From an uncultured cyanobacterium (GTDB taxonomy: Bacteria > Cyanobacteriota > Cyanobacteriia > Leptolyngbyales > Leptolyngbyaceae), in assembly GCA_963766075.1 (NCBI GenBank), contig CAVYAN010000048.1, forward strand, positions 32,001 through 96,000: a stretch of DNA of 64,000 nt. The letters run 5' to 3'. Numbering within the stretch: position 1 is the stretch's first letter; each line of letters opens with the position of its first letter. The position numbers and the translations under genes are program-made. Positions 1 through 64,000 of the stretch are shown here, in pieces. The notes beneath the pieces are model-generated. The model was not told where the DNA came from. It saw only the letters and a program-made list of their open reading frames with translations, and ran no database searches.

Positions 1-521
1 TCCTTTAGGACGGCCTGAACGGTATCGTCGCTGTCCTGAGGGGTGTTCTCCGGGAAGTCAAGCAGACTGGAACTGCCTGACGCAATGATCCGAGACACCA
101 GCTCCAGCAAGGCAACTTCACGAACACCAGGGCGCTCAGCAATCATCAGCAGCAAAATCCCCTGGAGATGCTGATGACCCTCTTCCGTGAGCGCTAAGAG
201 AACTTGATCCTCAAGGTGAAGAAACTGCCTGCCTTCTCGGTCAATCTCGGCAACACCAATCTCAGTCAGGTTAAATGTCTCTCGGTTGAATGCCCGACCT
301 TCCGCGATGACAATTTCACTGTCCTTTCGGATCAGCCTTCTACTGGTAAGTTGTTCAACCAGATACCTGATTTTTTCGTAATAGTCTTCACAACAAAATC
401 CGCCTCTCTGAATCATGATTTCAATACGCTCCAGGATCTCCTCAAGTGTAATATTAGAGCGGTTTTTGAGTATCAAGAGAATGGCGTATGACAGCGTGCT
501 TTCATTAAGTTCGGTGTTCAT
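1..521 (-). CDS. Hypothetical protein, partial (runs off the left edge)
   Basis: Manual translation from ATG at 521 (MNTELNESTLSYAILLILKNR...) stays open to position 1. It lies just downstream of the head morphogenesis gene. Confidence 0.6.
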   Translation of the reverse strand, partial: MNTELNESTLSYAILLILKNRSNITLEEILERIEIMIQRGGFCCEDYYEKIRYLVEQLTSRRLIRKDSEIVIAEGRAFNRETFNLTEIGVAEIDREGRQFLHLEDQVLLALTEEGHQHLQGILLLMIAERPGVREVALLELVSRIIASGSSSLLDFPENTPQDSDDTVQAVLK

Positions 522-541
522 TGTTTGTTCTATGATTCCTA

Positions 542-1255
542 TTAGTTTTCCCTATTCTTGCGGTCGTTTTCTTCAATGATTTGTTGAAGCTTTTTGTCAA
601 GGGCTTGCATCTTTTTCTGATAAAAGTACTGCCGTTGCCCTGGAATATTAGGCTGATAGTCCCAGCCTGGATCGGCAATCGTTGCCGGATCCGGAGGAAC
701 GCCCACCGACAACCCCAGCCGCCGCAAGTCGCGATCGCTCACGGCGTAGGCGGCACACCGGCAGCCAAACCCGCAGCTCGGGAAAGCCTTTAACCAGAAT
801 GGGTCATCAGCCCTGAACACCTGGCGGTGCAAGGCCAAGTGCAGTGGGCGAGGCACGCGGGAATCGCGGTGCTTCCACATCAGGTAAGGGCGAGCTGTGG
901 CCACATCCGGATCCCGTACCTGCTCGTAGCGGCCCTGACGCTGCACGCTACGGATGTTGTTCTCCAAGATGAACTTTCCGCGATCGCGCCCCTCAGTCCA
1001 CCCGCGATCGCTGACAAGCTGCTCAAACTCCTCAACAAAATTCTCAGTGGACTTGCCTTGGGCAAACGCCTGGTCAATCAGGGTCAAAATGTCCTGCAAC
1101 AAATCCCCTTGGGTCAGCCCAGCCACCGTAAATGCCCAGTTCTGGGACTCTCCCGAAAACTCCCGCCAGTCTTTGGCAGGCATAGGAACCTTTTTCCGCA
1201 GAGCTTTCAACGCCTCGGAAAATACAAGCTGCAAATAATCCGGAATTTCGGCCAT
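542..1255 (-). CDS. Phage head morphogenesis protein (Mu gpF/gp30, SPP1 gp7-like)
   Basis: AFTVAG motif, RPYLMW, DSRVPRPLHLAL, DDPFW and the P-x-C-GFGCRC motif typical of this family; same operon as the portal gene. Confidence 0.85.
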   Translation of the reverse strand: MAEIPDYLQLVFSEALKALRKKVPMPAKDWREFSGESQNWAFTVAGLTQGDLLQDILTLIDQAFAQGKSTENFVEEFEQLVSDRGWTEGRDRGKFILENNIRSVQRQGRYEQVRDPDVATARPYLMWKHRDSRVPRPLHLALHRQVFRADDPFWLKAFPSCGFGCRCAAYAVSDRDLRRLGLSVGVPPDPATIADPGWDYQPNIPGQRQYFYQKKMQALDKKLQQIIEENDRKNREN

Positions 1256-1259
1256 GGTT

Positions 1260-4200
1260 TTACCTGCGATCGCCCGCGATCGCTTTACGTTTGGGATTTA
1301 ATCTGTAAGAATCAAAAGAAGCACATTTGTGATCACCACGCTTTGTAGAAGGAAACTTGTTTGTGATAAGGGCGTCTAAATCCTTCTGCAAAGCGGCCTT
1401 TTCTGCCTCCAGTCGATCTGTTGAGACACCTTTTTTCTGCCCCCGTGCCGCCGCTTCCTGCCGCTTCAGGATTTGTTGAGTTAGCGCTCCGATGCGGGAT
1501 TGCAGATTACTAATCTGAGCTTTTGCCACACTGGTCTGCGCTGCCGTCGCCGCCCGTCGCTTCAACCGTTCCTCCGTTTCTGGGGCGGCTGTGGCTGAGA
1601 TGTCGTACTCCTGCAAGGTTCGCAATTGGCGAGCTTTTGCCCGCGCTGCTGCAACTTCTTCGCCAAGCATCTCCACCGTCAAAGCCTTCCCGTTCACATC
1701 AAAAACAGGCGGGGTTTGGGCGTCTTTGGCAAGGCGATCGCGCACTGCATCTAAATCCACCAAAAGCTCACCCGCAGCTCGGGCAGTTTGGGCATGAGCC
1801 GACTGAATGTCGTCAATCATGGCCTGATTGGCGATGCGATAGGGCTGCAACAGACTATTCCCCTCCAGGGGGACCGCCATTTCCTGTGCTGTCTTCCGGA
1901 GGTCAGCCACCAGCTTCTGGGATTGCTCGCGGCCCTGGATTACGGCAGTCTTTTGGAGTTCGCTAACTTCGGCGTGCTTGACGCTGGCCAACCCCTGCCA
2001 CTTTCGAGAAATCTCTAGAGGGTACTGGGCTCGCTTTTCAATCTCGGCGGCATCCCCTTCAATGCGGGCATGGAGCCGCGCCAAAACGTAGGAACGGAAC
2101 TTGGCCGCTTCCTCCACCGATTGAATGCTGGCCGTCCCCGACTCCTTCTTGTATTGGTTGAGCGTCAGCTCCAGACCGCTGGGCATCTCCTGTGACTTGC
2201 CCGTCACCCACTTAATCCCGTCACGCCCGCCCATGGCTTCCATGTAGGCCAAGCTCTGCTGCATACGAATCTGCTGCCGTTCTAGCCACGATTCCGTACT
2301 GCGGATCGAGAATTGGCGCTCGCTATCGTGCTGTTCGGCCATTGCCGATATTTCGACTTGGTTCGCTTCAATCGCTTTCACGTTGGCATTGTGACGCTCG
2401 GCTTGCTTGGCAATCCGGCTCGGCAGCTCTCCCTGCAAGGCTCTGATTTTCTCCACAGCGGCATACTGGGCCTTCTGCTCTGGGCTGAGCTGGCTTAGGC
2501 GAGTGGGCAGCTCAGCCACCCGCGTTTTCATATCGGCAATGGTTCCCTTGGCCGCTTCCAGCCTTTGAGGCGCATCCCGCAGGGTGGCCGCTTCGTCGCG
2601 CAAGCCTGTGAGCTGCAACCGCTGCTCCTGCAATGCCTTCAACTCATTCCGATCCGATGGCTTGGACTGCCCGAGCAAGCGAGCTTGCACGCTGGCTTCT
2701 GCTTCCTGGATGCGTTTTAGTTGAGCATCGATGCTGGCGATCGCTCCCTCAACCCGCTCGGCATGGCGTTCCGGGGACTTGCCCGCCGCCAGCACCTTGG
2801 ATTGCAGCCCTGGTAGGAAGCGATCGGCCTTGGCGATCGCTCGGTTCAGTTCGGGAACCTCCTTCGCCGCCGTTTTGAAGTAGTCCGTCGCCAAGGGATT
2901 CATCATCTGCCGTTTCAGTAGCTCGGCGCGGGACAGCTTTGCCTGAAGCTCATCGACAACCTTGGGATTGGCCGGGGATTCTGCCAACGCCCTGGCCCGC
3001 CCGCCGAGAACGGAGTGCTTCCGGAATAGCTGATCGCTTGCCCGCTCAATCTCTGTCCTGAGCGGCAGGAACGTCTTTGGCGGCTTAGCCGGTGCCGGTG
3101 CGGGTTCCGGTTTTGCCGCTTTTAAAGACGGCGGAGTTACAGGGGGGGTGGGAGCGGGAGGCGGCTCTGGCGGGCGAACGCGGGAAAGCAATTCCTCCAT
3201 CTGCGATCGCCCGCGCTTAGGCAGTTTCACCCCTACCCCCGGCGCTGGCGGCGTGATTAATGTGGGATTTTCCGTGGCGATCGCAGGGTTACGGGGCGAT
3301 CGCTTAGGGGCTGGAGCACCCCCTGGCGGTAACAAGAGAGGATCACCCGTGGGGGTGGGCGGCGCGGGCGGGCGAACACGAGCCAGCAACTCAGTCATGG
3401 GCGATCGCCCTTTCTTGGGCAGCTCCACCCCCGCCCCCGGCGCTGGCGGCGTGATTAGTGTGGGGTTTTCTCCGGCGATCGCGGGCTTGCGGGGCGATCG
3501 CCGGGACTTGGACGTTGGTGCACTCCCTGGTGGCAGCAGCCGAGGCCCACCCCCACGGGTAGGGGGTGCCTCTGGGGTTGGATCAGACTGGCGAAGCATT
3601 TCACGCACGCGCTCTAGTGGCCCCGCCTTCTTCTGTTTAGGAGCAGGCTCAGGAAGGCTGCTCATGAAGGGTTCTGAGGTTTCTCTAGAGGGTGGTTCTT
3701 GGGGTGTGGTGGTACCCTCTAGAGAAACTCCCAATTGCTGGGCTAGACTGCGATGGCGCGTCATCTCACTAGGCTCTGGCGATCCTGGTAACGGTGGCAC
3801 CACCGGCGTGGGAGTAGCGGGCTGTCTTGCCGCCTCCACAAGGCTGCGAAGGCGCTCCGTGATGTCTGCGCCGGGGAGCTTCCTTTGGGCGGGTAGCGAG
3901 GGTTCTGGACTGCTGGGCTTTGGCGGGGGTGGCGGGGGTTCTGGGGATGATGCCTGCGGGGGTGGATCGGGGGGTTGAGTTGGTGGGGGTGGCGGGGCTT
4001 CTGGGGATTTGAAGGTGCTGGAACCGCCGCCGCTGGATGCCGCGATCGCCAGTCCTACCCCCGTTGCCACCGCTGCCACGCCCAGTGCTGCCGCGACACT
4101 GCCAACGGCGATCGCCCCACGCTGGGGCTTTTCTCCGCTCAGTAGCCGCTTGGCCACTTGCTGCTGTTGGGGGGAGAACGCCTTGGTGCATTTGAACCCT

Positions 4201-4469
4201 TTGGCAATGCAGCCCTCACCACAGGGATTGCTGTTCTCGCAGTCTGGCTTGCGATCGCCCCGAACCTGACTGAGGCCCGCCAAATACTTGGCTTGGCTAT
4301 CCGTTTGCTCAATGGCGATGCCGTCTTGAGTGAGCCGAAACTGACAGACTTCGCCGCCTTGGTCAAAATAGCCCGTCAGCGCATCCGACTGGCTGTCGAG
4401 TCGAAAAAAGTATTCAGGGGTCAATCCTGATGCATCTGTGACCAGGCTCATTAGTTCGGTGACGATCAT
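1260..4469 (-). CDS. Large Pro-rich/coiled-coil phage protein with N-terminal Cys cluster and a hydrophobic segment
   Basis: 1069-aa ORF overlapping the portal stop. Contains C-x4-PCG-x2-CI-x4-KC, a hydrophobic helix, a duplicated Pro-rich block and a long helical C-terminus. Confidence 0.65.
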   Translation of the reverse strand: MIVTELMSLVTDASGLTPEYFFRLDSQSDALTGYFDQGGEVCQFRLTQDGIAIEQTDSQAKYLAGLSQVRGDRKPDCENSNPCGEGCIAKGFKCTKAFSPQQQQVAKRLLSGEKPQRGAIAVGSVAAALGVAAVATGVGLAIAASSGGGSSTFKSPEAPPPPPTQPPDPPPQASSPEPPPPPPKPSSPEPSLPAQRKLPGADITERLRSLVEAARQPATPTPVVPPLPGSPEPSEMTRHRSLAQQLGVSLEGTTTPQEPPSRETSEPFMSSLPEPAPKQKKAGPLERVREMLRQSDPTPEAPPTRGGGPRLLPPGSAPTSKSRRSPRKPAIAGENPTLITPPAPGAGVELPKKGRSPMTELLARVRPPAPPTPTGDPLLLPPGGAPAPKRSPRNPAIATENPTLITPPAPGVGVKLPKRGRSQMEELLSRVRPPEPPPAPTPPVTPPSLKAAKPEPAPAPAKPPKTFLPLRTEIERASDQLFRKHSVLGGRARALAESPANPKVVDELQAKLSRAELLKRQMMNPLATDYFKTAAKEVPELNRAIAKADRFLPGLQSKVLAAGKSPERHAERVEGAIASIDAQLKRIQEAEASVQARLLGQSKPSDRNELKALQEQRLQLTGLRDEAATLRDAPQRLEAAKGTIADMKTRVAELPTRLSQLSPEQKAQYAAVEKIRALQGELPSRIAKQAERHNANVKAIEANQVEISAMAEQHDSERQFSIRSTESWLERQQIRMQQSLAYMEAMGGRDGIKWVTGKSQEMPSGLELTLNQYKKESGTASIQSVEEAAKFRSYVLARLHARIEGDAAEIEKRAQYPLEISRKWQGLASVKHAEVSELQKTAVIQGREQSQKLVADLRKTAQEMAVPLEGNSLLQPYRIANQAMIDDIQSAHAQTARAAGELLVDLDAVRDRLAKDAQTPPVFDVNGKALTVEMLGEEVAAARAKARQLRTLQEYDISATAAPETEERLKRRAATAAQTSVAKAQISNLQSRIGALTQQILKRQEAAARGQKKGVSTDRLEAEKAALQKDLDALITNKFPSTKRGDHKCASFDSYRLNPKRKAIAGDRR

Positions 4470-6769
4470 TCGATTTCCTCTGCTAACTCATCTAAAATTT
4501 CGGCCCGCCCGCCGAGATACCCCAACTGCATGGACTGATTGAGCGCTTTGGCAAAGGGTTTGGCGTTGAGTTGGGTGTACAGTTCGGGCAGGCGATCGCG
4601 AATCTCAGGCAGGGTGGCCCCGGCTGCCGCTTGGGCTCTTAGCCACACTGAAATTTGTTGCCGCCATTCCCCGATCGCTTTGTTGATGTCGGCCACCGAG
4701 CGATCGGCGATCATCTCTGCCAAGTCCGGCCCATCGTTGGCATCTTCTCGGCTTGCTACAGGCTTGGTCTTTTTGGTGCGCGGCGATCGCCCCGTGGTTC
4801 GCCCCGTGGTTCGCCGCCGCCCATCGGTTCGCTCGGTGCGATATTGAGTCAACTCTTCTGCACTGGCTTCCTGAATTCCGCCAAACCGAGCGCGGCCCAT
4901 CGTTGCTAGGGTCAGCGATCGCGCCTCTTCGATGTCTTTGCAGTTGAAGATGTACTTTGTTTCATCGTGGAACAGGGTATCTGGGTCAACCTGGGCCACC
5001 TTGAAAACCTTGCTGGAATCGGGAGATGGCCCGATAAACACATCCCAGGCACGCCCATCTTCGGCGTGCCCATAGCTGCCCCTGATGCGGCCATAGGCCA
5101 TCGGCATGGAGCGGTTATGCCGCAAATCGCCCTTGTCATGGGTGATGTCCAAGGGAATCCCATTAATCATCTCAACGCGCTTGCGGGCGTCGGCGCTGTC
5201 CGTCTTTTGCGCCTGCGCATTGGGGTCAATCGGGTTCCCGTTTGCATCAACATTAGGGTCTTGCGCCTGGGCGTTGGGGTCTTGCGGTTGAGCATTTGGA
5301 TCGATGGGATTGCCATTTTCATCAGTCAGCCCGCCGAACTGAAACTCATTGGCCGCTTGAGCTTTCTGCCAAGCTTCATCGTCCAATGTTGTCTCAATTG
5401 AATAGCTGCTGCCACCAAACCGAGAGGCGCGAACTTCGTCCTTCAGCAGAACTCCCATGGCGACATAGGTGTTGTCTACGGCGGATTGAGACGATCGCGT
5501 GGCTAGCTTTTCCTCTTCGGTCTGCTCCATCAGAGGATTGAATTCAAAGTCTGCATCCTCGGGCATTTTGCCCTTGGTGGGGCCATCTTTGGCGAGCCAA
5601 ATTAGTTCGGCAATCTGTTCAACTTTGGAACGAAAGACAGATTCTTGAAACTGATTGACCATTTTTGCCCACGTCTTTTCCTCACTCTCTCCGGTTCCAC
5701 CCATGCCGCTCGGGCTTTCTCCAAACACGGTGGTGTGAGGCAATCCGCTGGCACCAACAATGTCGTCGCGCAGGCGATCGAGGATGTCGGCCAATCCTCC
5801 AAAGTTTCGGGAAACAAAGCTGGCACTTTCCCCATCTTTGTCCAGCACCAACCCCTTGAGATTTGACAGGGTTAATCGCAGGGATTTCAGGCGGTTTTTC
5901 AGCTTAAGAATGTCGGATTCCTTTTCCGACCCCAGCAGCTTCCCTAAGCCCTGCAAGGCGTAGATGAATACGTTGAAGTCCTGCATCATGCTGGACACGG
6001 ACTGAATGCCTACGTCATACCGACTAAACGAGTCCCAGATATTGTCGATGAGCGAGCCGCCCCAGTTCTCATTTACTTCCATCACTCGCGGCGGCAGTTC
6101 AAATCCGTCGAACCGAATCACGCGATCGGGGTGGAATTTAAGATCGGGTAGTGACAGCTCTCCGGAGCCCAGCAGAGTGCGTTTTTGGCGGGCGGTTAGG
6201 CGAGTAATGCTGACCAGCTCATAGAAATCAGGTTCTAGGGGATTGAAGGTGACCGTGGTGTTAGGCCGAATGTAGGTGCAATCGAGGGCTTCAATTGACA
6301 AAATAGAGCGGATCCCATCCCTGTTGATCGGCTCTGACGAAGGGCGGCCATCATCAACGTGCAAGATGATCGCCGCTCCTTTGTAAATGTTGGCCCACGT
6401 TTGGGCGCGTTTGAAATTTGCGGCAACTTTCAAACGTCGCTGGTATTTCTGGAATTTAGCGATCGCGTCGGGATCTGGAGAGTCGCCCAATGTTGGTTTT
6501 AGCCATTTCCGCGTAGCTTCAGACGGATAGGCATCGCAAATCCGTCTACAAATCCATGACGTTTCGTAAACCCGTTCCTTTGCCCGCTCAGTCAGTCGCT
6601 TGGTGGTACTGGAGGGCGCGTTGTGGACAGAAACATCATGGTCGGGATTGCCTATCCCACTCATGGCGTTCTCAACAGCCCCGTCTAGGCGAACCAGAGA
6701 TTCAACTGGGGAGACAAGTTCGCCGTCAATGGGCGGATCAAAGGGGGAAACTTCAGGCTGGTATGGCAT
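4466..6769 (-). CDS. Phage portal protein (DUF1073-like) with C-terminal pyrophosphatase-like domain
   Basis: Y-x2-SWICRRICD, FHPDRVIRFDG, WGGS and GLPHTTVFGESPSG motifs of DUF1073 portals. Extra domain with YGRIRGS-x4-EDG-x3-DVFIG and DETK. Confidence 0.8.
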   Translation of the reverse strand: MPYQPEVSPFDPPIDGELVSPVESLVRLDGAVENAMSGIGNPDHDVSVHNAPSSTTKRLTERAKERVYETSWICRRICDAYPSEATRKWLKPTLGDSPDPDAIAKFQKYQRRLKVAANFKRAQTWANIYKGAAIILHVDDGRPSSEPINRDGIRSILSIEALDCTYIRPNTTVTFNPLEPDFYELVSITRLTARQKRTLLGSGELSLPDLKFHPDRVIRFDGFELPPRVMEVNENWGGSLIDNIWDSFSRYDVGIQSVSSMMQDFNVFIYALQGLGKLLGSEKESDILKLKNRLKSLRLTLSNLKGLVLDKDGESASFVSRNFGGLADILDRLRDDIVGASGLPHTTVFGESPSGMGGTGESEEKTWAKMVNQFQESVFRSKVEQIAELIWLAKDGPTKGKMPEDADFEFNPLMEQTEEEKLATRSSQSAVDNTYVAMGVLLKDEVRASRFGGSSYSIETTLDDEAWQKAQAANEFQFGGLTDENGNPIDPNAQPQDPNAQAQDPNVDANGNPIDPNAQAQKTDSADARKRVEMINGIPLDITHDKGDLRHNRSMPMAYGRIRGSYGHAEDGRAWDVFIGPSPDSSKVFKVAQVDPDTLFHDETKYIFNCKDIEEARSLTLATMGRARFGGIQEASAEELTQYRTERTDGRRRTTGRTTGRSPRTKKTKPVASREDANDGPDLAEMIADRSVADINKAIGEWRQQISVWLRAQAAAGATLPEIRDRLPELYTQLNAKPFAKALNQSMQLGYLGGRAEILDELAEEIE

Positions 6770-6906
6770 GGCGGCTCAGTCATAGAGACTTGCCTAGGGT
6801 TCCCGACTTTGGTGTTGAGATTGGTCCAACCAAATCGAAATTTAGATTTTGGGCACTCTGAGAGCACTCGCCTTCGCGAACACTACTCTCTCTCCCTCTC
6901 AAAATA

Positions 6907-7707
6907 ATGACCAAGCAACTCTATACAACGATTTCAGGCTTAACTGATTCTTCGATCCGCAACGAAGATGGAACCTTGTTGGTACTGCCTACGGCTAGCG
7001 GCGCGGTGCTAAACCTGGGGACAAAGATTCAGGAAATCACTTCAATGTCTCGCCTGGGGCAAATCGTGGTGGTGGACACTTACCCCATGGAAAGCCGTCC
7101 AGAAATCAAGATGGACTGGACGCAGAAGAACCTCACCCTCTTGCAAATGCGCTTGGGCTTAGAATTCACCACCGGTTCGGCTACGGGCAAGCTGGTGAAC
7201 AACGGGTTTAAGGTGCTGAAGACCTCTTACCCTGCCGTGAGTTCTGGACAAGAAGGCTTCGGCGTTGACGCTGACTCCCCCACCGCGATCGCCTCCTACC
7301 TCAGCCCTGCTGATGTCTCCGTACCCTTGGACCGCGTGGCCTTCTCAAGCTTTGACGAAGAAAACACCCTGACCTTTGCCGTGGGCGATGATGCCGCCTT
7401 TAAGTGGTCTGGCGACTTGATTGGCAAGTATGTGGCCTATGAGCTGGATTACCCGCTGTCTAGCGTTATGCGCCTCTCGGATAATCCGATCAACAACTAC
7501 GCTCTGACCATGATGACGATCCTCACCGATCGCACCCTCCTGCAATGGGAATTCCCCAGCGTGTCTATCAAGCTGGACCAAGGGGACATCAACATGGGTG
7601 AGCCCAAGATGGAGCTGACCTTCCAAATCCAAGACGATGGCTCCTCCTGCATCCCCTTCAAAATCACCCACAAGGGCACCGCGCAGAAACGTCGGTGCAT
7701 CGTGTAG
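6907..7707 (+). CDS. Probable tail tube / major tail protein
   Basis: 266 aa, acidic, beta-rich, Thr/Ser-rich; resembles tail tube proteins in size and pattern; near structural genes. No diagnostic motif. Confidence 0.45.
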   Translation: MTKQLYTTISGLTDSSIRNEDGTLLVLPTASGAVLNLGTKIQEITSMSRLGQIVVVDTYPMESRPEIKMDWTQKNLTLLQMRLGLEFTTGSATGKLVNNGFKVLKTSYPAVSSGQEGFGVDADSPTAIASYLSPADVSVPLDRVAFSSFDEENTLTFAVGDDAAFKWSGDLIGKYVAYELDYPLSSVMRLSDNPINNYALTMMTILTDRTLLQWEFPSVSIKLDQGDINMGEPKMELTFQIQDDGSSCIPFKITHKGTAQKRRCIV

Positions 7708-7724
7708 TGAGCTAGAAGGTCGCT

Positions 7725-8435
7725 ATGCGCTACGAGGAAATTTGCTATCCAGATGGGTCTTTTGCTTGGGTCAGTGCTGTGCCGCGCTGGCATCTAGCCT
7801 TAATGGATGCCCTTTTCCAGCAGCTCTACATGCTCTGGGGCGAGTGGGAGATGGAAACCCAGCAGCTCCTGCAAGTTGTTAATCCAGCAGACGCCTCTGA
7901 ATTGAATCGGGCGCGTGTCCGTTGCTGGCAACTCATGGAGATGCTGGTCAAAAATTTCCCTAGGATTGATGGGAGTTCTTCAGGTTTAGGCTTCGATTTA
8001 GAGCCATTGCGATGCGATGTGCTCCAGATCGAAGCTTTATTTTTTGGGCAGATCGAGGGCGATACGGTCAAGCCGCCCAAGCTGGCCGCCCTAAATCAAT
8101 ACGAGCCAGTCCCTATCCCTGATTGGCAAATTGATGAGGATGCCACTCCCATTCCTTCCACCGACGATCCAGCCATGGACCTTTTGGCAATGCTGACCCT
8201 GGCCACCAGCAGCCAAGAAGCGATCTCACTCATGCAGACGCTTTCGGCCCAGCAAATCGATCGCTTCATCTCAGCCTTGAAAGAACTGAAGCGTGACCCA
8301 GCCGAGCGCGAGCAAGAAGCTTTGGATAATGACTACATCGCTTGGAAGGAAGAAAATCCGGAGATTTTCAGAGAGGCGATGGGAATCAAGTATCTTACGG
8401 CTAGTGAGATTGATGCTCTTGAGAGACGTGCGTAA
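7725..8435 (+). CDS. Hypothetical protein (possible tail assembly chaperone)
   Basis: Acidic helical ORF directly after the putative tube gene. Confidence 0.35.
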   Translation: MRYEEICYPDGSFAWVSAVPRWHLALMDALFQQLYMLWGEWEMETQQLLQVVNPADASELNRARVRCWQLMEMLVKNFPRIDGSSSGLGFDLEPLRCDVLQIEALFFGQIEGDTVKPPKLAALNQYEPVPIPDWQIDEDATPIPSTDDPAMDLLAMLTLATSSQEAISLMQTLSAQQIDRFISALKELKRDPAEREQEALDNDYIAWKEENPEIFREAMGIKYLTASEIDALERRA

Positions 8436-8472
8436 GGGAATTATTACAGGTGTAGATAGAGGTTTTCACCCC

Positions 8473-9039
8473 ATGATTGTTATTCAAGGTCAAAGCTACA
8501 CGGTCAACAGTGCCGCCATAACCATTTCTCGGACTGCCGTGTTAGGGCGCGTCTGTTCACAAGCTACGCCGACGCCTGATGACGAAGCAATGGCCGCCCG
8601 CAGCTTAAGCCAAATGATTCCAGGACTGCCCGCCTCCGTCTGCTCTTATCAGCAGGTACAGCTTAATGGCGCATGGCAAATCCTCGTCACGTTCAACCTC
8701 GATCTGGATGAACTGTTGTCCATCGCAGAGGAAATTTCAATCCTTTGGCTTGAGAAAAAGTTGTCCGACCTAACCGCAAGTACACCCGAAGAACAGCCAC
8801 GGGTAGACGCCCTGCGAGCTTCGCTGCAAGAGCAGCTAGACAAAGCTAGAGGCTCCGTAACCGCAAACCCCTTACTTGCGATACTGGAAGGCGGCGCACA
8901 ATCTACCGCTCAAAAAATCAGCACCATTCTGGAGTTGCAGCCAGACGGCCAAGCGATCGAGGTTGAAGCCGCCCCAGTCGGGTTTAAGCCAACTGAAAAA
9001 AAGGCTAGAACAAAAAAGGTGGAAGCGATCGCTAATTAA
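8473..9039 (+). CDS. Hypothetical protein
   Basis: ORF in the track (8293..9039); likely start at ATG 8473, after the upstream stop. Confidence 0.5.
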   Translation: MIVIQGQSYTVNSAAITISRTAVLGRVCSQATPTPDDEAMAARSLSQMIPGLPASVCSYQQVQLNGAWQILVTFNLDLDELLSIAEEISILWLEKKLSDLTASTPEEQPRVDALRASLQEQLDKARGSVTANPLLAILEGGAQSTAQKISTILELQPDGQAIEVEAAPVGFKPTEKKARTKKVEAIAN

Positions 9040-9251
9040 GCCGTTGCTTTTGTAGCTCTAGCACCCCTGGATGCCTTTGTTTTTTTCAATTCCTGAATTT
9101 CAATCGATTGACTATTTAGCAAGGCTTGCAACTCCTCCATTTTTTGTTGCAAGCCTTCGACTGAACTGGTTGCCTGCCTGACATGATCTGTCAGTACAGC
9201 CAACTGGCGATTAAGATCGTCGATCCGAGCCTTTAGCGCTACGTCACTCAT
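9036..9251 (-). CDS. Small coiled-coil protein
   Basis: 71 aa with a heptad pattern. Confidence 0.5.
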   Translation of the reverse strand: MSDVALKARIDDLNRQLAVLTDHVRQATSSVEGLQQKMEELQALLNSQSIEIQELKKTKASRGARATKATA

Positions 9252-9336
9252 ATTTTTTTTCTACTAAATCCCCCATCATCATACGTGAACTACAACCGAT
9301 CCAACCCATACCCCAGACGCTCTGGATCAAACCACC

Positions 9337-10158
9337 GTGAATCACCGAATGTCTTTCCAGGAAGCCGTAGAAAGAGGTTTTTTGTCTATCTATGCACAAC
9401 CAATTAAGCCGCTCCATTCAGTCGGGGGCTATAAAACTAATTACTTTGAGATTTTGACCCGCGTTCAACGGCAATCCCCTCAGACCTTTTTCCACGATCT
9501 GACGCTTGACGAAAAACTGAGCTTTACACAGTGGTTGGTTGAGCAGGTTCGTAATCTGCCAATTCAATCTGAAAGACCGTTTTTAAGAAACTTCTTCGCG
9601 CTCAACATTCCTGTTGAAGCGTTTTTTTATAAGAACGCTTTGGATTGTGCCAGTGGAGCGGAAAACCTTTTCCTGGAAGTTACGGAAACGGTCGATTACT
9701 CCACAAACTTCAAAAAAATCATGGCCGACTTAGAGCAACCCGTCATCCTGGATGACCTTGGCGACGGCTACGCCTCTCTCCAAAAGCTCCACGAAATCCC
9801 CTTCCATGGATTCAAAATCGGAGGCAACTTGGTTCGCTCCATTTGTGAAAATCCAGATGCAGCGGCGATCGTTGGCTCACTCATGCGGATTGCTCAAGAC
9901 ATCAGCATGAGCTGCACGATGGAATGGGTGGAAAACCAGCAGGTTTGGGATAAACTCAAACTCCTACAAAGCGTCTTTGCACCAAATGCAGAGATTTTGG
10001 TGCAAGGCTATGCCGTGGGTGTCCCCCTGCCAGCGCTGGCCGCGATCGCTATTCAGCTAGGATCTGCTCCAACTGCCTTAGCAACTTCTCGGCCTTCTTC
10101 TGAGACTCCTCACTCAAGTCACCCCAGCGTTTTGACAGATCAGCAAGGCGCTGCTTAG
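9337..10158 (+). CDS. Stand-alone EAL-domain protein (c-di-GMP phosphodiesterase family)
   Basis: YAQPI, FEILTR (EAL position), ALNI, LEVTE, LDDLGDGYASL, FKI, EWVEN and VQGY motifs in canonical order. Confidence 0.85.
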   Translation: MNHRMSFQEAVERGFLSIYAQPIKPLHSVGGYKTNYFEILTRVQRQSPQTFFHDLTLDEKLSFTQWLVEQVRNLPIQSERPFLRNFFALNIPVEAFFYKNALDCASGAENLFLEVTETVDYSTNFKKIMADLEQPVILDDLGDGYASLQKLHEIPFHGFKIGGNLVRSICENPDAAAIVGSLMRIAQDISMSCTMEWVENQQVWDKLKLLQSVFAPNAEILVQGYAVGVPLPALAAIAIQLGSAPTALATSRPSSETPHSSHPSVLTDQQGAA

Positions 10159-10945
10159 GCGTCTTCACTCGCTCTGTGTCAGGGCTTTTCAGCTCGCGCA
10201 CCAGCTCACGGATGCGATCGCGGGTGGCCCCTGCCATCGCCAAGGTCAAAAGCTTCGCCCGCTCGCCTTCGTCTTTGACCTTGGCAATCTCAATGGCGAT
10301 CGTGTGGGCTAAACGCCCAGTCCGCAGAGCCGCGAGAACATCCTCGGGCATGTTCAGGATGGGCACCTTGTTCTTGAGGAAGCTTTTCCAGTTGTGCCCC
10401 GTCGCCTCAAAGAAGGCCAACAGCTCATCAATGTCACCCCCTTGCTCGCTAACCATGCCCGCATGGTTAGATCTGTTATTGGCGGCGTAAAGCCGTCTTA
10501 CGACTTCCTGGGGTGTAATGCCCAGCTCTGCCGCCGCCCAATTCAGCACCATATCAACCTCGTCTGGCGGGGTCAGATGCTCGCTGGATAGAACCTCTAA
10601 GGCGATGATTTGCATCGCTTCAGCATCGCTCATTTCGCGGACGATGGCAGGGCATTTTTCCAAGCCCAGATGCTTGGCGACTAGCGATCGCCGCCCACCT
10701 TTAACGGACTCGAAATATCCTGACTGGTCTGGGCTTGGCCGCAGTAGTAGGGGTTCTTTGATGCCGACAGCGGCAATCGATGCCCGCAGTTCGTCTAGTC
10801 GAACGGGGTCAAAGAACCGGCGTGGTTGGAGCGGGCAAGGGATGATTCGGGTCGTTGCGATTTGAGTCACAGGCTCCGACGCATCCTTTTTGGGGGCTGC
10901 GCCTAAATAAGCGCCGAGCCCAGGTGTGGCTCTATTGTTTAACAT
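10049..10945 (-). CDS. parB: ParB/Spo0J-family partition protein
   Basis: QPRRFFD, L-x2-SI-x3-GIKEPLLLRP, GGRR box, helical C-terminus; directly downstream of parA. Confidence 0.9.
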   Translation of the reverse strand: MLNNRATPGLGAYLGAAPKKDASEPVTQIATTRIIPCPLQPRRFFDPVRLDELRASIAAVGIKEPLLLRPSPDQSGYFESVKGGRRSLVAKHLGLEKCPAIVREMSDAEAMQIIALEVLSSEHLTPPDEVDMVLNWAAAELGITPQEVVRRLYAANNRSNHAGMVSEQGGDIDELLAFFEATGHNWKSFLKNKVPILNMPEDVLAALRTGRLAHTIAIEIAKVKDEGERAKLLTLAMAGATRDRIRELVRELKSPDTERVKTPKQRLADLSKRWGDLSEESQKKAEKLLRQLEQILAE

Positions 10946-11700
10946 GCTTCTCCTTTCAGTAGCGATGTTGCTATATCGGAGAAAATCAAATTTAGCGCGT
11001 GCTTAGGACGCCAAACCCCTAAAGGCTGGCCGCGCTTAACGGCTTGCCCCAACTCTTTGCTTCGTGCCAAGGCCGGAAACACGGGAGCGGCTTTGGCAAA
11101 GTTTCCATGAATGTAGTCCAGGGCTTCCCTTTCGTGGGCCGCGCTTCTATCAAGCGCATTCGGGATAAAGCCCAGCAGTTTGGGTGTGATTTCATAGTTA
11201 TCCCTGAGTGAACTGAGGGACGTGAACACAAGGTTTGCTCCTAGCAGCCCCTTTGCCTCTGTTCTCAGAGGGATTAACACCCCTGAACAGCTCATCAGAG
11301 CCATGATGCTCAGGAGTCCGAGGGCTGGAGGGCAATCCAGAAGGATCACATCATAGTGCGCCTCAATCTTGGCGATCGCGTTCTGGAGTCGGCTCCCTCG
11401 CAGGTGATCGTTGGCTAACTCCATCTCGATACCCGACAAGTCAAGAGTGGCGGGTATCAAGTCAAAGCCATGACATTGCTTCGGAGCAATATCAACACCC
11501 TTGATAAAAGGTGAAGTCGTTTCCTCCACGGGGATTTCACAGGAGTCTAAGCCTGCAAAATCGGTCAGCGAACCTTGGGAATCTAAATCGATCGCTAGGG
11601 TTCGCTGACCTTGCTGAGCAAACTGATAGGCGAGGTTTAGGGTCATGGTCGTTTTGCCCTGCCCCCCTGCCTGGTTGAAGACTGCGATGATTTGCGTCAT
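10939..11700 (-). CDS. parA: ParA/Soj-family partition ATPase
   Basis: Deviant Walker A NQAGGQGKTT, IDLDSQGSLT, YDVILLDCPPALG. Confidence 0.95.
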   Translation of the reverse strand: MTQIIAVFNQAGGQGKTTMTLNLAYQFAQQGQRTLAIDLDSQGSLTDFAGLDSCEIPVEETTSPFIKGVDIAPKQCHGFDLIPATLDLSGIEMELANDHLRGSRLQNAIAKIEAHYDVILLDCPPALGLLSIMALMSCSGVLIPLRTEAKGLLGANLVFTSLSSLRDNYEITPKLLGFIPNALDRSAAHEREALDYIHGNFAKAAPVFPALARSKELGQAVKRGQPLGVWRPKHALNLIFSDIATSLLKGEAC

Positions 11701-12087
11701 TTAAGATACCGCTGATTTTAAGAGGATTATGCTTGCCGCCAGATCATCTGACGGATTTTCTTTGTGCTGTTTTTCAAGGCTTGAGATCGCGGCCTGTATG
11801 TCACTTGTCCGCCGTTTTAGCTTGTCGCGAACACCCAAACTTGTTTCTAGGCTAAGCATCACCTGAAGGTTTTTTGCTTGCTCAATCAATCCAGAGTCTA
11901 TAACAAGCCTGATAACGCCTGCCTGCGTCATCCCCATTTGTGTGGCTATTAAATTTATTCGCCTAAGCTGCACTTCTGTTAAACGCACATCTTTGGCTAC
12001 AGTTCTTGCTTTGGCTTTTTTCCCTTCATCAGATTGTTCAACAGATTGTTTTTCTTCAACAGGTTGAATTAAGTCGTCATTGCTCAT
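11701..12087 (-). CDS. Ribbon-helix-helix-like DNA-binding protein, first gene of the par operon
   Basis: DVRLTEVQLRRINLIATQMGMTQAGVIRLVID fits a CopG/RHH pattern; abuts parA. Confidence 0.55.
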   Translation of the reverse strand: MSNDDLIQPVEEKQSVEQSDEGKKAKARTVAKDVRLTEVQLRRINLIATQMGMTQAGVIRLVIDSGLIEQAKNLQVMLSLETSLGVRDKLKRRTSDIQAAISSLEKQHKENPSDDLAASIILLKSAVS

Positions 12088-12228
12088 ATATATCTCTCAG
12101 TCAAAACAACCTCCATTTTACTGGCACCCTGCTTTTGTCCAAAAATATCAGAAATTCTTGTAAAAAGACTTTACTACAAAAAACCTAGCATTTGTCGTAA
12201 ACCTTTGGTAGAATCCCAAGCAGTACAT

Positions 12229-12250
12229 TTGATTTCTGTACATAAATCAA
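12229..12250. promoter_or_regulatory. 22-bp palindrome TTGATTTCTGTACATAAATCAA (candidate parS/operator)
   Basis: Lies in the divergent intergenic region upstream of the par operon; five further copies at 22023, 29725, 29762, 29796 and 29838. Confidence 0.7.
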
Positions 12251-12285
12251 GCGCGGAAATCAAATGCTGCTAGGACATAGCATTC

Positions 12286-12648
12286 ATGGGCATAGGAGTT
12301 TTTATGGAAGTTTCACCAGTTCTCGTCACGGGCTTGACCCTGACTTTTGTCGCTGGGCACTGGGCGGGTCGGCATCTAGACGTTACCCCGGATTCTGTGG
12401 CGGTTGAACGCCGCCGCCAGTTAATCGCTCTGTTAAAACAGGCAGGGTTAAACCTGCTGAAGTATGGCGCGATCGCTGCGCAGCGCGGGCGAGCCTTCGT
12501 AGTCGAGCAGTCGGGGTCAGCGGCTTCTCAACCCCTGATTCTGCCTCAAGGTCAACCTTTTGATTTGGGCGAAGCGGGGCAAGAGCTTGAACATTTGCTG
12601 GCCACTCCCGCTCCCGCAACCCCCGCTCGGAGAGGTGTAAAAAACTAA
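12286..12648 (+). CDS. Hypothetical protein with N-terminal hydrophobic segment
   Basis: First ORF of a + strand operon; coupled to the next ORF (TAATG). Confidence 0.55.
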   Translation: MGIGVFMEVSPVLVTGLTLTFVAGHWAGRHLDVTPDSVAVERRRQLIALLKQAGLNLLKYGAIAAQRGRAFVVEQSGSAASQPLILPQGQPFDLGEAGQELEHLLATPAPATPARRGVKN

Positions 12649-13097
12649 TGAAATCCACCCAAATCCGAAAAAAACGCCTCAATCTGGACGATCGCTTAGC
12701 CCTCCTGAGCTTTCAAGAAATGCGAGACTTGCTTGCGCAAGATTTGAACAGCCCAATTAAGCGGAGGGCTAAGCTTCGGCTGAAGCAGATTGCCGCTCTT
12801 GGCCTAAGCCCAAATGAGCTGCACGGACTGCTTGCGAATGCGTTCAACGCAGAACAGTTGTATGGAGAAAAGCTATATAACCGTCACTTGCTTCAGATCC
12901 ACCACGATCAGCTCGTAACGGATCTGGAGGCGCAAAAAGACCCAGAATTTGACACGACACTGTTGCATCAATTGATCGAATTTGTCCGCGAGAACGGGTC
13001 AACAACCTTGTTGAAGATGGTGGTCGCTGTGTCCGACGCTGTAGGCGACACAGAAACCGCTGAAGGAGTAGAGGATTATCTGTATTCCTTTACCTAG
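12648..13097 (+). CDS. Hypothetical protein
   Basis: 149-aa ORF, translationally coupled. Confidence 0.6.
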   Translation: MKSTQIRKKRLNLDDRLALLSFQEMRDLLAQDLNSPIKRRAKLRLKQIAALGLSPNELHGLLANAFNAEQLYGEKLYNRHLLQIHHDQLVTDLEAQKDPEFDTTLLHQLIEFVRENGSTTLLKMVVAVSDAVGDTETAEGVEDYLYSFT

Positions 13098-13099
13098 GC

Positions 13100-13210
13100 C
13101 CGGTTGTGACCGGCCATGTCCGAACAATTTCAAGCGCGATCGCCGCGCATTTTTTTGAGGAGATAGGCGGACATGACCGGACATGACCGGACACAACCGG
13201 CCATGACCGG
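13100..13210. repeat. 10-bp-period CCGGNCAYRA-like direct repeats plus a 23-bp inverted repeat
   Basis: 13100-13122 is the reverse complement of 13178-13200 (21/23). Tandem 10-mers run 13167-13210. Confidence 0.75.
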
Positions 13211-13526
13211 AGCAGAATTCAACCGAGCGATCGCCCAAAAGTATTTCCAGGTTTACAACATCAAGCCATGCCCGCGAACCGTTCGCCGCTGGCGATGCGC
13301 TCTGGGAATAGGGCAAAAAGGGATGTACAGCGAGGCTGAGATGGATGACGTGCTGCATCTGGGATGTCTCATTCGCCAGATGGGCACCGTGGATGCGGCA
13401 GTAGACAGATACATTGAATTAAAGGAGCTTCATGAAGAACAAAGTCAAGGGCAACGGGTTTCAGCCAGGACAGGGTGCCAATCGGACCAGCCACCGATTA
13501 CGGTTGATGCGGCAGTTGTCGGTTAG
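13173..13526 (+). CDS. Small putative DNA-binding protein (MerR/excisionase-like HTH)
   Basis: RBS GAGGAG; P-x-PRTVRRWR-x2-LG-x6-YS pattern. Confidence 0.45.
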   Translation: MTGHDRTQPAMTGAEFNRAIAQKYFQVYNIKPCPRTVRRWRCALGIGQKGMYSEAEMDDVLHLGCLIRQMGTVDAAVDRYIELKELHEEQSQGQRVSARTGCQSDQPPITVDAAVVG

Positions 13527-14055
13527 TGAACCGCAATTCAAAACCTTGTGCGGAGCCTTGGGACTGGCTTTCAAGGATTTTTACTCCCAGCAGGAAGCCG
13601 ATCGGCTGACCAACTATCACCATGCGTCAACCGACCACCAACCACCCGCCAACCAACCACCAACTATTCATCAACCATCCGCCAACTATTCACCAACCGA
13701 GCGCCAACCGAGCGCCAACCAATTGGCAACCCAGTTGGTTGGCGGGGAAGTTGAACGGTTGACGAAATTGGTTTCTCAGGTTGAGGATGGGGCACAACAG
13801 ATTGCCCAGCAGGCTGGGGAGCGGATTGCCGAGCTTGTGGGCGACATTCCCCGATCAGCATTAGAGATCGCGGCCAGCTTGACCAGCCAGAATCAAGGAA
13901 TTTTGTACACAGCACATGACGCGGTTGAGGAGGTTGGCGCAGTAGCCGAAAACTTTCGAGAGCAACTTAGCCGCCGCCCCCGGCAGCTTCCCTCTACCGC
14001 GCCTACAACCCTGCGTCAGCTACGCGCAGCCGACCCAGATCTCCAACGCGCTTAA
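13432..14055 (+). CDS. Hypothetical protein with Q/P/N-rich linker
   Basis: RBS AAGGAG before ATG 13432. Confidence 0.55.
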   Translation: MKNKVKGNGFQPGQGANRTSHRLRLMRQLSVSEPQFKTLCGALGLAFKDFYSQQEADRLTNYHHASTDHQPPANQPPTIHQPSANYSPTERQPSANQLATQLVGGEVERLTKLVSQVEDGAQQIAQQAGERIAELVGDIPRSALEIAASLTSQNQGILYTAHDAVEEVGAVAENFREQLSRRPRQLPSTAPTTLRQLRAADPDLQRA

Positions 14056-14080
14056 GGTTGGAATTATTTTTTCAGCAAGC

Positions 14081-14353
14081 TTGGTTGGAGTGTTGGTTGC
14101 CGTCATGGCGATCGCGCTTGTCAATCGCCCCAAACCCGTGTACGCCCTAGTGGTCGCACTTGGGGGAGCCACAACAAGTTCAGTTCTGATTTGTTGGGGT
14201 TTAAGCGTTGCCAAGCGTGGACAAGTGGTTGAGTGGCGTGAAATCCACCGGCCAACCAACACTCCAACCAACCACCAACCTGCTCGCCAACTTGGCCACC
14301 AACCACCCGCCACGCGAACTATCAACCTACCAACCATCAGGGCCATCGAATGA
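14081..14353 (+). CDS. Small membrane protein
   Basis: Two hydrophobic stretches; start uncertain. Confidence 0.45.
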   Translation: MVGVLVAVMAIALVNRPKPVYALVVALGGATTSSVLICWGLSVAKRGQVVEWREIHRPTNTPTNHQPARQLGHQPPATRTINLPTIRAIE

Positions 14354-14514
14354 ACAAACCTGTGAAAATTGCCTGCTTACTCGGAACCTCATTTTTGTTG
14401 CTGCTTGTCTTGGGCGCGATCATAGTTGCCCGAGCGATCGACCCCGGCAAAAAAAATACCACGGAGGTTCCGATGGAAATCTACAACAAACTTCCCCTCT
14501 CGTTTGGGATCTAG
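14350..14514 (+). CDS. Small single-pass membrane protein (54 aa, below the track cutoff)
   Basis: MNKPVKIACLLGTSFLLLLVLGAIIVARA...; ATGA overlap with the previous ORF. Confidence 0.55.
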   Translation: MNKPVKIACLLGTSFLLLLVLGAIIVARAIDPGKKNTTEVPMEIYNKLPLSFGI

Positions 14515-14516
14515 AA

Positions 14517-14930
14517 ATGACCAATCAACTGATTCGAGACATTAAAGTTGCAGTGGTCCCAGCCCTTGTGACCACTGGATCTATTCTGGTTTTCACAATC
14601 ACCCTTACCCTCCATCTTGCAGAGGACAAAGCTGCAAAAATTATTCGGATGCAGCTCCCTGCAATCTTTTTCACGGCCCTTGTGGCTGGAACACTGGGTG
14701 TTAGGGCGAAAGGTGATGGAGCAACCTACCCTGGCCGTGAAGAACCCGCGATCGCTTACACCCCAGCGTCCTACCCCCCGCTGCCAGCAGGATTAGGGCA
14801 ATCGCAGAGGGTTGATGTCTCACAGCTAATCGATCAAGCTACCCAGCCCCAGGCTCAGTCTTTATATGGGCTTAGGGAAATAGATTTAGACAGTTTGATT
14901 GGACAAAGACCGATCGGGGGGGAGGATTAA
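14517..14930 (+). CDS. Two-pass membrane protein
   Basis: Likely start MTNQLIRD at 14517; two hydrophobic segments. Confidence 0.55.
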   Translation: MTNQLIRDIKVAVVPALVTTGSILVFTITLTLHLAEDKAAKIIRMQLPAIFFTALVAGTLGVRAKGDGATYPGREEPAIAYTPASYPPLPAGLGQSQRVDVSQLIDQATQPQAQSLYGLREIDLDSLIGQRPIGGED

Positions 14931-15017
14931 TGCTGAAAACGTTCCAGGAAGGGTTGGAGCGGTTGAAGAAAGTAGAGTTCAGAAATTTTCTGATCCTATT
15001 GATGTAGGGAGCGACTC

Positions 15018-15677
15018 ATGCCGAAGGAAGGGAAAAAAACAGAAAAACCCGTCGCAGAATCTCAGTCTGCGGCTATTTCTTCTGACGGCAAAACCTGCCA
15101 TCTGATCGTGAACATTAGCAACGGTTACGGGACGGCGCGGATGGATTACAAAGGACCAGTTGACCCGCTTTTTGCGGGGGGACTGCTTGGAATCGCTCAA
15201 GCATCGGGGGGAAGCATTAGCCCTCAGCCGATTCCAGCGATTCAGATTCAGCAGCAACAGCCACCACTGCTATCTCAATCGCAGCCTTCAAGCCTACCCC
15301 CACCGAATCCCCCTCCAAGAAGGTCAGTTGATTTCAACACTATTGATGCGGCGGCGGCAACGGTGCTGCCTCGGACTGGCTTGCCTGCTACTCGCCCTGG
15401 CGTCCCTTTGCCAACTGTTCAGCGAGGGCGTTCAATTGGCCCCGTCCAGGTGGCTCTCATACTGGTGTTTTTGTTCTTTTTGCCCATTGCTTGGACGCTA
15501 ATCAGCAGTCCCGTGGCGCGGCAAAACGTATTGAACTCAATCATCCCGATCGCGCCTCCTGCGGCCCCCAGCCCGAGCGCTGCCCCCGCCAAGCCAAAGC
15601 AGTCTTCCGCGCTGCCTCCACCCCCACCCCCCAATCCCCCGGCAGGTTCAATTCTGCCCGTTCCCACTCCACCATAA
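15018..15677 (+). CDS. Pro-rich single-pass membrane protein
   Basis: TM segment VALILVFLFFLPIAWTLI flanked by Pro-rich regions. Confidence 0.6.
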   Translation: MPKEGKKTEKPVAESQSAAISSDGKTCHLIVNISNGYGTARMDYKGPVDPLFAGGLLGIAQASGGSISPQPIPAIQIQQQQPPLLSQSQPSSLPPPNPPPRRSVDFNTIDAAAATVLPRTGLPATRPGVPLPTVQRGRSIGPVQVALILVFLFFLPIAWTLISSPVARQNVLNSIIPIAPPAAPSPSAAPAKPKQSSALPPPPPPNPPAGSILPVPTPP

Positions 15678-15679
15678 CC

Positions 15680-16042
15680 ATGAATTCACATTCACCACTA
15701 CCCACTCGCCCCACTTCGCCGCCAGCAAGTAATGGCCAACCTCCAGCCAAGGCCACTACTGGAACCGCTGGCCTTGTTGAAGAAGTTGTCTACACAGACG
15801 ACAATTTTGCGGATCAAGTATTTCGAGCGATCGGAATATTTGCCGTGCCCGTCAACCTGGCTAAGCAAACCCCGATGGTGCCGTTCCTGAAGGTTGCCCT
15901 CAATCCACTGCCGCTTATCTGCATATTCGGCGTGATGTTTTTGCTATCCCGCCAGCTTAACCGTCCAGGCTTGGAAAAGTTGAGCATTTGGTTCCTCGGG
16001 CTCGCGATCGCCAGCCTAACCGCCCTGTATTCGTTGGTCTAA
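15680..16042 (+). CDS. Membrane protein
   Basis: Likely start MNSHSPL at 15680; two C-terminal hydrophobic helices. Confidence 0.55.
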   Translation: MNSHSPLPTRPTSPPASNGQPPAKATTGTAGLVEEVVYTDDNFADQVFRAIGIFAVPVNLAKQTPMVPFLKVALNPLPLICIFGVMFLLSRQLNRPGLEKLSIWFLGLAIASLTALYSLV

Positions 16043-16052
16043 CTTTGTTTGG

Positions 16053-17738
16053 TTGCCTGCTATGCCCGCCACGCTCGAAAAAACGTTTGAAAGTCTCAAG
16101 GTTTTCAACCCCGAAACTTCCTTAGTCCAGATTGCCGCCGATCATAGAATGACGGTGGACAAACTGTTTGCCCAAGTTGTTGCTTGGGCAACCCAAAAAG
16201 GGGTTTTGAAGCAAGTCGGAGCCACGATTTTGGCTCAGTACTGGCTTGAAGCCAAGCGGCAATCGGTGTCTACGGACAGAGATGAGTATGTTGCCTGGGC
16301 AATGCAGCAGTTTGGATTAGATGACGCTGAAGCCACCGCCGCGATCGCGGCGGCTGAAGCTTGTATGCCTGAAAGCGCTGGAACTCTCGACATTGCAGGC
16401 TACCGGCTTGCTCAAGTGTTTGAAGCCTACAAGGTGACTCTTGAGTTTTTACCACCGGCAATAGAGGGACTGAGGCACTATGGGTTTATTTTCAAAATGA
16501 AAGCGGGAACATCGTTCTCAGCCGTAGAGGGGAAGCTTCCTGAAGTGCTATCTTTTTCCGGATTCGATCCCAAAAGAGTGGCTTATCTTGAGCCTCGCAC
16601 AGGCGGCAAAATGGCTTTGTTTGTTCCCAAAGAAGCCAGCAAAGCTACTGACTACCCGCTGCTGAAACATTATGCTAGCGCCGTAAAACCCGAAAAGCCG
16701 GGATTGATCGGCATCTGTGCCGCCATCATCCGGAGCCATGGCGGCAAGCATTCGATAAATCGTCCCGTTGAAATTCCTGTAGGGATTTCAATTTTTAACG
16801 AAACTGTTACGGTCCCCCTTGGGAAAGGGGCAATGATCGTTGGACAGACGGGTAGTGGAAAGACTGTTTCACAAGAAATCCTCCTATCAACAATGCAAAT
16901 GCTGTGGACGCCACAACAATTGCAGATCATCCTAATCGACATGAAGGCTGTCTTTGCAGCGCAATACAAAGACGGCCCGCACCTGATTTTTCCGGCTATA
17001 GATGACGAAAGCCTTGCGAAAGAATTTCCACGCCTGAAGCGAGCGTTAACCCATGAACTGAAGCGGCGCAATAATGTTTTCAAAGCCGCAGGGGTTAAGA
17101 ACATCTATGAGTACAACGACTATCAAGTACGGCAGGGAGATGCGAATCTCATGCCAATCATCTACGTTTTTGTAGATGAGATTAAAGATGCGATCGACCA
17201 GGAAAAAGACTTTGAGGATTGGATTTGGATCGGAACACGACGATACACCGCATTTGGTGTTTTTTTCATTTTGGCTACACAATATGCCCCCGATATTCCT
17301 CCAAAAATCAGAGGGAATATGGGAGTCCAGTTTGGGCTTAGGCTACCAAAAAGTTCATCGGCTGAACTTGTGTTTGCCAATCCAGCCCTAGCGCGACACT
17401 TGCCCGATCTGCTTGGGGCGGGCGACTGCATCATTCAGGGCGGCACTGAAAACCTGATTGGGGGGGTGCGAACTCAAGTTTTTAGCTTGCCTTTGGATCA
17501 CTCCAAAGCGGTCCTGACTGCACTGCAAGAAGCTTACGAAGCATCGAAGCATCTTTATATCCCCCCGGATCCAGGTGAAGATGAGGATGAAGAGGGTGCG
17601 GCATCAGAAGCCATGACGTGCCCAACCTGCGGCAGCGATCGCATTAGCAAATATGGCTTTGCAAAAAAGGGGAACGAAAAAATTCCCAGATTCAGATGTG
17701 GAGGAACCCCAGCGCATGTATTCACAAACCCAAACTAG
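16053..17738 (+). CDS. FtsK/SpoIIIE-family ATPase with C-terminal zinc ribbon
   Basis: IVGQTGSGKT (Walker A), ILIDMK, ELKRR, IYVFVDE (Walker B), ILATQ, LLGAGD; C-terminal CPTC...RFRC. Confidence 0.85.
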   Translation: MPAMPATLEKTFESLKVFNPETSLVQIAADHRMTVDKLFAQVVAWATQKGVLKQVGATILAQYWLEAKRQSVSTDRDEYVAWAMQQFGLDDAEATAAIAAAEACMPESAGTLDIAGYRLAQVFEAYKVTLEFLPPAIEGLRHYGFIFKMKAGTSFSAVEGKLPEVLSFSGFDPKRVAYLEPRTGGKMALFVPKEASKATDYPLLKHYASAVKPEKPGLIGICAAIIRSHGGKHSINRPVEIPVGISIFNETVTVPLGKGAMIVGQTGSGKTVSQEILLSTMQMLWTPQQLQIILIDMKAVFAAQYKDGPHLIFPAIDDESLAKEFPRLKRALTHELKRRNNVFKAAGVKNIYEYNDYQVRQGDANLMPIIYVFVDEIKDAIDQEKDFEDWIWIGTRRYTAFGVFFILATQYAPDIPPKIRGNMGVQFGLRLPKSSSAELVFANPALARHLPDLLGAGDCIIQGGTENLIGGVRTQVFSLPLDHSKAVLTALQEAYEASKHLYIPPDPGEDEDEEGAASEAMTCPTCGSDRISKYGFAKKGNEKIPRFRCGGTPAHVFTNPN

Positions 17739-18369
17739 CGATCGCTATATCATCAACCCAGACGATTTGATTCTGTTTTGGGCAATGGTGGCCGCGTTGT
17801 GCCTAGGGTCTGTTTCGGCGCTGCTGCTGCTCGGGTCACCTACCGAATCTCCCAGCAGCAGCGCCCTAGCCCCACAGCCAGCAGCTTCGACAAGTGGCAA
17901 GGCTAAGCCTCTCCAGTCGCCCAAGAAAGCCAGCAGCCAGCAAATGGTGGCTTGGCTGCGTGAGGCAATCATCGGCCAGGAATCTGGAGGCGATCACACC
18001 CTGATGAATGCCAGTGGGTCAGGGGCCACCGGCCTGGGGCAGGTTATGCCTGAAAATATTGGCCCATGGAGCCTCGAAATCCTCGGCAGGCCGTTGAGCC
18101 AGCAGCAGTTTATTGACAGCCCCCAGCTTCAGCTCGCTATCATTGACGGCAAGCTAAAGCAGTACTGGAACGCCGCAATGCGGCAGACCAATGGCAAGGT
18201 CAACGAATCAGTGCGGCGATCGGCGTCAACTTGGTATTCCGGCGACCCCGAGTTGTTTGACGATCAGAAACCGCAGTTCTGGGGCGGCGATCGCTACCCC
18301 TCCATTGGCGAATACACAGAAGGCGTACTTTATAAGTTCACACGCCACAAAAAAGAGGCAGGATTTTAG
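17716..18369 (+). CDS. Membrane-anchored lytic transglycosylase (lysozyme-like/SLT)
   Basis: N-terminal TM; IIGQESGG catalytic Glu, GATGLGQVMP, WYSG. Likely start at 17716 (track gives 17653). Confidence 0.8.
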   Translation: MYSQTQTSDRYIINPDDLILFWAMVAALCLGSVSALLLLGSPTESPSSSALAPQPAASTSGKAKPLQSPKKASSQQMVAWLREAIIGQESGGDHTLMNASGSGATGLGQVMPENIGPWSLEILGRPLSQQQFIDSPQLQLAIIDGKLKQYWNAAMRQTNGKVNESVRRSASTWYSGDPELFDDQKPQFWGGDRYPSIGEYTEGVLYKFTRHKKEAGF

Positions 18370-18372
18370 ACC

Positions 18373-18753
18373 ATGGGGCGCGTGAAAGTACGGCGAGTTG
18401 TGAGGGTTCGGCAACAATTTCAAATGCCAAGAATTCCAGAAGTTGAGCTTTTCCCAAAGTTCAACTTTTCTGATATTAAAAGATGGCTTAAAGATGAGGT
18501 TGATTTCCTTGACAAAAACGCATCTTTCATCATCCTTTGTGTTGCTGGGTTTTTAGGAACTGCAACCGCGATCGCGCTCGGCGTGCTGCTGAGTAGCTGG
18601 GAAATTCTCAACCCTCTCTGCTGCTCCCTGTTGCTGGCCATTTACCTGCTCGCTCTCTACGTTCGATCCTACGGTCCTCACAGTCCTGCAAGTAAGCCAA
18701 AGGTCAATTCCTATAAAATATTGCGGCGATCGCGCCGTAGACCATTAGAATAA
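18373..18753 (+). CDS. Two-pass membrane protein with basic C-terminus (holin-like?)
   Basis: Two TM segments, Arg-rich tail, follows the muralytic enzyme. Confidence 0.4.
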   Translation: MGRVKVRRVVRVRQQFQMPRIPEVELFPKFNFSDIKRWLKDEVDFLDKNASFIILCVAGFLGTATAIALGVLLSSWEILNPLCCSLLLAIYLLALYVRSYGPHSPASKPKVNSYKILRRSRRRPLE

Positions 18754-18795
18754 ACTCGAATGGATCTTGCATACCCTTCTTAGGAATTGACTGCG

Positions 18796-18872
18796 GCGGG
18801 CTTTGCCCGCCTTTTTAATGCAATTAGCCAAACAAAAAGCCCTTGCAAATCTTAGGAAGCAAGGGCTTTTTG
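18796..18872. terminator. Two intrinsic terminator hairpins between convergent genes
   Basis: GGCGGGC-TTT-GCCCGCC-TTTTTT and AAAAAGCCCTTGC...GCAAGGGCTTTTT. Confidence 0.75.
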
Positions 18873-19039
18873 CGTCTGTGGCAAGACTTTTTTGGGCGCT
18901 GGTTTAGCCGTCTCATTAGAATAGAAGTATTGTCGGAACCAAAAACACCGTAATTCTACCGATCTAGCGATCGCGGTACATAGATTGATTCTGAAAAAAG
19001 TAGCACCATTTATCTATGGAATAGTATGAAAGTATTGGC

Positions 19040-20752
19040 TTAAGCCGCTGCCAGCCAATCATTATCCTCGAAATCAACTTCGGCAAAAGCGTACACCAGC
19101 GCATCGGCATAGTCAGGGCTTTCATCCATATCCTCTTTGGACTGAATCACAATTTGCCCCGTGGCATTGAATCGCCGCAGCGGCATACTGAGCTGTGAAA
19201 TCAGTTCGGGGCAGTTAGGGATGCTAATCAGCTCATCGTCAGGGTATTCAGCCAGCCCATTGACTTGCTCAAACGTTTTCTCAAATCGGCGGCGCACAGT
19301 CCACCACATCTCTGCCCGCAGGTTTTTGAACATCGTTTTGGAGGTCTGATCGTCAAACTCCTCCCACACGCGATCGGTGCAAGCAGCCCCGCCGCTAACG
19401 CCCTGCACTTCAAAGGCCACATCATCAATCCGCGCTAGTGTCCCCCCCACCCCAGCACCCACACCGATGGGGTCATAGTTCAAGCGCTTGATCCGATACT
19501 TCTTCCCTAGCTCGCACGCCTTGTAAGCTGTGTCGGAGGTGTTGCCCTCTGCCCAGGCATCCACAAACAGCACCACCGGCCCCTGCTTGGTGATGAACAC
19601 GTTTTTGTTCTTCCCGCCGTTGGCCACGTCCAGACCAGCGCGGCGCGGCCCGGTTGCAGGTAAAATCAGCTCGACGGCGGCGCGAACCCACTTGCCCGGA
19701 ATGGTCACACCTTCCACGCTGGCGGCATAGTCGATGTCGATTTCCTGGGCTAAGACCACCGGATCGAGCTGCTTGCGCTTCTTCTCATACCACGGGTAGA
19801 TAGCTCCTTTCGGCGCGATCGCGCCCTTACCTTCAGCTAGGACGGTGACGCCATCATCGTCATAGACAACCCAGGAATTCTTTCGCTCATCGTACTTCCA
19901 GTGGAAGCTGAACACCGGATATTGCCCACCGTGGCGCTTGCGGGCGAAGGTATTGCCGTTGCCATTGGGGGTAGAGACGTAGATTTTGCAGTCTGAGTTT
20001 TCCGAGATAGCCGCATCCACACGGTTGGCCCGCTGCACAAAGGCAAACTCATCTAGGAAGTAGAGCGTGGAGCGCCCGCCGCGCCCCATCTGGTCACCCG
20101 CTTCACCCGTGATGGAGCTGCCGTTATCCCGATTGATGAACCGCAGCTCATTGTCCGTGTGGTCGGGCACCAGCCACTTGGGCAAGTTGCGGAGGGTGAT
20201 GCGAATCTTCTCAAACAGGGAGTCAGGGTTACCCAACTCATCCACCAAGTTGGACTTACGCGAGCCAAACGTGATTTTGGAACCAGGCACAAATAGCCAT
20301 TGCCACACCGCAAAGCTGGTACAGAGGCAGCTCAAGCCCGTATCCCGAGACTTCTCTACCAATCCATCCTCAGCCTCTTCCCCCGACTCCCCCGACCCAT
20401 TCACCCGAGCCTGAAGCCAGCGAATGAACTCGCCTTGCAGCGGGAACATATCAAAGGGGATGGTGCTGGGTTTACGGCGTGGATCGTAGGTCCAGCACCA
20501 GTTGTTGATGAAATAGCTGGGGTCGTTGGCGCACTGCTCGCGGATGGATGCTTGCAGGATTGGGTCATCCTCGGCGCTGTCTAGCAACGCGATGCGCCGT
20601 AGGACTGAATCGGTTGCAGGCAGAGAAGGCTTGGCCGTGACCTCTGATAATGTTTGGGCGATGCCTGCCGGATACTTAGAATATTCAGGGCGATCGCTAA
20701 CCTGCTGGATGTGGCGCTCTAGCTTTCGGGCGAAGTCAGCAATGCTGGCCAT
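19040..20752 (-). CDS. terL: Terminase large subunit
   Basis: WCWTYDPR, VEKSRDTGLS (Walker A), YFLDEFAF (Walker B), YVSTPNG, GLDVA (RNase H-like Asp), SPDYADAL. Confidence 0.92.
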   Translation of the reverse strand: MASIADFARKLERHIQQVSDRPEYSKYPAGIAQTLSEVTAKPSLPATDSVLRRIALLDSAEDDPILQASIREQCANDPSYFINNWCWTYDPRRKPSTIPFDMFPLQGEFIRWLQARVNGSGESGEEAEDGLVEKSRDTGLSCLCTSFAVWQWLFVPGSKITFGSRKSNLVDELGNPDSLFEKIRITLRNLPKWLVPDHTDNELRFINRDNGSSITGEAGDQMGRGGRSTLYFLDEFAFVQRANRVDAAISENSDCKIYVSTPNGNGNTFARKRHGGQYPVFSFHWKYDERKNSWVVYDDDGVTVLAEGKGAIAPKGAIYPWYEKKRKQLDPVVLAQEIDIDYAASVEGVTIPGKWVRAAVELILPATGPRRAGLDVANGGKNKNVFITKQGPVVLFVDAWAEGNTSDTAYKACELGKKYRIKRLNYDPIGVGAGVGGTLARIDDVAFEVQGVSGGAACTDRVWEEFDDQTSKTMFKNLRAEMWWTVRRRFEKTFEQVNGLAEYPDDELISIPNCPELISQLSMPLRRFNATGQIVIQSKEDMDESPDYADALVYAFAEVDFEDNDWLAAA

Positions 20753-21018
20753 CGGTTTGAGTAATTAAAAAAAATGGCGGACCAGCTTAATCCGCCATTC
20801 ATGGACATCTGCGTATCGCTAGCTTTCCCAAAAAAAAGGCAAAGCCTCAGACTTTGCCTTTTGGAGAATATCAGTCGTGGTTGCAGCGCGTGACTTCTGC
20901 ACTTCCCATTGTTGCGACTTAGCCCACTTCGACAACCGTATTCCTGCTGACCTCGCAGCTCATGTCGGTGTAAGCCGGAAATTTTCGGTATACTTTTGGA
21001 ACAAATCTGGAGAACCTA

Positions 21019-22008
21019 ATGAAAAACGCAATCTTGTTTCATGGACGCAAAACGTTTGACGGTCGCATGGTTCACTGCCCAGACGGCATCGCTGCCGCGT
21101 GGGTTGTTCATAAATGGCTGAAATCGCAGGGGGAAGAAATTGTTTGGGTCAAGCCGTTTGACCATGGCGATCGCAATCAGGGCTTTGTGCCCAATATTGA
21201 CGGCGTAGAGCGCCTGTTTGTTGTGGATTTTGTACTCACAAGAGCCACGCTAGACCTATGGGAAAGGGCGGGCGTGAAGATTGAGGTGGTTGATCATCAT
21301 GAAAACAATCTTGCAATTTTAGGACTGCAAATATCTGATGTCATTGAATTGGTGACAGGCAACCTGACCATTGAATATAGCGCTGTAGAGTGCGGGGCCA
21401 CGCTGGCCTGGAAGCGATATTTCCCCGAGAGTGAGCCGCCCGCATTCCTCGCCTATGTCCGCGATCACGATATTTGGAAGAAAAAGCTTGTGTTCACGGA
21501 TGAAATCTACGAGGTCATCGCACACAAGCGGTATCTTGCTACGAAAGACCTGAAGGAAGGGAAAGAAGAGGCCGTTTTTTCCTACTTTGACGAACTTGCT
21601 GAATGGGATATGGACAAGATAAAACTCCTGATGCCTCTGGAAGGGGCTCGCCTGCTTCAGATTAAGCAGGAGAAGACCGAGATGGCGGTTGCTAGGTCTA
21701 CGCCGTGCGCCTACGGGCCTGCGACAATGGAGGATGGTTCAATCGCCGAATCTGTACCTGGACGGCTTGTAGCGCTGAATCCTGACGGCAGCGAGGATCG
21801 CCTCGTCAGTGACATTGGACATCTCCTGTTGCAAAAATACCCAGATATAAAGTTTGCGGCGATGAACACAGCAGGAGGCCGATGGGAGCTGCGGTCTGAA
21901 AGAGGTGGAGGGTTCAAATGCGTGGAAATTGCTTTAGCCTACGGCGGTGGTGGGCATCCTCACGCTTGCGGTTGCCAACAGGAAATCCAGTGGCTTGATG
22001 CGGATTAA
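21019..22008 (+). CDS. DHH/DHHA1-family phosphoesterase
   Basis: HCPDGIAAAW, VVDF, VVDHH, D-x-DIW and GGGGHPHACG motifs. Confidence 0.88.
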   Translation: MKNAILFHGRKTFDGRMVHCPDGIAAAWVVHKWLKSQGEEIVWVKPFDHGDRNQGFVPNIDGVERLFVVDFVLTRATLDLWERAGVKIEVVDHHENNLAILGLQISDVIELVTGNLTIEYSAVECGATLAWKRYFPESEPPAFLAYVRDHDIWKKKLVFTDEIYEVIAHKRYLATKDLKEGKEEAVFSYFDELAEWDMDKIKLLMPLEGARLLQIKQEKTEMAVARSTPCAYGPATMEDGSIAESVPGRLVALNPDGSEDRLVSDIGHLLLQKYPDIKFAAMNTAGGRWELRSERGGGFKCVEIALAYGGGGHPHACGCQQEIQWLDAD

Positions 22009-22022
22009 TTCCTTAATTCAGT

Positions 22023-22044
22023 TTGATTAGCGTACAAAAATCAA
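22023..22044. promoter_or_regulatory. Copy of the 22-bp palindrome (TTGATTAGCGTACAAAAATCAA)
   Basis: Matches the TTGATT-N3-GTACA-N2-AATCAA consensus. Confidence 0.55.
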
Positions 22045-22700
22045 CGAATGAATGGATTCCGAAAATTTCGTATAGCAGGCTGACCCTGCTTAAAATCGCC
22101 ACACAGTGTGGGCGTTTCTGGGCCACTGGGCCTAACTGCGCACATGATTGGAGTTGTGGACCCACTTCTATCTAGATTCCGATATTGGCACTCTAGACAA
22201 ACCGGAGGCGGAACGGAAGCGCTTGAAAAGGGCGATCGCCGCATAGAATTCCAGTGCGGCGATCGCCAAAAACCCAACGAGTGCAGATTTTTAAGAAGGC
22301 TTGCGATTTGCAGTGTTGCCCCGATGGCAGCGCGATCGCGATCGTAATCCCCCCACACTGAAATGCCCTCTAGGATTGGGATAATTCCCATCGCCAGGAA
22401 ATGAAGTGGTAGCAATTCTGGCCCGCCGAATTCAAGCGTCTGAACCGAAAGCAAGTAACTCAGGCCGGTTGAATTCAACCGATGACAAAACTGAACCATC
22501 AGACGGTCAGGGAGTACAGACATCCGGCTGCTGATCAGCACGTTGTAAAAAGGCGCGTTAAAGTCCAGTGTAAGCGGCTTGGAGAAATCAAGCATGTCTG
22601 GCACATCTTCGGGCGGATTTAGAATAATCGCCTCAATTTCTGTGGTCAGGTATTCTCTGAGCTGGATTCTTAAGGTCATTTTTACTCCAGATCGGGGCAT
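22041..22700 (-). CDS. Hypothetical protein with C-terminal Cys motif (CxxC...CAVRPSGP...C)
   Basis: Shares the Cys motif with the neighbouring ORF; resembles cyanobacterial DUF6464-like C-termini. Confidence 0.55.
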   Translation of the reverse strand: MPRSGVKMTLRIQLREYLTTEIEAIILNPPEDVPDMLDFSKPLTLDFNAPFYNVLISSRMSVLPDRLMVQFCHRLNSTGLSYLLSVQTLEFGGPELLPLHFLAMGIIPILEGISVWGDYDRDRAAIGATLQIASLLKNLHSLGFWRSPHWNSMRRSPFSSASVPPPVCLECQYRNLDRSGSTTPIMCAVRPSGPETPTLCGDFKQGQPAIRNFRNPFIR

Positions 22701-23476
22701 GGCCCGGATTCGTAGCCGTAGGGGTGCATCGCGCAGACCAGAAGCTCATCCCCATATCTTCGCCCGTGAAAGTTTTTGCAGCCCCTGCATTGTTTGAGTG
22801 TAGATTGCTCGGCAGGCTGCTGCTCAAACTGTATAGGCTCATCCTGAAGTATTCGCAAGTCCATGCGTCGGAGTTGGCGAGCAATGTCCTGGTAAACCTC
22901 CCGCATCCTGGCTGTGTCTATGTTGATTCGGGGCACGATGTCGGGCATTTCATATCGCCGTATTCTCCCCTCTCCCAAATCTTCCCAAGGTGCTGACGGA
23001 TTGGCGCGGCCCTCCGCCCTAACACCCCGTAAAGCCTGTCCCCGTAGGGCTATGTGATCCGCCCTAGGCTGTTCAAAAACCTGATCGATTTGAAACGTTA
23101 TGACGGCAGCGGTTCGCAGTGCATTCAAGGCTTCTTGGGCTGATTCTGGTGCTGATGCAATAGCGTCTTGCAGCGCATCCAAGGCTTCTTGCGTCGGAGC
23201 CGAAACAAACACAGCGGAAGGGTCGATCCCACTTAGGGCTTCCTGAATGTCGCGTGCAAGCTGTCTTTGCATCGAAATGCGATCGCGATACCTTGTTATG
23301 GGATGTTGCGGGGGAAGGACGGGGAACAGTGTCGAGAAATTTGGCAGACGGTCTTTAAGACCGCTCGCAGCTTCGATGACGTGGTTTATGGCCTGCGCCA
23401 CAGAAGAGATGGCGCAGACGGGTTGGGGCTCGCTGGGGCTTGTGGGTTCTTCAATGGGCGTGAGTTCTTCGGTCAT
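22682..23476 (-). CDS. Hypothetical protein with C-terminal Cys motif (CxxC...CAMHPYG...C)
   Basis: Likely start MTEELTP at 23476, overlapping the terS stop. Confidence 0.55.
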   Translation of the reverse strand: MTEELTPIEEPTSPSEPQPVCAISSVAQAINHVIEAASGLKDRLPNFSTLFPVLPPQHPITRYRDRISMQRQLARDIQEALSGIDPSAVFVSAPTQEALDALQDAIASAPESAQEALNALRTAAVITFQIDQVFEQPRADHIALRGQALRGVRAEGRANPSAPWEDLGEGRIRRYEMPDIVPRINIDTARMREVYQDIARQLRRMDLRILQDEPIQFEQQPAEQSTLKQCRGCKNFHGRRYGDELLVCAMHPYGYESGPCPDLE

Positions 23477-24246
23477 GATTCTTCCAGCTCCAACGGTTTT
23501 AACAAGTGGTTGGCGAAGATGGCTTGAACATTTCCCTTGACCGGGCTGACAGCTCCGTAAATTGCTGCGACCATATCGTCGGGTAACCATCCGGCATTGA
23601 ACAATAATTTTACCGCTTCCATCTCATCGATCTGCGGAACATCCAGCCCCCGAATCCGCCGAATTTGATCGATAGCAGCACCGTTGGCGGTGAGCAAGCT
23701 TTGGAGCGCTCGCGGGTCTGGCAGTCGCCCTGTGTCCAGGTTCGGATCAAACTGGGTGTCGAGGTACTCACCGATCACTTCCAGCGCTTTGCGGGCGTTG
23801 TACAACCCGCTCTCCATGTCGGCAATATCCTGGCTTACGGCTTCGTCAATGGCCTGGTCGATGCGTGCCTTGAGGCCAGTACGCGATCGGGGTACGCGAT
23901 CGCTCCGATCCCCCCGATCGCGTACTTCCTCAGCCTGCGCAATCTCGCCCGATCCCCGCCCTGCAACGCTTCCCCCTGCGGACAGCGATCGCGTATTTTT
24001 CTGCGGCGATCGCGCATTTTGGCCGCGATCGGCCTTAGAGCTACTTTGAGGTACCACTTCAGCGCCACTGAAATGGGCGTTAACCCGCCCCCGCTTCACC
24101 GCCGCTGCATCGCGTGACCAGTTGAGCTGCGTGGCCTTCTTGCGGATGCTGCCCTCGCTAATGCCATGCATCTTAGCCAGCGCTCTGTTTGAGGCTGTGT
24201 TGGCACGATACGCTACCTCAATACTGTTCCAATCGACATCCTTCAC
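23473..24246 (-). CDS. terS: Terminase small subunit-like protein
   Basis: N-terminal DW-x2-IE-x2-YRA-x3-S-x-RALA-x2-HGISEGSIRKKA-x3-NW-x-R HTH typical of TerS; upstream of terL on the same strand. Confidence 0.7.
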   Translation of the reverse strand: MKDVDWNSIEVAYRANTASNRALAKMHGISEGSIRKKATQLNWSRDAAAVKRGRVNAHFSGAEVVPQSSSKADRGQNARSPQKNTRSLSAGGSVAGRGSGEIAQAEEVRDRGDRSDRVPRSRTGLKARIDQAIDEAVSQDIADMESGLYNARKALEVIGEYLDTQFDPNLDTGRLPDPRALQSLLTANGAAIDQIRRIRGLDVPQIDEMEAVKLLFNAGWLPDDMVAAIYGAVSPVKGNVQAIFANHLLKPLELEES

Positions 24247-24269
24247 GGCTCATCCCCTAGCAACTGAGC

Positions 24270-24485
24270 CTAGAGTTCCCCACGTCGCCGCCGCCAGCGA
24301 TTCAGGAGGGCGCTGGCGGCGGCTTCTTTGCTCAGGATGTTGTGGGCCTGCAAGGGGGACTCGCCCACAAGCGCAATCCAAAATTCAGGGACAAACACCT
24401 TGGGCTGAATGACAATGCCCACTGGAGCATCCTCCCAGTAGAGCCGCCATCCGCTCTCAGTCCGCCGAAGGTCAAAGCTGCGCAT
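24270..24485 (-). CDS. Hypothetical protein
   Basis: 71-aa ORF between HNH and terS. Confidence 0.45.
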   Translation of the reverse strand: MRSFDLRRTESGWRLYWEDAPVGIVIQPKVFVPEFWIALVGESPLQAHNILSKEAAASALLNRWRRRRGEL

Positions 24486-24488
24486 AGG

Positions 24489-25100
24489 TCAGAGAAAGGA
24501 AAGCTGGATAGGGGATTGAACTTCGGGCACTCTCTTTCTAATTCTCCCTGCGGAAGCTTGCGGGGGCAACTCAAAGCGCGGAATGCGCTTGAAGACGGGT
24601 TCAATGAACATCTCTGGGCTTGGATTATCCCCCGTGGGCACACAGGCAAGCTGTCCGAGCCTTTCCCTGCGGGAATACAGCCTGGAGGCGCGAATCAGTC
24701 CTCGGATGCGATTGTCCAGGCGCAAGTGACAGACAACGCAGAGCGCTCGCAGGTTGTCGTCATCGTTCCGGCCAGGATTTTGGTCAAGGTGGGCTACGGT
24801 GAGCACGTAGCGCGTGGGCGATTCGAGCAAGTCCCAGTAGTTTGGGTGCAAAAGTTGCTGGCTCTTCACGCGGGCAAAAAATGCCTCGTCTGACTCATTG
24901 ATGGGCGGCAGTGGCTTCCGTGCTCGCCCATGGCTCAGGCGCGTGACAAAATCAACAAGCGACTCATTTGCCGCTCTGCACGGGCGTTTGCAGTGTTCGC
25001 AGACCCACCCTTTTTGACTTTTTAGGGTTTTGGATATTTTGTTCCAGTCAGGTGGATACAAAGCTTTTTGAATTGGCATATCCCCTCTTTTGCTTGCCAC
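24489..25100 (-). CDS. HNH endonuclease-like protein
   Basis: YPPDW, CEHC, LTVAHLDQNP-x2-N-x3-NLRALCVVCHL. Confidence 0.85.
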   Translation of the reverse strand: MASKRGDMPIQKALYPPDWNKISKTLKSQKGWVCEHCKRPCRAANESLVDFVTRLSHGRARKPLPPINESDEAFFARVKSQQLLHPNYWDLLESPTRYVLTVAHLDQNPGRNDDDNLRALCVVCHLRLDNRIRGLIRASRLYSRRERLGQLACVPTGDNPSPEMFIEPVFKRIPRFELPPQASAGRIRKRVPEVQSPIQLSFL

Positions 25101-25153
25101 AGCGCCATTTCATGATTTTTATTGTACAATTTCTCGGGAAATGTTGTTAGCTC

Positions 25154-25459
25154 ATGGAGAACACCAAAATGAATAAGGGTGAATTGGTTGACGCCATTGC
25201 GGAAAAAACTGGCTGGTCAAAAAAAGATACGGAAACGTTTGTGACAGCTTTCACGGAAGTTGTCACCGAAGCCCTGGCAAGTGCGACCAAGGTAACCTTG
25301 GTCGGGTTTGGGACATTTGAACCCAGACTTGCGAAGGCGCGGACAGCGAGAAACCCCCAGACGGGGGCTGAAATCACCGTACCAGCAAGCTATCGGGCGG
25401 TTTTTTCCGCAGGCAAGGTGTTGAAGGATAAGGTTCGGGAGCTGCTCGTCGCCGCGTAG
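25154..25459 (+). CDS. hup: Histone-like DNA-binding protein HU
   Basis: MNKGELVDAIA, VTLVGFGTFE, ARTARNPQTG, FSAGK-x-LKD. Confidence 0.95.
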   Translation: MENTKMNKGELVDAIAEKTGWSKKDTETFVTAFTEVVTEALASATKVTLVGFGTFEPRLAKARTARNPQTGAEITVPASYRAVFSAGKVLKDKVRELLVAA

Positions 25460-25606
25460 CGATCGCAGCGATCGCCGCCCAGGTCCATCATCAACCGACC
25501 ATGGATGGATGGGTGAGCGTGCCCCCTTAGATTCCCTTTGGAGGGGTGCTGCGGCCTTGCTGTGGTGCCCCTCCCTCGTTTTTTGCACAATCCCCTGGAG
25601 AGTTGA

Positions 25607-26038
25607 ATGACCGAACCCAATCCGCACGATCGCTGGCCAGGACCGGCGCTAGTTCAAGCGTTAATCGCCTTGCAGCCTGACTTACACGGTTTCATTGAGG
25701 CACCCAGAGCCGACATCAGCCCCGCCTACCTGGTGGCAGACTTGGTTCACGAAGTGTTGGGCATGACCTCATCGGTGAAGATTTGCGAATACTTGACGAG
25801 GCGAATCAAGTCCGAGGCTGCCGTTGCCGAGGCGTTGATGAGCAAAATCCCGGCCAATGACGCGATCGTAGACTGTGAGCTGATCCACTTTCGGATTATT
25901 GACGGCGTAAAATTCATCACACTGACCGGAATTATTTCCGCGATCGGCAGGGCTTTGGGGGATCCAATCATTTCATGCTATGACGGAACCGGCCAGCGAA
26001 TTATCCGCTTTCAAGCCCTGTCCCAGGTAGACACTTAA
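25607..26038 (+). CDS. Hypothetical protein
   Basis: RBS GGAG; 143 aa. Confidence 0.5.
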   Translation: MTEPNPHDRWPGPALVQALIALQPDLHGFIEAPRADISPAYLVADLVHEVLGMTSSVKICEYLTRRIKSEAAVAEALMSKIPANDAIVDCELIHFRIIDGVKFITLTGIISAIGRALGDPIISCYDGTGQRIIRFQALSQVDT

Positions 26039-26042
26039 GCCC

Positions 26043-26372
26043 ATGGAAATCATTTTTTCAAGTGAGTCCCCTGACTTGGTTGTCTCCAGCCAGGGTCAGG
26101 AAATCTTAGTCAAGGTTACTAAGCGGGGTCGGGACTGGGCTCGCAAAGACGGACAGCCCCAAGGCTCGGCGCGATGCCATGGGTCGAAAGTTCACTTGAT
26201 GAATGCCGTGGTTAGCGTCGGCCTGATCGACAAAAAGTCGGGATGGAGCCCAGCGCTTTGCGGGGAGCAGCCGCAGGGCGACGGCGGATGGGGGCTGCGA
26301 TCGGACAAGACTATTGTGACGTGCAGGAAATGCCTGCGGCTTGACCTAACCGGGGGAAAAAGATTTGAATAG
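26043..26372 (+). CDS. Hypothetical protein with H/C zinc-finger-like motif
   Basis: KVH...ALCG...VTCRKC. Confidence 0.55.
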   Translation: MEIIFSSESPDLVVSSQGQEILVKVTKRGRDWARKDGQPQGSARCHGSKVHLMNAVVSVGLIDKKSGWSPALCGEQPQGDGGWGLRSDKTIVTCRKCLRLDLTGGKRFE

Positions 26373-26673
26373 CGCCTCCATACGATTCATCAAAAACAAC
26401 TGGAGGCTGCTACTGCATCCGAGCGCCAAAGATTTTGCGCCGCTCTTTGAGAGATCGGTGTTCAATTCTGTGATGTTGATAGTGGACGCTCTCAGTAAGG
26501 ATGACTGGTTGACGATCGGAGAGTTGTCAGAGGACACGGGCCTAGGGCCAGACAGCATTAGTCAGGTCACGTCAGCGCTGCCAGAACTGTTTGAAAAATT
26601 CCCATGCCCCGAGGAGAAGCGCGGGCGCGAGGTTGCGATCAGGCTTAGGGTTGCGATTCCAGCGCTGCGGTGA
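26365..26673 (+). CDS. Putative winged-HTH protein
   Basis: LTIGELSEDTGLGPDSISQV. Confidence 0.45.
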   Translation: MNSASIRFIKNNWRLLLHPSAKDFAPLFERSVFNSVMLIVDALSKDDWLTIGELSEDTGLGPDSISQVTSALPELFEKFPCPEEKRGREVAIRLRVAIPALR

Positions 26674-27781
26674 CGCCCGTTTCGGAACTTTCTCTAGAGG
26701 GTGAGTGGGTGCGATCGCGGCTCGGAATACGAAACCTGGGCTCTGGCAATTTTTGAACGGCGGCCAGCTTGACTTCATCCGCCCGCTTGTCGTATCGCAT
26801 GGTGGTGGCTGGGTTGGAGTGCCTCATCAGCCGCTGGATGGTTGGCGTATCTACACCGGCGCGATACAAATTTGTGGCAAAAGTTCGCCGCAGATCGTGA
26901 GGACTGAAGGGTGCGATCGCTACTTTGCCCGCCGCCGCGTTTGCTTCGGCAGCTCTCTGTTGCAGGATGGCGTAGACCGACTGGGGAGTTAGCCGCCGAA
27001 ATTCGATATGCCCACCTTTGCGGAAGGGGAGAAGGAAAGGCCCGGATGAATTGCCTCGCAGTTTAACCCAGGATTTAGCGCACTCCAGAGCCGAGCCTTG
27101 GACATAGGAGTTCCCTGATTTTCCTCCCTTTCCGTAACGAACGGCAATCTCTCCCGTTTCAAAATTAATGTCCTCTAAATCCACGCTCACCACTTCTTCC
27201 CGGCGAAGCCCAGCGTGGAGTAAAGCCAGCATGGCCAAATCGCGATCGCCCATGGCTGACAAATCGGCAGCGCAGGTTTGCCACAGTATGGTCATCTCGC
27301 GATCGCTGAGTGCTCGGCCAGAATCGGGCGAACTTCCTTTGATCGGCTTCAGGTCGATCGCCCGCTCATACTCATCGGCGGACATGAGCCGAAGTTTCCA
27401 ACACTCTTTCAAAACGCCGCGCAGATGGGCCAACATTTGATTCGCCGTCGAGGGGCTGTAACCCAAGGTGCGATCGCGCCGTTTCTCCTCAACTTTTTCA
27501 GACAGCAGCGCCCGCAGCACCGAGGTGTGTGCGTACCGCAGTTGCGCCCACGGGAACGTCGCAGGTGTGTAATTGTGTTGCCCCAACAGTTTGAGGATGG
27601 ATGTGAGTGAGTTGAGGGCAACCCGCTGGGAGGAATGTCCCAGGTTGGCGATGTAGGACAGGGCGGGCTGCGTACCCGCCGCCGAACCACCCTCTAGAGA
27701 AAGTTCACCGGGGGCGTCAAAGACGGGCTGGGCTTGGACGGTGATTGTAATGGCGTCGGCGTCGGCGGAAGATTTTGGCAT
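26645..27781 (-). CDS. Tyrosine recombinase (integrase/resolvase)
   Basis: GLRREE, GKGGK, HDLRRT and MRHSNPATTMRY give the full R-K-H-R-H-Y catalytic set. Confidence 0.93.
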   Translation of the reverse strand: MPKSSADADAITITVQAQPVFDAPGELSLEGGSAAGTQPALSYIANLGHSSQRVALNSLTSILKLLGQHNYTPATFPWAQLRYAHTSVLRALLSEKVEEKRRDRTLGYSPSTANQMLAHLRGVLKECWKLRLMSADEYERAIDLKPIKGSSPDSGRALSDREMTILWQTCAADLSAMGDRDLAMLALLHAGLRREEVVSVDLEDINFETGEIAVRYGKGGKSGNSYVQGSALECAKSWVKLRGNSSGPFLLPFRKGGHIEFRRLTPQSVYAILQQRAAEANAAAGKVAIAPFSPHDLRRTFATNLYRAGVDTPTIQRLMRHSNPATTMRYDKRADEVKLAAVQKLPEPRFRIPSRDRTHSPSRESSETGVTAALESQP

Positions 27782-28094
27782 GGATTTTTCTGGAAATGGG
27801 CGGTACGCACTAAATAGCTTTTGAAAATCATCATTTTCATAAGCTATTCGCGCATGTGTGAATTTGCAAGCGGGTGGGACCGTTTTGTTCTGCCAACAGT
27901 GCCCAAAAAGTTGCGCGTGCGATCGCCTGAGCTGATTTGAAAAGGACGTGCTATAAACTAATTGAGTTTCGAGGCTTCCGAACTCTCAGCACATGGGCGA
28001 AAGTTGTACCCCCACGCCGGGACTGGCTAGCTCCCGGTTTTTTCTTATTCAGCCGTTCGGTATATACTTGAAGTATTCATTATAAAGCCGACCA

Positions 28095-28424
28095 ATGAGT
28101 AATGCATACGGGTTAGCAATGCGCCTGATTCGGGTGCGCTTTAACCTATCTCAAGCTGAATTCGCTGAAAAAACAGGACTTCCGGGGAAAACAATTCCCG
28201 ACTTAGAGTGTGGGAACACGCCGCTCTCTCTTGAGCGATTAGATGCGATCGCAAAAATGTTGGGCATCGGCTCACCCAATCTTCTGGCATTCATCAAGGC
28301 GCTGGAAGAAACAGACTTTTTGATTCCTCCTCTGGTTTCAGAGTCCAAAAAAATGCCGTCTGTCAGCGCAAAGCGGATCCCGCGAATTGAAAAGATTAGG
28401 GATCGGAGCAGGAGGGCGAAGTGA
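28095..28424 (+). CDS. XRE-family HTH transcriptional regulator
   Basis: IR-x4-LSQAEFAEKTGL-x5-I-x2-LE-x-G pattern. Confidence 0.85.
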   Translation: MSNAYGLAMRLIRVRFNLSQAEFAEKTGLPGKTIPDLECGNTPLSLERLDAIAKMLGIGSPNLLAFIKALEETDFLIPPLVSESKKMPSVSAKRIPRIEKIRDRSRRAK

Positions 28425-29398
28425 TGGGCGGTGGCCTTGAGAAACGGTTGAGAGCCTTAAGCCAAAAATTTCCGCCTCAAGTCTTGGAACTCACGGAGCG
28501 ACGGCAGCACAGAATCCCCAAGGGTTATCCATCGGGACGTTTCGTCTGCGATGCCATGGGCATGATTTTGCTCTCCAGCTTTGCCCCAGCGCATATTCAG
28601 GATGACGTGGATCGGGAAGCCGCAGGGATTATAGCTCTGTGGTGTTCGGGGCCAAATCCGGTTTATTGCATCCAGCGCGACATGCTGGAGGACTGCAAAA
28701 AAATTGCACTGCCGAGCACAGTGGGCCTGCTGGATGACTTCGACCAGAGCTTGAATCGGTTTGTGATTTGCTTCCCCGAGGGGTCAATGCCGACTCCAGA
28801 GGGCAACAGTCTGGAGTTCGTCGTTGTGTCTTTTTCGTGCCGTGACACGCTGGGGGATTCAACGACTGTCGGCGGGTTCATTCTGGAAGTTCACCCAGAA
28901 AGGTTTGACGATCTCGCGGTGTCTTGGTGCGGTGTGGATTCACTAGGTGTCATCTGGATCGGCCAAGTTTCAGCAAACAAAGGCGAGGCGGTGAAGCCAA
29001 AAAAAGGCAACTTGCGCGGCCTGACTCTTGACGACGGCGATCGTAAATTCATTGCCGATATTGACCGGATCATTCTGCTCTGTATGCTCTCGCTGAACTT
29101 TGAGCCGGAGCTGATTGAGGAGGCGACGGCGGGAGGCTTTAGCCAAGGGGTTGGGTTCGGTTCTCCAAAGGCTCGGGCGGCTCAGTCGGATGCTGATCGG
29201 CTGATTCCGGCTCGCTGGATTGGGCGGAAATATAAGCCTATGCCGACAGTGAAGACTCCTCACCAGGGGGGAACCCACCGAAGGCCCAAGGCTCACTATC
29301 GAGGCCCGCACGCTCGGCGCGTGGCGATTGGGAAGGGGCGCACGGGTCGGAAATGGATTCGGGTACCGGGGCGGATTATCAATAGGGGGATAGAGTAA
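28421..29398 (+). CDS. Hypothetical phage protein with basic His-containing C-terminus
   Basis: C-terminal PKAHYRGPHARR...GRTGRKWIRV, a pattern seen in uncharacterised phage proteins. Confidence 0.6.
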   Translation: MMGGGLEKRLRALSQKFPPQVLELTERRQHRIPKGYPSGRFVCDAMGMILLSSFAPAHIQDDVDREAAGIIALWCSGPNPVYCIQRDMLEDCKKIALPSTVGLLDDFDQSLNRFVICFPEGSMPTPEGNSLEFVVVSFSCRDTLGDSTTVGGFILEVHPERFDDLAVSWCGVDSLGVIWIGQVSANKGEAVKPKKGNLRGLTLDDGDRKFIADIDRIILLCMLSLNFEPELIEEATAGGFSQGVGFGSPKARAAQSDADRLIPARWIGRKYKPMPTVKTPHQGGTHRRPKAHYRGPHARRVAIGKGRTGRKWIRVPGRIINRGIE

Positions 29399-29799
29399 TG
29401 GGCCAACTGAGTTTGTTTGATTGCATAGCGGAAGCAGTACCAGAGGTGGCCGCGCCGAAGCCAGCGCTGAAGGTTGAGGTGACCGTGGTTCCAGTGCCGA
29501 AGCCAGAGCCAGAGGTGGCCGTGATGCGCACGCCGCAGCCGAAGTTCAACCGGAATTTAGTAAGCTATTTGGACACTAAGGCATCTGTTCTTTTGAAACT
29601 AATGCTCACCGTGCAAGGCTCGAATCGGGATTCAGAGTATAGGCGGCATGAGATCACGCGCATTTTCAGGCAGCGGCGGCAAGTGTTGGCCCAGATAGAG
29701 ATCGCCCGCTACGGACCTATCAACTTGATTCCTGTACAGAAATCAAACATCAGCCAAATTATTGATTTGTGTACATTAATCAAACTTTGGCCAGACTGA
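29398..29799 (+). CDS. Hypothetical protein
   Basis: Coupled to the upstream ORF; N-terminal QLSLF. Confidence 0.5.
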   Translation: MGQLSLFDCIAEAVPEVAAPKPALKVEVTVVPVPKPEPEVAVMRTPQPKFNRNLVSYLDTKASVLLKLMLTVQGSNRDSEYRRHEITRIFRQRRQVLAQIEIARYGPINLIPVQKSNISQIIDLCTLIKLWPD

Positions 29800-29859
29800 T
29801 TTCTGTACAAAAATCAAACGTGAGTGAAACGGGCCTTTTGATTTTTGTACAATAATCAA
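29725..29859. repeat. Cluster of four 22-bp palindromes (candidate parS centromere/operator array)
   Basis: Copies at 29725-29746, 29762-29783, 29796-29817 and 29838-29859. Confidence 0.8.
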
Positions 29860-29885
29860 CCATGAACAAATGGAGCTGGGGATAG

Positions 29886-30446
29886 ATGGGAAGAACAATA
29901 TGCGCATCGTTCACCCCAGAGCTGAAGGCGGTGATTGAGGAAAGGGCGTTCCCTGGAGAGACATTGACTCAAACTGTGCGCAGGCTGAGTGCGATCGCAC
30001 TCCCCGCCCTTGCCGGGGATCCGCCTCAAGAAGTGGCGCAGGCTGTTTGGAAAATGGGCGGGCCTGGAGCGGAGGAATTGACACTACGCATTCCTGACAG
30101 TGTGGCGTCTGGAGTAGCCCACTTGTCTCAAAGCTTTTGCAAGGGGAAAGAGGGTCGGGCTTTTGTGCGCCTGGTGGTCTACGGATTGTGCCTCCCTGCT
30201 GAGACTCCCTTGAAAAATGTTCAGGAGTTTGAAAAGTTTTTGCGTGAAAATTTCACCAGCGCTGAGAGGCAGAGCCTACGGCACACTCTGGAAGAGTTGG
30301 ATCTCCATTGCAGCAGAGTCGCTTCAGAGGGTTGGCTACTGAAGCTTCAGGAGCGAAAGGTAATTAGGTTGTTCAGCACTCCGACCAACGAGTTCAGCAG
30401 TGTCTACGTGGGTGGAAAGCCTTTCTTCTCCTGGGTGTGGAAGTGA
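29886..30446 (+). CDS. Hypothetical protein, possible tandem RHH-like DNA-binding regions
   Basis: RTICASFTPELKAVIE...TLTQTVRRL and LTLRIPDSV patterns. Confidence 0.45.
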   Translation: MGRTICASFTPELKAVIEERAFPGETLTQTVRRLSAIALPALAGDPPQEVAQAVWKMGGPGAEELTLRIPDSVASGVAHLSQSFCKGKEGRAFVRLVVYGLCLPAETPLKNVQEFEKFLRENFTSAERQSLRHTLEELDLHCSRVASEGWLLKLQERKVIRLFSTPTNEFSSVYVGGKPFFSWVWK

Positions 30447-30941
30447 TCTCAAAACAGTGATCTCTGATCTCTGATCTCACTGATCTCATTTTTGTTTGAT
30501 TTTTCTAGGGGTTTGAGATCGCCTAGAAATGAGTTCATTTGTACCACCTAGAGCGGGGTAGTACACAATTTAATTTCTTGATAAAGTATTAGTACTCACT
30601 GTAAAGAGTGTGTAAAGTTTTCAGTAATTAATACGAATTAGACAAGGGAATTAGTAATATAGGGATTCCCACGGCTAAGGCTAGGGGCGAACAAATCTGT
30701 ATATTTTTTGGTCATGGCTTAAAAATAACAGCATAGCTGAAACGGTTAGTAACCGTTGTGAGGATCGCTATACAGTCACGGCTGTTTAGCCGCTCACAGG
30801 CATCATGCGATCTGCTATTGGCGCATGTATCTATATAGAACCTAGGGATTAGGCGGCATTTAGATACAGCGGGAATCGATACCCGCGATCGCGATTCCGG
30901 ATCCTATATATGTATCCGGATATTCCAACCAAGTACACCAA

Positions 30942-31688
<747 letters not shown>

Positions 31689-31761
31689 TCCTCTGATAGC
31701 GCTAGGGATAAGAGGATCCCTAGCGCTTAATCTTTTATTAAAACTAACTAGAGTAACTATC

Positions 31762-32670
31762 ATGTCTTTATTTGCAGAACTCTTCCAATCAGTGGCTAAA
31801 CCAGAAATAGAAACGGAAATACAAGCAAACAAGCAATCAAACAAGCAATCAAATATAACAGCTAGGTTGCAAGCCGATCACGAAGCTCTATCCTACCAAA
31901 GGATGTTAAACGCTAGGGATCGCGCTATGCCTAGCTCTGCTAAGGGGAAACCGTGGCAAGTATCCCACGGTTTGATGTCTATCCGCCTAGTCCCATTTGG
32001 ATTCAGAGGCGATCCTAAAGTCGCCTTAATTCAGTATCGCTTAATTCCTAAAGGGATAATTCATAATCCCTTTATCGGGGATTTTTGGAGAAAGTTATTT
32101 AATACCGGACTAGATGAAAGCATGATCGCATTGTGGGCGATCATGCTGTCAGATATATCTGACAGTGAGTATCAGGCCATCCAGGATCGGCTGAATACTC
32201 GCGAGTGGCAACACTTGGGACATTTAGAAATTATGGGAGAAGGGATAAAGGTTATAGCTCGCTGTACGGAATACCCTAGGCTAGATAGGGGCATTAGAGA
32301 ACACGCGATCGCGCTACTGCGATCCATTGGGATTGTATCCGGGGATTGTCTTAAAAGTAGTTTAATCCCTAACAGAGGGAAATCGATTTTTCTGGATCCG
32401 CTTGTGGCGGATCATTTGAGGATCCAGATCTCAAATGAGGGGGATCATAATTATCCCTACTCAATAAAATATGACGGTAGGGATCGGCATCCTACTGAAT
32501 TAATGCAACCTGGGATCTCAACATATCGCCCGTCAAGGCAATCTGACAGATCAACTGTTAAAAAACTACGGAAAAAAGTTAGACAACAATCCAGAGAATT
32601 GGATCAGTTACATGGAAAAGTTTCTGATCAGAATAAAAAGCTTGCAAAGCTTAGACAATACGATTTTTAA
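31762..32670 (+). CDS. Hypothetical protein, in the AT-rich island
   Basis: 302-aa ORF with basic coiled-coil C-terminus. Confidence 0.65.
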   Translation: MSLFAELFQSVAKPEIETEIQANKQSNKQSNITARLQADHEALSYQRMLNARDRAMPSSAKGKPWQVSHGLMSIRLVPFGFRGDPKVALIQYRLIPKGIIHNPFIGDFWRKLFNTGLDESMIALWAIMLSDISDSEYQAIQDRLNTREWQHLGHLEIMGEGIKVIARCTEYPRLDRGIREHAIALLRSIGIVSGDCLKSSLIPNRGKSIFLDPLVADHLRIQISNEGDHNYPYSIKYDGRDRHPTELMQPGISTYRPSRQSDRSTVKKLRKKVRQQSRELDQLHGKVSDQNKKLAKLRQYDF

Positions 32671-32685
32671 GACTTTGCAAGCCAC

Positions 32686-32960
32686 ACAACAAAACCCTAG
32701 GCTATTTCCCTATAGCCTAGGGTTTTGTTGTTTCTAGGCGGCATAGCGCTTTGCTAATAGCGCTTTACAGGATACGTGTATCTATAGCCTAATAACAAAA
32801 CCCTAGGCTATTTCCCTATAGCCTAGGGTTTTGTTGTTTCTAGGCGGCATAGCGCTTTGCTAATAGCGCTTTGCTAATAGCGCTTTACAGGATACGTGTA
32901 TCTATAGCCTAATAACAAAACCCTAGGCTATTTCCCTATAGCCTAGGGTTTTGTTGTTTC
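32686..32960. repeat. Three tandem 106-120-bp units, each with an 18-bp perfect inverted repeat
   Basis: AACAAAACCCTAGGCTAT-TTCCCT-ATAGCCTAGGGTTTTGTT at 32688, 32794 and 32914. Confidence 0.92.
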
Positions 32961-33199
32961 TGGGTGCCCTAACACTGGAGAGGATCGACAGGATCGATCT
33001 GTCTGTACTCTGCAATCCATGCAACAAAGCGCGATGCGGTTACCCTACGGAATAGGGTAGTTTCGTCGTAGTTTTTGCCGTTGATCGTGACATACTGTAG
33101 TTAAAAAGGAGTAGCTATGTACTTGCGACCAGAGCCATTCCTCTCCGGCAGGCAAGCCGATCTACCGTTGTAAAAAATGTAAAAAATGAGGAAGGGAAG

Positions 33200-33442
33200 A
33201 TGAAGCTCATAAAATTTCACCCTCAGAGCTTCTGTCACGAGTACAGAAGAAAGGGGGACTTGCGCACATCTCTGGGGTTCGGTGACACTCCGGAGAGTGC
33301 TAGGCGGAATGCCGTGTACGGTCCTCACGATGAGGACAACACTGCCAGGGATCATCCCCTAGGATTTGGGGACTGGGAGCTGCGGGAAGATAGGGACGGC
33401 GATCACCATGCACGCAAAAGAGGCATTGCCTTGCCTGATTAA
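33200..33442 (+). CDS. Hypothetical protein
   Basis: Purine-rich RBS; first of the + strand accessory genes. Confidence 0.4.
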   Translation: MKLIKFHPQSFCHEYRRKGDLRTSLGFGDTPESARRNAVYGPHDEDNTARDHPLGFGDWELREDRDGDHHARKRGIALPD

Positions 33443-33506
33443 TAACGTCCCCGCTGACTGGGGAAGCAAATCATTCAACAAATAACAAATAAGGAAGGAC
33501 AAACAA

Positions 33507-34406
33507 ATGGAAACCACCACCATGACCGTCAAGACCGCGATCGCTCAACTGGCCGAAACACTCGGGGAAACTCAGTGGGTCAGCCATACGCTGCCCTTTC
33601 CCGACCCTGAGTCATACAAGCAGTGGGCGTTCTCGCGTGAGCAGTTCCTGCTCGCGCAGAAGATTGTGTCTGGGGCAAATCTTGGCCCCGATCTGGAAGG
33701 GTCGATCAGTTTCTTGGAGGCGCGGCGCGATCGCCTTCACGAGCAGGCTCAAGGAAACTGGGAGGATTACGGAGTTTACCAATTGGGCAATAGTTATTGC
33801 CAAAGTGGATGGCAAGAATACACCGATGATGAAGGGGAGGAATTCCTCTTCTTTTGGTATGAAACTACGAGTGGAACCCTCTTGTTCCACCAGGTTTCGG
33901 AGCAGCAAGAAAACTGGGGGATCTACCTCCCCAAAAGTCGGAAAGGGGGACTGCACGATCGCGAGCTGACTCGCGTGCAGCTCGGGATGACCAGTGAGCA
34001 ATACCAGCGGTGGTACAACTCGGACTGCTTGGGGGATGACAAAATCCCCGACTACTCGGAGTGGGCTAAGTGGCACAACGAGCACATGGTGCCCGAGGGG
34101 TGGCCACCCATGCTCAATGGGGAGCAATTCCTTTTGGATCGGCGGATCCATCGAATCCTCATGGATGTCCATGGGGACTGGGCGGAAGAGTTCGGCATCG
34201 GGAAGGCGATCAAAAGCCTGATTAATTTTTGCCCCAATTGCGAGGGCATGGGAACTCCCCCGAAAGGGAGCGATCGCCTGCGGTTCGCAAAAAGCGTTCT
34301 CAAAGATTTAGAGGACACCGCCACTCGATGGCGAAACCTTATGGCCGAATGGAAGGAGGAACCTGACGAGGTTGACTATGACGGGCCGGAAGAAGATTAC
34401 CTGTAA
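33507..34406 (+). CDS. Acidic, aromatic-rich hypothetical protein
   Basis: RBS AAGGA; 299 aa. Confidence 0.65.
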   Translation: METTTMTVKTAIAQLAETLGETQWVSHTLPFPDPESYKQWAFSREQFLLAQKIVSGANLGPDLEGSISFLEARRDRLHEQAQGNWEDYGVYQLGNSYCQSGWQEYTDDEGEEFLFFWYETTSGTLLFHQVSEQQENWGIYLPKSRKGGLHDRELTRVQLGMTSEQYQRWYNSDCLGDDKIPDYSEWAKWHNEHMVPEGWPPMLNGEQFLLDRRIHRILMDVHGDWAEEFGIGKAIKSLINFCPNCEGMGTPPKGSDRLRFAKSVLKDLEDTATRWRNLMAEWKEEPDEVDYDGPEEDYL

Positions 34407-34421
34407 CAGGAGGATTGAACA

Positions 34422-35159
34422 ATGCGCTACACCATCGCGTCTGACCCCGCGACAGTTCTACATTTACTGGAACTGATCGCGCTTGTCAAAGCTCGGACTG
34501 CCGCCGATCAGGGTGACGACTATGGCCGTTTAGCCAAACAGTTCGTCCCCTTTGAGGACAAGGCGACGGCGGTTGCTGCCGTTGAGGCGATCGCCGCTCT
34601 GACAGACGAACAAAGGGGAGACTTGTCCTACCTGGTCCTTATGGATCGGCAGGATTTGTTAAATCGCCCTAGCTTCCTCTGGGATTTGCGGAATGGCGAG
34701 ATCCCAGACACGGGAACCCCTGGCGAACATGGGGTTGTTGGACACTACGCCATCCCCCTTGCTCCAGGGCGGGATTATTTTTCCCAGTTTATTCCACAAG
34801 GGGACTGCTCCCCCCTTGTGGCAGAGGGGTGGGCAGCCTTCTATTACTCGGAGTCGGCCTGCCATGCCACGGCAAAGCAGATCCAGCGGCTCTTAGGGTC
34901 GGGTTGGACCATGACAGCAAAGCGACTACTCAGAGAGCAGGGCGTGCCCATCTGTTACTCGCTGCGCTTCACGAGCACGGTGGCCAACCTGGTAGAACTG
35001 TCCTTCACCTTGGTCGGACAAGGGCAGATACTCATTGGCTCGATCACAACCCTAGAGCACATGGCAAAGGGGGCGAAGTTTTTCAACGTTCTCGACACTG
35101 ACAGCGGGCGGCTTCGCTCCGGCTCTGACTGCCGAGGAGGAGTATGGCAATATCCATAA
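34422..35159 (+). CDS. Hypothetical protein
   Basis: RBS AGGAGG. Confidence 0.65.
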   Translation: MRYTIASDPATVLHLLELIALVKARTAADQGDDYGRLAKQFVPFEDKATAVAAVEAIAALTDEQRGDLSYLVLMDRQDLLNRPSFLWDLRNGEIPDTGTPGEHGVVGHYAIPLAPGRDYFSQFIPQGDCSPLVAEGWAAFYYSESACHATAKQIQRLLGSGWTMTAKRLLREQGVPICYSLRFTSTVANLVELSFTLVGQGQILIGSITTLEHMAKGAKFFNVLDTDSGRLRSGSDCRGGVWQYP

Positions 35160-35683
35160 TGTCCGAAGAGGCTTGGCTTTGCACCAAGCGCAAGCTGGTC
35201 AAAATTGTGCCCGTAAAACAGTCCTGCGGGGGCTTCATCATTGAAGCCAACCCTCCGACAAGTCTTTCTCAGCACCCCATCAAGGGGCGGTTTTTGACCG
35301 AGGCAGATTGTGAGGCTGCGATCGCCCAGTGGATCGCAGAAACGTTTGACTATCAAGTCTATCTGGCGGCTTGCCAGAAGCGGGCGGAATTGTTGCAGAA
35401 ACGAGCCACGCTAACCGGGCTCAAATATCTGACCACTGAGCCTGGTTACTGGCTCAACCGCCTGCCAAATAACTGGGAGTGTGTCGGGCGCAGCAACGGC
35501 AATGGCGTGGCTACGCTCTACCTCGCGGGCACTGGACAGCCGCCCAATTGGTCGGAGGATATCCCCACCAGTGGCTTCCGCGATTGGACGGGTGAATGGA
35601 CTCAATTCATTACATCGGTCCCCGAGGAGAGCAAGGTGGCTCTGTCCTTCTGGGACCGCCATGTAGGACTAGACAAATACTAG
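35144..35683 (+). CDS. Hypothetical protein
   Basis: RBS GAGGAG, overlapping the upstream ORF. Confidence 0.6.
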   Translation: MAISIMSEEAWLCTKRKLVKIVPVKQSCGGFIIEANPPTSLSQHPIKGRFLTEADCEAAIAQWIAETFDYQVYLAACQKRAELLQKRATLTGLKYLTTEPGYWLNRLPNNWECVGRSNGNGVATLYLAGTGQPPNWSEDIPTSGFRDWTGEWTQFITSVPEESKVALSFWDRHVGLDKY

Positions 35684-35691
35684 GAGAAAAC

Positions 35692-36495
35692 ATGCCAACA
35701 ACAACACAAGTGGCGGCAATGGTGCAAGCCGCTATCGGGGAACTAGACCCCCTGGAATTCGAGTTTGAAGGGTTGGACCTTCAGTATCATCCCAGGCTCG
35801 GCACGTCGTATGCAAAGACTGGGACTGAAGTGACCGAGGAGCTTTTCCTCGGCATTTCATGGTGGCAGTATCCCGCTATTGTCATTCGAGACAAAAAGTT
35901 GTCTGAAACTGACGATCTGGCGATCGCACTGCCCACAGATAGTCAAGAGTCTGTCACTTTGGCAGTGGCCGAATTGTGGCATCGGCACCTAACAGCTCTG
36001 ACCGAAAGCTGGAATGTCAGCCCGCCAACAAAGCAAGCCCTGTGCTACTACGATGGCGATGACGTGAGGCAAGAAATCTTTGAAACGGTTCATCGTGGCG
36101 AGTTCGCCGCAGTGCCGTGGTTGACTTTTTGCGCCTTCACAAGGGCGTTTACGAGCACTCACGGGCCGGTCGAATTCCGCAAGGATTTGGCCTATCTGGA
36201 CGACTCCGGGGCGTTCACAGACCGCCGCGCCTTCCTTTACGAGTGGGATCTGGCGGGCATTAGCCCGCAGGAGATAACAGTCAACCGGAAGACGGCTGAC
36301 TGTGTTGACCGCATCAGACACCACTTCGGACACTGGGAGGGGTTTGAGCAGCAAACCGCGCTCTTCTGGTTTAAGAGCTGTAATGGAAACTGTCTGGTGG
36401 CGCTTTCCAAACCAGAAGAAAACTGTGTTCGGATCCACGTATCTAATCCGGACAGCAATTACGCAAAATGGATAAAAGACCATGGAAACAATTGA
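35692..36495 (+). CDS. Hypothetical protein
   Basis: Likely start MPTTTQ at 35692 after AGGAG. Confidence 0.6.
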   Translation: MPTTTQVAAMVQAAIGELDPLEFEFEGLDLQYHPRLGTSYAKTGTEVTEELFLGISWWQYPAIVIRDKKLSETDDLAIALPTDSQESVTLAVAELWHRHLTALTESWNVSPPTKQALCYYDGDDVRQEIFETVHRGEFAAVPWLTFCAFTRAFTSTHGPVEFRKDLAYLDDSGAFTDRRAFLYEWDLAGISPQEITVNRKTADCVDRIRHHFGHWEGFEQQTALFWFKSCNGNCLVALSKPEENCVRIHVSNPDSNYAKWIKDHGNN

Positions 36496-37336
36496 CCCTG
36501 AATTGTCCCAACTTTTGAACAAGCACCCGAACGTCCAGAGGGCGAGCGCGGGCGGGTGCTTGTTCATTGCGTCCGACCTTGACCCAAACCAGCGCGATCG
36601 CAAGGTTGTCCTGAACTTTGAATCCTGGGCGGAAACATTGATGTTCCTGCGCCGCCTGGACACCAGCCCATCCGTTGACCTAACCAAGGTCGATCGCATG
36701 GTTGCCAAGGTGGAACGAACCGGTCTAGACATGGCTGTTTCGGGTCTTGCTGAAGATCGGTGGGGCGATCCTCTGCCCCTTCGTGACGCGGACCTTGCCG
36801 ACTGGCTGATGGAAAGCATTGTCGATGCCGCCAGCAAGGAGTTTGACCCCGACTGTTTTGTTCTCACGCTGGAACAAAACAACATCTGCGGGGACTGCCT
36901 TCAGCCCCAAGAGGAAGGATGTCTTTTGCTCCACGATTTTGTGGAGGATGATGAAAAAGAAGTCCTTTTAGGCAAAAAATCGCAATGGGCAAATGTGTGG
37001 GGCGTTGACTCCGAATCGGTTGAGGCCATCTTGGCCCTACAGGAGTTGTGCCACAACGAAGATGTGTCCGCCGTATGGCCGGATAAGGCTTTCGTCCACT
37101 ACGTCCTACGTGCAGGGGTTTGGCTGCGTCCGGTCCCTGAAGCGCTGCCCATCTTCGCCCGACTAAGGGCGGCAAAATATCAAAAACTGGCTCAGGTTGA
37201 GCCGTCAGTGGTTCTGGCGTGGCTGTCCGCAGTAGCGGCTTACATCCAGTCGGAATTGGATGGCGGCTTTATGGAGCAGAGTGCTGCCGATGCAGCGATC
37301 GCGGAAGTTGAGAAAAACAGGGAGATTTACAAATGA
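36482..37336 (+). CDS. Acidic hypothetical protein
   Basis: Overlapping + strand ORF chain. Confidence 0.6.
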   Translation: METIDPELSQLLNKHPNVQRASAGGCLFIASDLDPNQRDRKVVLNFESWAETLMFLRRLDTSPSVDLTKVDRMVAKVERTGLDMAVSGLAEDRWGDPLPLRDADLADWLMESIVDAASKEFDPDCFVLTLEQNNICGDCLQPQEEGCLLLHDFVEDDEKEVLLGKKSQWANVWGVDSESVEAILALQELCHNEDVSAVWPDKAFVHYVLRAGVWLRPVPEALPIFARLRAAKYQKLAQVEPSVVLAWLSAVAAYIQSELDGGFMEQSAADAAIAEVEKNREIYK

Positions 37337-37554
37337 TTGACAAAAATCCCAAGACTCCCATGGAGGGATGGGGCATCCTCTACGTGAAGGAGGGAACCGT
37401 TCACGTAGTCGCGACGTATTCGCGACAAACCGATGCGGAGGCAAACGCCGCAAGCCTGAGACGCAAAATCAAGAAGGGCTGCGCAACTGGAACCTTGACC
37501 GTGTTTAGTTGGGCCGAATATCAGGAGCGGCAGAAACAGGAGGCAGTAGCGTAA
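37333..37554 (+). CDS. Hypothetical protein
   Basis: ATGA overlap. Confidence 0.5.
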   Translation: MIDKNPKTPMEGWGILYVKEGTVHVVATYSRQTDAEANAASLRRKIKKGCATGTLTVFSWAEYQERQKQEAVA

Positions 37555-37898
37555 TGTGGACTTTGCGGAATGTAATTGAAAAGGATTACATGGATCGGCT
37601 TGTCCGATCGGAGTTTGATGTGTCGGTTGTCGAAGAAAGAGGCGAGTTCTTCGTCAAGAGTGTGGAGGTCTACGGACAAGACAGATCCGTAACCTTCTAC
37701 ATAGAAGAAGGTGGGATCGTAGAGCAGCGATGCTCTAACCTCTACCTGTGGGAAGGGAGAGGGTTCCCATCGTATGAGTTGGCAAAAGAATTTGCCGTTA
37801 GATTCTTCGGAATTAAGAAGGCGAAGGGGGCGGGGCAGTACTTGCACCGGAAACCCGTTTATGTGGCATGTGGGGCAATGGTTGGAGGTAGGAGATGA
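37554..37898 (+). CDS. Hypothetical protein
   Basis: TAATG coupling; start MWTLRN. Confidence 0.5.
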   Translation: MWTLRNVIEKDYMDRLVRSEFDVSVVEERGEFFVKSVEVYGQDRSVTFYIEEGGIVEQRCSNLYLWEGRGFPSYELAKEFAVRFFGIKKAKGAGQYLHRKPVYVACGAMVGGRR

Positions 37899-38212
37899 TT
37901 ACTGTCAAAGAGTCGGAGCAACAGGAAGAATTCCTGTGCGCTGTAGAGGATAGGTTTGAGAAGATCCCTTTTCAGGTGTCTTACGCCAGATTCAGGCGGA
38001 TGGTTGACTACACGAAAAGTAACCCAAAGTCCTTCCGTGTCATTCGTAACGCTTGGCGATACGAATGTGCGAATGAAGCCAAGACTGTGCGGGACAGCCT
38101 TGAACGGCTTCTTGCCGTGATTGAATCTGAATTCAGTCATCCTGGCTTTAACTGGGAAATGGTTCTAAAAATCATCTCCCTAAAAATCCAGGGAGGGTCA
38201 GAATCATGCTGA
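37895..38212 (+). CDS. Hypothetical protein
   Basis: ATGA overlap. Confidence 0.55.
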   Translation: MITVKESEQQEEFLCAVEDRFEKIPFQVSYARFRRMVDYTKSNPKSFRVIRNAWRYECANEAKTVRDSLERLLAVIESEFSHPGFNWEMVLKIISLKIQGGSESC

Positions 38213-38508
38213 CCATAACCCGCTCAGGCGGGAGGATAGGCGATCGCAGCCAAAAGCTCTGCTGCGTCAAGGTCGATGCCGACAACACGGTTAATCCGGC
38301 AGTGTTCGCGGCGGAAGTGGCCAACGCTCAAGGGCGGCTCACTGGACCATTCCTGGTCGCCATCTCAGGGCATTGCCCCACTTGGGGTTACGCTCTCCTG
38401 GTTCATGCAGCCCATGCTAGTCAAGGCGTGGCGGTGTTTGATCCCAAGTGGGGATATGTCGTAGTTCAGTCCCACGTCCCTGGATTAACTGTGGGGTCAA
38501 CTTTCTAA
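38206..38508 (+). CDS. csx3: Csx3/Crn3-family protein (cyclic oligoadenylate ring nuclease-like)
   Basis: VAISGHCPTWGYALLVHAAH...VAVFDPKWG-YVVVQSH parallels the Csx3 consensus (ISGRxPIWLYxxLVHxxH...VAVYDPRLGxVVVxSH); about 100 aa. Confidence 0.8.
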   Translation: MLTITRSGGRIGDRSQKLCCVKVDADNTVNPAVFAAEVANAQGRLTGPFLVAISGHCPTWGYALLVHAAHASQGVAVFDPKWGYVVVQSHVPGLTVGSTF

Positions 38509-38527
38509 TACACAACCTGGAGGCGTT

Positions 38528-38683
38528 ATGAAATTCGACATAGGCGATGAAGTATATCGTCGCGAGGCTCCCCACAAAACGGGAGTCATCTGCGAGATCG
38601 ATAAAGCAACTCGCAGATACCGCGTGAAATGGCCCAGGAACAGGACTTGGAATCGGGAGGAATTCTTAGTAAAAGTGGGCTAA
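38528..38683 (+). CDS. Small SH3-like-fold protein (51 aa)
   Basis: RBS GGAGG; MKFDIGDEV...TGVICEID...YRVKW. Confidence 0.5.
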   Translation: MKFDIGDEVYRREAPHKTGVICEIDKATRRYRVKWPRNRTWNREEFLVKVG

Positions 38684-38699
38684 CTAATCTCAACCCAAT

Positions 38700-38746
38700 A
38701 CCCAAACAAAAGCGTCAGGGCTCTGTCCTGGCGCTTTTGTTTGGGT
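38700..38746 (+). terminator. Long hairpin / intrinsic terminator
   Basis: ACCCAAACAAAAGCG...CGCTTTTGTTTGGGT. Confidence 0.65.
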
Positions 38747-38766
38747 AAAACTCACCCAGGAGGGGT

Positions 38767-39120
38767 ATGGCCGACAAAGAACTAATCAGAGAGCGCCGCA
38801 AAACCCGCGCATCCCATTACGAGTGCATCCTCGAATACTGGGGCGACACAAAGGAGTTTTGGGTCAAAGTTGCGCTGCTGATAAACCTTGATACCAACGA
38901 CAACCCATCTGGCGGGAGTCGGTTCAAGACCGATGTGAAAGCGTCGAAGTCTCACAAACTTCAGATCGCTGTCACTCGGTACAACAAAAAGCTCGCCCAG
39001 GAAGCAATGCAACAGTTTCCAGATGTTGTAGAGCGCCTGATCCGAGCGTTTGAGCACAGCGATGGTCCCAGTTATTCTGAAGCCGTCAAAATACCATCAA
39101 CAGGAGAATGTCATGGATAG
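38767..39120 (+). CDS. Hypothetical protein, paralog A
   Basis: IRERRKT...VTRY...FPD-x-VE-x-LI-x2-FE-x2-DGPS shared with the next gene. Confidence 0.65.
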   Translation: MADKELIRERRKTRASHYECILEYWGDTKEFWVKVALLINLDTNDNPSGGSRFKTDVKASKSHKLQIAVTRYNKKLAQEAMQQFPDVVERLIRAFEHSDGPSYSEAVKIPSTGECHG

Positions 39121-39442
39121 AACAATCATTAGAGAGCGCCGCAAAACCCAATCAGGAGAGCAATACGACTGCTCCCTGTACTACTTTAGTAAGTACAAAA
39201 AGTTTGCGGCCAACGTGACGAAATTAGAGTCCGGATGCGGGCCGAATGATTGTAGATTTCTGTCTACAAACATAAGAAGCCAGAACCTTGCAATCTCTGT
39301 CACTCGGTACAGTCCAAAGCTGGCCAAACAGGCGGAAGGGTTATTCCCAGACGCCGTGGAGGCGCTGATTTGCAAGTTTGAAGGAATTGACGGCCCCAGT
39401 AACTCTGAGGTCGTCAAATCGTCAGTGAAAGGAGTGGACTAA
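39113..39442 (+). CDS. Hypothetical protein, paralog B
   Basis: Start MDRTIIRERRKT at 39113 after AGGAG. Confidence 0.65.
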   Translation: MDRTIIRERRKTQSGEQYDCSLYYFSKYKKFAANVTKLESGCGPNDCRFLSTNIRSQNLAISVTRYSPKLAKQAEGLFPDAVEALICKFEGIDGPSNSEVVKSSVKGVD

Positions 39443-39445
39443 ACC

Positions 39446-39889
39446 CTAGGAAGCTACGCCAAAATAGGCACTGCCTGGAGCAGGAGCGGGCGGAAGGAGG
39501 TCAGTATCAGCGCTGGAGCTTTCGAGTTGATTCAAGATTGAATCTAAATTGTCCAGCTCCTGCGTCAGTTGGCCATCTTCCGTTTCGTCCTGATTTCGGT
39601 AGGAATCAAAGGCGGCTTGAATTTCAACCTGCGCGGCTTGTGCGGCGGCTACTTGAGCGAGGGCAACCTGCTCGCCTTGCCGAGCTTGTTCAGCAGCGTG
39701 TACATTCACAGCCGCCGTTTCATGGGCTGCGATCAGTTCTTGTGTGAGGCGCAAAATCTCACCCGATTTTGCAACATCTGAATCAGCAAGGCTTTTTACT
39801 TGAGCTTCTAGCGCGACTAGGCGGGCGGTGTAGGTCGTAAACACAGCGGCGACACGCCGTAATTTGTCAACAATTTGGCTTACAGACAT
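39446..39889 (-). CDS. Coiled-coil protein
   Basis: Ala/Gln-rich heptads. Confidence 0.55.
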   Translation of the reverse strand: MSVSQIVDKLRRVAAVFTTYTARLVALEAQVKSLADSDVAKSGEILRLTQELIAAHETAAVNVHAAEQARQGEQVALAQVAAAQAAQVEIQAAFDSYRNQDETEDGQLTQELDNLDSILNQLESSSADTDLLPPAPAPGSAYFGVAS

Positions 39890-40066
39890 AGTTCTCGTTG
39901 GTTCTCGATTGTAGAAAAAGATGTAGTGAATCTGGCCGGATTCACCCTCTTAGTAATCCCCTTGCACGAGAACAAGGCCCACCTTTTTTAGTGGCGTTTT
40001 ATTCCACTCTGAAAAGGTCTTTTGCAAATTGTTTTGTTTTGTAAAGTTGATTATTGTGAGGCTGAT

Positions 40067-40759
40067 ATGTATTTACGTGACGCGGCGTGCGGGGACAAGC
40101 CAACTAATGCCCGCATAGATTTTGATGCCAGCACCGATCTCTTAGTCGGAATGGTCGCCCAACTGGCAGCGATCGGACATGAGGCAGCTCGGGAAATAGT
40201 CACAGCATTAGCCGGAGGCGGCGATCCAAAAGCCGCGCTCCGACAGGCGAGCTATGAGGAGCTGCTAAGCCTTGGATTGACGGAGGAGCAAGCGCTCTGC
40301 TTGCTGGCAGCTATTTATTTGGGCAAATGTCTTTATTTGCCGCCTACAATTTCGCGGAAAACCGCGCTTGATACACCCTATGAGGCCGCAGCTTTTTTCT
40401 ATCCTGAGCTAGCTTTCCAGTCAGTCGAAAAAGCTGCGGTTGTGGTGATGAATAACAAACATCATGTCCTTGGCATGTGGGTTGTCAGCCAGGGAGACGT
40501 GCAGGAGACACTTCTGAGCCCAAGGCTCGTCTTCAATCACGCGATAAGGCTTTCGGGTGCTGCGGTGATTATTGCTCACAATCATCCTTCGGGGGTGGTG
40601 AACCCGAGTGAGGAAGACTTGGAACTAACCAAAGGTCTTCTAGCAGCTTCCAACATTGTCGGCATCCAACTGCTGGATCACTTAATCATCGGCAACGGGA
40701 CGTATCGTTCAATCAGGGAATCCACAGGCTTGTGGCCTAGCGACTGGAGCGCCGCCTGA
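40067..40759 (+). CDS. radC: RadC-family JAB-domain protein
   Basis: E...IIAHNHPSG-x2-NPSEED-x2-LT...LLDHLIIG. Likely start at ATG 40067. Confidence 0.92.
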   Translation: MYLRDAACGDKPTNARIDFDASTDLLVGMVAQLAAIGHEAAREIVTALAGGGDPKAALRQASYEELLSLGLTEEQALCLLAAIYLGKCLYLPPTISRKTALDTPYEAAAFFYPELAFQSVEKAAVVVMNNKHHVLGMWVVSQGDVQETLLSPRLVFNHAIRLSGAAVIIAHNHPSGVVNPSEEDLELTKGLLAASNIVGIQLLDHLIIGNGTYRSIRESTGLWPSDWSAA

Positions 40760-41267
40760 GCCACCACGAGCCGAGCCAATCGGCGATCGAATGACTCATG
40801 GCCCCCAGCTCCAAACCGCCAAAGGTAGAGAGCCAATATGTTGGTGGCCACCCTCTAGAGAATTCGTCAAAAGACTGGAGCGCCGACAGTGCAGGGCTGA
40901 AATCTACCTCTTGCCCCTGAGCGATCGCCGCCCCCGCGATCGCCACTAATGTCGCAGTGCCCAGAAGCGATAGGACTATGGCGAGATAAATGCAGCGGCC
41001 CACCGTGCCGAAAAGGAAGCCGTGGGACCAAAGCGATCGGTGTCGAAGACTGCGCCGATAGGGGATCCAAATCCAAGACAAAATGCCCCATCGGCGGCTC
41101 TGCACTGACACGATGTCAAGGTCAGGGCCAAACATGAGGCCCGCAAACAAAAAGCTGCCTGAAAAAATCAGGGATGTTGCCAAATCCTGATTTTTTGCGT
41201 ACATCGCGATGACAGCGATCGGGGTGCAAATCAGGGTAATTCTGTCGTGAGTTTTGCCGCTAGGCAT
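40737..41267 (-). CDS. DUF2227-like putative metal-binding membrane protein
   Basis: MPSGKTHDRITL, MFGPDLD, WIPY-x4-RHRS-x2-SHG, ELGAMSH-x2-AD; a family typical of cyanobacteria. Confidence 0.8.
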   Translation of the reverse strand: MPSGKTHDRITLICTPIAVIAMYAKNQDLATSLIFSGSFLFAGLMFGPDLDIVSVQSRRWGILSWIWIPYRRSLRHRSLWSHGFLFGTVGRCIYLAIVLSLLGTATLVAIAGAAIAQGQEVDFSPALSALQSFDEFSRGWPPTYWLSTFGGLELGAMSHSIADWLGSWWLRRRSSR

Positions 41268-41328
41268 TGCTTTTTGTCGTTGGTTGGTTCGCTCATACTA
41301 TCATAAGGAAGTCAAGGGAGTTTCACGG

Positions 41329-41934
41329 ATGGACAGAAAGACTCGGGCGATTTTTCGCAGAAGGGAGGTCATTTTTGAAACCTTCACCGTCCCCGTGGTG
41401 GGCGATTTTGTCGTTTTTACCGACGATGTGACCCACCGGATTTGTCACGTCTGGCCTGATTCTGTCCAGCCAGCCGAGGGAGGGAAATTTTACCTCTCAG
41501 CGCGGGGAGTTATGGAGTTTGAGGGAGCGCTGGGCGATCGCACCAGCAGGCAACATCTCCGGCTCCTGCCCAAGCGCTGGAAAGGGGTGGCGTGGATCCA
41601 CCGTGAGGGCGTGTTTGGAAGCAAGGAAGCTTCTGGGCAAGTGTTTTGTCGCGTTTGGCAAAGTAGTTTGGCTTCACAACTAAGGAGGGAGAAAGTAATG
41701 CCGTATAAGACGGAGGGCGTTAATTACGTCACGCTCTGGCACGATGGGTTTGCCCGCGTATGGCACATCCGAAGATGTGTGACTTCAGGCAAAGGGGGCT
41801 GCGCTTGGTGCGGTTGCACTAGGAAGCATGGCGGTTTGTTCCAATATGGAACACTTTCAGAGAGCTATGGGGCAAGCCCCAATTGGGAGACAAAAAGCTT
41901 TTGTTCAAAAGGCTGTAGGAGTAGCCACGCATGA
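41329..41934 (+). CDS. Hypothetical protein with C-terminal Cys motifs
   Basis: Likely start MDRKTR; CAWC...FCSKGC. Confidence 0.5.
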   Translation: MDRKTRAIFRRREVIFETFTVPVVGDFVVFTDDVTHRICHVWPDSVQPAEGGKFYLSARGVMEFEGALGDRTSRQHLRLLPKRWKGVAWIHREGVFGSKEASGQVFCRVWQSSLASQLRREKVMPYKTEGVNYVTLWHDGFARVWHIRRCVTSGKGGCAWCGCTRKHGGLFQYGTLSESYGASPNWETKSFCSKGCRSSHA

Positions 41935-43415
41935 GCAGTATGAAAAACATAGACCGATCGACTATTTACCGGCGTCGTCAAGCCTTCTTTGCCCAATACG
42001 ATGCGCTGTGTGCGGAAAACGTGGAAACAGGCTCCGGCCTCGAAAAGCATGAGATTTTGAGCCTGTTGATGGTGAAAAAGGGCGAGGGCTTTGACCTTGC
42101 TCACATAGCGGAAAACACGGGCCTGAGTGTACAACAAGTAGAAGCATTGGGAGAGGCTACTGACTGCCTGGATGTGTACATTCAGACGCTACGTCCCCTG
42201 CCTTCAGTGCAGGGGGTTTCGTCCTTGCCAGTGGGGCTCCGGATGTTCATTGCAACGGACCCTCTGCTCATGGCGGCGCACATCGACGAATTGATTGTGG
42301 ATAACTGTGCTGTCTTGGAGCAGCTTGCTCGAAATATAAGGCTCTCCAAGGCGCATATCGACACACTTTTATCTTTCCAGGATGTTCATGTTTTGCGTGT
42401 TCTGGCAGAGCATCCGAACCTCACGGCGAGCCAAATTAATGAGCTAATCGACGATGGGGATGAAGAGCTACTAGAAATAGTGGCTAGGCATCCAAATTTA
42501 ACGAATCAAAACATTAACAAACTTCTGGAACTGGAGGATCTTCGTGTTTTGTGGGCTTTGGCAGAGCATCCAAGCCTCACGACAGAACCCTATAGCTATA
42601 GCCACATCGATTGGCTTATCGATGTGGAGGATGAGGAGCTACTAAAAATAGTGGCTAAGCATCCGAGCCTTACGCCGCGACTCCTCAGTCGGCTTATCGA
42701 TGATGAGGATATGGACTTGCTGGAGATAGTGGCTAGGCATCCGAACTTAACGACTGAGAACATTGACGAAATCCTGAAGCTTCACGATGACATTATCGTC
42801 TTGAGGATTCTGGCAGCGCATCCGAACCTCACGGCAGCGCACATCAATCAACTCATCGACGGCGGGGATGAAGAGCTACTAGAAATAGTGGCGAAGCGTT
42901 CGGACCTCACAGAGGCTCACATAGATCGCATCCTCAAGGCTGGGTCCGTAAATGCCCGCTACGCTCTAATTAGAAACCCGAACCTCACACAAAAGCACAT
43001 GGATCGCCTTTTGGAGGATGAAGATTACGGCGTCGCAACTGGCATGGGCGGGCATTGTGCGGCAGCTCTCGTGGCAAAAAACTCGAAAAAAGGAGAATCT
43101 TCTATGTCTAAGAAAGTCTGTACTGGGCTGGACGGCAACGAATATGTTTTCGATCAAGACAGATCGCAGCAGTGGCCGGAAGATACCGTCTTTGACGGAA
43201 ACAGCCACGTCTCCTGCGCGACGGGCTCTCAGTGGACCCATGAGGGTCTGTATCTGACGGCGGGTGGGAGATGGATCAAGGAGTCATGGGGCTCTAGCGG
43301 AGAGGGGAGCAGTTTCAATGAGATTACCGCCAAAGACGCGGTAATTTGGTTTGTCAAAAACAATGCCGAAATTCCCGATGAATTGCAGGCGGCGCTCAAA
43401 GAGGTAGAGATTTAA
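41931..43415 (+). CDS. Leucine-rich-variant/HEAT-like repeat protein fused to an unrelated C-terminal domain
   Basis: About nine ~24-aa repeats (VA-x-HPNLT-x3-I-x2-LI-x-D); internal RBS+ATG at 43104. Confidence 0.75.
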   Translation: MSSMKNIDRSTIYRRRQAFFAQYDALCAENVETGSGLEKHEILSLLMVKKGEGFDLAHIAENTGLSVQQVEALGEATDCLDVYIQTLRPLPSVQGVSSLPVGLRMFIATDPLLMAAHIDELIVDNCAVLEQLARNIRLSKAHIDTLLSFQDVHVLRVLAEHPNLTASQINELIDDGDEELLEIVARHPNLTNQNINKLLELEDLRVLWALAEHPSLTTEPYSYSHIDWLIDVEDEELLKIVAKHPSLTPRLLSRLIDDEDMDLLEIVARHPNLTTENIDEILKLHDDIIVLRILAAHPNLTAAHINQLIDGGDEELLEIVAKRSDLTEAHIDRILKAGSVNARYALIRNPNLTQKHMDRLLEDEDYGVATGMGGHCAAALVAKNSKKGESSMSKKVCTGLDGNEYVFDQDRSQQWPEDTVFDGNSHVSCATGSQWTHEGLYLTAGGRWIKESWGSSGEGSSFNEITAKDAVIWFVKNNAEIPDELQAALKEVEI

Positions 43416-43606
43416 TGGAGGTTTATATCGAAGTCCGCTGGGGCGAAAAGTGCAATAGCACTAGATGCTGGATGCGGTGCTACTACGCGATCACATCTTT
43501 AGAAACTCGCATGGATGTGGTTCAGCCGTGGAGCGATTCAAGGCGGGCAGCGATCGCCCTGGCGAAAGACCTCAATTACACGGTCGTTAAAAAGCCTCGG
43601 CGGTGA
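43415..43606 (+). CDS. Hypothetical protein
   Basis: TAATG coupling. Confidence 0.45.
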   Translation: MEVYIEVRWGEKCNSTRCWMRCYYAITSLETRMDVVQPWSDSRRAAIALAKDLNYTVVKKPRR

Positions 43607-43727
43607 CAGATTTGCTGTCGTCAATGACAGATTAGTGTCACCAGTGACAGATTCGCTGTCGTCAATAACGAATTAGCGTCATCAGTGACAGATTCGCTGT
43701 CGTTCAGTGACAGTAATTTGTCACCAA
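43603..43727. repeat. Three 41-bp tandem units of paired TGACAG...TGTC palindromic boxes
   Basis: GTGACAGATTYGCTGTCGT at 43603, 43644 and 43685. Confidence 0.8.
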
Positions 43728-43743
43728 TAGTAGGGGTTTCAAC

Positions 43744-44049
43744 ATGGGTTTCAATAAACACGATCTGACCGACAAAATTAGCTGCATGAACCAGCAGTTA
43801 AAGGAAGCAGGGCACGACATCCGCTTTGTTTCCAGCGGGGAAAACGGGCGGCAAGTTGTGAACGCCTGGTCAGTGACGATTGACGGAGACGAATTCAGCA
43901 CAATTCAGTACCAAGTCTGCTGCGGTTCGCCGCGTGAGTGCTCTGAGAAGGCATGGGCCAAGATGCACCAGCTTTTGCATGAGCATTACAAGGATTTGTA
44001 TGAAAAGTTTGTTCACAAAAAAGGAGGACACAATGTCCAGATTCACTGA
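43744..44049 (+). CDS. Hypothetical protein, triplicated family copy 1
   Basis: F-x3-DL-x3-I-x2-N-x4-AG-x-D-x-RF motif. Confidence 0.65.
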   Translation: MGFNKHDLTDKISCMNQQLKEAGHDIRFVSSGENGRQVVNAWSVTIDGDEFSTIQYQVCCGSPRECSEKAWAKMHQLLHEHYKDLYEKFVHKKGGHNVQIH

Positions 44050-44404
44050 AAAAGACTTGCTTGAAGAAATCGGGCGGATAAATGCAGAATTTGAGAAGGC
44101 GGGGCATGACACCCGCTTTATTGTCAGACCTGGATATGGACGCCAGTACATCTACACCCAGTCAATAAAAAGTGTTGAATCTGGCTCCACTGCTCATGGC
44201 CCTACAATTTGCTCTGGGACGCCAAGCGAGTGTTCCGCTGTGGCCTGGTGGAGGATGCACGCCATCCTGCACGATCACTACAAAGAGTTGTATGAGAAAA
44301 CCTACAGCATGTTGCAACAAAAAGCTGCTGAAGCTACGCAGTACAAACACTACAAAGCTCTGTATGAGCAGCTCGCCCAAAGTCAGGGGGGAAACGATGC
44401 TTAG
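44033..44404 (+). CDS. Hypothetical protein, triplicated family copy 2
   Basis: Start MSRFTEKDL after AGGAGG. Confidence 0.7.
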   Translation: MSRFTEKDLLEEIGRINAEFEKAGHDTRFIVRPGYGRQYIYTQSIKSVESGSTAHGPTICSGTPSECSAVAWWRMHAILHDHYKELYEKTYSMLQQKAAEATQYKHYKALYEQLAQSQGGNDA

Positions 44405-44756
44405 GTTCACTAAAAAAGACTTAGCCGAAGAGGTCAAGCAGATAAATGCAGAATTTGAGAAGGCGGGGTGTGATGCTCGCTTTGTTCTTCGTCCTGCATA
44501 CGGACGACAGTACGTCTATGTCCAGTCAGTGAAAAGTGTTGAATCTGGCTCCACTAGTCAGGGCGAGAAAATCAGCGATGGGACACCACGCCAGTGTTCT
44601 GATGTCATGTGGCCGAAATATCTTCAGCTCTTGCGTCACCATTACAAAGAGCTGTACGACAAAACTTATGCGGAGCTGGTGGTATACAAAAATCGGTGTG
44701 GGGAAATCGAAGGAGAGCTAGCACAGTTAAGGCAAAAGCAAGGTGAGAAATCATGA
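44397..44756 (+). CDS. Hypothetical protein, triplicated family copy 3
   Basis: Start MLRFTKKDL; DNA-level similarity to copy 2. Confidence 0.7.
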   Translation: MLRFTKKDLAEEVKQINAEFEKAGCDARFVLRPAYGRQYVYVQSVKSVESGSTSQGEKISDGTPRQCSDVMWPKYLQLLRHHYKELYDKTYAELVVYKNRCGEIEGELAQLRQKQGEKS

Positions 44757-45697
44757 TAAATCTGAGCGAAGCTGCGAGCGAGGCATTACGATGTGCCCGC
44801 ATCTCCCCCTACTCCAAAGGAGGATGGCAACTAATCGTAGACAACCCACTGTCCAAGAAGGACTACGCCGCCCTAAAGCGCGTCATTAGCGAACTGAGAG
44901 GCACATGGAATCGGAAGGCTCAAGCGAGCCTCTTCACCTACGATCCAACGGTGGCGATCGCTAATTACCTAAATACCGGCTACATCCCGCCAAAGAACCC
45001 GCATCATTTGTTCATCACGCAGCCAGACGAGATAGGCATCATGCTTGACGACATGATTGTCGGCCTGCGGGAGTTCAAACGGATGCTGGAGCCCAATGCA
45101 GGCACAGGGGCGATCGCAGACGCGCTGCGGCTACGGTGCCCAGATGCGGAAATCGACTGTGCGGAAATCGATGCCGAGCTTAGAGCTGCCTTGGCCGAAC
45201 GGTTTAACATCATTGGGGATGATTTCCTGAAGGTGACCCCAACAGGGGATTATGACTTGGTTGTCATGAATCCGCCGTTCCATGGCGTGACCTACCAGAA
45301 GCATGTTCGCCATGCTTGGAAATTTTTACGGGAAGCAGGGGAGCTGTTGTCTATCGTCCCTTCCGCCTTTTTGTTTGACGACAAGTTCAGAAACTTTGTC
45401 TTGCAGTGGGGATATGCCGAGTCCATCGGTTCTCCGTTTGAGGGAACTGACGTGAAGTGTCACATCATCCACATGACGAAGTGTGAGCCTCGGACAGGAG
45501 CAGGAGTTGTCGATGCGTGGGTTCGATTCCTTGATAACTCCTACGAGTTTCACCAAGCCTTGATAGGAGCCCACCCGTCTCGGCTGCAAGCGTTGGTCGA
45601 GGAACACATGCGCCGTCTGGCAGAATCTGAGATGGGTACCTTCTACAACGAAGATACGATCTCGGGTCTGATTAAACATTGGAAAGGAGATGAGTAG
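44753..45697 (+). CDS. Amino (N6-adenine-type) DNA methyltransferase
   Basis: MLEPNAGTGAIA (motif I), CAEID, GDDFL, VVMNPPF (motif IV). Confidence 0.85.
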   Translation: MINLSEAASEALRCARISPYSKGGWQLIVDNPLSKKDYAALKRVISELRGTWNRKAQASLFTYDPTVAIANYLNTGYIPPKNPHHLFITQPDEIGIMLDDMIVGLREFKRMLEPNAGTGAIADALRLRCPDAEIDCAEIDAELRAALAERFNIIGDDFLKVTPTGDYDLVVMNPPFHGVTYQKHVRHAWKFLREAGELLSIVPSAFLFDDKFRNFVLQWGYAESIGSPFEGTDVKCHIIHMTKCEPRTGAGVVDAWVRFLDNSYEFHQALIGAHPSRLQALVEEHMRRLAESEMGTFYNEDTISGLIKHWKGDE

Positions 45698-45699
45698 AG

Positions 45700-46284
45700 A
45701 TGACCACCATTACAGAACAGACCTACCGCGATCGCCGCCGACAGGTTTTGGATTGGATAAAAGCCAATCCCCAGCATTGGAACCAAGTCGATTGGCACTG
45801 CCAGACTAGCCATTGTGTCGCTGGCGTGGCTGAAATGTTTTCCTTGAACCTCGATCCCATGAGTCCGTCTGACTGCGAAACAGTCATTTACGACATGCTC
45901 AAGTCCGGTCTAAAGATTCCAACGCCTTTGCGGGCACGGGAATGGATGGGCCTGTCTGAGGCTCAAGCAGACACCCTTTTCGATGCTGACAACAGCCTCG
46001 GCTATATCGAGAAATTGTTCGGCTGCATCGATCCAATTCCAGACAGTTTTGAAAACCTCCCATCCTACTTGTTAGAGTTTATTGCCGCCTATCCCCGCTT
46101 GACGGAGGATCAGCTTGATCGGCTTGTAAAACATGAGGACTGGCAAGTGCGGGAGATCGCCGCCGCGCATCCTAATCTGACGGCCTCTAACATCGATCGG
46201 CTAATAGCCGATGAGGATTCAGATGTGCGGCTTACCGTTAGAAGGCATCCCCTCTTTAGCGGAGGCGTATGCAGCCCAACCTAA
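45700..46284 (+). CDS. Hypothetical protein with C-terminal LRV-like repeats
   Basis: WNQ-x2-W-x-C-x-TSHCVAG N-terminus; AAHPNLT repeat. Confidence 0.6.
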   Translation: MTTITEQTYRDRRRQVLDWIKANPQHWNQVDWHCQTSHCVAGVAEMFSLNLDPMSPSDCETVIYDMLKSGLKIPTPLRAREWMGLSEAQADTLFDADNSLGYIEKLFGCIDPIPDSFENLPSYLLEFIAAYPRLTEDQLDRLVKHEDWQVREIAAAHPNLTASNIDRLIADEDSDVRLTVRRHPLFSGGVCSPT

Positions 46285-47246
46285 AAGACTACGATCGCAT
46301 CCTGGTTGCGTTCAGTGGCGGCAAAGATTCAATCGCCAGCTACTTACACCTACTCGACTGCGGAGTCGATCCCAAGAAAATTGAATTGCATCACCATCTA
46401 GTGGATGGGCGCGAAGGGTCAACTTTATTCGACTGGCCTTGCACTGAAAGCTACTGCCGCGAAGTAGCCAAAATATATGGATTGCCCATTTATTTCAGTT
46501 GGCTTGAGGGCGGCCTAGAGCGGGAGATGTGCAGGGACAATCAGCCCAAGGCTCGAACCTGGTTTGAAACGCCCAATGGGCTTAAATCAACGGGTGGCAA
46601 AGGGAAGCCGGGAACCCGTCGCAAGTTCCCAGCTAAAGTACGTCAGCTCAAAGAGCGCTGGTGTAGCGCCTACGCCAAAATCGACGTAATGTCGGCAGCG
46701 ATCGCGGGACAATCCCGCTTCAACCACACATGGACGCTGGTTGTCACTGGCGAGCGAGCCGAGGAAAGCCCAGGGCGGGCCAAGTATGCGGAGTTTGAGG
46801 AACACCGTTCAGACCGTCGCTCGGGCAACCTGCGCCGCCACGTTGACCACTGGCGTCCGGTTCACAAGTGGGGTCGAAATAGGGTGTGGGAGCGCATGGC
46901 CGTTGAGGGTATCGTGGCGCATCCAGCCTATCACTTGGGGTTTGGCAGGCTGTCTTGCCAGCGGTGCATTTTTGGTTCGCCAAACCAGTGGGCCACAAAT
47001 TTTCACATCTCACCCGCCGAGACGCAGCGCATGGCGAACTATGAGGATGATTTTCAGTTCACATTGGACAGAAAGTTTTCCCTGCCAGAGCTTGCCGCGA
47101 AGGGTACTGTCTATTCAGCGATCGCCCAAAACGAGGGAGCGCTTAGAGCCGCCCTGCGGAGGGAGTACGTGGATAGAATCCTCGTGTCTCCCGATGAATG
47201 GCAGATGCCTGCGGGAGCGTTCGGGGAAAACAATGGTCCAATCTAA
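46269..47246 (+). CDS. PAPS reductase-family (PP-loop) protein
   Basis: VAFSGGKDS, RWCS-x2-AKI, VTGERAEES-x2-R, HPAY-x2-GFGRLSC-x2-CI. Confidence 0.88.
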   Translation: MQPNLKDYDRILVAFSGGKDSIASYLHLLDCGVDPKKIELHHHLVDGREGSTLFDWPCTESYCREVAKIYGLPIYFSWLEGGLEREMCRDNQPKARTWFETPNGLKSTGGKGKPGTRRKFPAKVRQLKERWCSAYAKIDVMSAAIAGQSRFNHTWTLVVTGERAEESPGRAKYAEFEEHRSDRRSGNLRRHVDHWRPVHKWGRNRVWERMAVEGIVAHPAYHLGFGRLSCQRCIFGSPNQWATNFHISPAETQRMANYEDDFQFTLDRKFSLPELAAKGTVYSAIAQNEGALRAALRREYVDRILVSPDEWQMPAGAFGENNGPI

Positions 47247-47330
47247 CGGAGATTCAATTCAATGAAAAGAATGTATGGGTTTGCCAACATAAGCGATGTG
47301 GTTTTTGAAAGTGGAGGCGGCTGAAATTTT

Positions 47331-47567
47331 ATGACTTTAATCAACTATAGGTTCACTGGGGATTCAGATGATGAAGTTTGGGAAGGCAGCTTCGATTATC
47401 CAGGTGATGTATCGTCCGTTTTAAGGCCAAATAGCTTTATTGGTGGGGCTAAAACGACAAAGGCTGCGGCGCTGGAGTCCGACATATCCAAAATGGCAAG
47501 AAAGGCGCTTCGCTCAGACCACGGACCCCAAAGCTACATCAAGCAAAAACTATGGGTTGCGCAGTAA
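47331..47567 (+). CDS. Hypothetical protein
   Basis: Short ORF in the + strand chain. Confidence 0.45.
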   Translation: MTLINYRFTGDSDDEVWEGSFDYPGDVSSVLRPNSFIGGAKTTKAAALESDISKMARKALRSDHGPQSYIKQKLWVAQ

Positions 47568-47587
47568 CAAAGATCGACAGGAGAAAG

Positions 47588-48166
47588 ATGATGCAAAGAG
47601 TCGAAATTTTTCAAGGACTTGGTGGAGATGCTACGCATGGTGATATTTCAGACTTCTATCCCAGGTACCTTGCAGCGCTCAAGCTAGCAATTGACACGGC
47701 AGAACCATTTGATACAGGCTGGTATGGCTGCAAAAAAGAAATCCAAACCGCCCGGATCTCCTGTTTGCAGGATCCAGAGAAAGTAGAGATCCAGGTGTCC
47801 TGCGGCATGGATAACACTAACGATTTGATCGATACTGCGATCTGGGAAGCTTTCGGCAAAAATGACTATGCCGGATCTGGCTATGAGGCGATGCGGAAGC
47901 GCTACCCCGGCGCAACTGACGCGCAGATTGAAAGAGCGATTGAGCGAATCCAGGACAGGACGCATGGTGACATTACCATGGGCGATGACAATTACGCGAA
48001 ATCCGAAAAGGTAATAGAGATTGGCTCACCGGAAGAAGCGATGGAGGCGATCATGGCAACGCTTCAAGAGTTGGCGGCTTCCTCTACACGGGAACTGAAG
48101 CAGCGTTATCAGTCGCTTGTGAACATCATTCGTGACAGCATGGACAATCTGATGGAGGAAGCATGA
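47588..48166 (+). CDS. Hypothetical protein
   Basis: Likely start MMQRVE after AGGAG. Confidence 0.6.
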   Translation: MMQRVEIFQGLGGDATHGDISDFYPRYLAALKLAIDTAEPFDTGWYGCKKEIQTARISCLQDPEKVEIQVSCGMDNTNDLIDTAIWEAFGKNDYAGSGYEAMRKRYPGATDAQIERAIERIQDRTHGDITMGDDNYAKSEKVIEIGSPEEAMEAIMATLQELAASSTRELKQRYQSLVNIIRDSMDNLMEEA

Positions 48167-48483
48167 CTTTAGTTTGCCACAGCCATCCCCATCCAGTTCA
48201 GATCGGTGACAGGATCGAGGATGGTTTATTGATTTGCGACGGGCACCAAGTGCTCATGAGCCCAGAGCCAGGGCTCCCAGAAGCTTCTTTCGACGTTCTC
48301 TGGGAGGACGATGAAAAAGAGTGGTATTTTCATCTTTCTTACACATCGCCAGAATGGCTGAAGGTGCCCGAGGGCGTTGCAGTTGTTCCAATCTGGAAAA
48401 CTCAGAAACAGTTGGACGATGAAAGAACTGAGGCAGAAGATTGCGACTGCTACAGGGATACAAAATCTGTTAGATGCTACTAA
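48163..48483 (+). CDS. Hypothetical protein
   Basis: ATGA overlap, RBS GGAGG. Confidence 0.55.
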   Translation: MTLVCHSHPHPVQIGDRIEDGLLICDGHQVLMSPEPGLPEASFDVLWEDDEKEWYFHLSYTSPEWLKVPEGVAVVPIWKTQKQLDDERTEAEDCDCYRDTKSVRCY

Positions 48484-48501
48484 GGGGCACATAGGAGATT
48501 T

Positions 48502-48865
48502 ATGATTAGCGAAGCCTTTCAATACAAAAGCCTTGGCCATGTCAAAGTGGTCGAAAATGTAAAAAATGACCGCACGGGAAATCCGATCGTCCTAGTTTTT
48601 GTGGGACAAACAGAGGATTGTTTTTATCAGGAAGTTGTTGAGGGGGGGTGTTATCCGAGCGGGCGTAGAGGTTTACGGAACCTTTTACGCTTCCTACGAG
48701 CCGAGCGAGGGGAGGCGAAGCTGGGTTACGGAACATCGCTCCATGGACAGCGCCCTAGCCGCCCTGGAGGAAACCCTGGAGCTTATAAGGAGGCTAAAGA
48801 GCAGTAGCCCCTTTGGCCCGCCGCCTCTTCGGCCATGGCTCGCGCCTCAGTCTTTGGGAATTTAA
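48502..48865 (+). pseudogene. Gene frameshifted at a G7 tract; paralog of 53965..54300
   Basis: The N-half (frame of 48502) and C-half (frame of 48599) each align by eye to the intact 111-aa protein; the switch is at G7 48642-48648. Confidence 0.8.
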
Positions 48866-48882
48866 GTTTACAAAAAGGAGGA

Positions 48883-49125
48883 ATGATGAACTTTAGTGTT
48901 TTGTCAAGCGGTTTGGCCGCTCCCGTCAGGAAAAGTCTACCAGGAAGTCCAGAGGACGCCAAAGAACGGCGATTGATGGCCATCCTGGCGATGCAAAAAA
49001 CTGAGCGTAGGAAGCTGGGTTGTAGTTGTCCCCTTTTCCTGGCCAACGGTCGCTCCGAGAACCCCAGGATCGACATTGGCGATGATCGAGACTGCGAGTA
49101 CTGCCACCCTATCAGGAGTTTCTGA
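48883..49125 (+). CDS. Small Cys-containing protein coupled to cas8e
   Basis: RBS AAGGAGG; CSC...CEYC; its TGA overlaps the cas8e ATG. Confidence 0.55.
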   Translation: MMNFSVLSSGLAAPVRKSLPGSPEDAKERRLMAILAMQKTERRKLGCSCPLFLANGRSENPRIDIGDDRDCEYCHPIRSF

Positions 49126-49943
49126 TGAATTTACTAACCGATCCGTGGGTTCCGGTCCTGGAGCAAAACAATCGCCCTGGCGAGGCATCCTTGCTCCGAC
49201 TGCTGACCGATGGCAGCATTTTGGATATAACTGGCCAGCCGATGACCAGGCTGGCCGTCCTGCGGCTGCTCATGGCCATGAAAGCATGGCGCGATCGCGG
49301 TGGTGATGACTTCCAGGAACAATCCTTCAGCCTGAGTACGTTCTTGCAAACTGCGTTGCCCGCAGAATGCAAGGGGCTACGCCCTGAGCTGATTATCCAA
49401 ATGTCCGATAAAAACGGCGTGGCATGGTCCCCGACGCCGCGCAAGCCATCACCACCGGAGATTTTCGCTCAGGCTGTCGTCACGGCGTATTTCTGCGATC
49501 GCGGCGGACTGAAGGCCCGAGTCCCCGGCTTATCCATTTCGGGCCAAACACCGTTTCATGTAGGCACCCAAGTCCGGATGGTGTCTGGGGAAACGGTCTT
49601 GGAGCGCCTCGACAATAATCCTGTTGATTGGGAGCCCGACGACTACCAGCCCCCGTGGGTGGGCGGCGTGAAATTTCCGGAAGGTAGCAAGCCGCGCCAT
49701 GACTTAGAGCTGCTGCTCTGGCCATGGCGCAGAGTCTGCATTACGGACAATGGCGTTGTTGTCGCACCAGGGGCGGTCATGTCCACCGAGGTGAAAGACC
49801 CTTGGGTGCTGGGGAAAGCGCTGGTGCGTCATTATCGTGACAAACCTGAGGAGGGATTTGAAATCACAAATCTGGCCTTGCAGCAGGCGTCACCCTTGGC
49901 CTGCTGGATCTCTCGGCCCTGCAAACAAAGTGTCGTATTCTGA
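49125..49943 (+). CDS. cas8e: Type I-E large subunit Cas8e/Cse1, shortened (272 aa)
   Basis: N-terminal NLLTDPWVPV is characteristic of Cse1; RLL, W-x-WRRV and DPW motifs; heads the cas6/7/5 operon. Confidence 0.75.
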   Translation: MNLLTDPWVPVLEQNNRPGEASLLRLLTDGSILDITGQPMTRLAVLRLLMAMKAWRDRGGDDFQEQSFSLSTFLQTALPAECKGLRPELIIQMSDKNGVAWSPTPRKPSPPEIFAQAVVTAYFCDRGGLKARVPGLSISGQTPFHVGTQVRMVSGETVLERLDNNPVDWEPDDYQPPWVGGVKFPEGSKPRHDLELLLWPWRRVCITDNGVVVAPGAVMSTEVKDPWVLGKALVRHYRDKPEEGFEITNLALQQASPLACWISRPCKQSVVF

Positions 49944-49948
49944 AAACT

Positions 49949-50497
49949 ATGGAAATGGAAGCAGTTTTAACCAAAATCAGAGGAAGCCTAGGGCACAAAG
50001 CCGTCATGGCCGGTTTTGAACATTCCGAGTCCCCCACAGCCAGGGCGGATTGGAACATTTTGTTCCGGCATGACGGCGAAAATACGTTGATTCAGTCAAC
50101 CGTTGCGCCGACTTACCGCCGTCCATTTGAACAAAAACCCCTCCCTCTCGATCCGATCGCGGGCGAGTCCTACTTTTTCAGGGTGGCTATTAACGCTATC
50201 TCCATTGAAAAGACCGAATCAGGACGGTCCAAGGAGGTGCGTTGTGACCCTGAAATTTGGCTGCAATTCCAGCAGGCAAAGCGCGGCTTTGCTATAGAAA
50301 AACTCCTTTCTGCGGTTAGCGCTCCGATTGTCGAAACATCTGGAGGCCGCAGGTTTTTTGTCAACCGTTTTCACATAGAAGGCGTTTTGATTGCTGAAAA
50401 TGCCCAACTTTTGGGCAAAACGCTTCTCGAAGGACTGGGAAAATCCAGATCCTACGGATGCGGATTGCTCTCCATCTTGCCCATTAATCAACCATAG
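49949..50497 (+). CDS. cas6e: Type I-E crRNA endoribonuclease Cas6e/Cse3
   Basis: N-terminal His (GHKAVM), ILFR, LIQS-x3-P, FRV-x2-N, G-loop GLGKSRSYGCGLL. Confidence 0.9.
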   Translation: MEMEAVLTKIRGSLGHKAVMAGFEHSESPTARADWNILFRHDGENTLIQSTVAPTYRRPFEQKPLPLDPIAGESYFFRVAINAISIEKTESGRSKEVRCDPEIWLQFQQAKRGFAIEKLLSAVSAPIVETSGGRRFFVNRFHIEGVLIAENAQLLGKTLLEGLGKSRSYGCGLLSILPINQP

Positions 50498-50505
50498 GAG
50501 TTTTC

Positions 50506-51810
50506 ATGTTCGTTGCCGTTCACGCAATTCAATCCCTGCCTCCCTCCAACCCCAACCGAGGGAAAGATGGCGAGCCCAAGCACTCCCCGCTCGGTGGGGT
50601 GGTCAGAGCGTGCCTGTCCTCCCAGTCCCAGAAACATGCGGCGCGGCAGTGGTACCACGCTGCTTTTGAATCGGATCCTTCTGGATTTGCCTACCGCTCC
50701 AGAGAGTGGCATGGGCAGCTTGCAGCCCAACTTGGATGGGCTCCCGATCACCAAAAAGACAACATAGCGAGGTTAATCCTCGCGCTGCTCAACAGCAGTC
50801 CGGCGAATTTATTCGCTAATGCGATCTCCATGCAGAACCTAATTTTTATGGGCCTTGCAGAAATGCAGGCGATCGCCATTATGTCCCAGTCATGCGCAGA
50901 AGCGCTCGGATTTCTGTCCGACGATTTTGAGGCTTACAAAGTCTGGGCTGCAAACCAAAAAACGATCGTAGAAGAGCCTGAAGAACCCGTAGAAGAGCCT
51001 GAAGAACCCGTAGAAGATGCAGGGAAAAAGAAGGCTAAATCTAAAAAAGCGGAATTTGGGCGGCACCCCACTCCTGCCAAGTTGAGGCCCATAATTCAAT
51101 GCATCAGCAGTGCCATGGGCAGCACTGTCCCTGGCGATATAGCCCTGTTTGGGCGGATGATGGCGTCCTCCGGATTTGGCAGCACGGACGGCACGGTAGA
51201 AGTCGCCGCCGCGATCGGGGTGGGAGCCCTTGGTCGGTCTAGGTCGGATAAGGGGTGGGTGCCCGGTCAAGTTGACTTCTTCTCAGCAGCAGACGATCTC
51301 GCTCTTCCCAACACGTCTGGGGCGGCGATGCTGGGAGAAACACTGTTCGCAGCCCCAACGCTGTACCGATACGCCAACGTGAACTGCCATGAGGCTGCAA
51401 ACCTCATAGGTAATCGAGAGGCTGCTGCCGAAGCGATCAGGCGGTTCGTCAACGGGTTTCTGCGCGCCCTCCCCACGGGGCACTCTCGGCAGTTTGCCCA
51501 TGGGGTTCTGCCGGAGTTTGTCCTGCTGGAAGTTTTGAAGACGGCCCCTTACGGCTACAGCCAAGCATTCCTATCACCTATCAATGGCCCTGACACTTCG
51601 GTGCCTACCGAGTTCGGAGGACTGTCGGTCAGCCAGCAGGCGGTGAACGCGCTCATGCGCCACAGGATGAACTCTATCGAGTTGTTTGGCGGGGCTCCTG
51701 AGAGCTTCGCGATAACGGCTCTATCAACCCATTGGGGGACGGAAGAGGTTCTACCCCTAGACAAAGCGATCGCCTCCGTCCTGGCTCACCCTGGCGTGCT
51801 GGAGAAATAA
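50506..51810 (+). CDS. cas7e: Type I-E backbone subunit Cas7e/Cse4
   Basis: HAIQSLPPSNPNR-x3-G-x-PK, GG-x2-RA-x2-SSQS-x-K, DIALFGRM, DFFSAADD, LYRYANVN, LPTG. Confidence 0.93.
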   Translation: MFVAVHAIQSLPPSNPNRGKDGEPKHSPLGGVVRACLSSQSQKHAARQWYHAAFESDPSGFAYRSREWHGQLAAQLGWAPDHQKDNIARLILALLNSSPANLFANAISMQNLIFMGLAEMQAIAIMSQSCAEALGFLSDDFEAYKVWAANQKTIVEEPEEPVEEPEEPVEDAGKKKAKSKKAEFGRHPTPAKLRPIIQCISSAMGSTVPGDIALFGRMMASSGFGSTDGTVEVAAAIGVGALGRSRSDKGWVPGQVDFFSAADDLALPNTSGAAMLGETLFAAPTLYRYANVNCHEAANLIGNREAAAEAIRRFVNGFLRALPTGHSRQFAHGVLPEFVLLEVLKTAPYGYSQAFLSPINGPDTSVPTEFGGLSVSQQAVNALMRHRMNSIELFGGAPESFAITALSTHWGTEEVLPLDKAIASVLAHPGVLEK

Positions 51811-51811
51811 T

Positions 51812-52258
51812 ATGCCCTTCACAATGACCCTTTCCGGGCCAATGGGAGGCTTCGGAGATACACCCAGATTGGTGCATCGCTTTGTTCAGGAGGCTCCCCC
51901 GCGATCGGCCATCATCGGCCTAATTGCCAACGCCTATGGCCTGAGCCGCGACGATGATTTTGGGTTCCTAGATTCCCTGAGATTCAGAATCATTGAACAA
52001 AGCTCGGGTGAGGCTGTAGTTGATTTTCAGACGGTGCGGAATGCCGTCACCGTTGATGGTAAGCCGGGGCGGAATGCCATCACGTATCGGCACTATTTGC
52101 CAGACTACAAGCTGGTGTTGGAAGTTGATGGCCCGGAGGAATTGCTCAAGCAAGTGTTCCTCAATCTGAAATATCCCCACCGACCGCTTTACATTGGACG
52201 GCGCTGTAATGTTTTAGATCGGCCTGTCGTTGCTGGGGATTTTCCAGGGATAGGATAA
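51812..52258 (+). CDS. cas5e: Type I-E Cas5e/CasD, shortened (148 aa)
   Basis: LSGPM-x2-FG, P-x-RSAIIGLIANAYG-x2-R, DFQTV, TYRHYL-x-D, P-x3-LYIGRR. Confidence 0.9.
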   Translation: MPFTMTLSGPMGGFGDTPRLVHRFVQEAPPRSAIIGLIANAYGLSRDDDFGFLDSLRFRIIEQSSGEAVVDFQTVRNAVTVDGKPGRNAITYRHYLPDYKLVLEVDGPEELLKQVFLNLKYPHRPLYIGRRCNVLDRPVVAGDFPGIG

Positions 52259-52261
52259 GTT

Positions 52262-53458
52262 CTCCAAAAGTTGGAGGTTGGTCTGCATAGCATTGACTCA
52301 GCACGCTGACTCAGCACGCTCCACTCCAATCTTTGGAGGTCGATCTGGACAAGAGAGGCACTAAATCAAGCTATTGGGAAGGCGGCAGATTACTGCACTC
52401 CAATCTTTGGAGGTCGATCTGCGCTACAGCTTATCCCTCGGCCACGCCGCCCATCTGCCCCGCCCTGCGGGGGTTGCTCTAGAATCTTGTTTCAAAATGT
52501 TTTGTGCCCCATCTACTGGGGGTTAATCGTACAAAAATTTTGATTAGATTGGGCACCGTTGCCCTATCTAGCGGGGGTTACTCGTAAAAGCTCTACGAGG
52601 TTCAAGATGCTTTGTGCCCGCTTTGCGGGGTTCATCATGCAAAGATCGCGACCTGCCCTGAACTGTGCATTGCCCCAGCCTGGGGGGTTTTTAGGGCAAC
52701 GATTTGATCGCCCCACCCCGTGGGGGTTTGTCGCAAGTAAACCGTGGACCGTGCGTTGCCCCAAACTGTGGGGGTTTGTCGCAAGCTTACCTTAGCGCTC
52801 AGGGTTGCCCAATACCCCACCTTGTGGGGGTCCGTCCATCAGCGCGATGGAAGCCTGGGAGCGGTAAATAATTGCCCCGCACAGTGGGGGTTTATTGTAC
52901 AAAGTCTCAGAGGTTCAAAATGTTTTACGCCCGCTCTGCGGGGTTTTTCAAGTAGTTCATGCGTGCTTTCACCCCACACCATGGGGGTTTATCGATGAAC
53001 TCTAGTCATGCGTGCTTCCGCCCCATCTAATGGGGGTTTCTCACCGAGAACTTGGGAGAAGCCATATTTCCCCACCCGTGGGGGTTTATCCACCAGTCCG
53101 AACTTTTCATCCGCGATCGCCACTCCACGCCGTGGAGGTTTGTCACTCTCTGCGCTTACTGCGATAGTGAACATTTCCCCACCTGCGGGGGTCGATCTTC
53201 TCCAGAGGGCAGCATCGCAAATAGGCTGGATTCACACCCTCTCTGAGGGGTTTTTCGTTCAACTTAACCAGCTCGAAATGGTATTGCTTGCTCCATGGCG
53301 TGGAGGTTTGTCAACAAAGTTGAGTGCGTCCCCACTTGTGGGGGTTCTTCTCTGGCCTTGGCCGTCTTTTTTCAGCCCCATGTTATGGGGGTTCTTCTCT
53401 GGTCAATAATCGACCCTCTCCACGCCGATCTGCACAGCCCCACCTATGGGGGTTAATC
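52262..53458 (+). CRISPR. Degenerate CRISPR-like array, block 1 (23 hairpin repeats)
   Basis: Units of a 5-7-bp stem (for example CCCCAC-N3-GTGGGG) plus a GTnnnTC tail start at 52262, 52324, 52398, 52458, 52507, 52562, 52617, 52673, 52711, 52759, 52815, 52875, 52930, 52972, 53021, 53070, 53123, 53177, 53237, 53291, 53330, 53376 and 53438. The array begins 3 nt after the cas5e stop. Confidence 0.85.
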
Positions 53459-53475
53459 CTTATCAGGAGAACTAC

Positions 53476-53748
53476 ATGGATAAAAAGCTGCTTATTTGTG
53501 TTTGTGAAAAATTCATCGACCTTGACACGGTTAGAGCACTGTTACGGGGTGATAGCGTTCGAGATTCTTCCCTTGATCTCCTGTTTTTGCAGGAAGATTG
53601 CTTAGGCGGTAAATTTCGATTGCGAGGCGCAACAGAAGATTCAAAAACTTTTGTAGACTGCGAGTTCTCGTATCTTGAAACGAATGAAGAAGTTTATCTT
53701 GAAATAACCGCACTGAGAACCAGTCCGATCCTCGACTCCCTGCCCTGA
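53476..53748 (+). CDS. Hypothetical protein (90 aa) embedded between array repeats
   Basis: RBS AGGAG then ATG 53476 (MDKKLLIC...). Confidence 0.7.
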   Translation: MDKKLLICVCEKFIDLDTVRALLRGDSVRDSSLDLLFLQEDCLGGKFRLRGATEDSKTFVDCEFSYLETNEEVYLEITALRTSPILDSLP

Positions 53749-53756
53749 GAGCACAG

Positions 53757-53948
53757 CCCCACCTGTGGGGGTTTATCCATGATAGGGCTGCACATTCCTG
53801 CGGATACTTGCCCGCAATCGCGGGGTCAGTCCCGTTCCACAGGGAGGCACAATTTTTGTAGCCTGGTCACCCCGCCTTGCGGGGGTCGATCGCTTCCAGG
53901 CTAGTAGATACACTCTCTCTGAGTCTCCACTCCGTGGAGGTTTTATTC
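53757..53948 (+). CRISPR. Degenerate array, block 2 (4 repeats)
   Basis: Hairpin units at 53757, 53811, 53870 and 53925. Confidence 0.8.
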
Positions 53949-53964
53949 AAAACATAGGAGTCTT

Positions 53965-54300
53965 ATGCTTTACCAAGATTACGACTACGAAGCTGTTGGC
54001 GGCGTAAAAATCGCCAAAAACGCAGCAAACATACAAACGGGAAACAAAATAATGCTGGCCTTCCTAGGGCCAGATGAAGATTGCTACTACATTGAAGCCC
54101 TCCCCGATGAGGCTGGGATAATCCGCGCTGGCCGGGAAGCGGACGGCGATTACTACGCAAGCTTCGAGCCAGTGGTTGGGGAGAGCTGCTGTGTGAGGGA
54201 GCACTCCTGCATTGATGATGCCCTATCTGAACTGGAGGCTATTTTGCTCACCTTGGATCCGCCGCCGCAATGGCGATCGCCGCAAACGCTGGCGCTGTAA
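53965..54300 (+). CDS. Hypothetical protein (intact paralog of 48502..48865)
   Basis: RBS ATAGGAG; shared TGN-x-I-x-L-x-F-x-G-x2-EDC, IRAG-x-E, YAS-x-EP, EH, PQ-x-L motifs. Confidence 0.75.
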   Translation: MLYQDYDYEAVGGVKIAKNAANIQTGNKIMLAFLGPDEDCYYIEALPDEAGIIRAGREADGDYYASFEPVVGESCCVREHSCIDDALSELEAILLTLDPPPQWRSPQTLAL

Positions 54301-54322
54301 CTCGTGAAAATCCTAATGACCT

Positions 54323-54730
54323 ATGAAAATCCTGAACCTAGAAACGGGCGCAACAGCAACTATTGACACCGAAAACATCCCTGAAGAAAATCGGTTAATT
54401 CCCGAGAATCCGTTAGACCTTTTGGCTTTGACTGCTTTTTGCATTCAGAGCAACTGTAATGGGGTGGTTTGGACGACGAACAGGCAAGAAGATGGCAGCA
54501 TAAGCGTCATGCTTGACACCTTGGTTTTTGGATATGACGGCTTCGCCAAAACTACCGTAGGAATTCAACCTGCGGTCTTCGACCCGATGACTTTTATAGA
54601 TCAGGAATCAGTTCATCTCACGTTCTGGGTTTCGTTAACCCACTGCAAACTTAAGCCAGAGGCGTTCTGGCTCACAAGCCTGCGCGGATTTCAGCAGACT
54701 AACATTGTGGGTTATCCCATCGTTTTTTAG
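54323..54730 (+). CDS. Hypothetical protein
   Basis: 135-aa ORF ending 12 nt before block 3. Confidence 0.65.
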   Translation: MKILNLETGATATIDTENIPEENRLIPENPLDLLALTAFCIQSNCNGVVWTTNRQEDGSISVMLDTLVFGYDGFAKTTVGIQPAVFDPMTFIDQESVHLTFWVSLTHCKLKPEAFWLTSLRGFQQTNIVGYPIVF

Positions 54731-54742
54731 CCCCATTTCCCG

Positions 54743-54991
54743 CCCCACTCAGTGGGGGTTTATCTCTAATGTTGACTGGAAATAAAAAGTGCTTCGCCCC
54801 ACTCAGTGGGGGTTTGTCGGTAATCATCAGCGCCATAGTTCTTGCGCATCAAGCTCCACATCGTGGAGGTGCCTCGGCAAAAGCGCTAGCATGTCGGGCT
54901 GCCAGGTTGAATGCTCCACTCTGTGGAGGTGCTTCGGCAAAAGCACTGGTCGGTTGGCGATAGCTAGCGCTCCACGCCGTGGAGGTCTTTC
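54743..54991 (+). CRISPR. Degenerate array, block 3 (5 repeats)
   Basis: Hairpin units at 54743, 54797, 54854, 54914 and 54970. Confidence 0.82.
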
Positions 54992-55037
54992 GACAACAGA
55001 AATTCAGACCGATACTTTATTCTTGGAGACTGAAATT

Positions 55038-55586
55038 ATGAAGCAACTAACATCCGTAACGCTCCCTTACGAGCAGTTTGCAGAGATCGCAAATTATGAA
55101 GTGGAGGGCTGCGTCGAGGCTGCCATTAGTCTGGGCTGTGCCGACTTCGCCAAGCGCGACATCCCAGACGGATCGGGCGCGTTCCCTGTCCACCTGAGCC
55201 TGAAAACACCAGAGGGTCGTTTTTTGGGATCGGGTGCGTATTGCGGATTCGTCCACGGCTTCGATCAGGACATTTTAGAACGGCTTTGGCAGGCTGCTGG
55301 GGTCACCCTGGATGAGGATACTCTGTACCAGTCCTGCTTTGATGTCAACATAGGCACTCATGAAGATAATCACGGCGCTGTCTGCGAGGACTGCCTGAGA
55401 GCGGGAGGAGGGGTCTATATCGAAGGATCGGAAGATACTCCGTGGGAGTCACTGAGCGAGCTTGATCGCCTCGGGCTTACTTTTCGCCGTTTGCTGCCAG
55501 AGAGCGATCGCGCAGTCTGTTGGTCATGTAGGCAAATGATTGACGAGTCAATCGCGTCTGCTGCGGAAAATTGTGCCGCTGAGTGA
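55038..55586 (+). CDS. Hypothetical protein with two CxxC motifs
   Basis: RBS GGAG, start MKQLTSV (the track's 54789 start runs through the array). Confidence 0.65.
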   Translation: MKQLTSVTLPYEQFAEIANYEVEGCVEAAISLGCADFAKRDIPDGSGAFPVHLSLKTPEGRFLGSGAYCGFVHGFDQDILERLWQAAGVTLDEDTLYQSCFDVNIGTHEDNHGAVCEDCLRAGGGVYIEGSEDTPWESLSELDRLGLTFRRLLPESDRAVCWSCRQMIDESIASAAENCAAE

Positions 55587-55679
55587 GCCTTGACCCCAAC
55601 CCAGTCGTGACAGTTCTGGAGTTAAAGAATCCCGGCAACGGGACTGGCAAAATTCATCAAAGCCAGTAAGGAGAACAAC

Positions 55680-55964
55680 GTGAACATCAAGTCTTGCGCG
55701 ATCGCCATCAATAGCGGAGAGGACGCCCACGCATCCATTCTGGCCATGTGTCAGCAGCTAGACATAGCCAATCTGCCTGAGCCTGAAGACAAAATGCGCC
55801 AACTGGCGTACACGGAAAGCGGACTAAGGGTCGCTTTGATGTTGAATCACCAATGGATTCAGGCTCGGGCGGAAAAACTGATTCAGCCTTGCTTCAATCG
55901 GATTGCTACTGAGGAGTTTGGCGTGGGTATGCGTCAAACTCGCGCAATGGTCGCACATGATTAA
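55680..55964 (+). CDS. Hypothetical protein
   Basis: RBS AAGGAG, GTG start. Confidence 0.6.
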   Translation: MNIKSCAIAINSGEDAHASILAMCQQLDIANLPEPEDKMRQLAYTESGLRVALMLNHQWIQARAEKLIQPCFNRIATEEFGVGMRQTRAMVAHD

Positions 55965-55987
55965 CCAGTGAACATAGGAGTTGAAAA

Positions 55988-57052
55988 GTGAAAATCAATC
56001 GCCCAGTTGGAGTACTACTGCCAATTCATGAAACGTATTACGGGGATATAAACCCTGGCGATCTAAACAGTTTCTTGGCTTGTGCCGGAGAAGCGTTGCG
56101 AACGTTCGGGTTCTCTCGGATCGAAACCTTAAACCCTGACACAGACCGAGAGCGGGAGCTGTGGGGCGTTGGCGAAATCTTGGTCCAGTCGGATGAGATT
56201 ACGAGCTGGGATGACGGCAAAGATGTGGGGATAACGGTTGATTGGCTTGACCTAATCGACGCCGATTCAGACGAAATATTGAAGGTTCTAGAATCCACAT
56301 GGATGAAGGAACCGGCGATCGTGGCGATGAACTATCTCGAAGAAGATGGCTACAAAGACCGTGGAAACTCCGAGTTTGGAGTAGTTCGCTCCTACAGGCA
56401 TCACAGTCAGGAATTTGTCCCAGGAATTCCCCTTTCTAGGTTTTTGAGCGAGGGATGGGTAAAAGAGCAGCCTAGCAGCAAGGCAAGCATCAGTGTAGCC
56501 CCTGGCGGGGGGATTCAAGTCCCGCGAGAACTTGACTTTGTTCGATGCTGGGAGCTTTTTGAACGCCAGTCGCTAGACAACCCTAGGTGTTTTGAGTATC
56601 GGCAGGTATGCCTCACTGAGGATTCTCGCTACAGAAAATGGGTAGAGCAGGGCTATCCTGCCTTTTCGGTAAACTTTTCCGACTCTCAGCGCCGTTTTGT
56701 CAACGAAGCAAAACTATCGGAAAGAGCGGCATTTGTTCACTCGATAGTAAGCCGCCCATCCGAATTCCAAAGGCTGGTATCGGAGTTTGGGCATACCCTT
56801 GCTGTCGGCCACTCAGTCTGGATCTGCACGGATGCAGAAGGCCGCGAGGGATTTTATATGTGGCGAACCGAAGGGGGCTGGCACGGGGCTCAATTCGGAG
56901 TGCAAGAGCTGAAAAGGCTTGGAGTGAGCGATCGCTTTGAAAAGCTGAGGGAAACTTTAAGTATCGAAACGAAAGGATTTCCTGTAGCCGGAGAGGGCGT
57001 TGGCAGATACGCCGATGTGGAATTCCTCAAATCTACGGGATGGTTTGAGTAG
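55988..57052 (+). CDS. Hypothetical protein (354 aa)
   Basis: RBS ATAGGAG, GTG start; ends 13 nt before block 4. Confidence 0.7.
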   Translation: MKINRPVGVLLPIHETYYGDINPGDLNSFLACAGEALRTFGFSRIETLNPDTDRERELWGVGEILVQSDEITSWDDGKDVGITVDWLDLIDADSDEILKVLESTWMKEPAIVAMNYLEEDGYKDRGNSEFGVVRSYRHHSQEFVPGIPLSRFLSEGWVKEQPSSKASISVAPGGGIQVPRELDFVRCWELFERQSLDNPRCFEYRQVCLTEDSRYRKWVEQGYPAFSVNFSDSQRRFVNEAKLSERAAFVHSIVSRPSEFQRLVSEFGHTLAVGHSVWICTDAEGREGFYMWRTEGGWHGAQFGVQELKRLGVSDRFEKLRETLSIETKGFPVAGEGVGRYADVEFLKSTGWFE

Positions 57053-57065
57053 TTGATCCTCAGCA

Positions 57066-57441
57066 CCCCACCTTGTGGGGGTTTGTCAAAGTTTATAAAC
57101 GGGCTGCGGTATTTATTGGCGACTTAAAGCCTTTGCCCCACGCCGTGGGGGTTTATCAACGGTCTGCGGCAGCCTTGTGACGTAAAGCCTTCGCCCTACA
57201 CTGTGTAGGGGTTTATCTTCGATCCAACTCTATTGGCTTAACGGCTCTCTTTGCCCCACGGTGTGGGGGTTTATCTTTGCTCCAACTCTACCAGCTTAAC
57301 GGCTCTCTTTGCCCCACGGTGTGGGGGTTTATCAAACGGTTCTATAGCCAAATCAACCCTCACCCCGCTCAGTGGGGGTCTATCTTTACGGCAGCAAACC
57401 CCCACCGGGCTTACATCACCCCACACTGTGGGGGTGCGATC
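57066..57441 (+). CRISPR. Degenerate array, block 4 (7 repeats)
   Basis: Hairpin units at 57066, 57136, 57194, 57254, 57312, 57363 and 57419; the most homogeneous block (CCCCACnnnGTGGGGGTTTATC). Confidence 0.88.
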
Positions 57442-57515
57442 GCATCGCGCTTGAAATGATTTACACCAAACATAGGAGGCTTATACCCGCCTTTCAGCAT
57501 TCAAATAAATGTCCC

Positions 57516-57835
57516 GCCGCGATCGCCACTGGTCGCGGCTTTTTTTATGGAGAAACCCCAAAATGCAAACCAAAATCACCAAATCTAAAGCCGCCGAAAT
57601 CGCCCAGAACCTGATAGAGGAAGGCGAGGAAAACACAGGAGTCTGTCTAGCCTGCGGAGAAGTCCATGAAGGGATTGAGCCCGATGCCCGCGAGTATAAA
57701 TGTGAAGCCTGCGGTCAACATAAAGTTTACGGATCAGAAGAAATTCTTCTAATGTTCGGACCTGCCAACTTCTAAAAACCACTGAATGCAGACTGCCGCG
57801 ATCGCCACTGATCGCGGCTTTTTTATGGAGAAAAC
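57516..57835 (+). repeat. Duplicated ~40-bp hairpin-polyT-RBS module
   Basis: GCCGCGATCGCCACTGRTCGCGGC-T6/7-ATGGAGAAA at 57516 and 57795. Confidence 0.8.
57563..57775 (+). CDS. Small zinc-finger protein
   Basis: G-x-CLACG...IEPDAR-x-Y-x-CEACG-x3-VYG. Confidence 0.7.
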   Translation: MQTKITKSKAAEIAQNLIEEGEENTGVCLACGEVHEGIEPDAREYKCEACGQHKVYGSEEILLMFGPANF

Positions 57836-58084
57836 ATGCACCCTGAATCAATCGAGATTGGAGAGGAATACAGCCCTGAAGCCTGGAGTGGTGGCGACTT
57901 CTATTACAAAATCACCCGAACCCATTATGGGTACTGGGCGATGCTGTACACCCGCCTAGCGGAGACACGAAAAGAAAACTGGCGTTTCCGGATTATCAAT
58001 CCGCAGCCCTATCAAATACTAGGGCTTTTGGCAGTACGAATTGATCGATTTGTAGCAGAAATGAGGCAAAGCAATGCTAATTGA
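57836..58084 (+). CDS. Hypothetical protein
   Basis: RBS GGAG. Confidence 0.5.
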   Translation: MHPESIEIGEEYSPEAWSGGDFYYKITRTHYGYWAMLYTRLAETRKENWRFRIINPQPYQILGLLAVRIDRFVAEMRQSNAN

Positions 58085-58448
58085 TGAGGTCTTGGACATT
58101 GAATGGTTGGACAAAGTGGGTGACCCGCTCACAGTTGCCACAACCATTTGTGGAATTGTGAACGGTTCGATTTGTGCGAAAGAAATCCTAGAAAAGTCAG
58201 AGGGTGTATTCCCAAACCCAATCGACAAGCTATCTATACCTGAACAGAAGTTGTTTGCTATCAATGATGTCATCCAAGGTTTTGGGACGGAAGCCGCTTG
58301 GCTGGACGACAGCTCAGACTATCCCAGCGCCGAGTATATCGACGTTGGAGATCCCTATGTAGCAACCATTCTGTATGACTACCAGACTGACACCTTTCAG
58401 GTTACCTGCTTAGCAGATTGGCTTAACCCACAGGAGAAAGCAGCATGA
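58074..58448 (+). CDS. Acidic hypothetical protein
   Basis: GTEA...YIDVGDPYVATILYD; overlapping chain. Confidence 0.6.
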   Translation: MLIDEVLDIEWLDKVGDPLTVATTICGIVNGSICAKEILEKSEGVFPNPIDKLSIPEQKLFAINDVIQGFGTEAAWLDDSSDYPSAEYIDVGDPYVATILYDYQTDTFQVTCLADWLNPQEKAA

Positions 58449-61400
58449 TTAGCGTTGCCAGAGTCCGCGAGATTGAACAAGTACTAGAAGCAAAAGCGGA
58501 TGAGTACAAAGGAATAAGTAGGATTACATTCCCAGAGATCTTAAAGTTTGTGCTCCTTAAAGAGGCAAATATTCTCGATCAGATCGATTTCGATATTGTT
58601 GAGGAATTCGTACTTGAAACATTCAACGACTTTCCTGAAGAGTTCATCGCCAAACTCAAGGAGAAATACCCCGAAATCCTCGGACTGGAAAAGATTCTGG
58701 AAGAAGCCGATCCCAAAGACGTTCGCGCAGAGATCGAAGCCAATTCAACCCTAAACGACGAACTGGGATTAGTCCCTCAGATGGCTCGAATGCCAGAGGA
58801 AGAACTGTTCAAGCTGCTGATCGATTACGGCTTGCTTCCCAGCTTCAACCTCTACGACCTCCAATCCAATCGCACCGACAATAAAAACCTTGAAACCCCC
58901 ACAGAGCAATGCTTAACACCGCCCGCGACCACTGCAAAAACCGTCGCCGGCGACGGTGCAAAACCGCCAAACCCTCATCCAGAAAGCACCCTGGAAACAG
59001 TGCCCATGACAAACGAAGTCGTCAATTACCGTTACCGCGTAGAGGCTGCCCTAACAGCGATCTCTGCTGTCGTCAGAAACCAGGGCCAAAACTACACAGA
59101 AGCGATCGCCCAGTTTGGTGGATGGGGCTCGCTGAGCCGATTGTTCACCGAGCGGCCTGACATGCCCGAATGGGAGAAACGGGCTTGCGGCACCCTGAAG
59201 GGACTCCTAAGCCCACAGGAATACGCTTCTGCACGGAATCTGACCCTTAACAGCTTCTACACCAGTCCCGAGGTTATCAGGGCGATCTGGGCGTTCGTTT
59301 TGTCCACTGGATGGGAAGGTGGCGAAGTGCTTGATCCAGGATGCGGCACCAGGCGGTTTTGGCAGTACGCCCCAGAAGCGGCACGCCAGATCGCCACTGG
59401 CTACACAGGCGTTGAAAAGGACTACACAACCCACCTTATGGGGCTCGCCTTAACCCCTCTGGACGACCAAGGAAAGAGTCTCAATGATTTTTCCGAGCAT
59501 GGCGACTTCCTCACATGGGCCACCGATCTCCAGTATCACCTGGTGATCGGCAACTTCCCTTTTGAAGATGGCGTAACGGCAGGCGTCCCGGACCTTGGCT
59601 TTGGCCTCAAGGTGGCTTTGCATGGCCGCTTCCTGCTGCGTGCACTTAGTCATCTGCGCCCTGGCGGCTTGCTGGCCGTCATCACCAGTCCGGGCCTGAT
59701 GGACGGCAGTTCAAAAGCCTACCAAGGGCTCCGAGCCCGTGTAGAAGCTATGGCGGTGTTCCTGGGGGCTGTGCGGCTCCCAGAACAGACCCACGCCAGT
59801 TCTGGTACGGAGTGCACCAGCGACCTAATCATCTTGCGCAAGCGATCGCCCGCTGACAACGCGGATAACGAATTCACCGAGGCTAGTGTGCCGTGGCAAA
59901 AAGTTTACACATCCCCCAAACTTAATGCCTACTGGAGCGCAAACCCCACCCACCACCTTGGTCAATTTGTGCCCAACCGCACCCGTGGCGGGCAGGGGGC
60001 GGGCGCAAGATGGACCGGCAGCTATGCCGAACTGATTTCCGCACTCAACCAAGCACTTAAATCAATCCAGGAGAACTATATGTCCAGAATCAGAAAGACC
60101 CGTGACGACAGCCCAAAGACAGGCTGGCAGCACGTTGAGGTGACCTACAATGCCGAGCAGGATGGGGTTGAAATTCGCTTCTCAGATGCGATTCCCAAGA
60201 TGATCAGCGGATTGCTGGGCTGGGCCGGATTCAAATTCCATCGCGACAAGTTCTGGTGGGTGAAGGTGTCACCAGAGGTTCAGGGTTGGTTGCAGAACTC
60301 ATTTGAGGAAATCCTCCTGAACGCTGGGTACGAAGATGTCCCAGAAGACGAGCGATCGCTGACCGCCAAGGGGTTTGCCTCCTGCGAGGAATATTTTGTA
60401 ATTCCCTCACTTCAGCCGCCAGTCCAAGCGGCTGACCTCCCTCCCTCCGCAGAAGAGCCGCAGAAAGCTGGCGGAATAGAACCTTGGGCCTTCAGCTCAG
60501 AGGGGGCGAAGCTACTGCGACAAACCTTTGAGAAACGCGAGTGTGTCGAGCCAGTAGTAGAAATCCCAGCACACCCTACCCCTGGATCGACCCTGCGTCA
60601 GGTTGAGCCGTATTTCGTCAGATCGCAGTTTTTTGGCGCTTACAAGCGCTCAAAGATTGAAGAGTATGAGCGGGATCTGGTAGTAGCACTGAACAACGAT
60701 CCGGCATCCATAAGGCACGAGTTGCTCAGAATCACCTACGAACTTTTGCTGCCGACTGAAGAAGAATATCTAGCGTTCACTCAGGCGCTAACGCAAACCC
60801 GCGACTGGATGTTTCACATGGGTGGATCATCCTCCCTGCACGAGACTGATTATCCAAACTTGAGCCCTGAAGAGGAACAGGAATGGCGGAAATACCGATT
60901 TGGCGATAACTGCCTTATGGTCCGCGCACCGCAAGACATTCCGCGCCACATGGATTTTGTGGTCAACCCCGAGGGGAACACTTACGCCAAATACGTGTAC
61001 ACCAGTCCCATTCCGGTCGAAGCTCCTACAAAGGAAACCTACCAATCGATTCTCCATGGCCCGACCGAGGAAGAATGGATAGCGAAACAAACCGCTCAGG
61101 CTCAAGCCCAGGAGCCCGAGCCTGAAACACCGCCCGTCACTGGATTCGACCTTGACGACTTTTTCTCAGACATCATGGGCCTGGTCGCTGACGCAACTCC
61201 CCCTGAGCCCTGGATGAAAGATGCCGTGCAAGCACAGCTTGAGGAATTGGCGAAGCGCCCGCGCATTCCCTCGTTTCGAGCAACCCTGACAACAAAATGG
61301 ATACCTTTGCTGAACTTCCTGAACCTGGGAAGTTTGTTGGGAATGCTCACGATGGGACAAAAGCTTGCTGAACTAAAGCGACAATCCCCCGATATTCCTG

Positions 61401-61519
61401 GCCTCGATCCCTTGTCCAAAGAGATGCTTGAGATGCTAGCGCGGCTCAACATCTTCCCCGAACAGGGAGGGGCGATCTCAAAACCCGCAGGACAGGGAGG
61501 GGCGATCGCAAAAAAGTAA
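58445..61519 (+). CDS. Multidomain protein containing a DarB-like N6-adenine methyltransferase domain
   Basis: FGGWG, L-x2-LLS-x2-EY-x-SAR-x3-LNSFYTSP, VLDPGCGT, GVEKD, VIGNFPF, LRPGG, FLGAVRLP, DLIILRKR. Confidence 0.8.
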   Translation: MISVARVREIEQVLEAKADEYKGISRITFPEILKFVLLKEANILDQIDFDIVEEFVLETFNDFPEEFIAKLKEKYPEILGLEKILEEADPKDVRAEIEANSTLNDELGLVPQMARMPEEELFKLLIDYGLLPSFNLYDLQSNRTDNKNLETPTEQCLTPPATTAKTVAGDGAKPPNPHPESTLETVPMTNEVVNYRYRVEAALTAISAVVRNQGQNYTEAIAQFGGWGSLSRLFTERPDMPEWEKRACGTLKGLLSPQEYASARNLTLNSFYTSPEVIRAIWAFVLSTGWEGGEVLDPGCGTRRFWQYAPEAARQIATGYTGVEKDYTTHLMGLALTPLDDQGKSLNDFSEHGDFLTWATDLQYHLVIGNFPFEDGVTAGVPDLGFGLKVALHGRFLLRALSHLRPGGLLAVITSPGLMDGSSKAYQGLRARVEAMAVFLGAVRLPEQTHASSGTECTSDLIILRKRSPADNADNEFTEASVPWQKVYTSPKLNAYWSANPTHHLGQFVPNRTRGGQGAGARWTGSYAELISALNQALKSIQENYMSRIRKTRDDSPKTGWQHVEVTYNAEQDGVEIRFSDAIPKMISGLLGWAGFKFHRDKFWWVKVSPEVQGWLQNSFEEILLNAGYEDVPEDERSLTAKGFASCEEYFVIPSLQPPVQAADLPPSAEEPQKAGGIEPWAFSSEGAKLLRQTFEKRECVEPVVEIPAHPTPGSTLRQVEPYFVRSQFFGAYKRSKIEEYERDLVVALNNDPASIRHELLRITYELLLPTEEEYLAFTQALTQTRDWMFHMGGSSSLHETDYPNLSPEEEQEWRKYRFGDNCLMVRAPQDIPRHMDFVVNPEGNTYAKYVYTSPIPVEAPTKETYQSILHGPTEEEWIAKQTAQAQAQEPEPETPPVTGFDLDDFFSDIMGLVADATPPEPWMKDAVQAQLEELAKRPRIPSFRATLTTKWIPLLNFLNLGSLLGMLTMGQKLAELKRQSPDIPGLDPLSKEMLEMLARLNIFPEQGGAISKPAGQGGAIAKK

Positions 61520-61710
61520 CCCCGCCGCGCCAGCCACAACAGGAGGTAACCCCTCCCGCAAGCCGCAAAAGGATTGCCAAGAAAGTTTCTCTAGAGGGTG
61601 GACAGCAAAAACAGAAGTCACCCTCTAGAGAAAAGGCCAGAAAGCAGCGTGGCGGCGCGGCGACAAAGGCTCCAACACTAGGAGATGACGCTCCTGTCTT
61701 CCTCCGAGTC

Positions 61711-62343
61711 ATGGAGTTGGTAGACACAAAATCCTACCCTGGATGCTTAGCCGTCCATGAGGGCAGGCTCGGCCTATCGTTCTATGGGTTGACCATGCCC
61801 ATTGAGCTGCGGATCGGAGAGAAAACAATCACTTGCGATCGCCGCACCTTCCAGCCGCTAATCGCCTCTCCGGAGCGGATTGCCGCAACGGAGAGGCTCC
61901 TCATCATCTGGGGGCGCTGGCAACAGGTGATTCAACACGATTCAGCAAATCAGGTTGAGTCGGTCGGGCTTCGCGGCGCTTTGAACAGAGCCTATGACGA
62001 CTTTGTTCAGGAGTATGGCCCTCTGGTGGAAAATCAGGCGCTACTGCGGTTTCAAAAAGTGCAGGATCCACGGCTCGGCCTGCTTCTGGCTCTAGAGACA
62101 AAGGATGGTGAAAAAGCTGAGATTTTTTACAAGCGCGTTCACCATCCGCCGCCACGGCTCGGCGAACAAATTTACTTCGATGCCGACATTCGCGATCGCT
62201 TATCTCAGGCATTTCCTAGGGTTTTAAGTGAGCGTGGTTCAATCGAAATCGATGAGATTGCCGCCGCGTGTGGGATTGACGCCGAAACCGCAGAGGACGA
62301 ACTGGTTCAAATGGGCCTAGTCGTGCGGGAACCGCTTGTTTGA
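61711..62343 (+). CDS. Fragment resembling the DarB/SNF2-methylase inter-domain region
   Basis: LNRAYDDFVQEYGPL...F-x4-DP-x3-LLLALE...KAEIFYKRV...SL/VL-x-ERG-x-I pattern. Confidence 0.65.
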   Translation: MELVDTKSYPGCLAVHEGRLGLSFYGLTMPIELRIGEKTITCDRRTFQPLIASPERIAATERLLIIWGRWQQVIQHDSANQVESVGLRGALNRAYDDFVQEYGPLVENQALLRFQKVQDPRLGLLLALETKDGEKAEIFYKRVHHPPPRLGEQIYFDADIRDRLSQAFPRVLSERGSIEIDEIAAACGIDAETAEDELVQMGLVVREPLV

Positions 62344-62381
62344 TTTGTTCAAATGTCCGTACACTTTCTGCCTGAATCCCA

Positions 62382-62410
62382 TTGACAGGCTTTAGGTAGA
62401 AAGATAAATT
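62382..62410 (+). promoter_or_regulatory. Sigma70-type promoter
   Basis: TTGACA-17 nt-TAAATT upstream of the 62442 gene. Confidence 0.65.
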
Positions 62411-62441
62411 CAAGTCAGTTCAACCAAGGAGAAGGAGACAG

Positions 62442-63086
62442 ATGGATTTTTCAAGTCTGACCAATGACCAACTGTTGGAATTAATTAGAGCTGCGATGGC
62501 CGAAGCAGTCAGTCGCGGCATGAAGCGGATTGCGGAACAGTTCTACGAGGATGCCAAAGCAGAGGCCCAGGCGCAGGTGGAATTGGAAATGAGAGCGGCC
62601 AAGGCTGCCGCCGAGGCTGAGGCGGCTCAAGCCAAACGAGAGACTGAGCGGAAAATCAAACAACAGAAAACGGCACTGCAACAAAACAGCGGACTTTGGG
62701 CTTCCAAAGCCTCAGTGCTGAAAGCATTGAAGGCATATTCAGCTTTCAAAGAAGATGAGGAGCTGTTCCTGAACATCTGGCAGCGCGGCGGCGATGGTGA
62801 GGTGCGCGTTTACCTGAAAGGGCCGGAAGTGGGCCGCCGAAGCCACAAGTGGGAGATAGTTTTTTACTACACTGGCAATAAGTATCATCCACCCCTCTCG
62901 GTTGAAGGCGTGGATGATGAGCTTATTCCGGCGCTAACCGAGTTCTTCAAAGTCTTGTGCAGCACATGGACACCTGGCCTAGACGTGAAATACAGCGCCG
63001 TCAAGGGAATCGAGCCACACCCAGAGAAGCTGAACAAATACCGCAAAGCTCTTGGACTGCCCGCACTGGAGGCCGTAAATGTCTAA
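62442..63086 (+). CDS. Hypothetical protein with N-terminal coiled coil
   Basis: RBS AAGGAG. Confidence 0.65.
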   Translation: MDFSSLTNDQLLELIRAAMAEAVSRGMKRIAEQFYEDAKAEAQAQVELEMRAAKAAAEAEAAQAKRETERKIKQQKTALQQNSGLWASKASVLKALKAYSAFKEDEELFLNIWQRGGDGEVRVYLKGPEVGRRSHKWEIVFYYTGNKYHPPLSVEGVDDELIPALTEFFKVLCSTWTPGLDVKYSAVKGIEPHPEKLNKYRKALGLPALEAVNV

Positions 63087-63651
63087 TTTGACGACTCCAT
63101 TTTCGGCAATCATTGCCGCCGCCGCAAAGACGCAGCCCAGCCCAGAAGTCAAGAGGAAGGTCACCCGCTTGAACACGGTGGGCCACACAAAAGTCCTGCT
63201 TCTAGACTGCTCCGACAGCATGGGCGGTTATGTCAACAGTGGGCGAAAAATCGACATCCTTAGAGGTGCGATTGGAGCGCTCACGCTGGATGAATGGCGG
63301 ATTTACGCCTTCAATAGCGCAACACAATTAATCCTGCCGAATCAGATCCCAGAGCCGTGGGGCGGGACAGATTTGGGTGAGGCATTGCGGTTTATTTCCG
63401 CCGAGGATACCGTGGAAACGCTCGTTGTCAGCGACGGGGCACCCGACAGCGAGGATGACGCGCTGTCGGCGGCGGGGTTGGTGAAAGGAGTTATTTCAAC
63501 CCTCTTTATAGGGAATGACTCCGATCACAGGGCTAAGGATTTTCTGCGGCGGCTGGCTTCGGCAGGCTGCGGGAAATGCTACAGCCAGACCCTAGACGCA
63601 GGGTCACTAATCTTGGCTCAGGCTATCAAGTTTTTAGGCCCAGGAAAGTGA
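63079..63651 (+). CDS. von Willebrand factor A (vWA) domain protein
   Basis: MIDAS LLLDCSDSM, GGTDL, VVSDG-x-P. Confidence 0.85.
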   Translation: MSNLTTPFSAIIAAAAKTQPSPEVKRKVTRLNTVGHTKVLLLDCSDSMGGYVNSGRKIDILRGAIGALTLDEWRIYAFNSATQLILPNQIPEPWGGTDLGEALRFISAEDTVETLVVSDGAPDSEDDALSAAGLVKGVISTLFIGNDSDHRAKDFLRRLASAGCGKCYSQTLDAGSLILAQAIKFLGPGK

Positions 63652-63652
63652 T

Positions 63653-63958
63653 ATGGCGGAAATCAACGCTGATATTCTGCGAGCCGCCCTTGAGGATGGC
63701 TATTTCGAGCGCCCCCTCAGCGATCGCGAGCGGCTTTATCTCACGCCGTCAATCCTGACGGCGTGGGCCTTTATTGAAGCCGTTCGAGCCTCTGACGTGG
63801 GGATGACCACCAGGGGATTGGAGAGTGCCCTCGGGATCAATATCAACACGGTTAGGGTTTACGGGCGCTGGCTGCGTGAGCACAGGCTGGTTGATTGCGA
63901 AACAGCGATCGGATCAGAGGGGAGCCAATTGGTCTACAAGCCGAAGGGGGTACCGTGA
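63653..63958 (+). CDS. Putative winged-helix protein
   Basis: GMTTRGLESALGININTVRVY-x3-L-x4-LV. Confidence 0.55.
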   Translation: MAEINADILRAALEDGYFERPLSDRERLYLTPSILTAWAFIEAVRASDVGMTTRGLESALGININTVRVYGRWLREHRLVDCETAIGSEGSQLVYKPKGVP

Positions 63959-64000
63959 GCAAGATGCTGCAACGGATAGCCCGCAATGCCGCTCAGTTGC

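Follow-up and report, generated by a model that had tools for sequence, protein, structure and literature searches.

What does a type I-E Cascade do on a phage-like element when it is followed by an array of hairpins and lacks Cas3 and adaptation genes? The question is raised by a locus in the 64-kb stretch of DNA analysed here (the window), where four cas genes run into an irregular array interrupted by other genes. The contig of the window is 116 kb long and carries capsid, portal, terminase, ParAB and anti-restriction genes, and the neighbours of the cas module are methyltransferase and DarB-like anti-restriction genes (Pfam, PHROGs). The carrier is thus phage-like, a large phage or phage-plasmid in our best reading. 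A sequence-only reading had described a phage-borne cas8e-cas6e-cas7e-cas5e set; the setting is borne out by the phage-type genes on the contig, and the gene set by Pfam and NCBIfam matches to four adjacent plus-strand ORFs.

A reduced I-E gene set

The four genes are intact reading frames, tightly packed on the plus strand. The cas8e-like gene (272 aa, 49125..49943) matches PF09481 (CRISPR_Cse1, E 1.9e-12) over residues 2-52 only, against profile positions 1-53 of 450, and reaches 29.7 bits with NCBIfam TIGR02547, whose cut-off is 70.05. When aligned with a cyanobacterial Cse1 of 514 aa, its product covers the N-terminal ~370 residues and ends at the start of the C-terminal ~150 aa, the C-terminal helical bundle being missing; identity to the short Cas8 of related loci is 32-37%. 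The product of cas6e (182 aa, 49949..50497; PF08798, E 6e-19) carries H16, which we take to be the catalytic His, and a G-rich C-terminal loop, both invariant in an alignment of eight Cas6e, and finds weak matches to Cse3/CasE among PDB sequences. Downstream lie cas7e (434 aa, 50506..51810; PF09344, E 1.8e-54) and a short form of cas5e (148 aa, 51812..52258; TIGR01868, E 3.8e-19, profile positions 3-162 of 230), the product of which is 35-49% identical to the Cas5 of its relatives (144-155 aa). Cas7e keeps all 44 invariant columns of an alignment of 19 clade members, and it has a full-length relative, from another sample, that is 85% identical. Against canonical cyanobacterial Cas7e it shows an insertion at about residues 130-195, helical and of low complexity, and a 21-nt tandem repeat lies inside the gene at 50967-51017. 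The AlphaFold2 model of Cas7e (pLDDT 74.3) has a long helix at 117-154 and disorder at 156-180, and its top Foldseek matches are solved I-E Cas7 chains (8yb6_F, 5u07_G, 5h9e_I). Cas7e and Cas6e miss the NCBIfam equivalog cut-offs (138.8 vs 178.05 bits and 38.1 vs 45.2 bits, respectively). Cas7e, Cas5e and Cas6e are members of I-E families. The truncation of Cas8e and Cas5e had gone unmentioned in the sequence-only reading.

Comparison with a canonical cyanobacterial I-E system (locus L110, genome G043) shows homology of Cas7e, Cas5e, Cas6e and the N-terminal part of Cse1. The canonical system has Cas3, Cse2, Cas1 and Cas2, whereas the window lacks all four; its Cse1 has the C-terminal helical domain that is missing from the window's Cas8, its Cas5 is longer (216 aa vs 148 aa) and its Cas7 shorter (378 aa vs 434 aa). 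In a quick Cas7 tree the clade of the window is sister to canonical cyanobacterial I-E with weak support (SH-aLRT 80).

The search for missing partners was extended to the host MAG, which measures 5.05 Mb and is 84.9% complete, making an absence there short of proof. Within it, cas3_core (TIGR01587) gave only two weak helicase matches, on other contigs and below cut-off, and Cas3_HD (PF18019), Cse2/Cas11 (PF09485; the control was positive in Thermus only), Cas1 (PF01867), I-E Cas2 (PF09707) and TniQ (PF06527) gave zero matches each. No second I-E system was found elsewhere in the MAG, and no transposase family was recognised among 83 scanned ORFs of the window. The earlier statement that cas3, cse2/cas11, cas1, cas2 and Tn7 genes are missing thus holds for the window and for the 84.9%-complete MAG, and the HMM search of replicon and host that it had proposed for cas3, cas1, cas2 and cse2 returned nothing over cut-off in the MAG. 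Its suggestion that the complex borrows a host Cas3 fares less well: such borrowing is unlikely because no I-E Cas3 was found in the MAG and Cas8 is without the C-terminal helical domain. A CRISPR-associated Tn7-like transposon does not fit the locus, there being no TniQ match in the MAG and no transposase family among the 83 ORFs. We also rejected an RNA anti-CRISPR made of solitary repeats, since the element has its own cas6e, cas7e, cas5e and cas8e and the MAG has no other I-E system.

An irregular array with genes inside

The array begins 3 nt after the cas5 stop codon and comprises 39 hairpins in four blocks (52262-57441), all on the plus strand, which is that of the cas genes; the count results from a relaxed scan plus one copy (52563-52577) placed by eye. 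Block 1 (52262..53459) holds 23 copies at a spacing of 38-74 nt, block 2 (53757..53947) four copies, three of which are listed by a covariance model at E<=1, block 3 (54743..54992) five copies, and block 4 (57066..57441) seven copies at a spacing of 51-70 nt, with two units that are 88-90% alike. In the scan the four blocks span 52262-53451, 53757-53939, 54743-54984 and 57066-57433. The hairpins retain a stem of 5-6 bp, with changes that compensate one another, followed by a GTnnnTC handle, while loops and spacing (38-74 nt) vary and mean column identity over the 39 copies is 59%. After the stem, G and T are found in 38 copies each, T at position 6 in 36 and C at position 7 in 34. Stem pairing holds in 86.8% of cells, against 79.0% in shuffles, and double-sided stem changes occur in 21 cells, against 6.5; none of 500 shuffles was as high in either measure. 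The earlier account of some 39 hairpin repeats in four blocks after cas5e, forming a heterogeneous, gene-interleaved array, agrees with the 39 copies, the variable loops and spacing and the six ORFs between blocks.

The motif is concentrated at this site. A strict version (stem plus GTnnnTC) has 29 matches in 52458-57384 on the plus strand, against two on the plus and one on the minus strand elsewhere in the 64-kb window, and a looser version has 33 matches in the array region, against 27 on both strands of the rest of the 5.05-Mb MAG, 16 of which stem from a dispersed repeat of the host that is unrelated to these hairpins. When the 39 copies are used to train a covariance model, it recovers 38 of them (E<0.02), as its construction implies, and its best match in the window outside the array has E 0.057. 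Conventional repeat searches see little: TRF reports only a 2.3-copy, 58-nt repeat, and Rfam at E<=1 gives no relevant family, its one match (E 0.031) being a chance match to an unrelated viral stem-loop family.

Near-identical 28-29-nt repeats with fixed-length spacers are not what the array consists of. Judged from sequence, its units appear to be a stem-loop followed by an 8-nt 5' handle, with a covarying 6-bp stem and fixed G, T ... T, C. The canonical cyanobacterial I-E repeat, GTTGTCCCCACTCATGTGGGGGTGAACC, is present in 91 copies beside cas3-cse1-cse2-cas7-cas5-cas6-cas1-cas2, and has in common with the window a CCCCAC/GTGGGG stem and a GT..-type handle. The agreement is limited to stem and handle, and the spacing of 38-74 nt contrasts with the fixed period of the canonical array, which, unlike that of the window, has no genes inside. 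The spacings between hairpins show no 6-nt periodicity. Several inter-hairpin "spacers" are paralogous to one another; acquired spacers are not paralogues of each other. Cas1-Cas2 is presumably not extending this array in its present genome. The array appears to expand through unit duplication, and appears to retain only what Cas6e and Cas5 need, namely the stem plus four handle bases (G, T at positions 1-2; T, C at positions 6-7).

The six ORFs between the blocks, all on the plus strand, match no Pfam or PHROG family. They are an ORF of ~90 aa (53477..53748), for which an alternative ATG lies at 53446, within the last hairpin of block 1; two ORFs of 111 and 135 aa (53965..54730), the former resembling by eye an ORF at 48502-48807; and three ORFs of 182, 94 and 354 aa (55038..57052), the last without a usable match in a protein atlas. 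Each hairpin block starts 3-13 nt after the preceding stop codon, and three blocks end 25, 25 and 53 nt upstream of the next ATG, each of which has a Shine-Dalgarno-like motif. A plus-strand hairpin resembling an intrinsic terminator (57516..57545; 10-bp stem, run of T) is likely the end of the transcription unit.

Relatives, known systems and possible targets

The module is a member of a rare, well-separated Cas7 clade. An alignment used as query brought up 12 related loci on contigs from metagenomes, viruses and MAGs, where a single-protein query of genome and viral contigs gave nothing. All 12 share the hairpin architecture, with a short Cas8, a long Cas7 and a short Cas5 adjoining arrays of the same hairpin, and a covariance model for which only the window was used detects 37 copies (E<=0.01) in eight of them. 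Their arrays have a period of 62-76 nt, a handle of GTGAGTC or GTGGGTC and regular, unique spacers of ~32-36 nt that differ between close relatives; in some loci the loops differ among copies. The window's array is the most irregular of those observed in the clade. Hairpins also occur between cas genes, lying between cas6 and cas7 in L093, and between gene X and cas6 in L012, where an 8-copy array separates cas7 from cas5. None of the interleaved ORFs is conserved beside the module in other loci.

Gene X, a candidate PD-(D/E)xK nuclease of 214-238 aa, is present in seven of the 12 related loci. In an alignment of 27 members E48 never changes, with D34, V49 and K50 close to invariant, and the protein has weak matches to PD-(D/E)xK families. 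Its AlphaFold2 model is poor (pLDDT 42), PDB sequences give nothing meaningful, and no Cas11 part is detected, hhalign against a Cse2 profile (up to 104 sequences) returning a probability of 0.15%. Profiles of seven and of 27 sequences found no gene X among six-frame ORFs of the MAG (best E 0.36, on another contig). Since seven of 12 relatives carry gene X and the window does not, the "Cascade-only" state of the window is probably a secondary loss. An I-E variant with a PD-(D/E)xK nuclease fused to Cas11, first noted in PMC10910872, is called I-E3 in the body of PMC12669027; a supplementary table of that paper has it as I-E4 and gives the motif "D..ExK". With regard to this variant, gene X is found in seven loci of the window's Cas7 clade and is lacking in the window and the MAG. 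Gene X may be the catalogued variant; the likeness lies in the motif and the weak family matches, which make it a candidate identity only. Neither the rare clade on other virus-like contigs nor gene X had featured in the sequence-only reading.

Among reduced type I systems, I-F2 offers a comparison, as its other subunits compensate through extra domains. As portrayed in parts of PMC12956352, type I-F2 (I-Fv) is a minimal Cascade without large and small subunits that is functional without Cas11. It has Cas3, Cas1-Cas2 and regular arrays, whereas the window lacks Cas3 and adaptation genes and retains a truncated Cas8. Type IV-A and CRISPRi by Cas3-free Cascade are nuclease-free and silence their targets, according to sections of 10.1101/2023.06.23.546257 and PMC4288158, and in being on mobile elements without an adaptation module of their own they resemble the window system. 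The window system would most likely work in this way. It differs in that its proteins are I-E, not Csf, and its array is far more degenerate; no DinG-like helicase was recognised among scanned window ORFs.

None of the target searches gave a convincing target. With blastn-short, the best matches of the 39 inter-hairpin pieces to the MAG were 17-nt exact matches, equal to shuffles; the whole array had zero matches in phage and plasmid collections; and block 1 against 400 genomes of the class reached a best E of 0.0018 per genome, the chance level, many matches falling on its HIP1-containing part. When the first 24 nt were compared with every sixth base masked, at least 17 of 20 positions agreed in 12 real cases, against 8-13 shuffled and 15 reversed. 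A 31-nt spacer had no match with <=3 mismatches in any of 400 other genomes. In an ungapped 32-nt scan two real spacers reached 25/32; of 30 shuffle sets of 26 spacers each, three contained one such match and none contained two. One of the two sites is in a Prok-E2 gene, the other in a gene for an ABC-transporter ATPase; both are antisense to the mRNA and are leads only. A match of 27/37 to a host ubiquitin-like E2 gene in the E1/E2 operon of contig C103, antisense and adjoining AAG, is a weak lead. For the relatives, L015 spacers gave only repeat-to-repeat matches and one 29-nt match (E 0.04) in phages and plasmids, two spacers of relatives matched only the arrays themselves in IMG/VR, and 252 inter-hairpin pieces showed no clear protospacer in four viral genomes, C48 and five loci. 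The spacer search proposed earlier as a way to infer targets has thus yielded none that convinces in the MAG, phages, plasmids or 400 genomes.

A complex that may bind without cutting

We give about an even chance to a functional, binding-only mini-Cascade, derived from I-E effectors of the cyanobacterial type and carried by a large phage or phage-plasmid, and infer its mechanism as follows. A single long plus-strand transcript would run at least from cas8 (49125) to the terminator at 57516-57545, and Cas6e would cut each of the 39 hairpins at its 3' base. The cuts would leave most fragments with an 8-nt GUnnnUCn handle in front and a hairpin at the end, amounting to ~35 guide RNAs of mixed length, and three mRNAs with one, two and three genes would be released with hairpins on both flanks. 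The guides would be bound by Cas5, several Cas7 and a Cas8 limited to its N-terminal domain, giving a Cascade without the "belly" of Cas11 and the Cas8 C-terminus, for which the extra helices of Cas7 may substitute. The complex would act by binding (transcription block or antisense) rather than cutting, because no Cas3, HNH or PD-(D/E)xK partner is found here, and its targets would likely be host defence genes or rival mobile elements. Counting against this reading, units of 38-49 nt leave a guide of ~10-21 nt beyond the ~28-nt repeat, which is short for a six-Cas7 Cascade; the missing 6-nt periodicity, the paralogous spacers, the lack of a target and the nuclease gene present in seven relatives but not here also weigh against it.

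It is unlikely that the hairpins serve chiefly to punctuate a polycistronic transcript by way of Cas6e, with most inter-hairpin pieces as by-products. Blocks do abut stop and start codons of the six interleaved ORFs, hairpins do stand between cas genes in L012 and L093, and irregular unit lengths and the lack of targets fit as well; however, one or two hairpins per junction would suffice and cas5 is followed by 23 in succession, the conserved Cas7, Cas5 and Cas8 would serve no purpose in simple RNA cutting, and the arrays of the relatives are regular, their unique spacers varying from one close relative to the next. As punctuation, the hairpins would set the ends, stability or translation of mRNAs for the interleaved, possibly anti-defence genes. 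Punctuation and guide functions are compatible with each other. We think it quite unlikely, though, that both go together with hard-wired guides, inherited and duplicated like a gene family instead of being acquired, and conserved in nothing but stem and handle, by which the Cas3-less, Cas11-less mini-Cascade silences host anti-phage genes while Cas6e sites double as punctuation for co-transcribed counter-defence genes. A candidate target for such guides is the ubiquitin-like E1/E2 operon of contig C103.

Loss of function is a live alternative because seven related loci carry gene X and the window does not. That the locus is an inactive, decaying remnant of an I-E variant that formerly had regular arrays and a since-lost PD-(D/E)xK partner, its array now drifting, would suit the absence of gene X from the whole MAG, the most irregular array of the clade and the lack of a target. 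We nonetheless find this doubtful: the four ORFs are open and hold the clade's invariant residues, the Cas7 relative of 85% identity is likewise full length, and neither compensatory stem changes nor fixed handle positions would outlast neutral drift. The pairing of the same module with a candidate nuclease in relatives, together with six interleaved and four upstream ORFs without a family, could instead point to interference after all, with the mini-Cascade recruiting an unrecognised effector, be it a neighbouring or interleaved protein or a host factor. This too is improbable, as the interleaved ORFs are not conserved beside the module elsewhere and Pfam and PHROGs reveal no nuclease motif in them. 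Least credible is that the hairpins are no CRISPR RNA at all, being weak terminators, REP-like elements or decoys against a host I-E system. GTTT follows many copies, which a terminator-like scan picks up, and portions of PMC10651486 describe phage-borne repeat mimics; the conserved tail, however, is G-T-n-n-n-T-C and not a T run (GTGAGTC or GTGGGTC in relatives), genuine terminators in the vicinity show stems of 10 bp and T7, no copies turn up except beside cas genes, and the MAG offers no I-E system to poison while the element has its own Cas6e, Cas7 and Cas5.

If the binding-only mini-Cascade is functional, it would be among the smallest type I effectors, with four proteins, ~1,040 residues and no small subunit, and a natural case of a virus using CRISPR to bind and not to cut. 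Repeat-identity-based CRISPR finders may overlook such arrays, going by the 2.3-copy repeat of TRF and the lack of a relevant Rfam family. The gene-interleaved layout points to Cas6e sites as a possible means of organising a viral operon. A functional module would also mean that a guide array can outlast its acquisition machinery, with only the RNA features read by the processing and capping subunits staying conserved.

A type I-E module reduced to four subunits

Four closely packed ORFs on the + strand, at 49125-52258 of the window, match type I-E families in Pfam and NCBIfam profile searches: Cse1/Cas8e (272 aa, of which only residues 2-52 match, to the first 53 profile positions), Cas6e (182 aa), Cas7e (434 aa) and Cas5e (148 aa, covering positions 3-162 of a 230-position profile). 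For comparison, a canonical cyanobacterial I-E locus (genome G043) encodes Cas3 (910 aa), Cse1 (514), Cse2 (190), Cas7 (378), Cas5 (216) and Cas6 (209) plus Cas1 and Cas2, with the repeat GTTGTCCCCACTCATGTGGGGGTGAACC in 91 copies. Aligned to this canonical Cse1, the window Cas8 corresponds to the N-terminal part and stops where the last ~150 residues, the helical bundle, begin. Because Cas8 ends at this point and Cse2 is missing too, the whole "belly" of Cascade (Cas11 and the C-terminal part of Cas8) appears to be gone from the window system. Cas7 carries ~30-60 residues more than its canonical counterpart, around positions 130-195, in a stretch that includes an acidic repeat encoded by a 21-nt tandem. 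An AlphaFold2 model of Cas7 (pLDDT 74.3), whose closest structural matches are I-E Cas7 chains, places a 38-residue helix at 117-154 and disorder at 156-180. By analogy with I-F2, we infer that this insertion may substitute for the small subunit. Cas6e retains H16 (His) and a Gly-rich loop, both invariant among eight aligned sequences.

The sequence-only reading had seen no cas3, cse2, cas1, cas2 or Tn7-like genes in the window, and a profile search extended this to the whole MAG (84.9% complete), where no cas3 core scored above the cut-off and Cas3 HD, Cse2, Cas1, I-E Cas2 and TniQ gave zero matches. Since the MAG is incomplete, we grade these genes as not found rather than absent. Four IMG/VR relatives, one of them with direct terminal repeats (74,186 bp), also gave no cas3 core, Cas1 or Cse2.

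An array conserved in structure

The first of 39 hairpins starts 3 bases past the cas5 stop codon. The hairpins, all on the + strand, fall into four blocks, at 52262-53451 (23 copies), 53757-53939 (4), 54743-54984 (5) and 57066-57433 (7); the count comes from a motif scan plus one copy added by eye (52563-52577). With four I-E ORFs, 39 hairpins in four blocks and six interleaved ORFs, the locus is what the sequence-only reading had described, namely four I-E cas genes followed by some 39 hairpins in four gene-interleaved blocks. The six ORFs between the blocks matched no Pfam or PHROG family. One small ORF within the array (53965-54300) and one upstream of cas8 (48502-48807) look alike by eye in translation (for instance in GGVKIAKNAANIQTGNKIMLAFLGPDEDCYY and GHVKVVENVKNDRTGNPIVLVFVGQTEDCFY, respectively).

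A strict motif, defined by a C-rich stem of 5-7 bp with a loop of 3-7 nt and GTnnnTC after it, gives 29 matches in 52458-57384 (+) and, elsewhere in the window, two on the + strand and one on the - strand. A slightly looser motif gives 33 matches in the array region against 27 in the other 5 Mb of the MAG, both strands counted, and 16 of these 27 belong to an unrelated dispersed host repeat. This repeat of ~150 nt, found at 16 places in the MAG (for example C22:3494, C40:10292 and C113:38727 on other contigs), has nested hairpins and contains CCCG[CT]AGGGCGGGGTGGGTC, which fits the loose motif by accident; it looks like a MITE-type repeat. Across the 39 copies the bases after the stem keep a fixed register: G in 38, T in 38, a variable stretch, T in 36 and C in 34. 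In a MAFFT alignment of the copies, 86.8% of the cells of the 6-bp helix can pair, against 79.0% when shuffled, and 21 cells are changed on both sides, against 6.5; none of 500 shuffles reached either value, and sliding the helix partner by 1-3 columns lowers pairing to 37-66%. This covariation supports a conserved stem but falls short of proof, because double changes occur in only three of the six helix pairs and the copies share ancestry through duplication. For a covariance model built from the 39 copies, the best match elsewhere in the window was at E 0.057, and Rfam at E<=1 returned no relevant family, its sole match (E 0.031, an unrelated viral stem-loop family) being due to chance.

Tandem Repeats Finder (TRF) reports from the array only a 2.3-copy, 58-nt repeat. 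The degenerate repeat is ~28 nt long and is made up of the conserved G, T ... T, C together with purine- and T-rich bases 5' of the stem, which leaves spacers of mostly 26-32 nt (outliers ~10 to 46 nt). Among the units are several paralogues, such as 57199-57256 and 57257-57314 (88% alike), and three have GGTTCAAAATGTTTT in common; for this reason the array in this genome appears to grow by duplication, not acquisition.

Related loci and a candidate nuclease gene

Searches with Cas7 returned one protein 85% identical, 17 more at 37-48%, and then canonical Cas7e at ~27-31% over near-full-length alignments; the relatives nearest the window are P0002-P0010, at 45-85% identity. In a quick tree, 25 long Cas7 proteins form one clade (SH-aLRT 99), sister to cyanobacterial I-E Cas7 with weak support (SH-aLRT 80) at a node where long branches join. 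In the 12 related loci with readable DNA (L012-L018, L092-L095 and L112), Cas8 is short (279-366 aa, ORFs as called), Cas7 long and Cas5 short (144-155 aa), with 28-49% identity to the window proteins. None of the 12 carries a long-form module gene among the genes present on the fetched DNA, which on short contigs is a partial set: L016 and L095 are without cas8 or cas6, L014 without cas8, L018 without cas8 or cas5, and L017 without detectable cas8.

All 12 share the same hairpin followed by a GTnnnTC-like tail. Regular arrays lie on both sides of the genes in L013 and L015 (period mostly 60-66 nt, with a few short terminal units) and in L112 (62-63 nt). L012 has an eight-copy array between cas7 and cas5, in which the copies are spaced 63-64 nt apart and no two loops are the same. 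In the viral relatives the units measure 64-76 nt and their loops vary; additional hairpins at short spacing stand between genes, and there are further arrays on the opposite strand, behind divergent cas8. When arrays of closely related viral contigs were compared (L093:13094-13763, L094:6066-6540, L092:8430-8830 and L016:3104-3615), cas-distal units were common to them and cas-proximal spacers differed; different pairs share different spacers, and the loop adjoining a shared spacer can differ. Because distal units are shared and proximal ones are not, these arrays suggest spacer turnover without cas1-cas2 on the element, perhaps with spacers acquired in trans; loss from a larger pool would fit as well.

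In seven of the 12 loci (L012, L013, L015, L017 and L092-L094) a gene of 214-238 aa, gene X, lies between divergent cas8 and cas6. A search of 1.84 billion representatives found only 31 relatives at E<=0.001. In an alignment of 27 sequences E48 is invariant, and D13, A16, D34, V49, K50 and Y130 nearly so, giving the signature D...E-V-K; sub-threshold Pfam matches are to SfsA, HSDR_N, PDDEXK_3, YhcG_C and Tox-REase-3. We take gene X to be a candidate PD-(D/E)xK nuclease gene. A passage of a 2025 classification describes an I-E variant with such a nuclease fused to Cas11; the text names it I-E3, and a supplementary table gives it as I-E4 and lists the motif "D..ExK" (PMC12669027). One sentence of a 2023 survey mentions the same fusion (PMC10910872). 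The relatives of the window may be this variant; a Cas11 part was not detected in gene X. A profile search found no gene X homologue in the window or its MAG.

The Thermosynechococcus MAG contig L112 (6,907 bp) is ordered array (-), cas5 (-), cas8-cas7 (+), array (+), with a C5 DNA methylase directly upstream of the module and neither cas6 nor gene X on the contig. Its cas8 is the closest to that of the window, and in both loci cas8 is co-directional with cas7.

The element, its possible targets and a proposed working

The window lies on a 116,265-bp contig (C48) of the 5.05-Mb, 126-contig MAG. Besides genes for a major head protein, head protease, portal, large terminase, tail fibre and Mu-F-like protein, C48 encodes ParA/ParB, FtsK, an integrase, several DNA methyltransferases, two DarB-like anti-restriction proteins, a PAPS-reductase-like protein and a Csx3 homologue. 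In G+C content (0.533) and HIP1 density (1.40 per kb) C48 matches the MAG (0.535 and 1.38). The element is a phage or phage-plasmid, with adaptation to this cyanobacterium or to a very similar one. The two large DarB-like methyltransferase/helicase proteins (phrog_10089) flank the cas region, at window 58445-61519 (E 2e-47) and C48:100376-103570 (L098:6376-9570; E 1.2e-172), and upstream of the module are further methyltransferases (44753-45697) and the PAPS-reductase-like gene (46269-47246); the module lies within a counter-defence island. Far from it, a 100-aa ORF at 38206-38508 (+) matches Cas_csx3 (PF09620, E 1e-14). Csx3 proteins are ring nucleases, and on a phage this homologue could be an anti-type-III-CRISPR gene. 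In an intergenic stretch at 32637-32976, a ~110-nt unit occurs three times in tandem, the copies being 69-95% alike; they may be iterons of the element or a regulatory repeat of another kind.

The searches made with the array spacers gave no convincing target. The best lead, the spacer at 53833-53869, matches contig C103 of the same MAG at 27 of 37 positions (25 of the first 32). Position 4 of the seed is mismatched, and AAG, an I-E PAM, stands directly 5' of the site. The site lies within the Prok-E2_E gene of an operon (Multi_ubiq, Prok-E2_E, JAB-ThiF (E1) and DUF6527) on this small contig (C103:1-5488, L182), adjoining an HTH gene and a Peptidase_M78 gene (an HTH/IrrE-like pair); ubiquitin-like conjugation operons of such a type are reported to act against phages. 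Two real spacers had matches of 25/32, one to the E2 gene and the other to an ABC ATPase gene; of 30 shuffle sets, 3 had a single match of this quality and none had two, in a test where mononucleotide shuffles flatter the real sequence and the criteria were set after the hit was seen. We consider it unlikely that this match marks a real target.

The arrangement suggests a single transcript that Cas6e cleaves, because all parts (cas genes, hairpins and interleaved ORFs) are on one strand, the blocks abut stop and start codons (beginning 3-13 nt past stops and ending 25, 25 and 53 nt ahead of starts), and a single strong terminator-like hairpin (57516-57545) stands at the end, 3' of the array. 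Cutting by Cas6e would give guides that carry a GUnnnUCn handle and have a hairpin at the 3' end, and also three mRNAs flanked by hairpins. As no nuclease gene is recognisable, action of the mini-Cascade by binding only would be the simplest reading; we keep RNA or ssDNA in mind as putative targets, because a complex without the "belly" may fail to open dsDNA. In the literature searched we met no I-E system that lacks both Cas11 and Cas3, has shortened Cas8 and Cas5, and carries a gene-interleaved array conserved in structure only; published data files may cover the clade. The window module is a real, rare and conserved feature, apparently an undescribed variant of type I-E, whose function we infer.

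Follow-up and report, generated by a model that had tools for sequence, protein, structure and literature searches.

A temperate cyanophage contig of 116 kb, which also encodes terminase, portal, capsid, ParA and integrase genes, carries directly 3' of a cas8e-cas6e-cas7e-cas5e operon a long series of hairpin repeats that differ from one unit to the next. This raises the question of what such an array might still do, and which parts of its repeats selection retains. The window analysed here is a 64,000-nucleotide stretch of this contig, from the assembly of an uncultured cyanobacterium, and all positions count from its first letter.

The cas operon and its hairpin array

The operon and array comprise the following features:

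49125..49943, + strand: mini cas8e, 272 aa, Cse1 N-terminal domain only (Pfam CRISPR_Cse1, E 1.9e-12)
49949..50497, + strand: cas6e, 182 aa, His16 and C-terminal Gly-rich loop retained (Pfam PF08798, E 6e-19)
50506..51810, + strand: cas7e, 434 aa, of a distinct clade (Pfam PF09344, E 1.8e-54)
51812..52258, + strand: short cas5e, 148 aa (Pfam PF09704, E 1e-20; TIGR01868 above cut-off)
52262..53458, + strand: array block 1, units 1-23, spacers 17-52 nt, starting 4 nt past the cas5e stop
53476..53748, + strand: ORF, 90 aa, strong RBS (no PHROG or NCBIfam match)
53757..53946, + strand: array block 2, units 24-27
53965..54730, + strand: two ORFs, 111 and 135 aa, within the array (no Pfam, NCBIfam or PHROG match)
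54743..54991, + strand: array block 3, units 28-32
55038..57052, + strand: three ORFs, 182, 94 and 354 aa, within the array (no function assigned by profile searches)
57066..57440, + strand: array block 4, units 33-39, spacers 33/34 and 35/36 being diverged duplicates
57516..57539, + strand: intrinsic-terminator-like hairpin at the end of the array region (consensus scan only; second copy at 57795-57818)

Each of the four cas genes has an intact reading frame and is conserved across the family. Cas7e, Cas5e and Cas6e were recognised by Pfam and NCBIfam matches, with Cas5e just above its TIGR equivalog cut-off and Cas7e and Cas6e below theirs. Cas5e spans only positions 6-155 of its 217-position profile, and His16 of Cas6e is invariant in 6/6 aligned homologues. 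The predicted model of mini-Cas8e (pLDDT 90) aligns along its entire length with residues 1-371 of E. coli Cse1 (489 residues) and also with residues 7-368 of T. thermophilus CasA (Z 16-22 over both structures). The C-terminal helical bundle of full-length Cas8e, the part on which Cas3 docks, is absent from this 272-aa protein, and the short length recurs across the family: among 21 clusters at E<1e-25, 16 measure 251-291 aa, three are shorter and two are fused to Cas5. No mini-Cas8e was found in 400 sampled genomes of the phylum or in plasmids. The Cas7e has 20 close proteins and falls in a single clade (SH-aLRT 100, in a quick tree that leaves out the related locus L006), and minimal type I-E Cascades of this kind form a clade of their own; a Cas7e occurs in 6/89 family genomes.

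The operon holds no ORF for Cas11 (Cse2), and PF09485, an insensitive profile whose control rose above the cut-off in only 1/14 genomes, had no match at E<=1 in the host assembly (G000, 85% complete). Cas3 (PF18019) was likewise found neither in that assembly nor in the operon, and the assembly yielded no second cas7e. Searches for cas1 were negative in the 85% complete assembly, in four related phage records (G487-G490) and in 13 clade loci, many of which are short contigs. Within this scope, the first-pass annotation was right to call the array type I-E-derived, adjoining cas6e and cas5e and lacking cas1. We note that, at this completeness, a host I-E system could be missing from the assembly.

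The array consists of 39 hairpin units on the + strand (52262-57440) in four blocks of 23, 4, 5 and 7, with ORF inserts of 298, 796 and 2074 nt between them. Because the same hairpin+GT..TC scan gave one further unit elsewhere on the 116-kb contig and, on the other contigs of the 5-Mb assembly, no two units lying 120 nt or less apart, the array is not a chance occurrence. Hairpin and tail together are distinct in 37/39 units, the tail reads GTnnnTC in 35/39, and all seven stem variants and five tails originally listed for the locus were found among the units. Loops had been described as 2-5 nt and unconstrained; instead they are 3 nt long in 31/39 units and pyrimidine-rich (85/114 bases), and the six "2-nt" loops would be better read as 5 bp closing a 4-nt loop. 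The RNAalifold consensus is a 6-bp hairpin with the stem consensus of canonical cyanobacterial I-E arrays, and in sequence context the hairpin is the dominant predicted fold for only 28/39 units. Spacer 22 holds a collapsed repeat. Each embedded ORF block is preceded by a hairpin unit and a strong RBS, and several units also score as terminator-like in the consensus scan. The 90-aa ORF lies between the near-identical units 23 and 24 (a 28-nt direct repeat), and for the 354-aa protein a single relative (72% identity) was found, the ESM Atlas giving no usable match. A single Rfam match (E 0.07), outside the array, was disregarded.

Paired changes and conserved positions in the repeats

The first-pass annotation had proposed that the repeats conserve structure, not sequence, through extensive compensatory covariation. 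Among 234 stem cells, 196 hold the consensus pair and 21 a double Watson-Crick change, the remainder being G.U (6), A.C (4), other mismatches (3) and double deletions (4); stem pair 3 is invariant and pair 1 is altered by deletion only. Where the hairpin is 15 nt long (28/39 units), pairing is kept in 97.6% of cells and both sides have changed in 16 cells, values that 0/500 shuffles reach, although these shuffles ignore relatedness. Parsimony gives ~2+1+1.5+2 (about 6-7) independent double substitutions, ~3 paired deletions and 15 single changes, suggesting that a few original double substitutions were multiplied by unit duplication. The covariation is thus real, but with so many consensus cells and so few double events "extensive" overstates it; across the 39 units, only pair 2 is significant under a tree-aware all-pairs null. 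The opposition of structure to sequence is wrong, since the GT...TC handle and most of the stem sequence are also kept.

The window's stems show no G.U bias over A.C. G.U intermediates of its C-G>U-A and A-U>G-C changes are present in the window and in relatives; other changes have no G.U route, namely the double transversions C-G>A-U (units 1-3) and G-C>U-A (unit 19) and the paired deletions of units 7, 13, 19 and 25. Some double substitutions may therefore have passed through G.U intermediates, while others are probably one-step corrections of one arm.

Stronger evidence for constraint at the RNA level than the window's covariation comes from stem asymmetry and from loop and spacer divergence in the related phages G487-G490, where pairing-blind detection yielded 152 units. 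Their inner stem pairs hold 32 G.U against 1 A.C, whereas the free outer pair holds 12 against 20 (Fisher p 1e-7, over units that are not independent). Across 38 orthologous unit pairs, divergence is 1.3% in the stem, 0% in the unpaired GT...TC handle (none of 152 positions changed), and 31% both in the loop and at the handle centre. Short spacers diverge by 6.9%, compared with 12-23% at four-fold sites, a spacer value biased downward by the choice of pairs on spacer similarity (<=30% mismatch). Loops diverge faster than four-fold sites, which is compatible with the suggestion that repeat divergence limits recombinational loss. Because the window itself lacks a G.U bias, this RNA-level signal is borrowed, and the relatives that provide it have a Cas7 only about 35% identical to that of the window. 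Relatives also carry several mini-arrays per genome.

Within the clade, arrays range from uniform (L006, L077, L079) through loop-variable (L076) to fully diversified (the window and G487-G490). The idea that repeats freed from Cas1-Cas2 keep only what Cas6e and Cas5e need agrees with the lack of cas1 and with the fixed hairpin and GT...TC; yet absence of cas1 does not force divergence, because L006, L077 and L079 also lack it and have near-uniform repeats. L115, L117 and L120, with variable repeats, were set aside as full-size systems outside the clade. Relatives also carry, beside cas8 and cas6, a gene for a PD-(D/E)xK-like protein, the profile of which found nothing on the window's contig (best E 1.4). 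Its N-terminal 123 residues resemble PD-(D/E)xK folds (NucS: Z 8.8, rmsd 3.1, 98 aligned), the ESM Atlas gave only a sub-0.9 PD-(D/E)xK lead, and its C-terminal half was poorly modelled.

Spacers, proposed mechanism and rival accounts

Several spacers are paralogous (4/6/12, 13/14, 33/34, 35/36), and those of the window appear to arise partly by duplication. Against the host assembly, matches from short-word BLAST did not clearly exceed shuffles, and in a seed scan that left every sixth position free the mean excess over shuffles was a bare 0.22 matches. Self-targets on the phage reached p<=0.05 for 2/39 spacers, not beyond chance, and block 1 (searched as 52200-53500) had no convincing protospacer in phages, plasmids or 90 family genomes. 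Pattern scans of viral contigs for tandem window-type repeats and for the spacer 35/36 core found 0. We judged as chance the matches of spacers 15 (17 nt) and 38 (15 nt) on contig C43, of spacer 10 on C72 (15/15; by estimate, about 0.4 such matches expected over 39 spacers) and of spacer 11 to secY in two family genomes, and attributed those of spacer 16 to its HIP1 word. In three relatives, one shared spacer agrees at 20-22/25 positions with a site on that same phage or on a sister phage.

A 6-nt periodicity of spacer length reaches p 0.063 in the window; in the relatives it is significant against a jitter null, but period 5 scores as high or higher. Type I-E Cascade gains or loses one Cas7 per 6 nt, according to an excerpt of PMC6859484, and part of PMC5009729 describes I-E Cascades with altered spacer lengths that still repress genes. 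Because Cascades with shortened spacers did not lock R-loops in the experiments excerpted from PMC6859484, the window complex may bind weakly, and the lack of Cas11 would add to this.

The gene set, the array anatomy, the paralogous spacers and the fixed repeat positions are directly shown. With a probability of roughly 0.6, we read them as a minimal phage-borne type I-E Cascade array that is no longer fed by Cas1-Cas2 and whose complex binds DNA without degrading it, because Cas3, Cas11 and the Cas8 C-terminal bundle are all lacking. Judged from its genes, the complex is most likely a nuclease-free, RNA-guided DNA binder, acting as a repressor. Operon and array would form one transcript, in which Cas6e would cleave at the 3' base of each hairpin to leave a handle GUnnnUC(N) for Cas5e/Cas7e; Cas7e would coat the variable-length spacers, mini-Cas8e would read the PAM, and the most likely outcome would be transcriptional repression of genes belonging to the host, to a competitor or to the phage itself. 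Without copying of a leader-end repeat, the units would be shaped by duplication, deletion, point mutation and template switching at the hairpins, and purifying selection would preserve no more than the inner stem and the GU...UC handle. More tentatively, and on balance doubtfully, this cyanophage lineage may have turned type I-E CRISPR, in the form of a four-protein Cascade lacking Cas11 and Cas3, into a programmable library of transcription factors, with arrays growing by duplication and mutation instead of through Cas1-Cas2. Guides (13-16 nt minimum in relatives) would then be under purifying selection, their length setting Cascade size; host and self genes, for example at an integrase-like promoter, would be silenced; and repeats would be actively diversified against recombinational loss, with Cas6e also freeing the embedded mRNAs.

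A possible though not favoured alternative is that the paired changes are mostly a DNA artefact of quasi-palindrome template switching and unit duplication, one arm being copied onto the other and the loop inverted in a single step; covariation would then say little about RNA selection, and a functional array could coexist with it. Template switching makes arms alike and inverts spacers, as described in parts of PMC8604942 and PMC5941160. Reverse-complement loop pairs exceed a column-shuffle null in the relatives (6 vs 2.2, p 0.004) and among the dominant loops of 69 canonical arrays (5 vs 1.9, p 0.008), with a similar tendency in the window (3 vs 1.2, p 0.055), where plain "reverse" pairs are, however, equally numerous (3 and 3). 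The hairpin of unit 20 is one change away from the inverse of that of unit 17, and the transversions and deletions that lack a G.U route fit the same process. These observations indicate that some paired changes have a second origin, in DNA template switching, and because such loop inversions occur on these hairpins, paired changes alone are no proof of RNA selection. That earlier argument is weakened further by the small number of events and regains support from the related phages: a strand-symmetric DNA process cannot yield their excess of inner G.U together with a reversed ratio at the outer pair, nor can template switching fix an unpaired handle.

It is unlikely that the array is a decaying relic, its Cascade dead or dying and its spacers neutral, with hairpins kept as terminators, for RNA stability or for processing of the embedded-ORF mRNAs by Cas6e alone. 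The failure to find protospacers, the irregular spacer lengths, the collapsed repeat, the missing PD-(D/E)xK-like gene and the hairpin and RBS ahead of each ORF block, with several units terminator-like, would all suit decay; yet the four cas genes remain open and conserved, the handle read by Cas5/Cas7 is kept and not just the Cas6 hairpin, and the relatives' short spacers are more conserved than four-fold sites. If anything marginally less probable is a decoy or in-trans module, in which phage crRNAs or subunits mix with, titrate or borrow a host I-E system, through Racr-like inhibition or recruitment of host Cas3, Cas11 or Cas1. The repeats do share a family with the I-E repeats of cyanobacterial hosts, some family genomes have a Cas7e, and the uniform arrays of relatives without cas1 suggest that certain lineages acquire spacers in trans, comparable to what part of PMC11656645 describes for type IV-A. 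Racrs are repeat mimics (PMC10651486, in part), but solitary ones without cas genes, whereas here 39 units adjoin four. Moreover, the phage brings its own Cas6/7/5/8, the host assembly has no other cas7e, cas1, cse2 or cas3 match, and the Cas8e lacks its Cas3-docking bundle.

Implications and comparison with known systems

The clade is a natural experiment that can show which features of a CRISPR repeat are indispensable after copying by Cas1-Cas2 has ended, as uniform, loop-variable and diversified arrays within one Cas7 clade allow the requirements of Cas6e/Cas5e (inner five pairs, GU...UC) to be mapped. The effector would be an unusually small type I-E binder (Cas8e of 272 aa, Cas5e of 148 aa, no Cas11) and possibly a compact CRISPRi scaffold; repeats that are not identical would also be well suited to stable multiplex arrays. 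Where tandem hairpins seem to covary, caution is needed, since the pattern can stem from duplication and DNA template switching. Diverged-repeat systems may also be under-counted, because arrays such as this would fall below the identity thresholds typical of repeat finders.

The variant is not described in the portions of the literature searched; the supplements or Extended Data of PMC12669027 and PMC10910872 may list it. With canonical type I-E systems (E. coli Cascade; the cyanobacterial loci L012 and L020) it shares Cas8e, Cas6e, Cas7e and Cas5e homologues and a CCCCAC-loop-GTGGGG hairpin followed by a 7-nt GT... handle. It differs from them in that no Cas11, Cas3, Cas1 or Cas2 was found (the adaptation module being judged on Cas1), in a Cas8e of about 270 rather than about 500 aa and a Cas5e of 148 aa, in a 15-nt rather than 16-nt hairpin without a fixed 5-nt repeat flank, in repeats of which 37/39 are distinct where canonical ones are nearly uniform (54/54 identical hairpins in L010), in spacers of 17-52 nt instead of constant length, and in ORFs within the array. 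Excerpts of PMC12669027 and PMC10910872 assign the I-E Cascade core also to I-E2 (Cas5-HNH), which is typically without Cas3, and to I-E3 (Cas11-PD-(D/E)xK). The window's Cas5e, all 148 aa of which fall inside the Cas5 profile match, is too short for an HNH domain; no Cas11 was found, and the relatives' PD-(D/E)xK-like protein, whose C-terminal half is no more than a candidate Cas11, is encoded by a separate gene that is absent from the window.

Type I CASTs similarly use a Cas3-less minimal Cascade as DNA binder, there with a Tn7 or Mu transposase, whereas no tnsB, tnsC, tniQ or Mu transposase occurs among 30 neighbouring ORFs (40022-63958; the rest of the contig was partly scanned). Plasmid-borne type IV-A is alike in being carried by a mobile element without adaptation module or nuclease, with crRNA-guided repression proposed and spacers possibly acquired in trans (PMC11656645, in part); the present system instead has I-E subunits (Cas8e), no DinG seen in its operon, a temperate phage as carrier and diversified repeats. 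Viral CRISPR mini-arrays and Racrs also have virus-encoded repeat units, which excerpts of PMC11656645 and PMC10651486 describe as host-identical or solitary and devoid of cas genes, whereas the window combines 39 divergent units with a four-gene Cascade of its own.

Array, cas genes and phage contig

The window array is a real feature, and the system to which it belongs is a type I-E variant not described in the literature searched. A unit search anchored on the 3' arm returned 45 candidates in the interval 52262-57440 (+ strand); hairpin units make up 39 of them, and the other six, being non-hairpins, were discarded. The units fall into blocks of 23, 4, 5 and 7, with inserts carrying one, two and three ORFs between them, and every stem variant and tail listed in the first-pass annotation is present. 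The GTnnnTC tail occurs in 35 of the 39 units (T6 in 37, C7 in 35), G1 and T2 of the handle being constant by construction, as imposed by the search. A similar scan turned up a single further unit on this contig, and on the other contigs of the assembly it found none in clusters. Paralogy among spacers (4/6/12, 13/14, 33/34 and 35/36; 9 of 741 pairs at z > 4) provides direct evidence of unit duplication. Spacer 1 (window 52284-52323) contains a 13-nt tandem duplication, and spacer 22 (53398-53437) holds a collapsed repeat with the 5' arm and loop but no 3' arm.

The cas genes cas8e (272 aa), cas6e, cas7e and cas5e (148 aa) lie immediately 5' of the array. Over its entire length, the predicted Cas8e model (pLDDT 90) aligns with the Cse1 N-terminal domain (Z 16-22), spanning positions 1-371 of the E. 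coli and 7-368 of the T. thermophilus protein, with the C-terminal bundle missing. Among 1.84 billion representatives, this short Cas8e family comprises 21 clusters at E < 1e-25, mostly of 251-291 aa; in two of these (P0143 and P0146), mini-Cas8e and mini-Cas5e are fused into a single 445-450-aa protein. His16 of Cas6e, which we take to be the catalytic histidine, is invariant. The assembly, 85% complete, yielded no match to cas1, cse2 or cas3-HD.

The 116-kb contig is of cyanobacterial origin, as judged by its GC content (0.53) and its density of HIP1 (1.4 per kb), which we take to be a mark of cyanobacterial DNA; both match the remaining assembly. Since it codes for a major head protein, maturation protease, portal, both terminase subunits, ParA and an integrase, it is a temperate phage, possibly a plasmid-like one. 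The flanks of the cas locus (window 40022-47246 and 58445-61519) encode a RadC/JAB protein, a small methyltransferase, a PAPS-reductase-domain protein and a 1024-aa protein with an N6-methylase domain, and may represent a counter-defence or DNA-modification region. In the ribosome-binding region 3' of unit 23 (53459-53478), 18 of 19-20 nt match the cas8 translation start region of three related phage records (G487-G489), which may reflect a shared ribosome-binding style or chance. An identical 17-nt segment containing a ribosome-binding site follows units 27 and 39 (53949-53967 and 57468-57484), with a start codon only after unit 27. Two near-identical terminator-like hairpins with HIP1 (57516-57545 and 57795-57824) are each followed by a ribosome-binding site and a small ORF.

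Covariation, possible template switching and RNA-level selection

The window stems show genuine covariation of modest extent, which duplication of units inflates. Of the 234 stem cells, 196 are in the consensus state and 21 carry double changes; double deletions account for 4, G.U for 6, A.C for 4 and other mismatches for 3. At pair 2, 9 units have U-A and 30 have C-G, with no single-sided states. In the 28 units with a 15-nt hairpin, the observed pairing beat simple shuffles (0/500) and the RNAalifold consensus is the hairpin, both analyses ignoring relatedness. We also ran a custom R-scape-like null (150 replicates, with the tree derived from the very 29 columns under test), in which pair 2 was the sole significant pair across all column pairs and pairs 5 and 6 reached E of about 1; tested as pre-specified, the latter were reached in just 0-3 of 150 null replicates. 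By parsimony, about 6.5 substitutions and 3 deletions affected both arms jointly, versus 15 single changes. With only pair 2 standing out in the all-pairs null and few joint events, the covariation that the first-pass annotation had called extensive, and for which it had proposed an R-scape test, is of limited extent.

The double changes may instead have a mutational origin at the DNA level, an explanation that is compatible with a functional array and that we regard as possible but rather doubtful. Template switching produces loop inversion and arm homogenisation alike, according to passages of PMC8604942 and PMC5941160. Reverse-complement loop pairs exceed the shuffle null in relatives (6 vs 2.2, p 0.004) and in canonical arrays (5 vs 1.9, p 0.008), with a weak excess in the window (3 vs 1.2, p 0.055), and the double transversions and paired deletions of the window are consistent with such a process. 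Since template switching can produce paired changes, the paired substitutions earlier advanced as the argument for RNA selection are insufficient on their own; selection itself is upheld, being proved by handle conservation together with a G.U bias.

The G.U bias comes from the four related phages (G487-G490), whose units were found by sequence alone (n = 152 after de-duplication). Their inner five pairs hold 32 G.U and 1 A.C, besides 1 double change and 3 other mismatches, and the outer, unconstrained pair 20 A.C and 12 G.U (Fisher p 1.3e-7 against the inner pairs, the units being related); this outer-pair A.C excess counts against a strand mutation bias. In 38 pairs of orthologous units, the inner stem diverges by 1.3% and GT...TC by 0%, the loops and the handle centre by 31% each, against a yardstick of 12-23% at four-fold sites; short spacers diverge by 6.9%, a value biased low because pairs were picked by spacer similarity. 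The G.U excess is absent within the window (6 G.U vs 4 A.C). In canonical I-E loci (for example L008/L009 and L012/L030), the dominant loops of different species are often mutual reverse complements (5 pairs among 24 loop types), suggesting that inversion of the hairpin loop is one of the general ways in which CRISPR repeats evolve.

Relatives of the minimal system

Cas7-alignment searches yielded 154 loci; among those listed, canonical I-E systems whose repeats are near-uniform predominate, and cas1 is present in 95 of those examined. The window Cas7 belongs to a separate clade (SH-aLRT 100 in a quick tree), in which cas1 was found in 0 of 13 loci checked, many of them short, and in none of the four related phage records (three 69-79% complete, one 38%). 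Repeats are near-uniform and regularly spaced in clade members L077 and L079 and in L006, which its short Cas8e places in the clade; in L076, spacing is regular, yet the 19 units show 14 loop types. Each of the four phages carries multiple dispersed mini-arrays with heterogeneous repeats and spacers mostly of 13-26 or 38-56 nt. As uniform and diversified arrays both occur without it, loss of cas1 permits repeat divergence without forcing it, which narrows the earlier proposal that the repeats diverged once freed from Cas1-Cas2. The uniform arrays lacking cas1 suggest acquisition in trans.

Many 13-16-nt spacers are common to several of the four phages although the loops differ, and their long spacers close with a constant 13-nt extension that leads into the hairpin. 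In L076 the array (11234-11700) sits inside the operon, between cas7 and cas5. Three full-size I-E loci outside the clade (L115, L117, L120) have heterogeneous repeats and no cas1 match in the DNA examined. Most relatives also carry a gene that is missing from the window's contig:

L079:1783-2460, L076:8604-9320, and in L077, L002-L004, L081 and L114: stand-alone PD-(D/E)xK-fold protein of 214-238 aa, between divergent cas8 and cas6

Its PD-(D/E)xK fold is N-terminal (Z 8.8 to NucS), and the protein is a candidate Cas3-replacing nuclease of the minimal I-E clade.

Targets, proposed mode of action and known systems

No target of the window spacers was found in the host assembly or the phage, nor of block 1 spacers in relatives, phages or plasmids. 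For the relatives, 8 of 265 spacer-genome comparisons stand out (12 shuffles each), and matches of 74 short spacers to their own genomes are not above chance. The comparisons that stand out include one spacer common to three related phages, in which 20-22 of 25 positions agree with a site a short way downstream of the array, in the same or a sister phage:

L003:13644-13870 (G488 17479 and 17277): partly matched self-site, about 200 nt downstream of the spacer, ahead of an integrase-like ORF

The ORF was identified by eye, and the arrangement would be compatible with RNA-guided autoregulation as one possibility. Also among the comparisons that stand out is a second spacer, for which 21 of 25 positions agree with a sister phage; a different one partially matches the phage's own cas8 gene.

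Drawing on known I-E biology, we favour, with a probability of roughly 0.6, a reading in which cas genes and array would form a single transcript processed by Cas6e at each hairpin, and a Cascade of variable length, without Cas11 or Cas3, would bind DNA and repress transcription. Passages of PMC6859484 describe one Cas7 per 6 nt in I-E Cascade; the failure of shortened complexes to lock R-loops, described there too, speaks against strong binding. According to PMC5009729, repression persists with altered spacers. It seems unlikely that the array is a relic or serves mRNA processing, and about as unlikely that it acts as a decoy or draws on a host system in trans.

The earlier covariation claim was correct in part; of greater interest is the minimal system to which the array belongs. 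Assignment of the window system to I-E2, I-E3, CAST or Racr was considered and rejected. Passages from the main texts of the 2025 classification (PMC12669027) and of PMC10910872 list I-E2, I-E3 and I-E5, and no form of this type. The favoured DNA-binding mode resembles that of type IV-A and other nuclease-free Cascades on mobile elements, as described in part of PMC11656645. With canonical type I-E the window system shares descent, but it differs in Cas8 length, Cas11, Cas3, Cas1 and repeat uniformity.

Follow-up and report, generated by a model that had tools for sequence, protein, structure and literature searches.

The 64,000-nt window analysed here carries a phage-borne CRISPR-Cas locus of type I-E and of a new architectural variant, in which clusters of repeats occupy the junctions between genes. 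Normally, a CRISPR array contains no genes and is separate from the other transcripts of the locus, the mRNAs. In the present case, 39 degenerate Cas6e-type hairpins between 52262 and 57433 form four clusters (23, 4, 5 and 7 hairpins) separated by three blocks of one, two and three genes, and the cas genes, the repeat clusters and the embedded genes g1 to g6 all lie on the + strand (Table 1). As a whole, we consider it probable, with some reserve, that the repeats came to occupy existing gene junctions, that the locus is read as one transcript and cut by Cas6e, and that the embedded genes are ordinary accessory genes. No match to the repeat-gene architecture was found in the literature searched; most subscription papers lay outside its scope and a description may be in print.

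Table 1. Features of the locus, with positions in the window
Feature	Position	Strand	Basis
Frameshifted g2 paralog, upstream of cas8e, no surrounding hairpins	48502..48865	+	
Short cas8e, 272 aa	49125..49943	+	Pfam PF09481, E 1.9e-12
cas6e	49949..50497	+	Pfam; alignment of Cas6e proteins
cas7e, 434 aa	50506..51810	+	Pfam; distinct 22-sequence clade
cas5e, 148 aa	51812..52258	+	Pfam, NCBIfam
Repeat cluster 1, 23 degenerate hairpins at a period of 38-74 nt	52255..53459	+	
g1, 90-aa orphan, twin 28-mers either side	53476..53748	+	
Repeat cluster 2, 4 hairpins	53751..53947	+	
g2, 111 aa	53965..54300	+	
g3, 135-aa orphan	54323..54730	+	
Repeat cluster 3, 5 hairpins	54736..54992	+	
g4, 182 aa, Cys-rich	55038..55586	+	
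g5, 94 aa	55680..55964	+	
g6, 354 aa	55988..57052	+	
Repeat cluster 4, 7 hairpins	57059..57441	+	
Strong terminator-like hairpin with U-tract	57516..57546	+	

All four type I-E core genes, cas8e, cas7e, cas5e and cas6e, scored over the Pfam cut-off, and the NCBIfam cut-off was passed by cas5 only. The match of cas8e to the Cse1 profile is confined to the N-terminal ~50 aa, and the short form is also present at loci of the same Cas7 clade, as defined in a quick-version tree. In Cas6e, His16 is invariant in all seven aligned proteins and the Gly-rich loop is retained. With the Cascade systems of E. coli and T. fusca the locus shares the Cas8e, Cas6e, Cas7e and Cas5e families and a hairpin with an 8-nt handle, and its Cas7 fold matches that of Cascade Cas7. 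It differs from them in its short Cas8e, in being carried by a phage, in the genes between its clusters and in its repeats, which have a period of 38-74 nt and are about 57% alike on average (mean similarity 0.575, sd 0.10, over all 741 repeat pairs). A further difference is that no Cas11, Cas3 or Cas1 was found. A profile search for cas11 (Cse2, PF09485) gave no match in the home genome assembly, a search whose control matched in 1 of 14 and which a very divergent form could escape, and the operon leaves no room for the gene; Cas3 HD and Cas1 were not found in that assembly, which is 85% complete, and cas1 was also not found in four related virus records. No type I-E system of the host was found in the same assembly.

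The hairpin count comprises 35 found by a pattern rule and four added by eye. The same rule gave only scattered matches in the remainder of the 64 kb, 16 of them on the + strand, 10 on the opposite one, and a weight-matrix scan detected no second cluster on the 116-kb contig. Structure is retained while the repeat sequence decays: 190 of 195 Watson-Crick pairs are kept in the stems against a maximum of 173 for shuffled arms, a comparison in which the detection rule favours pairing, and compensatory changes include nine cases in which T-A replaces C-G at pair 2. The hairpins are accompanied by the 8-nt handle, whose G-G-T and T-C positions are invariant. Neighbouring repeats are more alike array-wide (0.619 versus 0.572, permutation p 0.0002), and a search of Rfam returned no match.

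The preliminary description had placed six genes inside the array, with every cluster starting 3-13 nt after a stop codon and the first three ending shortly before the next ribosome-binding site, and this geometry was borne out. Six ORFs were found from 53476 to 57052; the distances from stop codon to first hairpin base are 3, 8, 12 and 13 nt for the four clusters, the first being that from the cas5 stop to a hairpin that follows without a leader; and the distances from the predicted cut to the next ATG are 24, 25 and 53 nt for clusters 1 to 3, with 16-17 nt from handle to start codon in the case of g1 and g2. Gene packing also predicts such tight abutment: of 23 ordinary gaps between genes in the vicinity, 18 span no more than 20 nt (one start coordinate in the gap list is misplaced).

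That description had also regarded the genes as giant spacers. Sister-phage DNA was not found among the viral contigs searched, and one metagenome scan for it returned distant clade members only. The whole phage clade mixes repeats and genes. In one relative (L013), cas7 is even split from cas5 by eight repeats; the last cut would lie 24 nt ahead of the start codon of cas5, and this region contains no promoter-like site on the + strand. In three other relatives (L093-L095), repeats lie at the cas6-cas7 junction. Clusters are also located just past the stop codons of unrelated operons. Among the 36 clusters of the relatives, 17 begin 11 nt or less from a stop, a count in which kin appear repeatedly and which corresponds to about 7 distinct sites, and 19 do not abut a stop. 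Because repeats sit in gene junctions across the family, cas operon included, the embedded genes are probably not giant spacers.

Transcription of the cas genes, repeats and embedded genes together, with cleavage by Cas6e, is plausible from the single strand, the intact hairpins and the Cas6e with its conserved His, and the idea is strengthened by the relatives that carry repeats within the cas operon itself. In sister phages, for which the evidence rests on protein clusters, cas5 reads into the first repeat. Promoter-like sites in the locus were not above chance in a weak scan (4 versus 6.6); cluster 1 contains a single 9/12 site with TG, at 53140-53168. The strongest terminator-like hairpin comes after the last repeat and is likely the 3′ end of the cas-repeat-gene unit. 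We propose that cas genes, clusters and the six genes would be read as one + strand transcript ending near 57546, and that the phage Cas6e would cut at every hairpin base, giving about 35 crRNA-like RNAs and three mRNA pieces of about 319, 818 and 2096 nt, each carrying an 8-nt handle before the ribosome-binding site and, at the 3′ end, a hairpin to which Cas6e may remain attached. Most of the interleaving would have arisen by the spread of repeat clusters into tight gene gaps, an order of events inferred from distant relatives, with g1 as a possible exception that may have arrived with a repeat duplication. Cutting of the mRNA is probably tolerated or mildly useful and not the purpose of the system, and the phage Cascade most likely binds and silences DNA, since the system is without a nuclease.

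Comparison of the 35 spacers with the home genome assembly by a Hamming scan gave nothing convincingly above shuffled controls, and a seed scan on the own contig, which short matches would escape, gave a longest seed of 9.8 versus 9.8 in shuffles. In BLAST searches, the array gave only weak matches, in 15 of 89 family genomes, none among plasmids, and, among phages, only a match due to chance that falls within g6, seen in two records. Spacer 11 partly matched secY of two genomes, a candidate that was discarded as the secY of the host itself shows no such match. The 101 spacers of the relatives likewise gave nothing convincing outside arrays among the sequences compared. The proposed silencing would resemble that by CreA/CreR and Cracr, described in the available parts of the sources as mini-arrays of 1-3 spacers with promoter targets (10.1101/2023.03.03.530964, 10.1101/2024.10.29.618823), with which the locus shares degenerate repeats, short spacers and Cascade as the proposed repressor; it differs from what those parts describe in that no seed match above shuffle was observed.

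A purposeful version of the same processing is possible, though we hold it only tentatively: Cas6 hairpins would be selected to cut polycistronic mRNA, setting stability or timing gene by gene and coupling expression to Cas6e or Cascade. That repeats recur 6-7 nt past stop codons at about seven separate places, several of them in non-cas operons, would be expected under such selection, as would the hairpin structure kept despite sequence decay and the cut-to-ATG distance of 24-25 nt common to g1, g2 and cas5 of L013. In addition, the periods of 37-39 nt in clusters of the relatives leave spacers of about 9 nt, which are too short for normal guides. However, the close packing of genes imposes this geometry as well, and the predicted accessibility of the ribosome sites barely changes upon cleavage (0.42 to 0.46, 0.40 to 0.41 and 0.46 to 0.39), so no gain in ribosome access is predicted. 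Moreover, a single hairpin would suffice, yet clusters hold 2-23, and on the contig studied here the hairpins occupy a single stretch. Its widest form, which we likewise regard as a speculative option, is that a cyanobacterial phage family has put CRISPR repeats to use as RNA punctuation throughout the genome, its own Cas6e cutting polycistronic mRNAs, the cas operon included, at clusters past stops, controlling stability gene by gene and releasing guide or decoy RNAs. As the nuclease-like gene of the clade is gone in this phage, processing and silencing would then be all that is left.

In engineered operons, Csy4/Cas6f hairpins placed between cistrons cut the transcript into gene-sized mRNAs. 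Those operons are synthetic; here the arrangement is natural and the processing is predicted. To our knowledge, processing of mRNA by Cas6 is known only from such synthetic biology and, in part, from the acrIC5-racrIC1 RNA; if Cas6e cuts the transcripts of these phages, they would provide a naturally occurring example of mRNA processing by Cas6. In the available part of its description, acrIC5-racrIC1 is a bicistronic phage RNA with a repeat mimic 11 nt behind the gene; other Racrs are processed by Cas6, and Racrs are solitary, without cas genes, and decoy the host system (PMC10651486). The locus resembles it in having a repeat behind a gene on what would be the same phage mRNA, and differs from Racrs, as far as that part describes them, in that 39 non-solitary repeats follow four cas genes of the phage's own Cascade.

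Separate transcription, with a promoter for each block, hairpins acting mainly as terminators or 3′ stabilisers, and genes and clusters as mere neighbours, appears unlikely. A hairpin with a U-rich handle is terminator-like, and terminator-like hairpins numbered 30 versus 11 in shuffles, many of the 30 being the repeats themselves. Inspection by eye also suggested promoter-like sequence before some embedded genes of the relatives, and a promoter and terminator of their own for the genes between clusters in L093-L095. Nevertheless, the 16-17 nt between handle and ATG of g1 and g2 are too short to hold a promoter clear of the repeats, and no extended -10 or -35/-10 match, a rare pattern of low power, was found directly upstream of any gene block. 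The invariant handle positions suit recognition by Cas6e better than termination.

The proposal that recombination takes place at the repeats, in a cassette array like that of an integron or of PeSL elements, with genes captured as giant spacers, is quite improbable and is not supported here. In its favour are the near-identical 28-mers around the 90-aa gene, and these are real: the copies at 53432 and 53751 agree in 26 of 28 bases, are mutual best matches and rank third of the 741 pairs (0.93). A sister phage has Val in its upstream ORF in place of Met here, which would fit a still closer match to the downstream copy. The flanks of blocks 2 and 3, on the other hand, are ordinary (0.62 each), so twin flanks occur at one block only. 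In line with the proposal, the sister phages contain no homolog of g2 or g3 at or above 90%. Against it, g1 (94-100% identical), g4 (at least 90%), g5 (93-94%) and g6 persist in them, whereas of eight examined neighbours outside the array just two have a homolog at 90%. Under the proposal, homologous loci would gain or lose genes exactly between repeats; by a strict pattern, none of eight gene-sized indels in the distant relatives L093-L095 has its breakpoint at a CRISPR hairpin, and several fall within leader or terminator sequence that is shared and not of the CRISPR type. The negative searches for cas1, in the 85% complete assembly and in four related virus records, also argue against it. 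PeSL cassettes of T4-type phages are, in the available parts of the sources, promoter-stem-loop elements in which repeated hairpins lie between small accessory genes (PMC2839356, PMC4122927). The present locus shares repeated hairpins separating small accessory genes, and differs from that description in that its hairpins are of the Cas6e type and the indels of the relatives do not break at them.

That the embedded proteins are effectors replacing Cas11, Cas3 or the missing part of Cas8 is very improbable: although searches of the home genome assembly detected neither Cse2/Cas11 nor Cas3 HD, cas8e is short, the phage is without the nuclease-like gene of the clade and four of the genes are retained in sisters, g1 to g6 have no family match in Pfam, PHROG, NCBIfam or PADLOC and no homolog at the other cas7 loci compared (170 loci at E 0.01, and 15 loci ORF by ORF), g2 has a paralog with the same leader outside the array, g6 is modular, and the accessory gene common to the clade encodes a different protein. 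We infer instead that the six are ordinary accessory phage genes, neither Cascade parts nor mobile cassettes. The product of g6 joins three modules of ~110 aa, which are also found as free-standing small proteins. Its N-module, with a predicted fold of pLDDT 84, gave no structural match: the best Z was 4.1, and viral comparisons yielded nothing at E 0.001. It was found in none of 400 other genomes of the class; the Atlas gave no usable match for g6 and scores only under 0.9 for g4.

The locus points to a compact clade of phage I-E systems that seems to have received little description so far, in which Cas8e is very short and relatives have a nuclease-like partner. Relatives of the Cas7 clade carry, before cas6, a gene of 214-238 aa with a D..E.K-type motif, which a profile search did not detect on this contig or in the home genome assembly. 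Variant I-E3 is defined, in the available part of its description, by a PD-(D/E)xK nuclease fused to Cas11 (PMC12669027). The gene of the relatives is the point of likeness and its absence from this phage the difference, and a link between the Cas7 clade and I-E3 is only a lead. The nuclease-like gene of the clade gave a weak match to SfsA (E 0.004).

Downstream of cas5 the array has 39 hairpins, grouped into four clusters (23, 4, 5 and 7); 35 of their periods are short (38-74 nt, median 56), and the three long ones (319, 818 and 2096 nt) contain six genes, g1 to g6, so that their embedding within the array, reported in the preliminary description, is borne out. The distance from stop codon to cluster start is 3, 8, 12 and 13 nt, as the previously given range of 3-13 nt implied; that from the predicted cut to the following ATG is 24, 25 and 53 nt. 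The 28-mers flanking g1 are indeed near-identical, with 26 of 28 bases shared (third among 741 repeat pairs); those flanking blocks 2 and 3 are of average similarity, and the repeats are mutually about 57% alike. In the stems, 190 of 195 Watson-Crick pairs are kept against a maximum of 173 with shuffled arms, a count that is partly circular because hairpin detection itself required pairing, and compensatory swaps are present. These paired stems, together with a Cas6e that retains the Gly-rich loop and one His shared by all 7 aligned sequences, argue that the hairpins are probably still Cas6e substrates.

Positions of the features discussed, in the window and in loci of relatives
Feature	Locus	Positions
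Block 1 (g1)	window	53476-53748
Block 2 (g2; g3)	window	53965-54300; 54323-54730
Block 3 (g4; g5; g6)	window	55038-55586; 55680-55964; 55988-57052
Four cas genes (272-aa Cas8e, Cas6e, Cas7e, Cas5e)	window	49125-52258
Cas7	window	50506-51810
Frameshifted g2 paralog	window	48502-48865
g2 leader copy	window	57465-57490
Terminator-like hairpin with U-tract	window	57516-57546
Its near-identical copy	window	57795-57825
Helical-repeat protein	window	41931-43415
Three repeats, 41-nt period	window	43593-43703
Three tandem paralogous genes	window	43744-44756
cas7-cas5 repeat array	L013	11191-11717
PD-(D/E)xK-like gene	L013	8604-9320
PD-(D/E)xK-like gene	L016	1777-2460
PD-(D/E)xK-like gene	L094	8603-9247
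PD-(D/E)xK-like gene	L051	669-1364
Intergenic region with small-gene turnover	L094	12390-12710
Two opposite arrays	L120	3697-6907
Short-spacer cluster	L171	6609-6860
Short-spacer cluster	L172	6653-6860
Short-spacer cluster	L174	6496-6690
Short-spacer cluster	L175	7803-7915

In a quick tree, the window Cas7 falls within a 22-sequence clade (SH-aLRT 99) separate from chromosomal cyanobacterial Cas7e, and repeats at gene junctions are common in the clade's loci. In one relative, L013, eight repeats separate cas7 from cas5, the last predicted cut being 24 nt ahead of the cas5 ATG, and two more precede cas6. Because cas7 directly adjoins cas5 in the window and in the related locus L016, we infer that the repeats entered this junction and not the reverse, which turns around, at least as a family rule, the idea of genes as giant spacers. 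In L093-L095, repeats occur at the cas6/cas7 junction, after cas5 and at several sites distant from cas genes. Over 14 loci, 17 of 36 clusters begin no more than 11 nt past a stop, about seven distinct sites with kin counted repeatedly. Repeat-associated variation among relatives is in the number of spacers. In the window, spacers 35/36 and 6/12 resemble each other above the shuffled maximum, which suggests array growth by duplication and not acquisition; no convincing target of the window's spacers was found in the source genome, its contig, family genomes, plasmids or phages, nor any of the relatives' spacers outside arrays among the sequences compared.

We consider it probable that the phage Cas6e processes one transcript, yielding crRNA-like RNAs and three mRNA pieces. 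This transcript would start upstream of cas8e and end at the first terminator-like hairpin, and the Cascade, which has no nuclease, would probably silence its targets through binding. The L013 cas5, barring a hidden promoter, requires RNA that crosses eight Cas6 sites, and no plus-strand promoter-like site was found in the repeats before it; this supports the co-transcript proposed earlier. That the gene blocks are instead separate transcription units is unlikely. Two results caution against reading more into this layout: of 23 ordinary gaps between genes near the array, 18 are 20 nt or shorter, so that any intergenic insertion necessarily abuts a stop and a ribosome-binding site, and folding predictions gave no improvement of ribosome access by cutting. 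Selection of Cas6e cutting as mRNA control is doubtful, these readings and those below being partly overlapping.

It is still less likely that the repeats serve cassette traffic as recombination sites, as had been suggested. Pairwise BLAST of L093-L095 gave nine divergence points; with one 72-nt in-gene indel set aside, none of the other eight has a CRISPR hairpin (strict pattern) 40 nt or less from a breakpoint. The one indel with a degenerate hairpin nearby is enclosed by a direct repeat of non-CRISPR type, and shared leader or terminator sequence delimits several of the indels. Intergenic regions of these loci have small genes gained, lost or swapped between common leader and terminator motifs, a cassette system that does not depend on the CRISPR repeats. 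Only g1, with its twin flanks, fits entry alongside repeat duplication; that one repeat was copied across to the other side of the gene explains the flanks equally well.

The proposal that the embedded proteins are effectors or replacement subunits is not supported, and replacement of subunits is very improbable. None of the six matched Pfam (above cut-off), PHROGs, NCBIfam or PADLOC, and no homolog appeared among 170 loci, many of them short, or ORF by ORF in 15. Outside the array, upstream of cas8e, lies a frameshifted paralog of g2 that shares its leader and lacks hairpins, and g6 fuses three modules (about 1-107, 108-223 and 236-354), the first with no recognisable fold, which exist as separate proteins, mostly of 80-130 aa. 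The sister phages, represented solely by protein clusters from contigs 119,846, 117,082 and 8,623 bp long, have a Cas7 85% identical to that of the window and carry g1, g4 and g5 at at least 90% identity and g6 at 72-74%. No 90% member was found there for g2 and g3, nor for 6 of 8 neighbours looked up outside the array, two further ones being absent from the collection. Most likely, g1 to g6 are ordinary accessory genes. Since a longer-called sister g1 includes the same upstream spacer and repeat, that stretch of the array is fixed.

Searches of the 85%-complete genome found neither Cse2/Cas11 nor Cas1 nor a Cas3 HD domain. The wider clade shares, just before cas6, a conserved gene whose 214-238 aa product has a PD-(D/E)xK-like motif, a candidate Cas3 replacement and possibly an I-E3 Cas11 fusion. 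It recalls variant I-E3 (PMC12669027) and was not found on the window's contig. Together with I-E3, the acrIC5-racrIC1 bicistronic RNA (PMC10651486) and regulatory mini-arrays are the nearest published cases; in the available parts of their descriptions, none interleaves blocks of several genes with repeat clusters belonging to the phage itself. Compared with ordinary Cas7e, the clade's Cas7 has an extra 40-70 aa; it contains a long helix (117-155) and then a low-complexity loop of acidic and basic residues (156-180), and might offset the short Cas8e or absent Cas11.

The terminase, portal and head morphogenesis protein encoded in the window mark it, by gene content, as phage DNA, on a contig of 116,265 bp. 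Genes judged by eye as parA/parB-like and integrase-like suggest a temperate or plasmid-like phage. A cyanobacterial host is indicated by the GCGATCGC motif, which we take to be HIP1 of cyanobacteria, and by the cyanobacterial relatives. From roughly 31 kb to the window end, nearly every gene is small, uncharacterised and encoded on the plus strand; the small-gene region upstream of the array holds three tandem paralogs, a protein containing LRV-like short helical repeats, and a three-repeat stretch. Past the last repeat, a copy of the g2 leader with ATA replacing ATG may be what is left of a lost gene start. The terminator-like hairpin and its copy form a second repeated element, PeSL-like in that each stands directly ahead of the ribosome-binding site of one of the two small genes that follow. 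Repeat clusters of L171, L172, L174 and L175 have a 37-39 nt period with spacers of about 9 nt, too short as normal guides, and several begin 6 nt past the stop of a non-cas gene. In L120, each opposite array is preceded by the same leader-like sequence, and cas5 runs opposite to cas8 and cas7.
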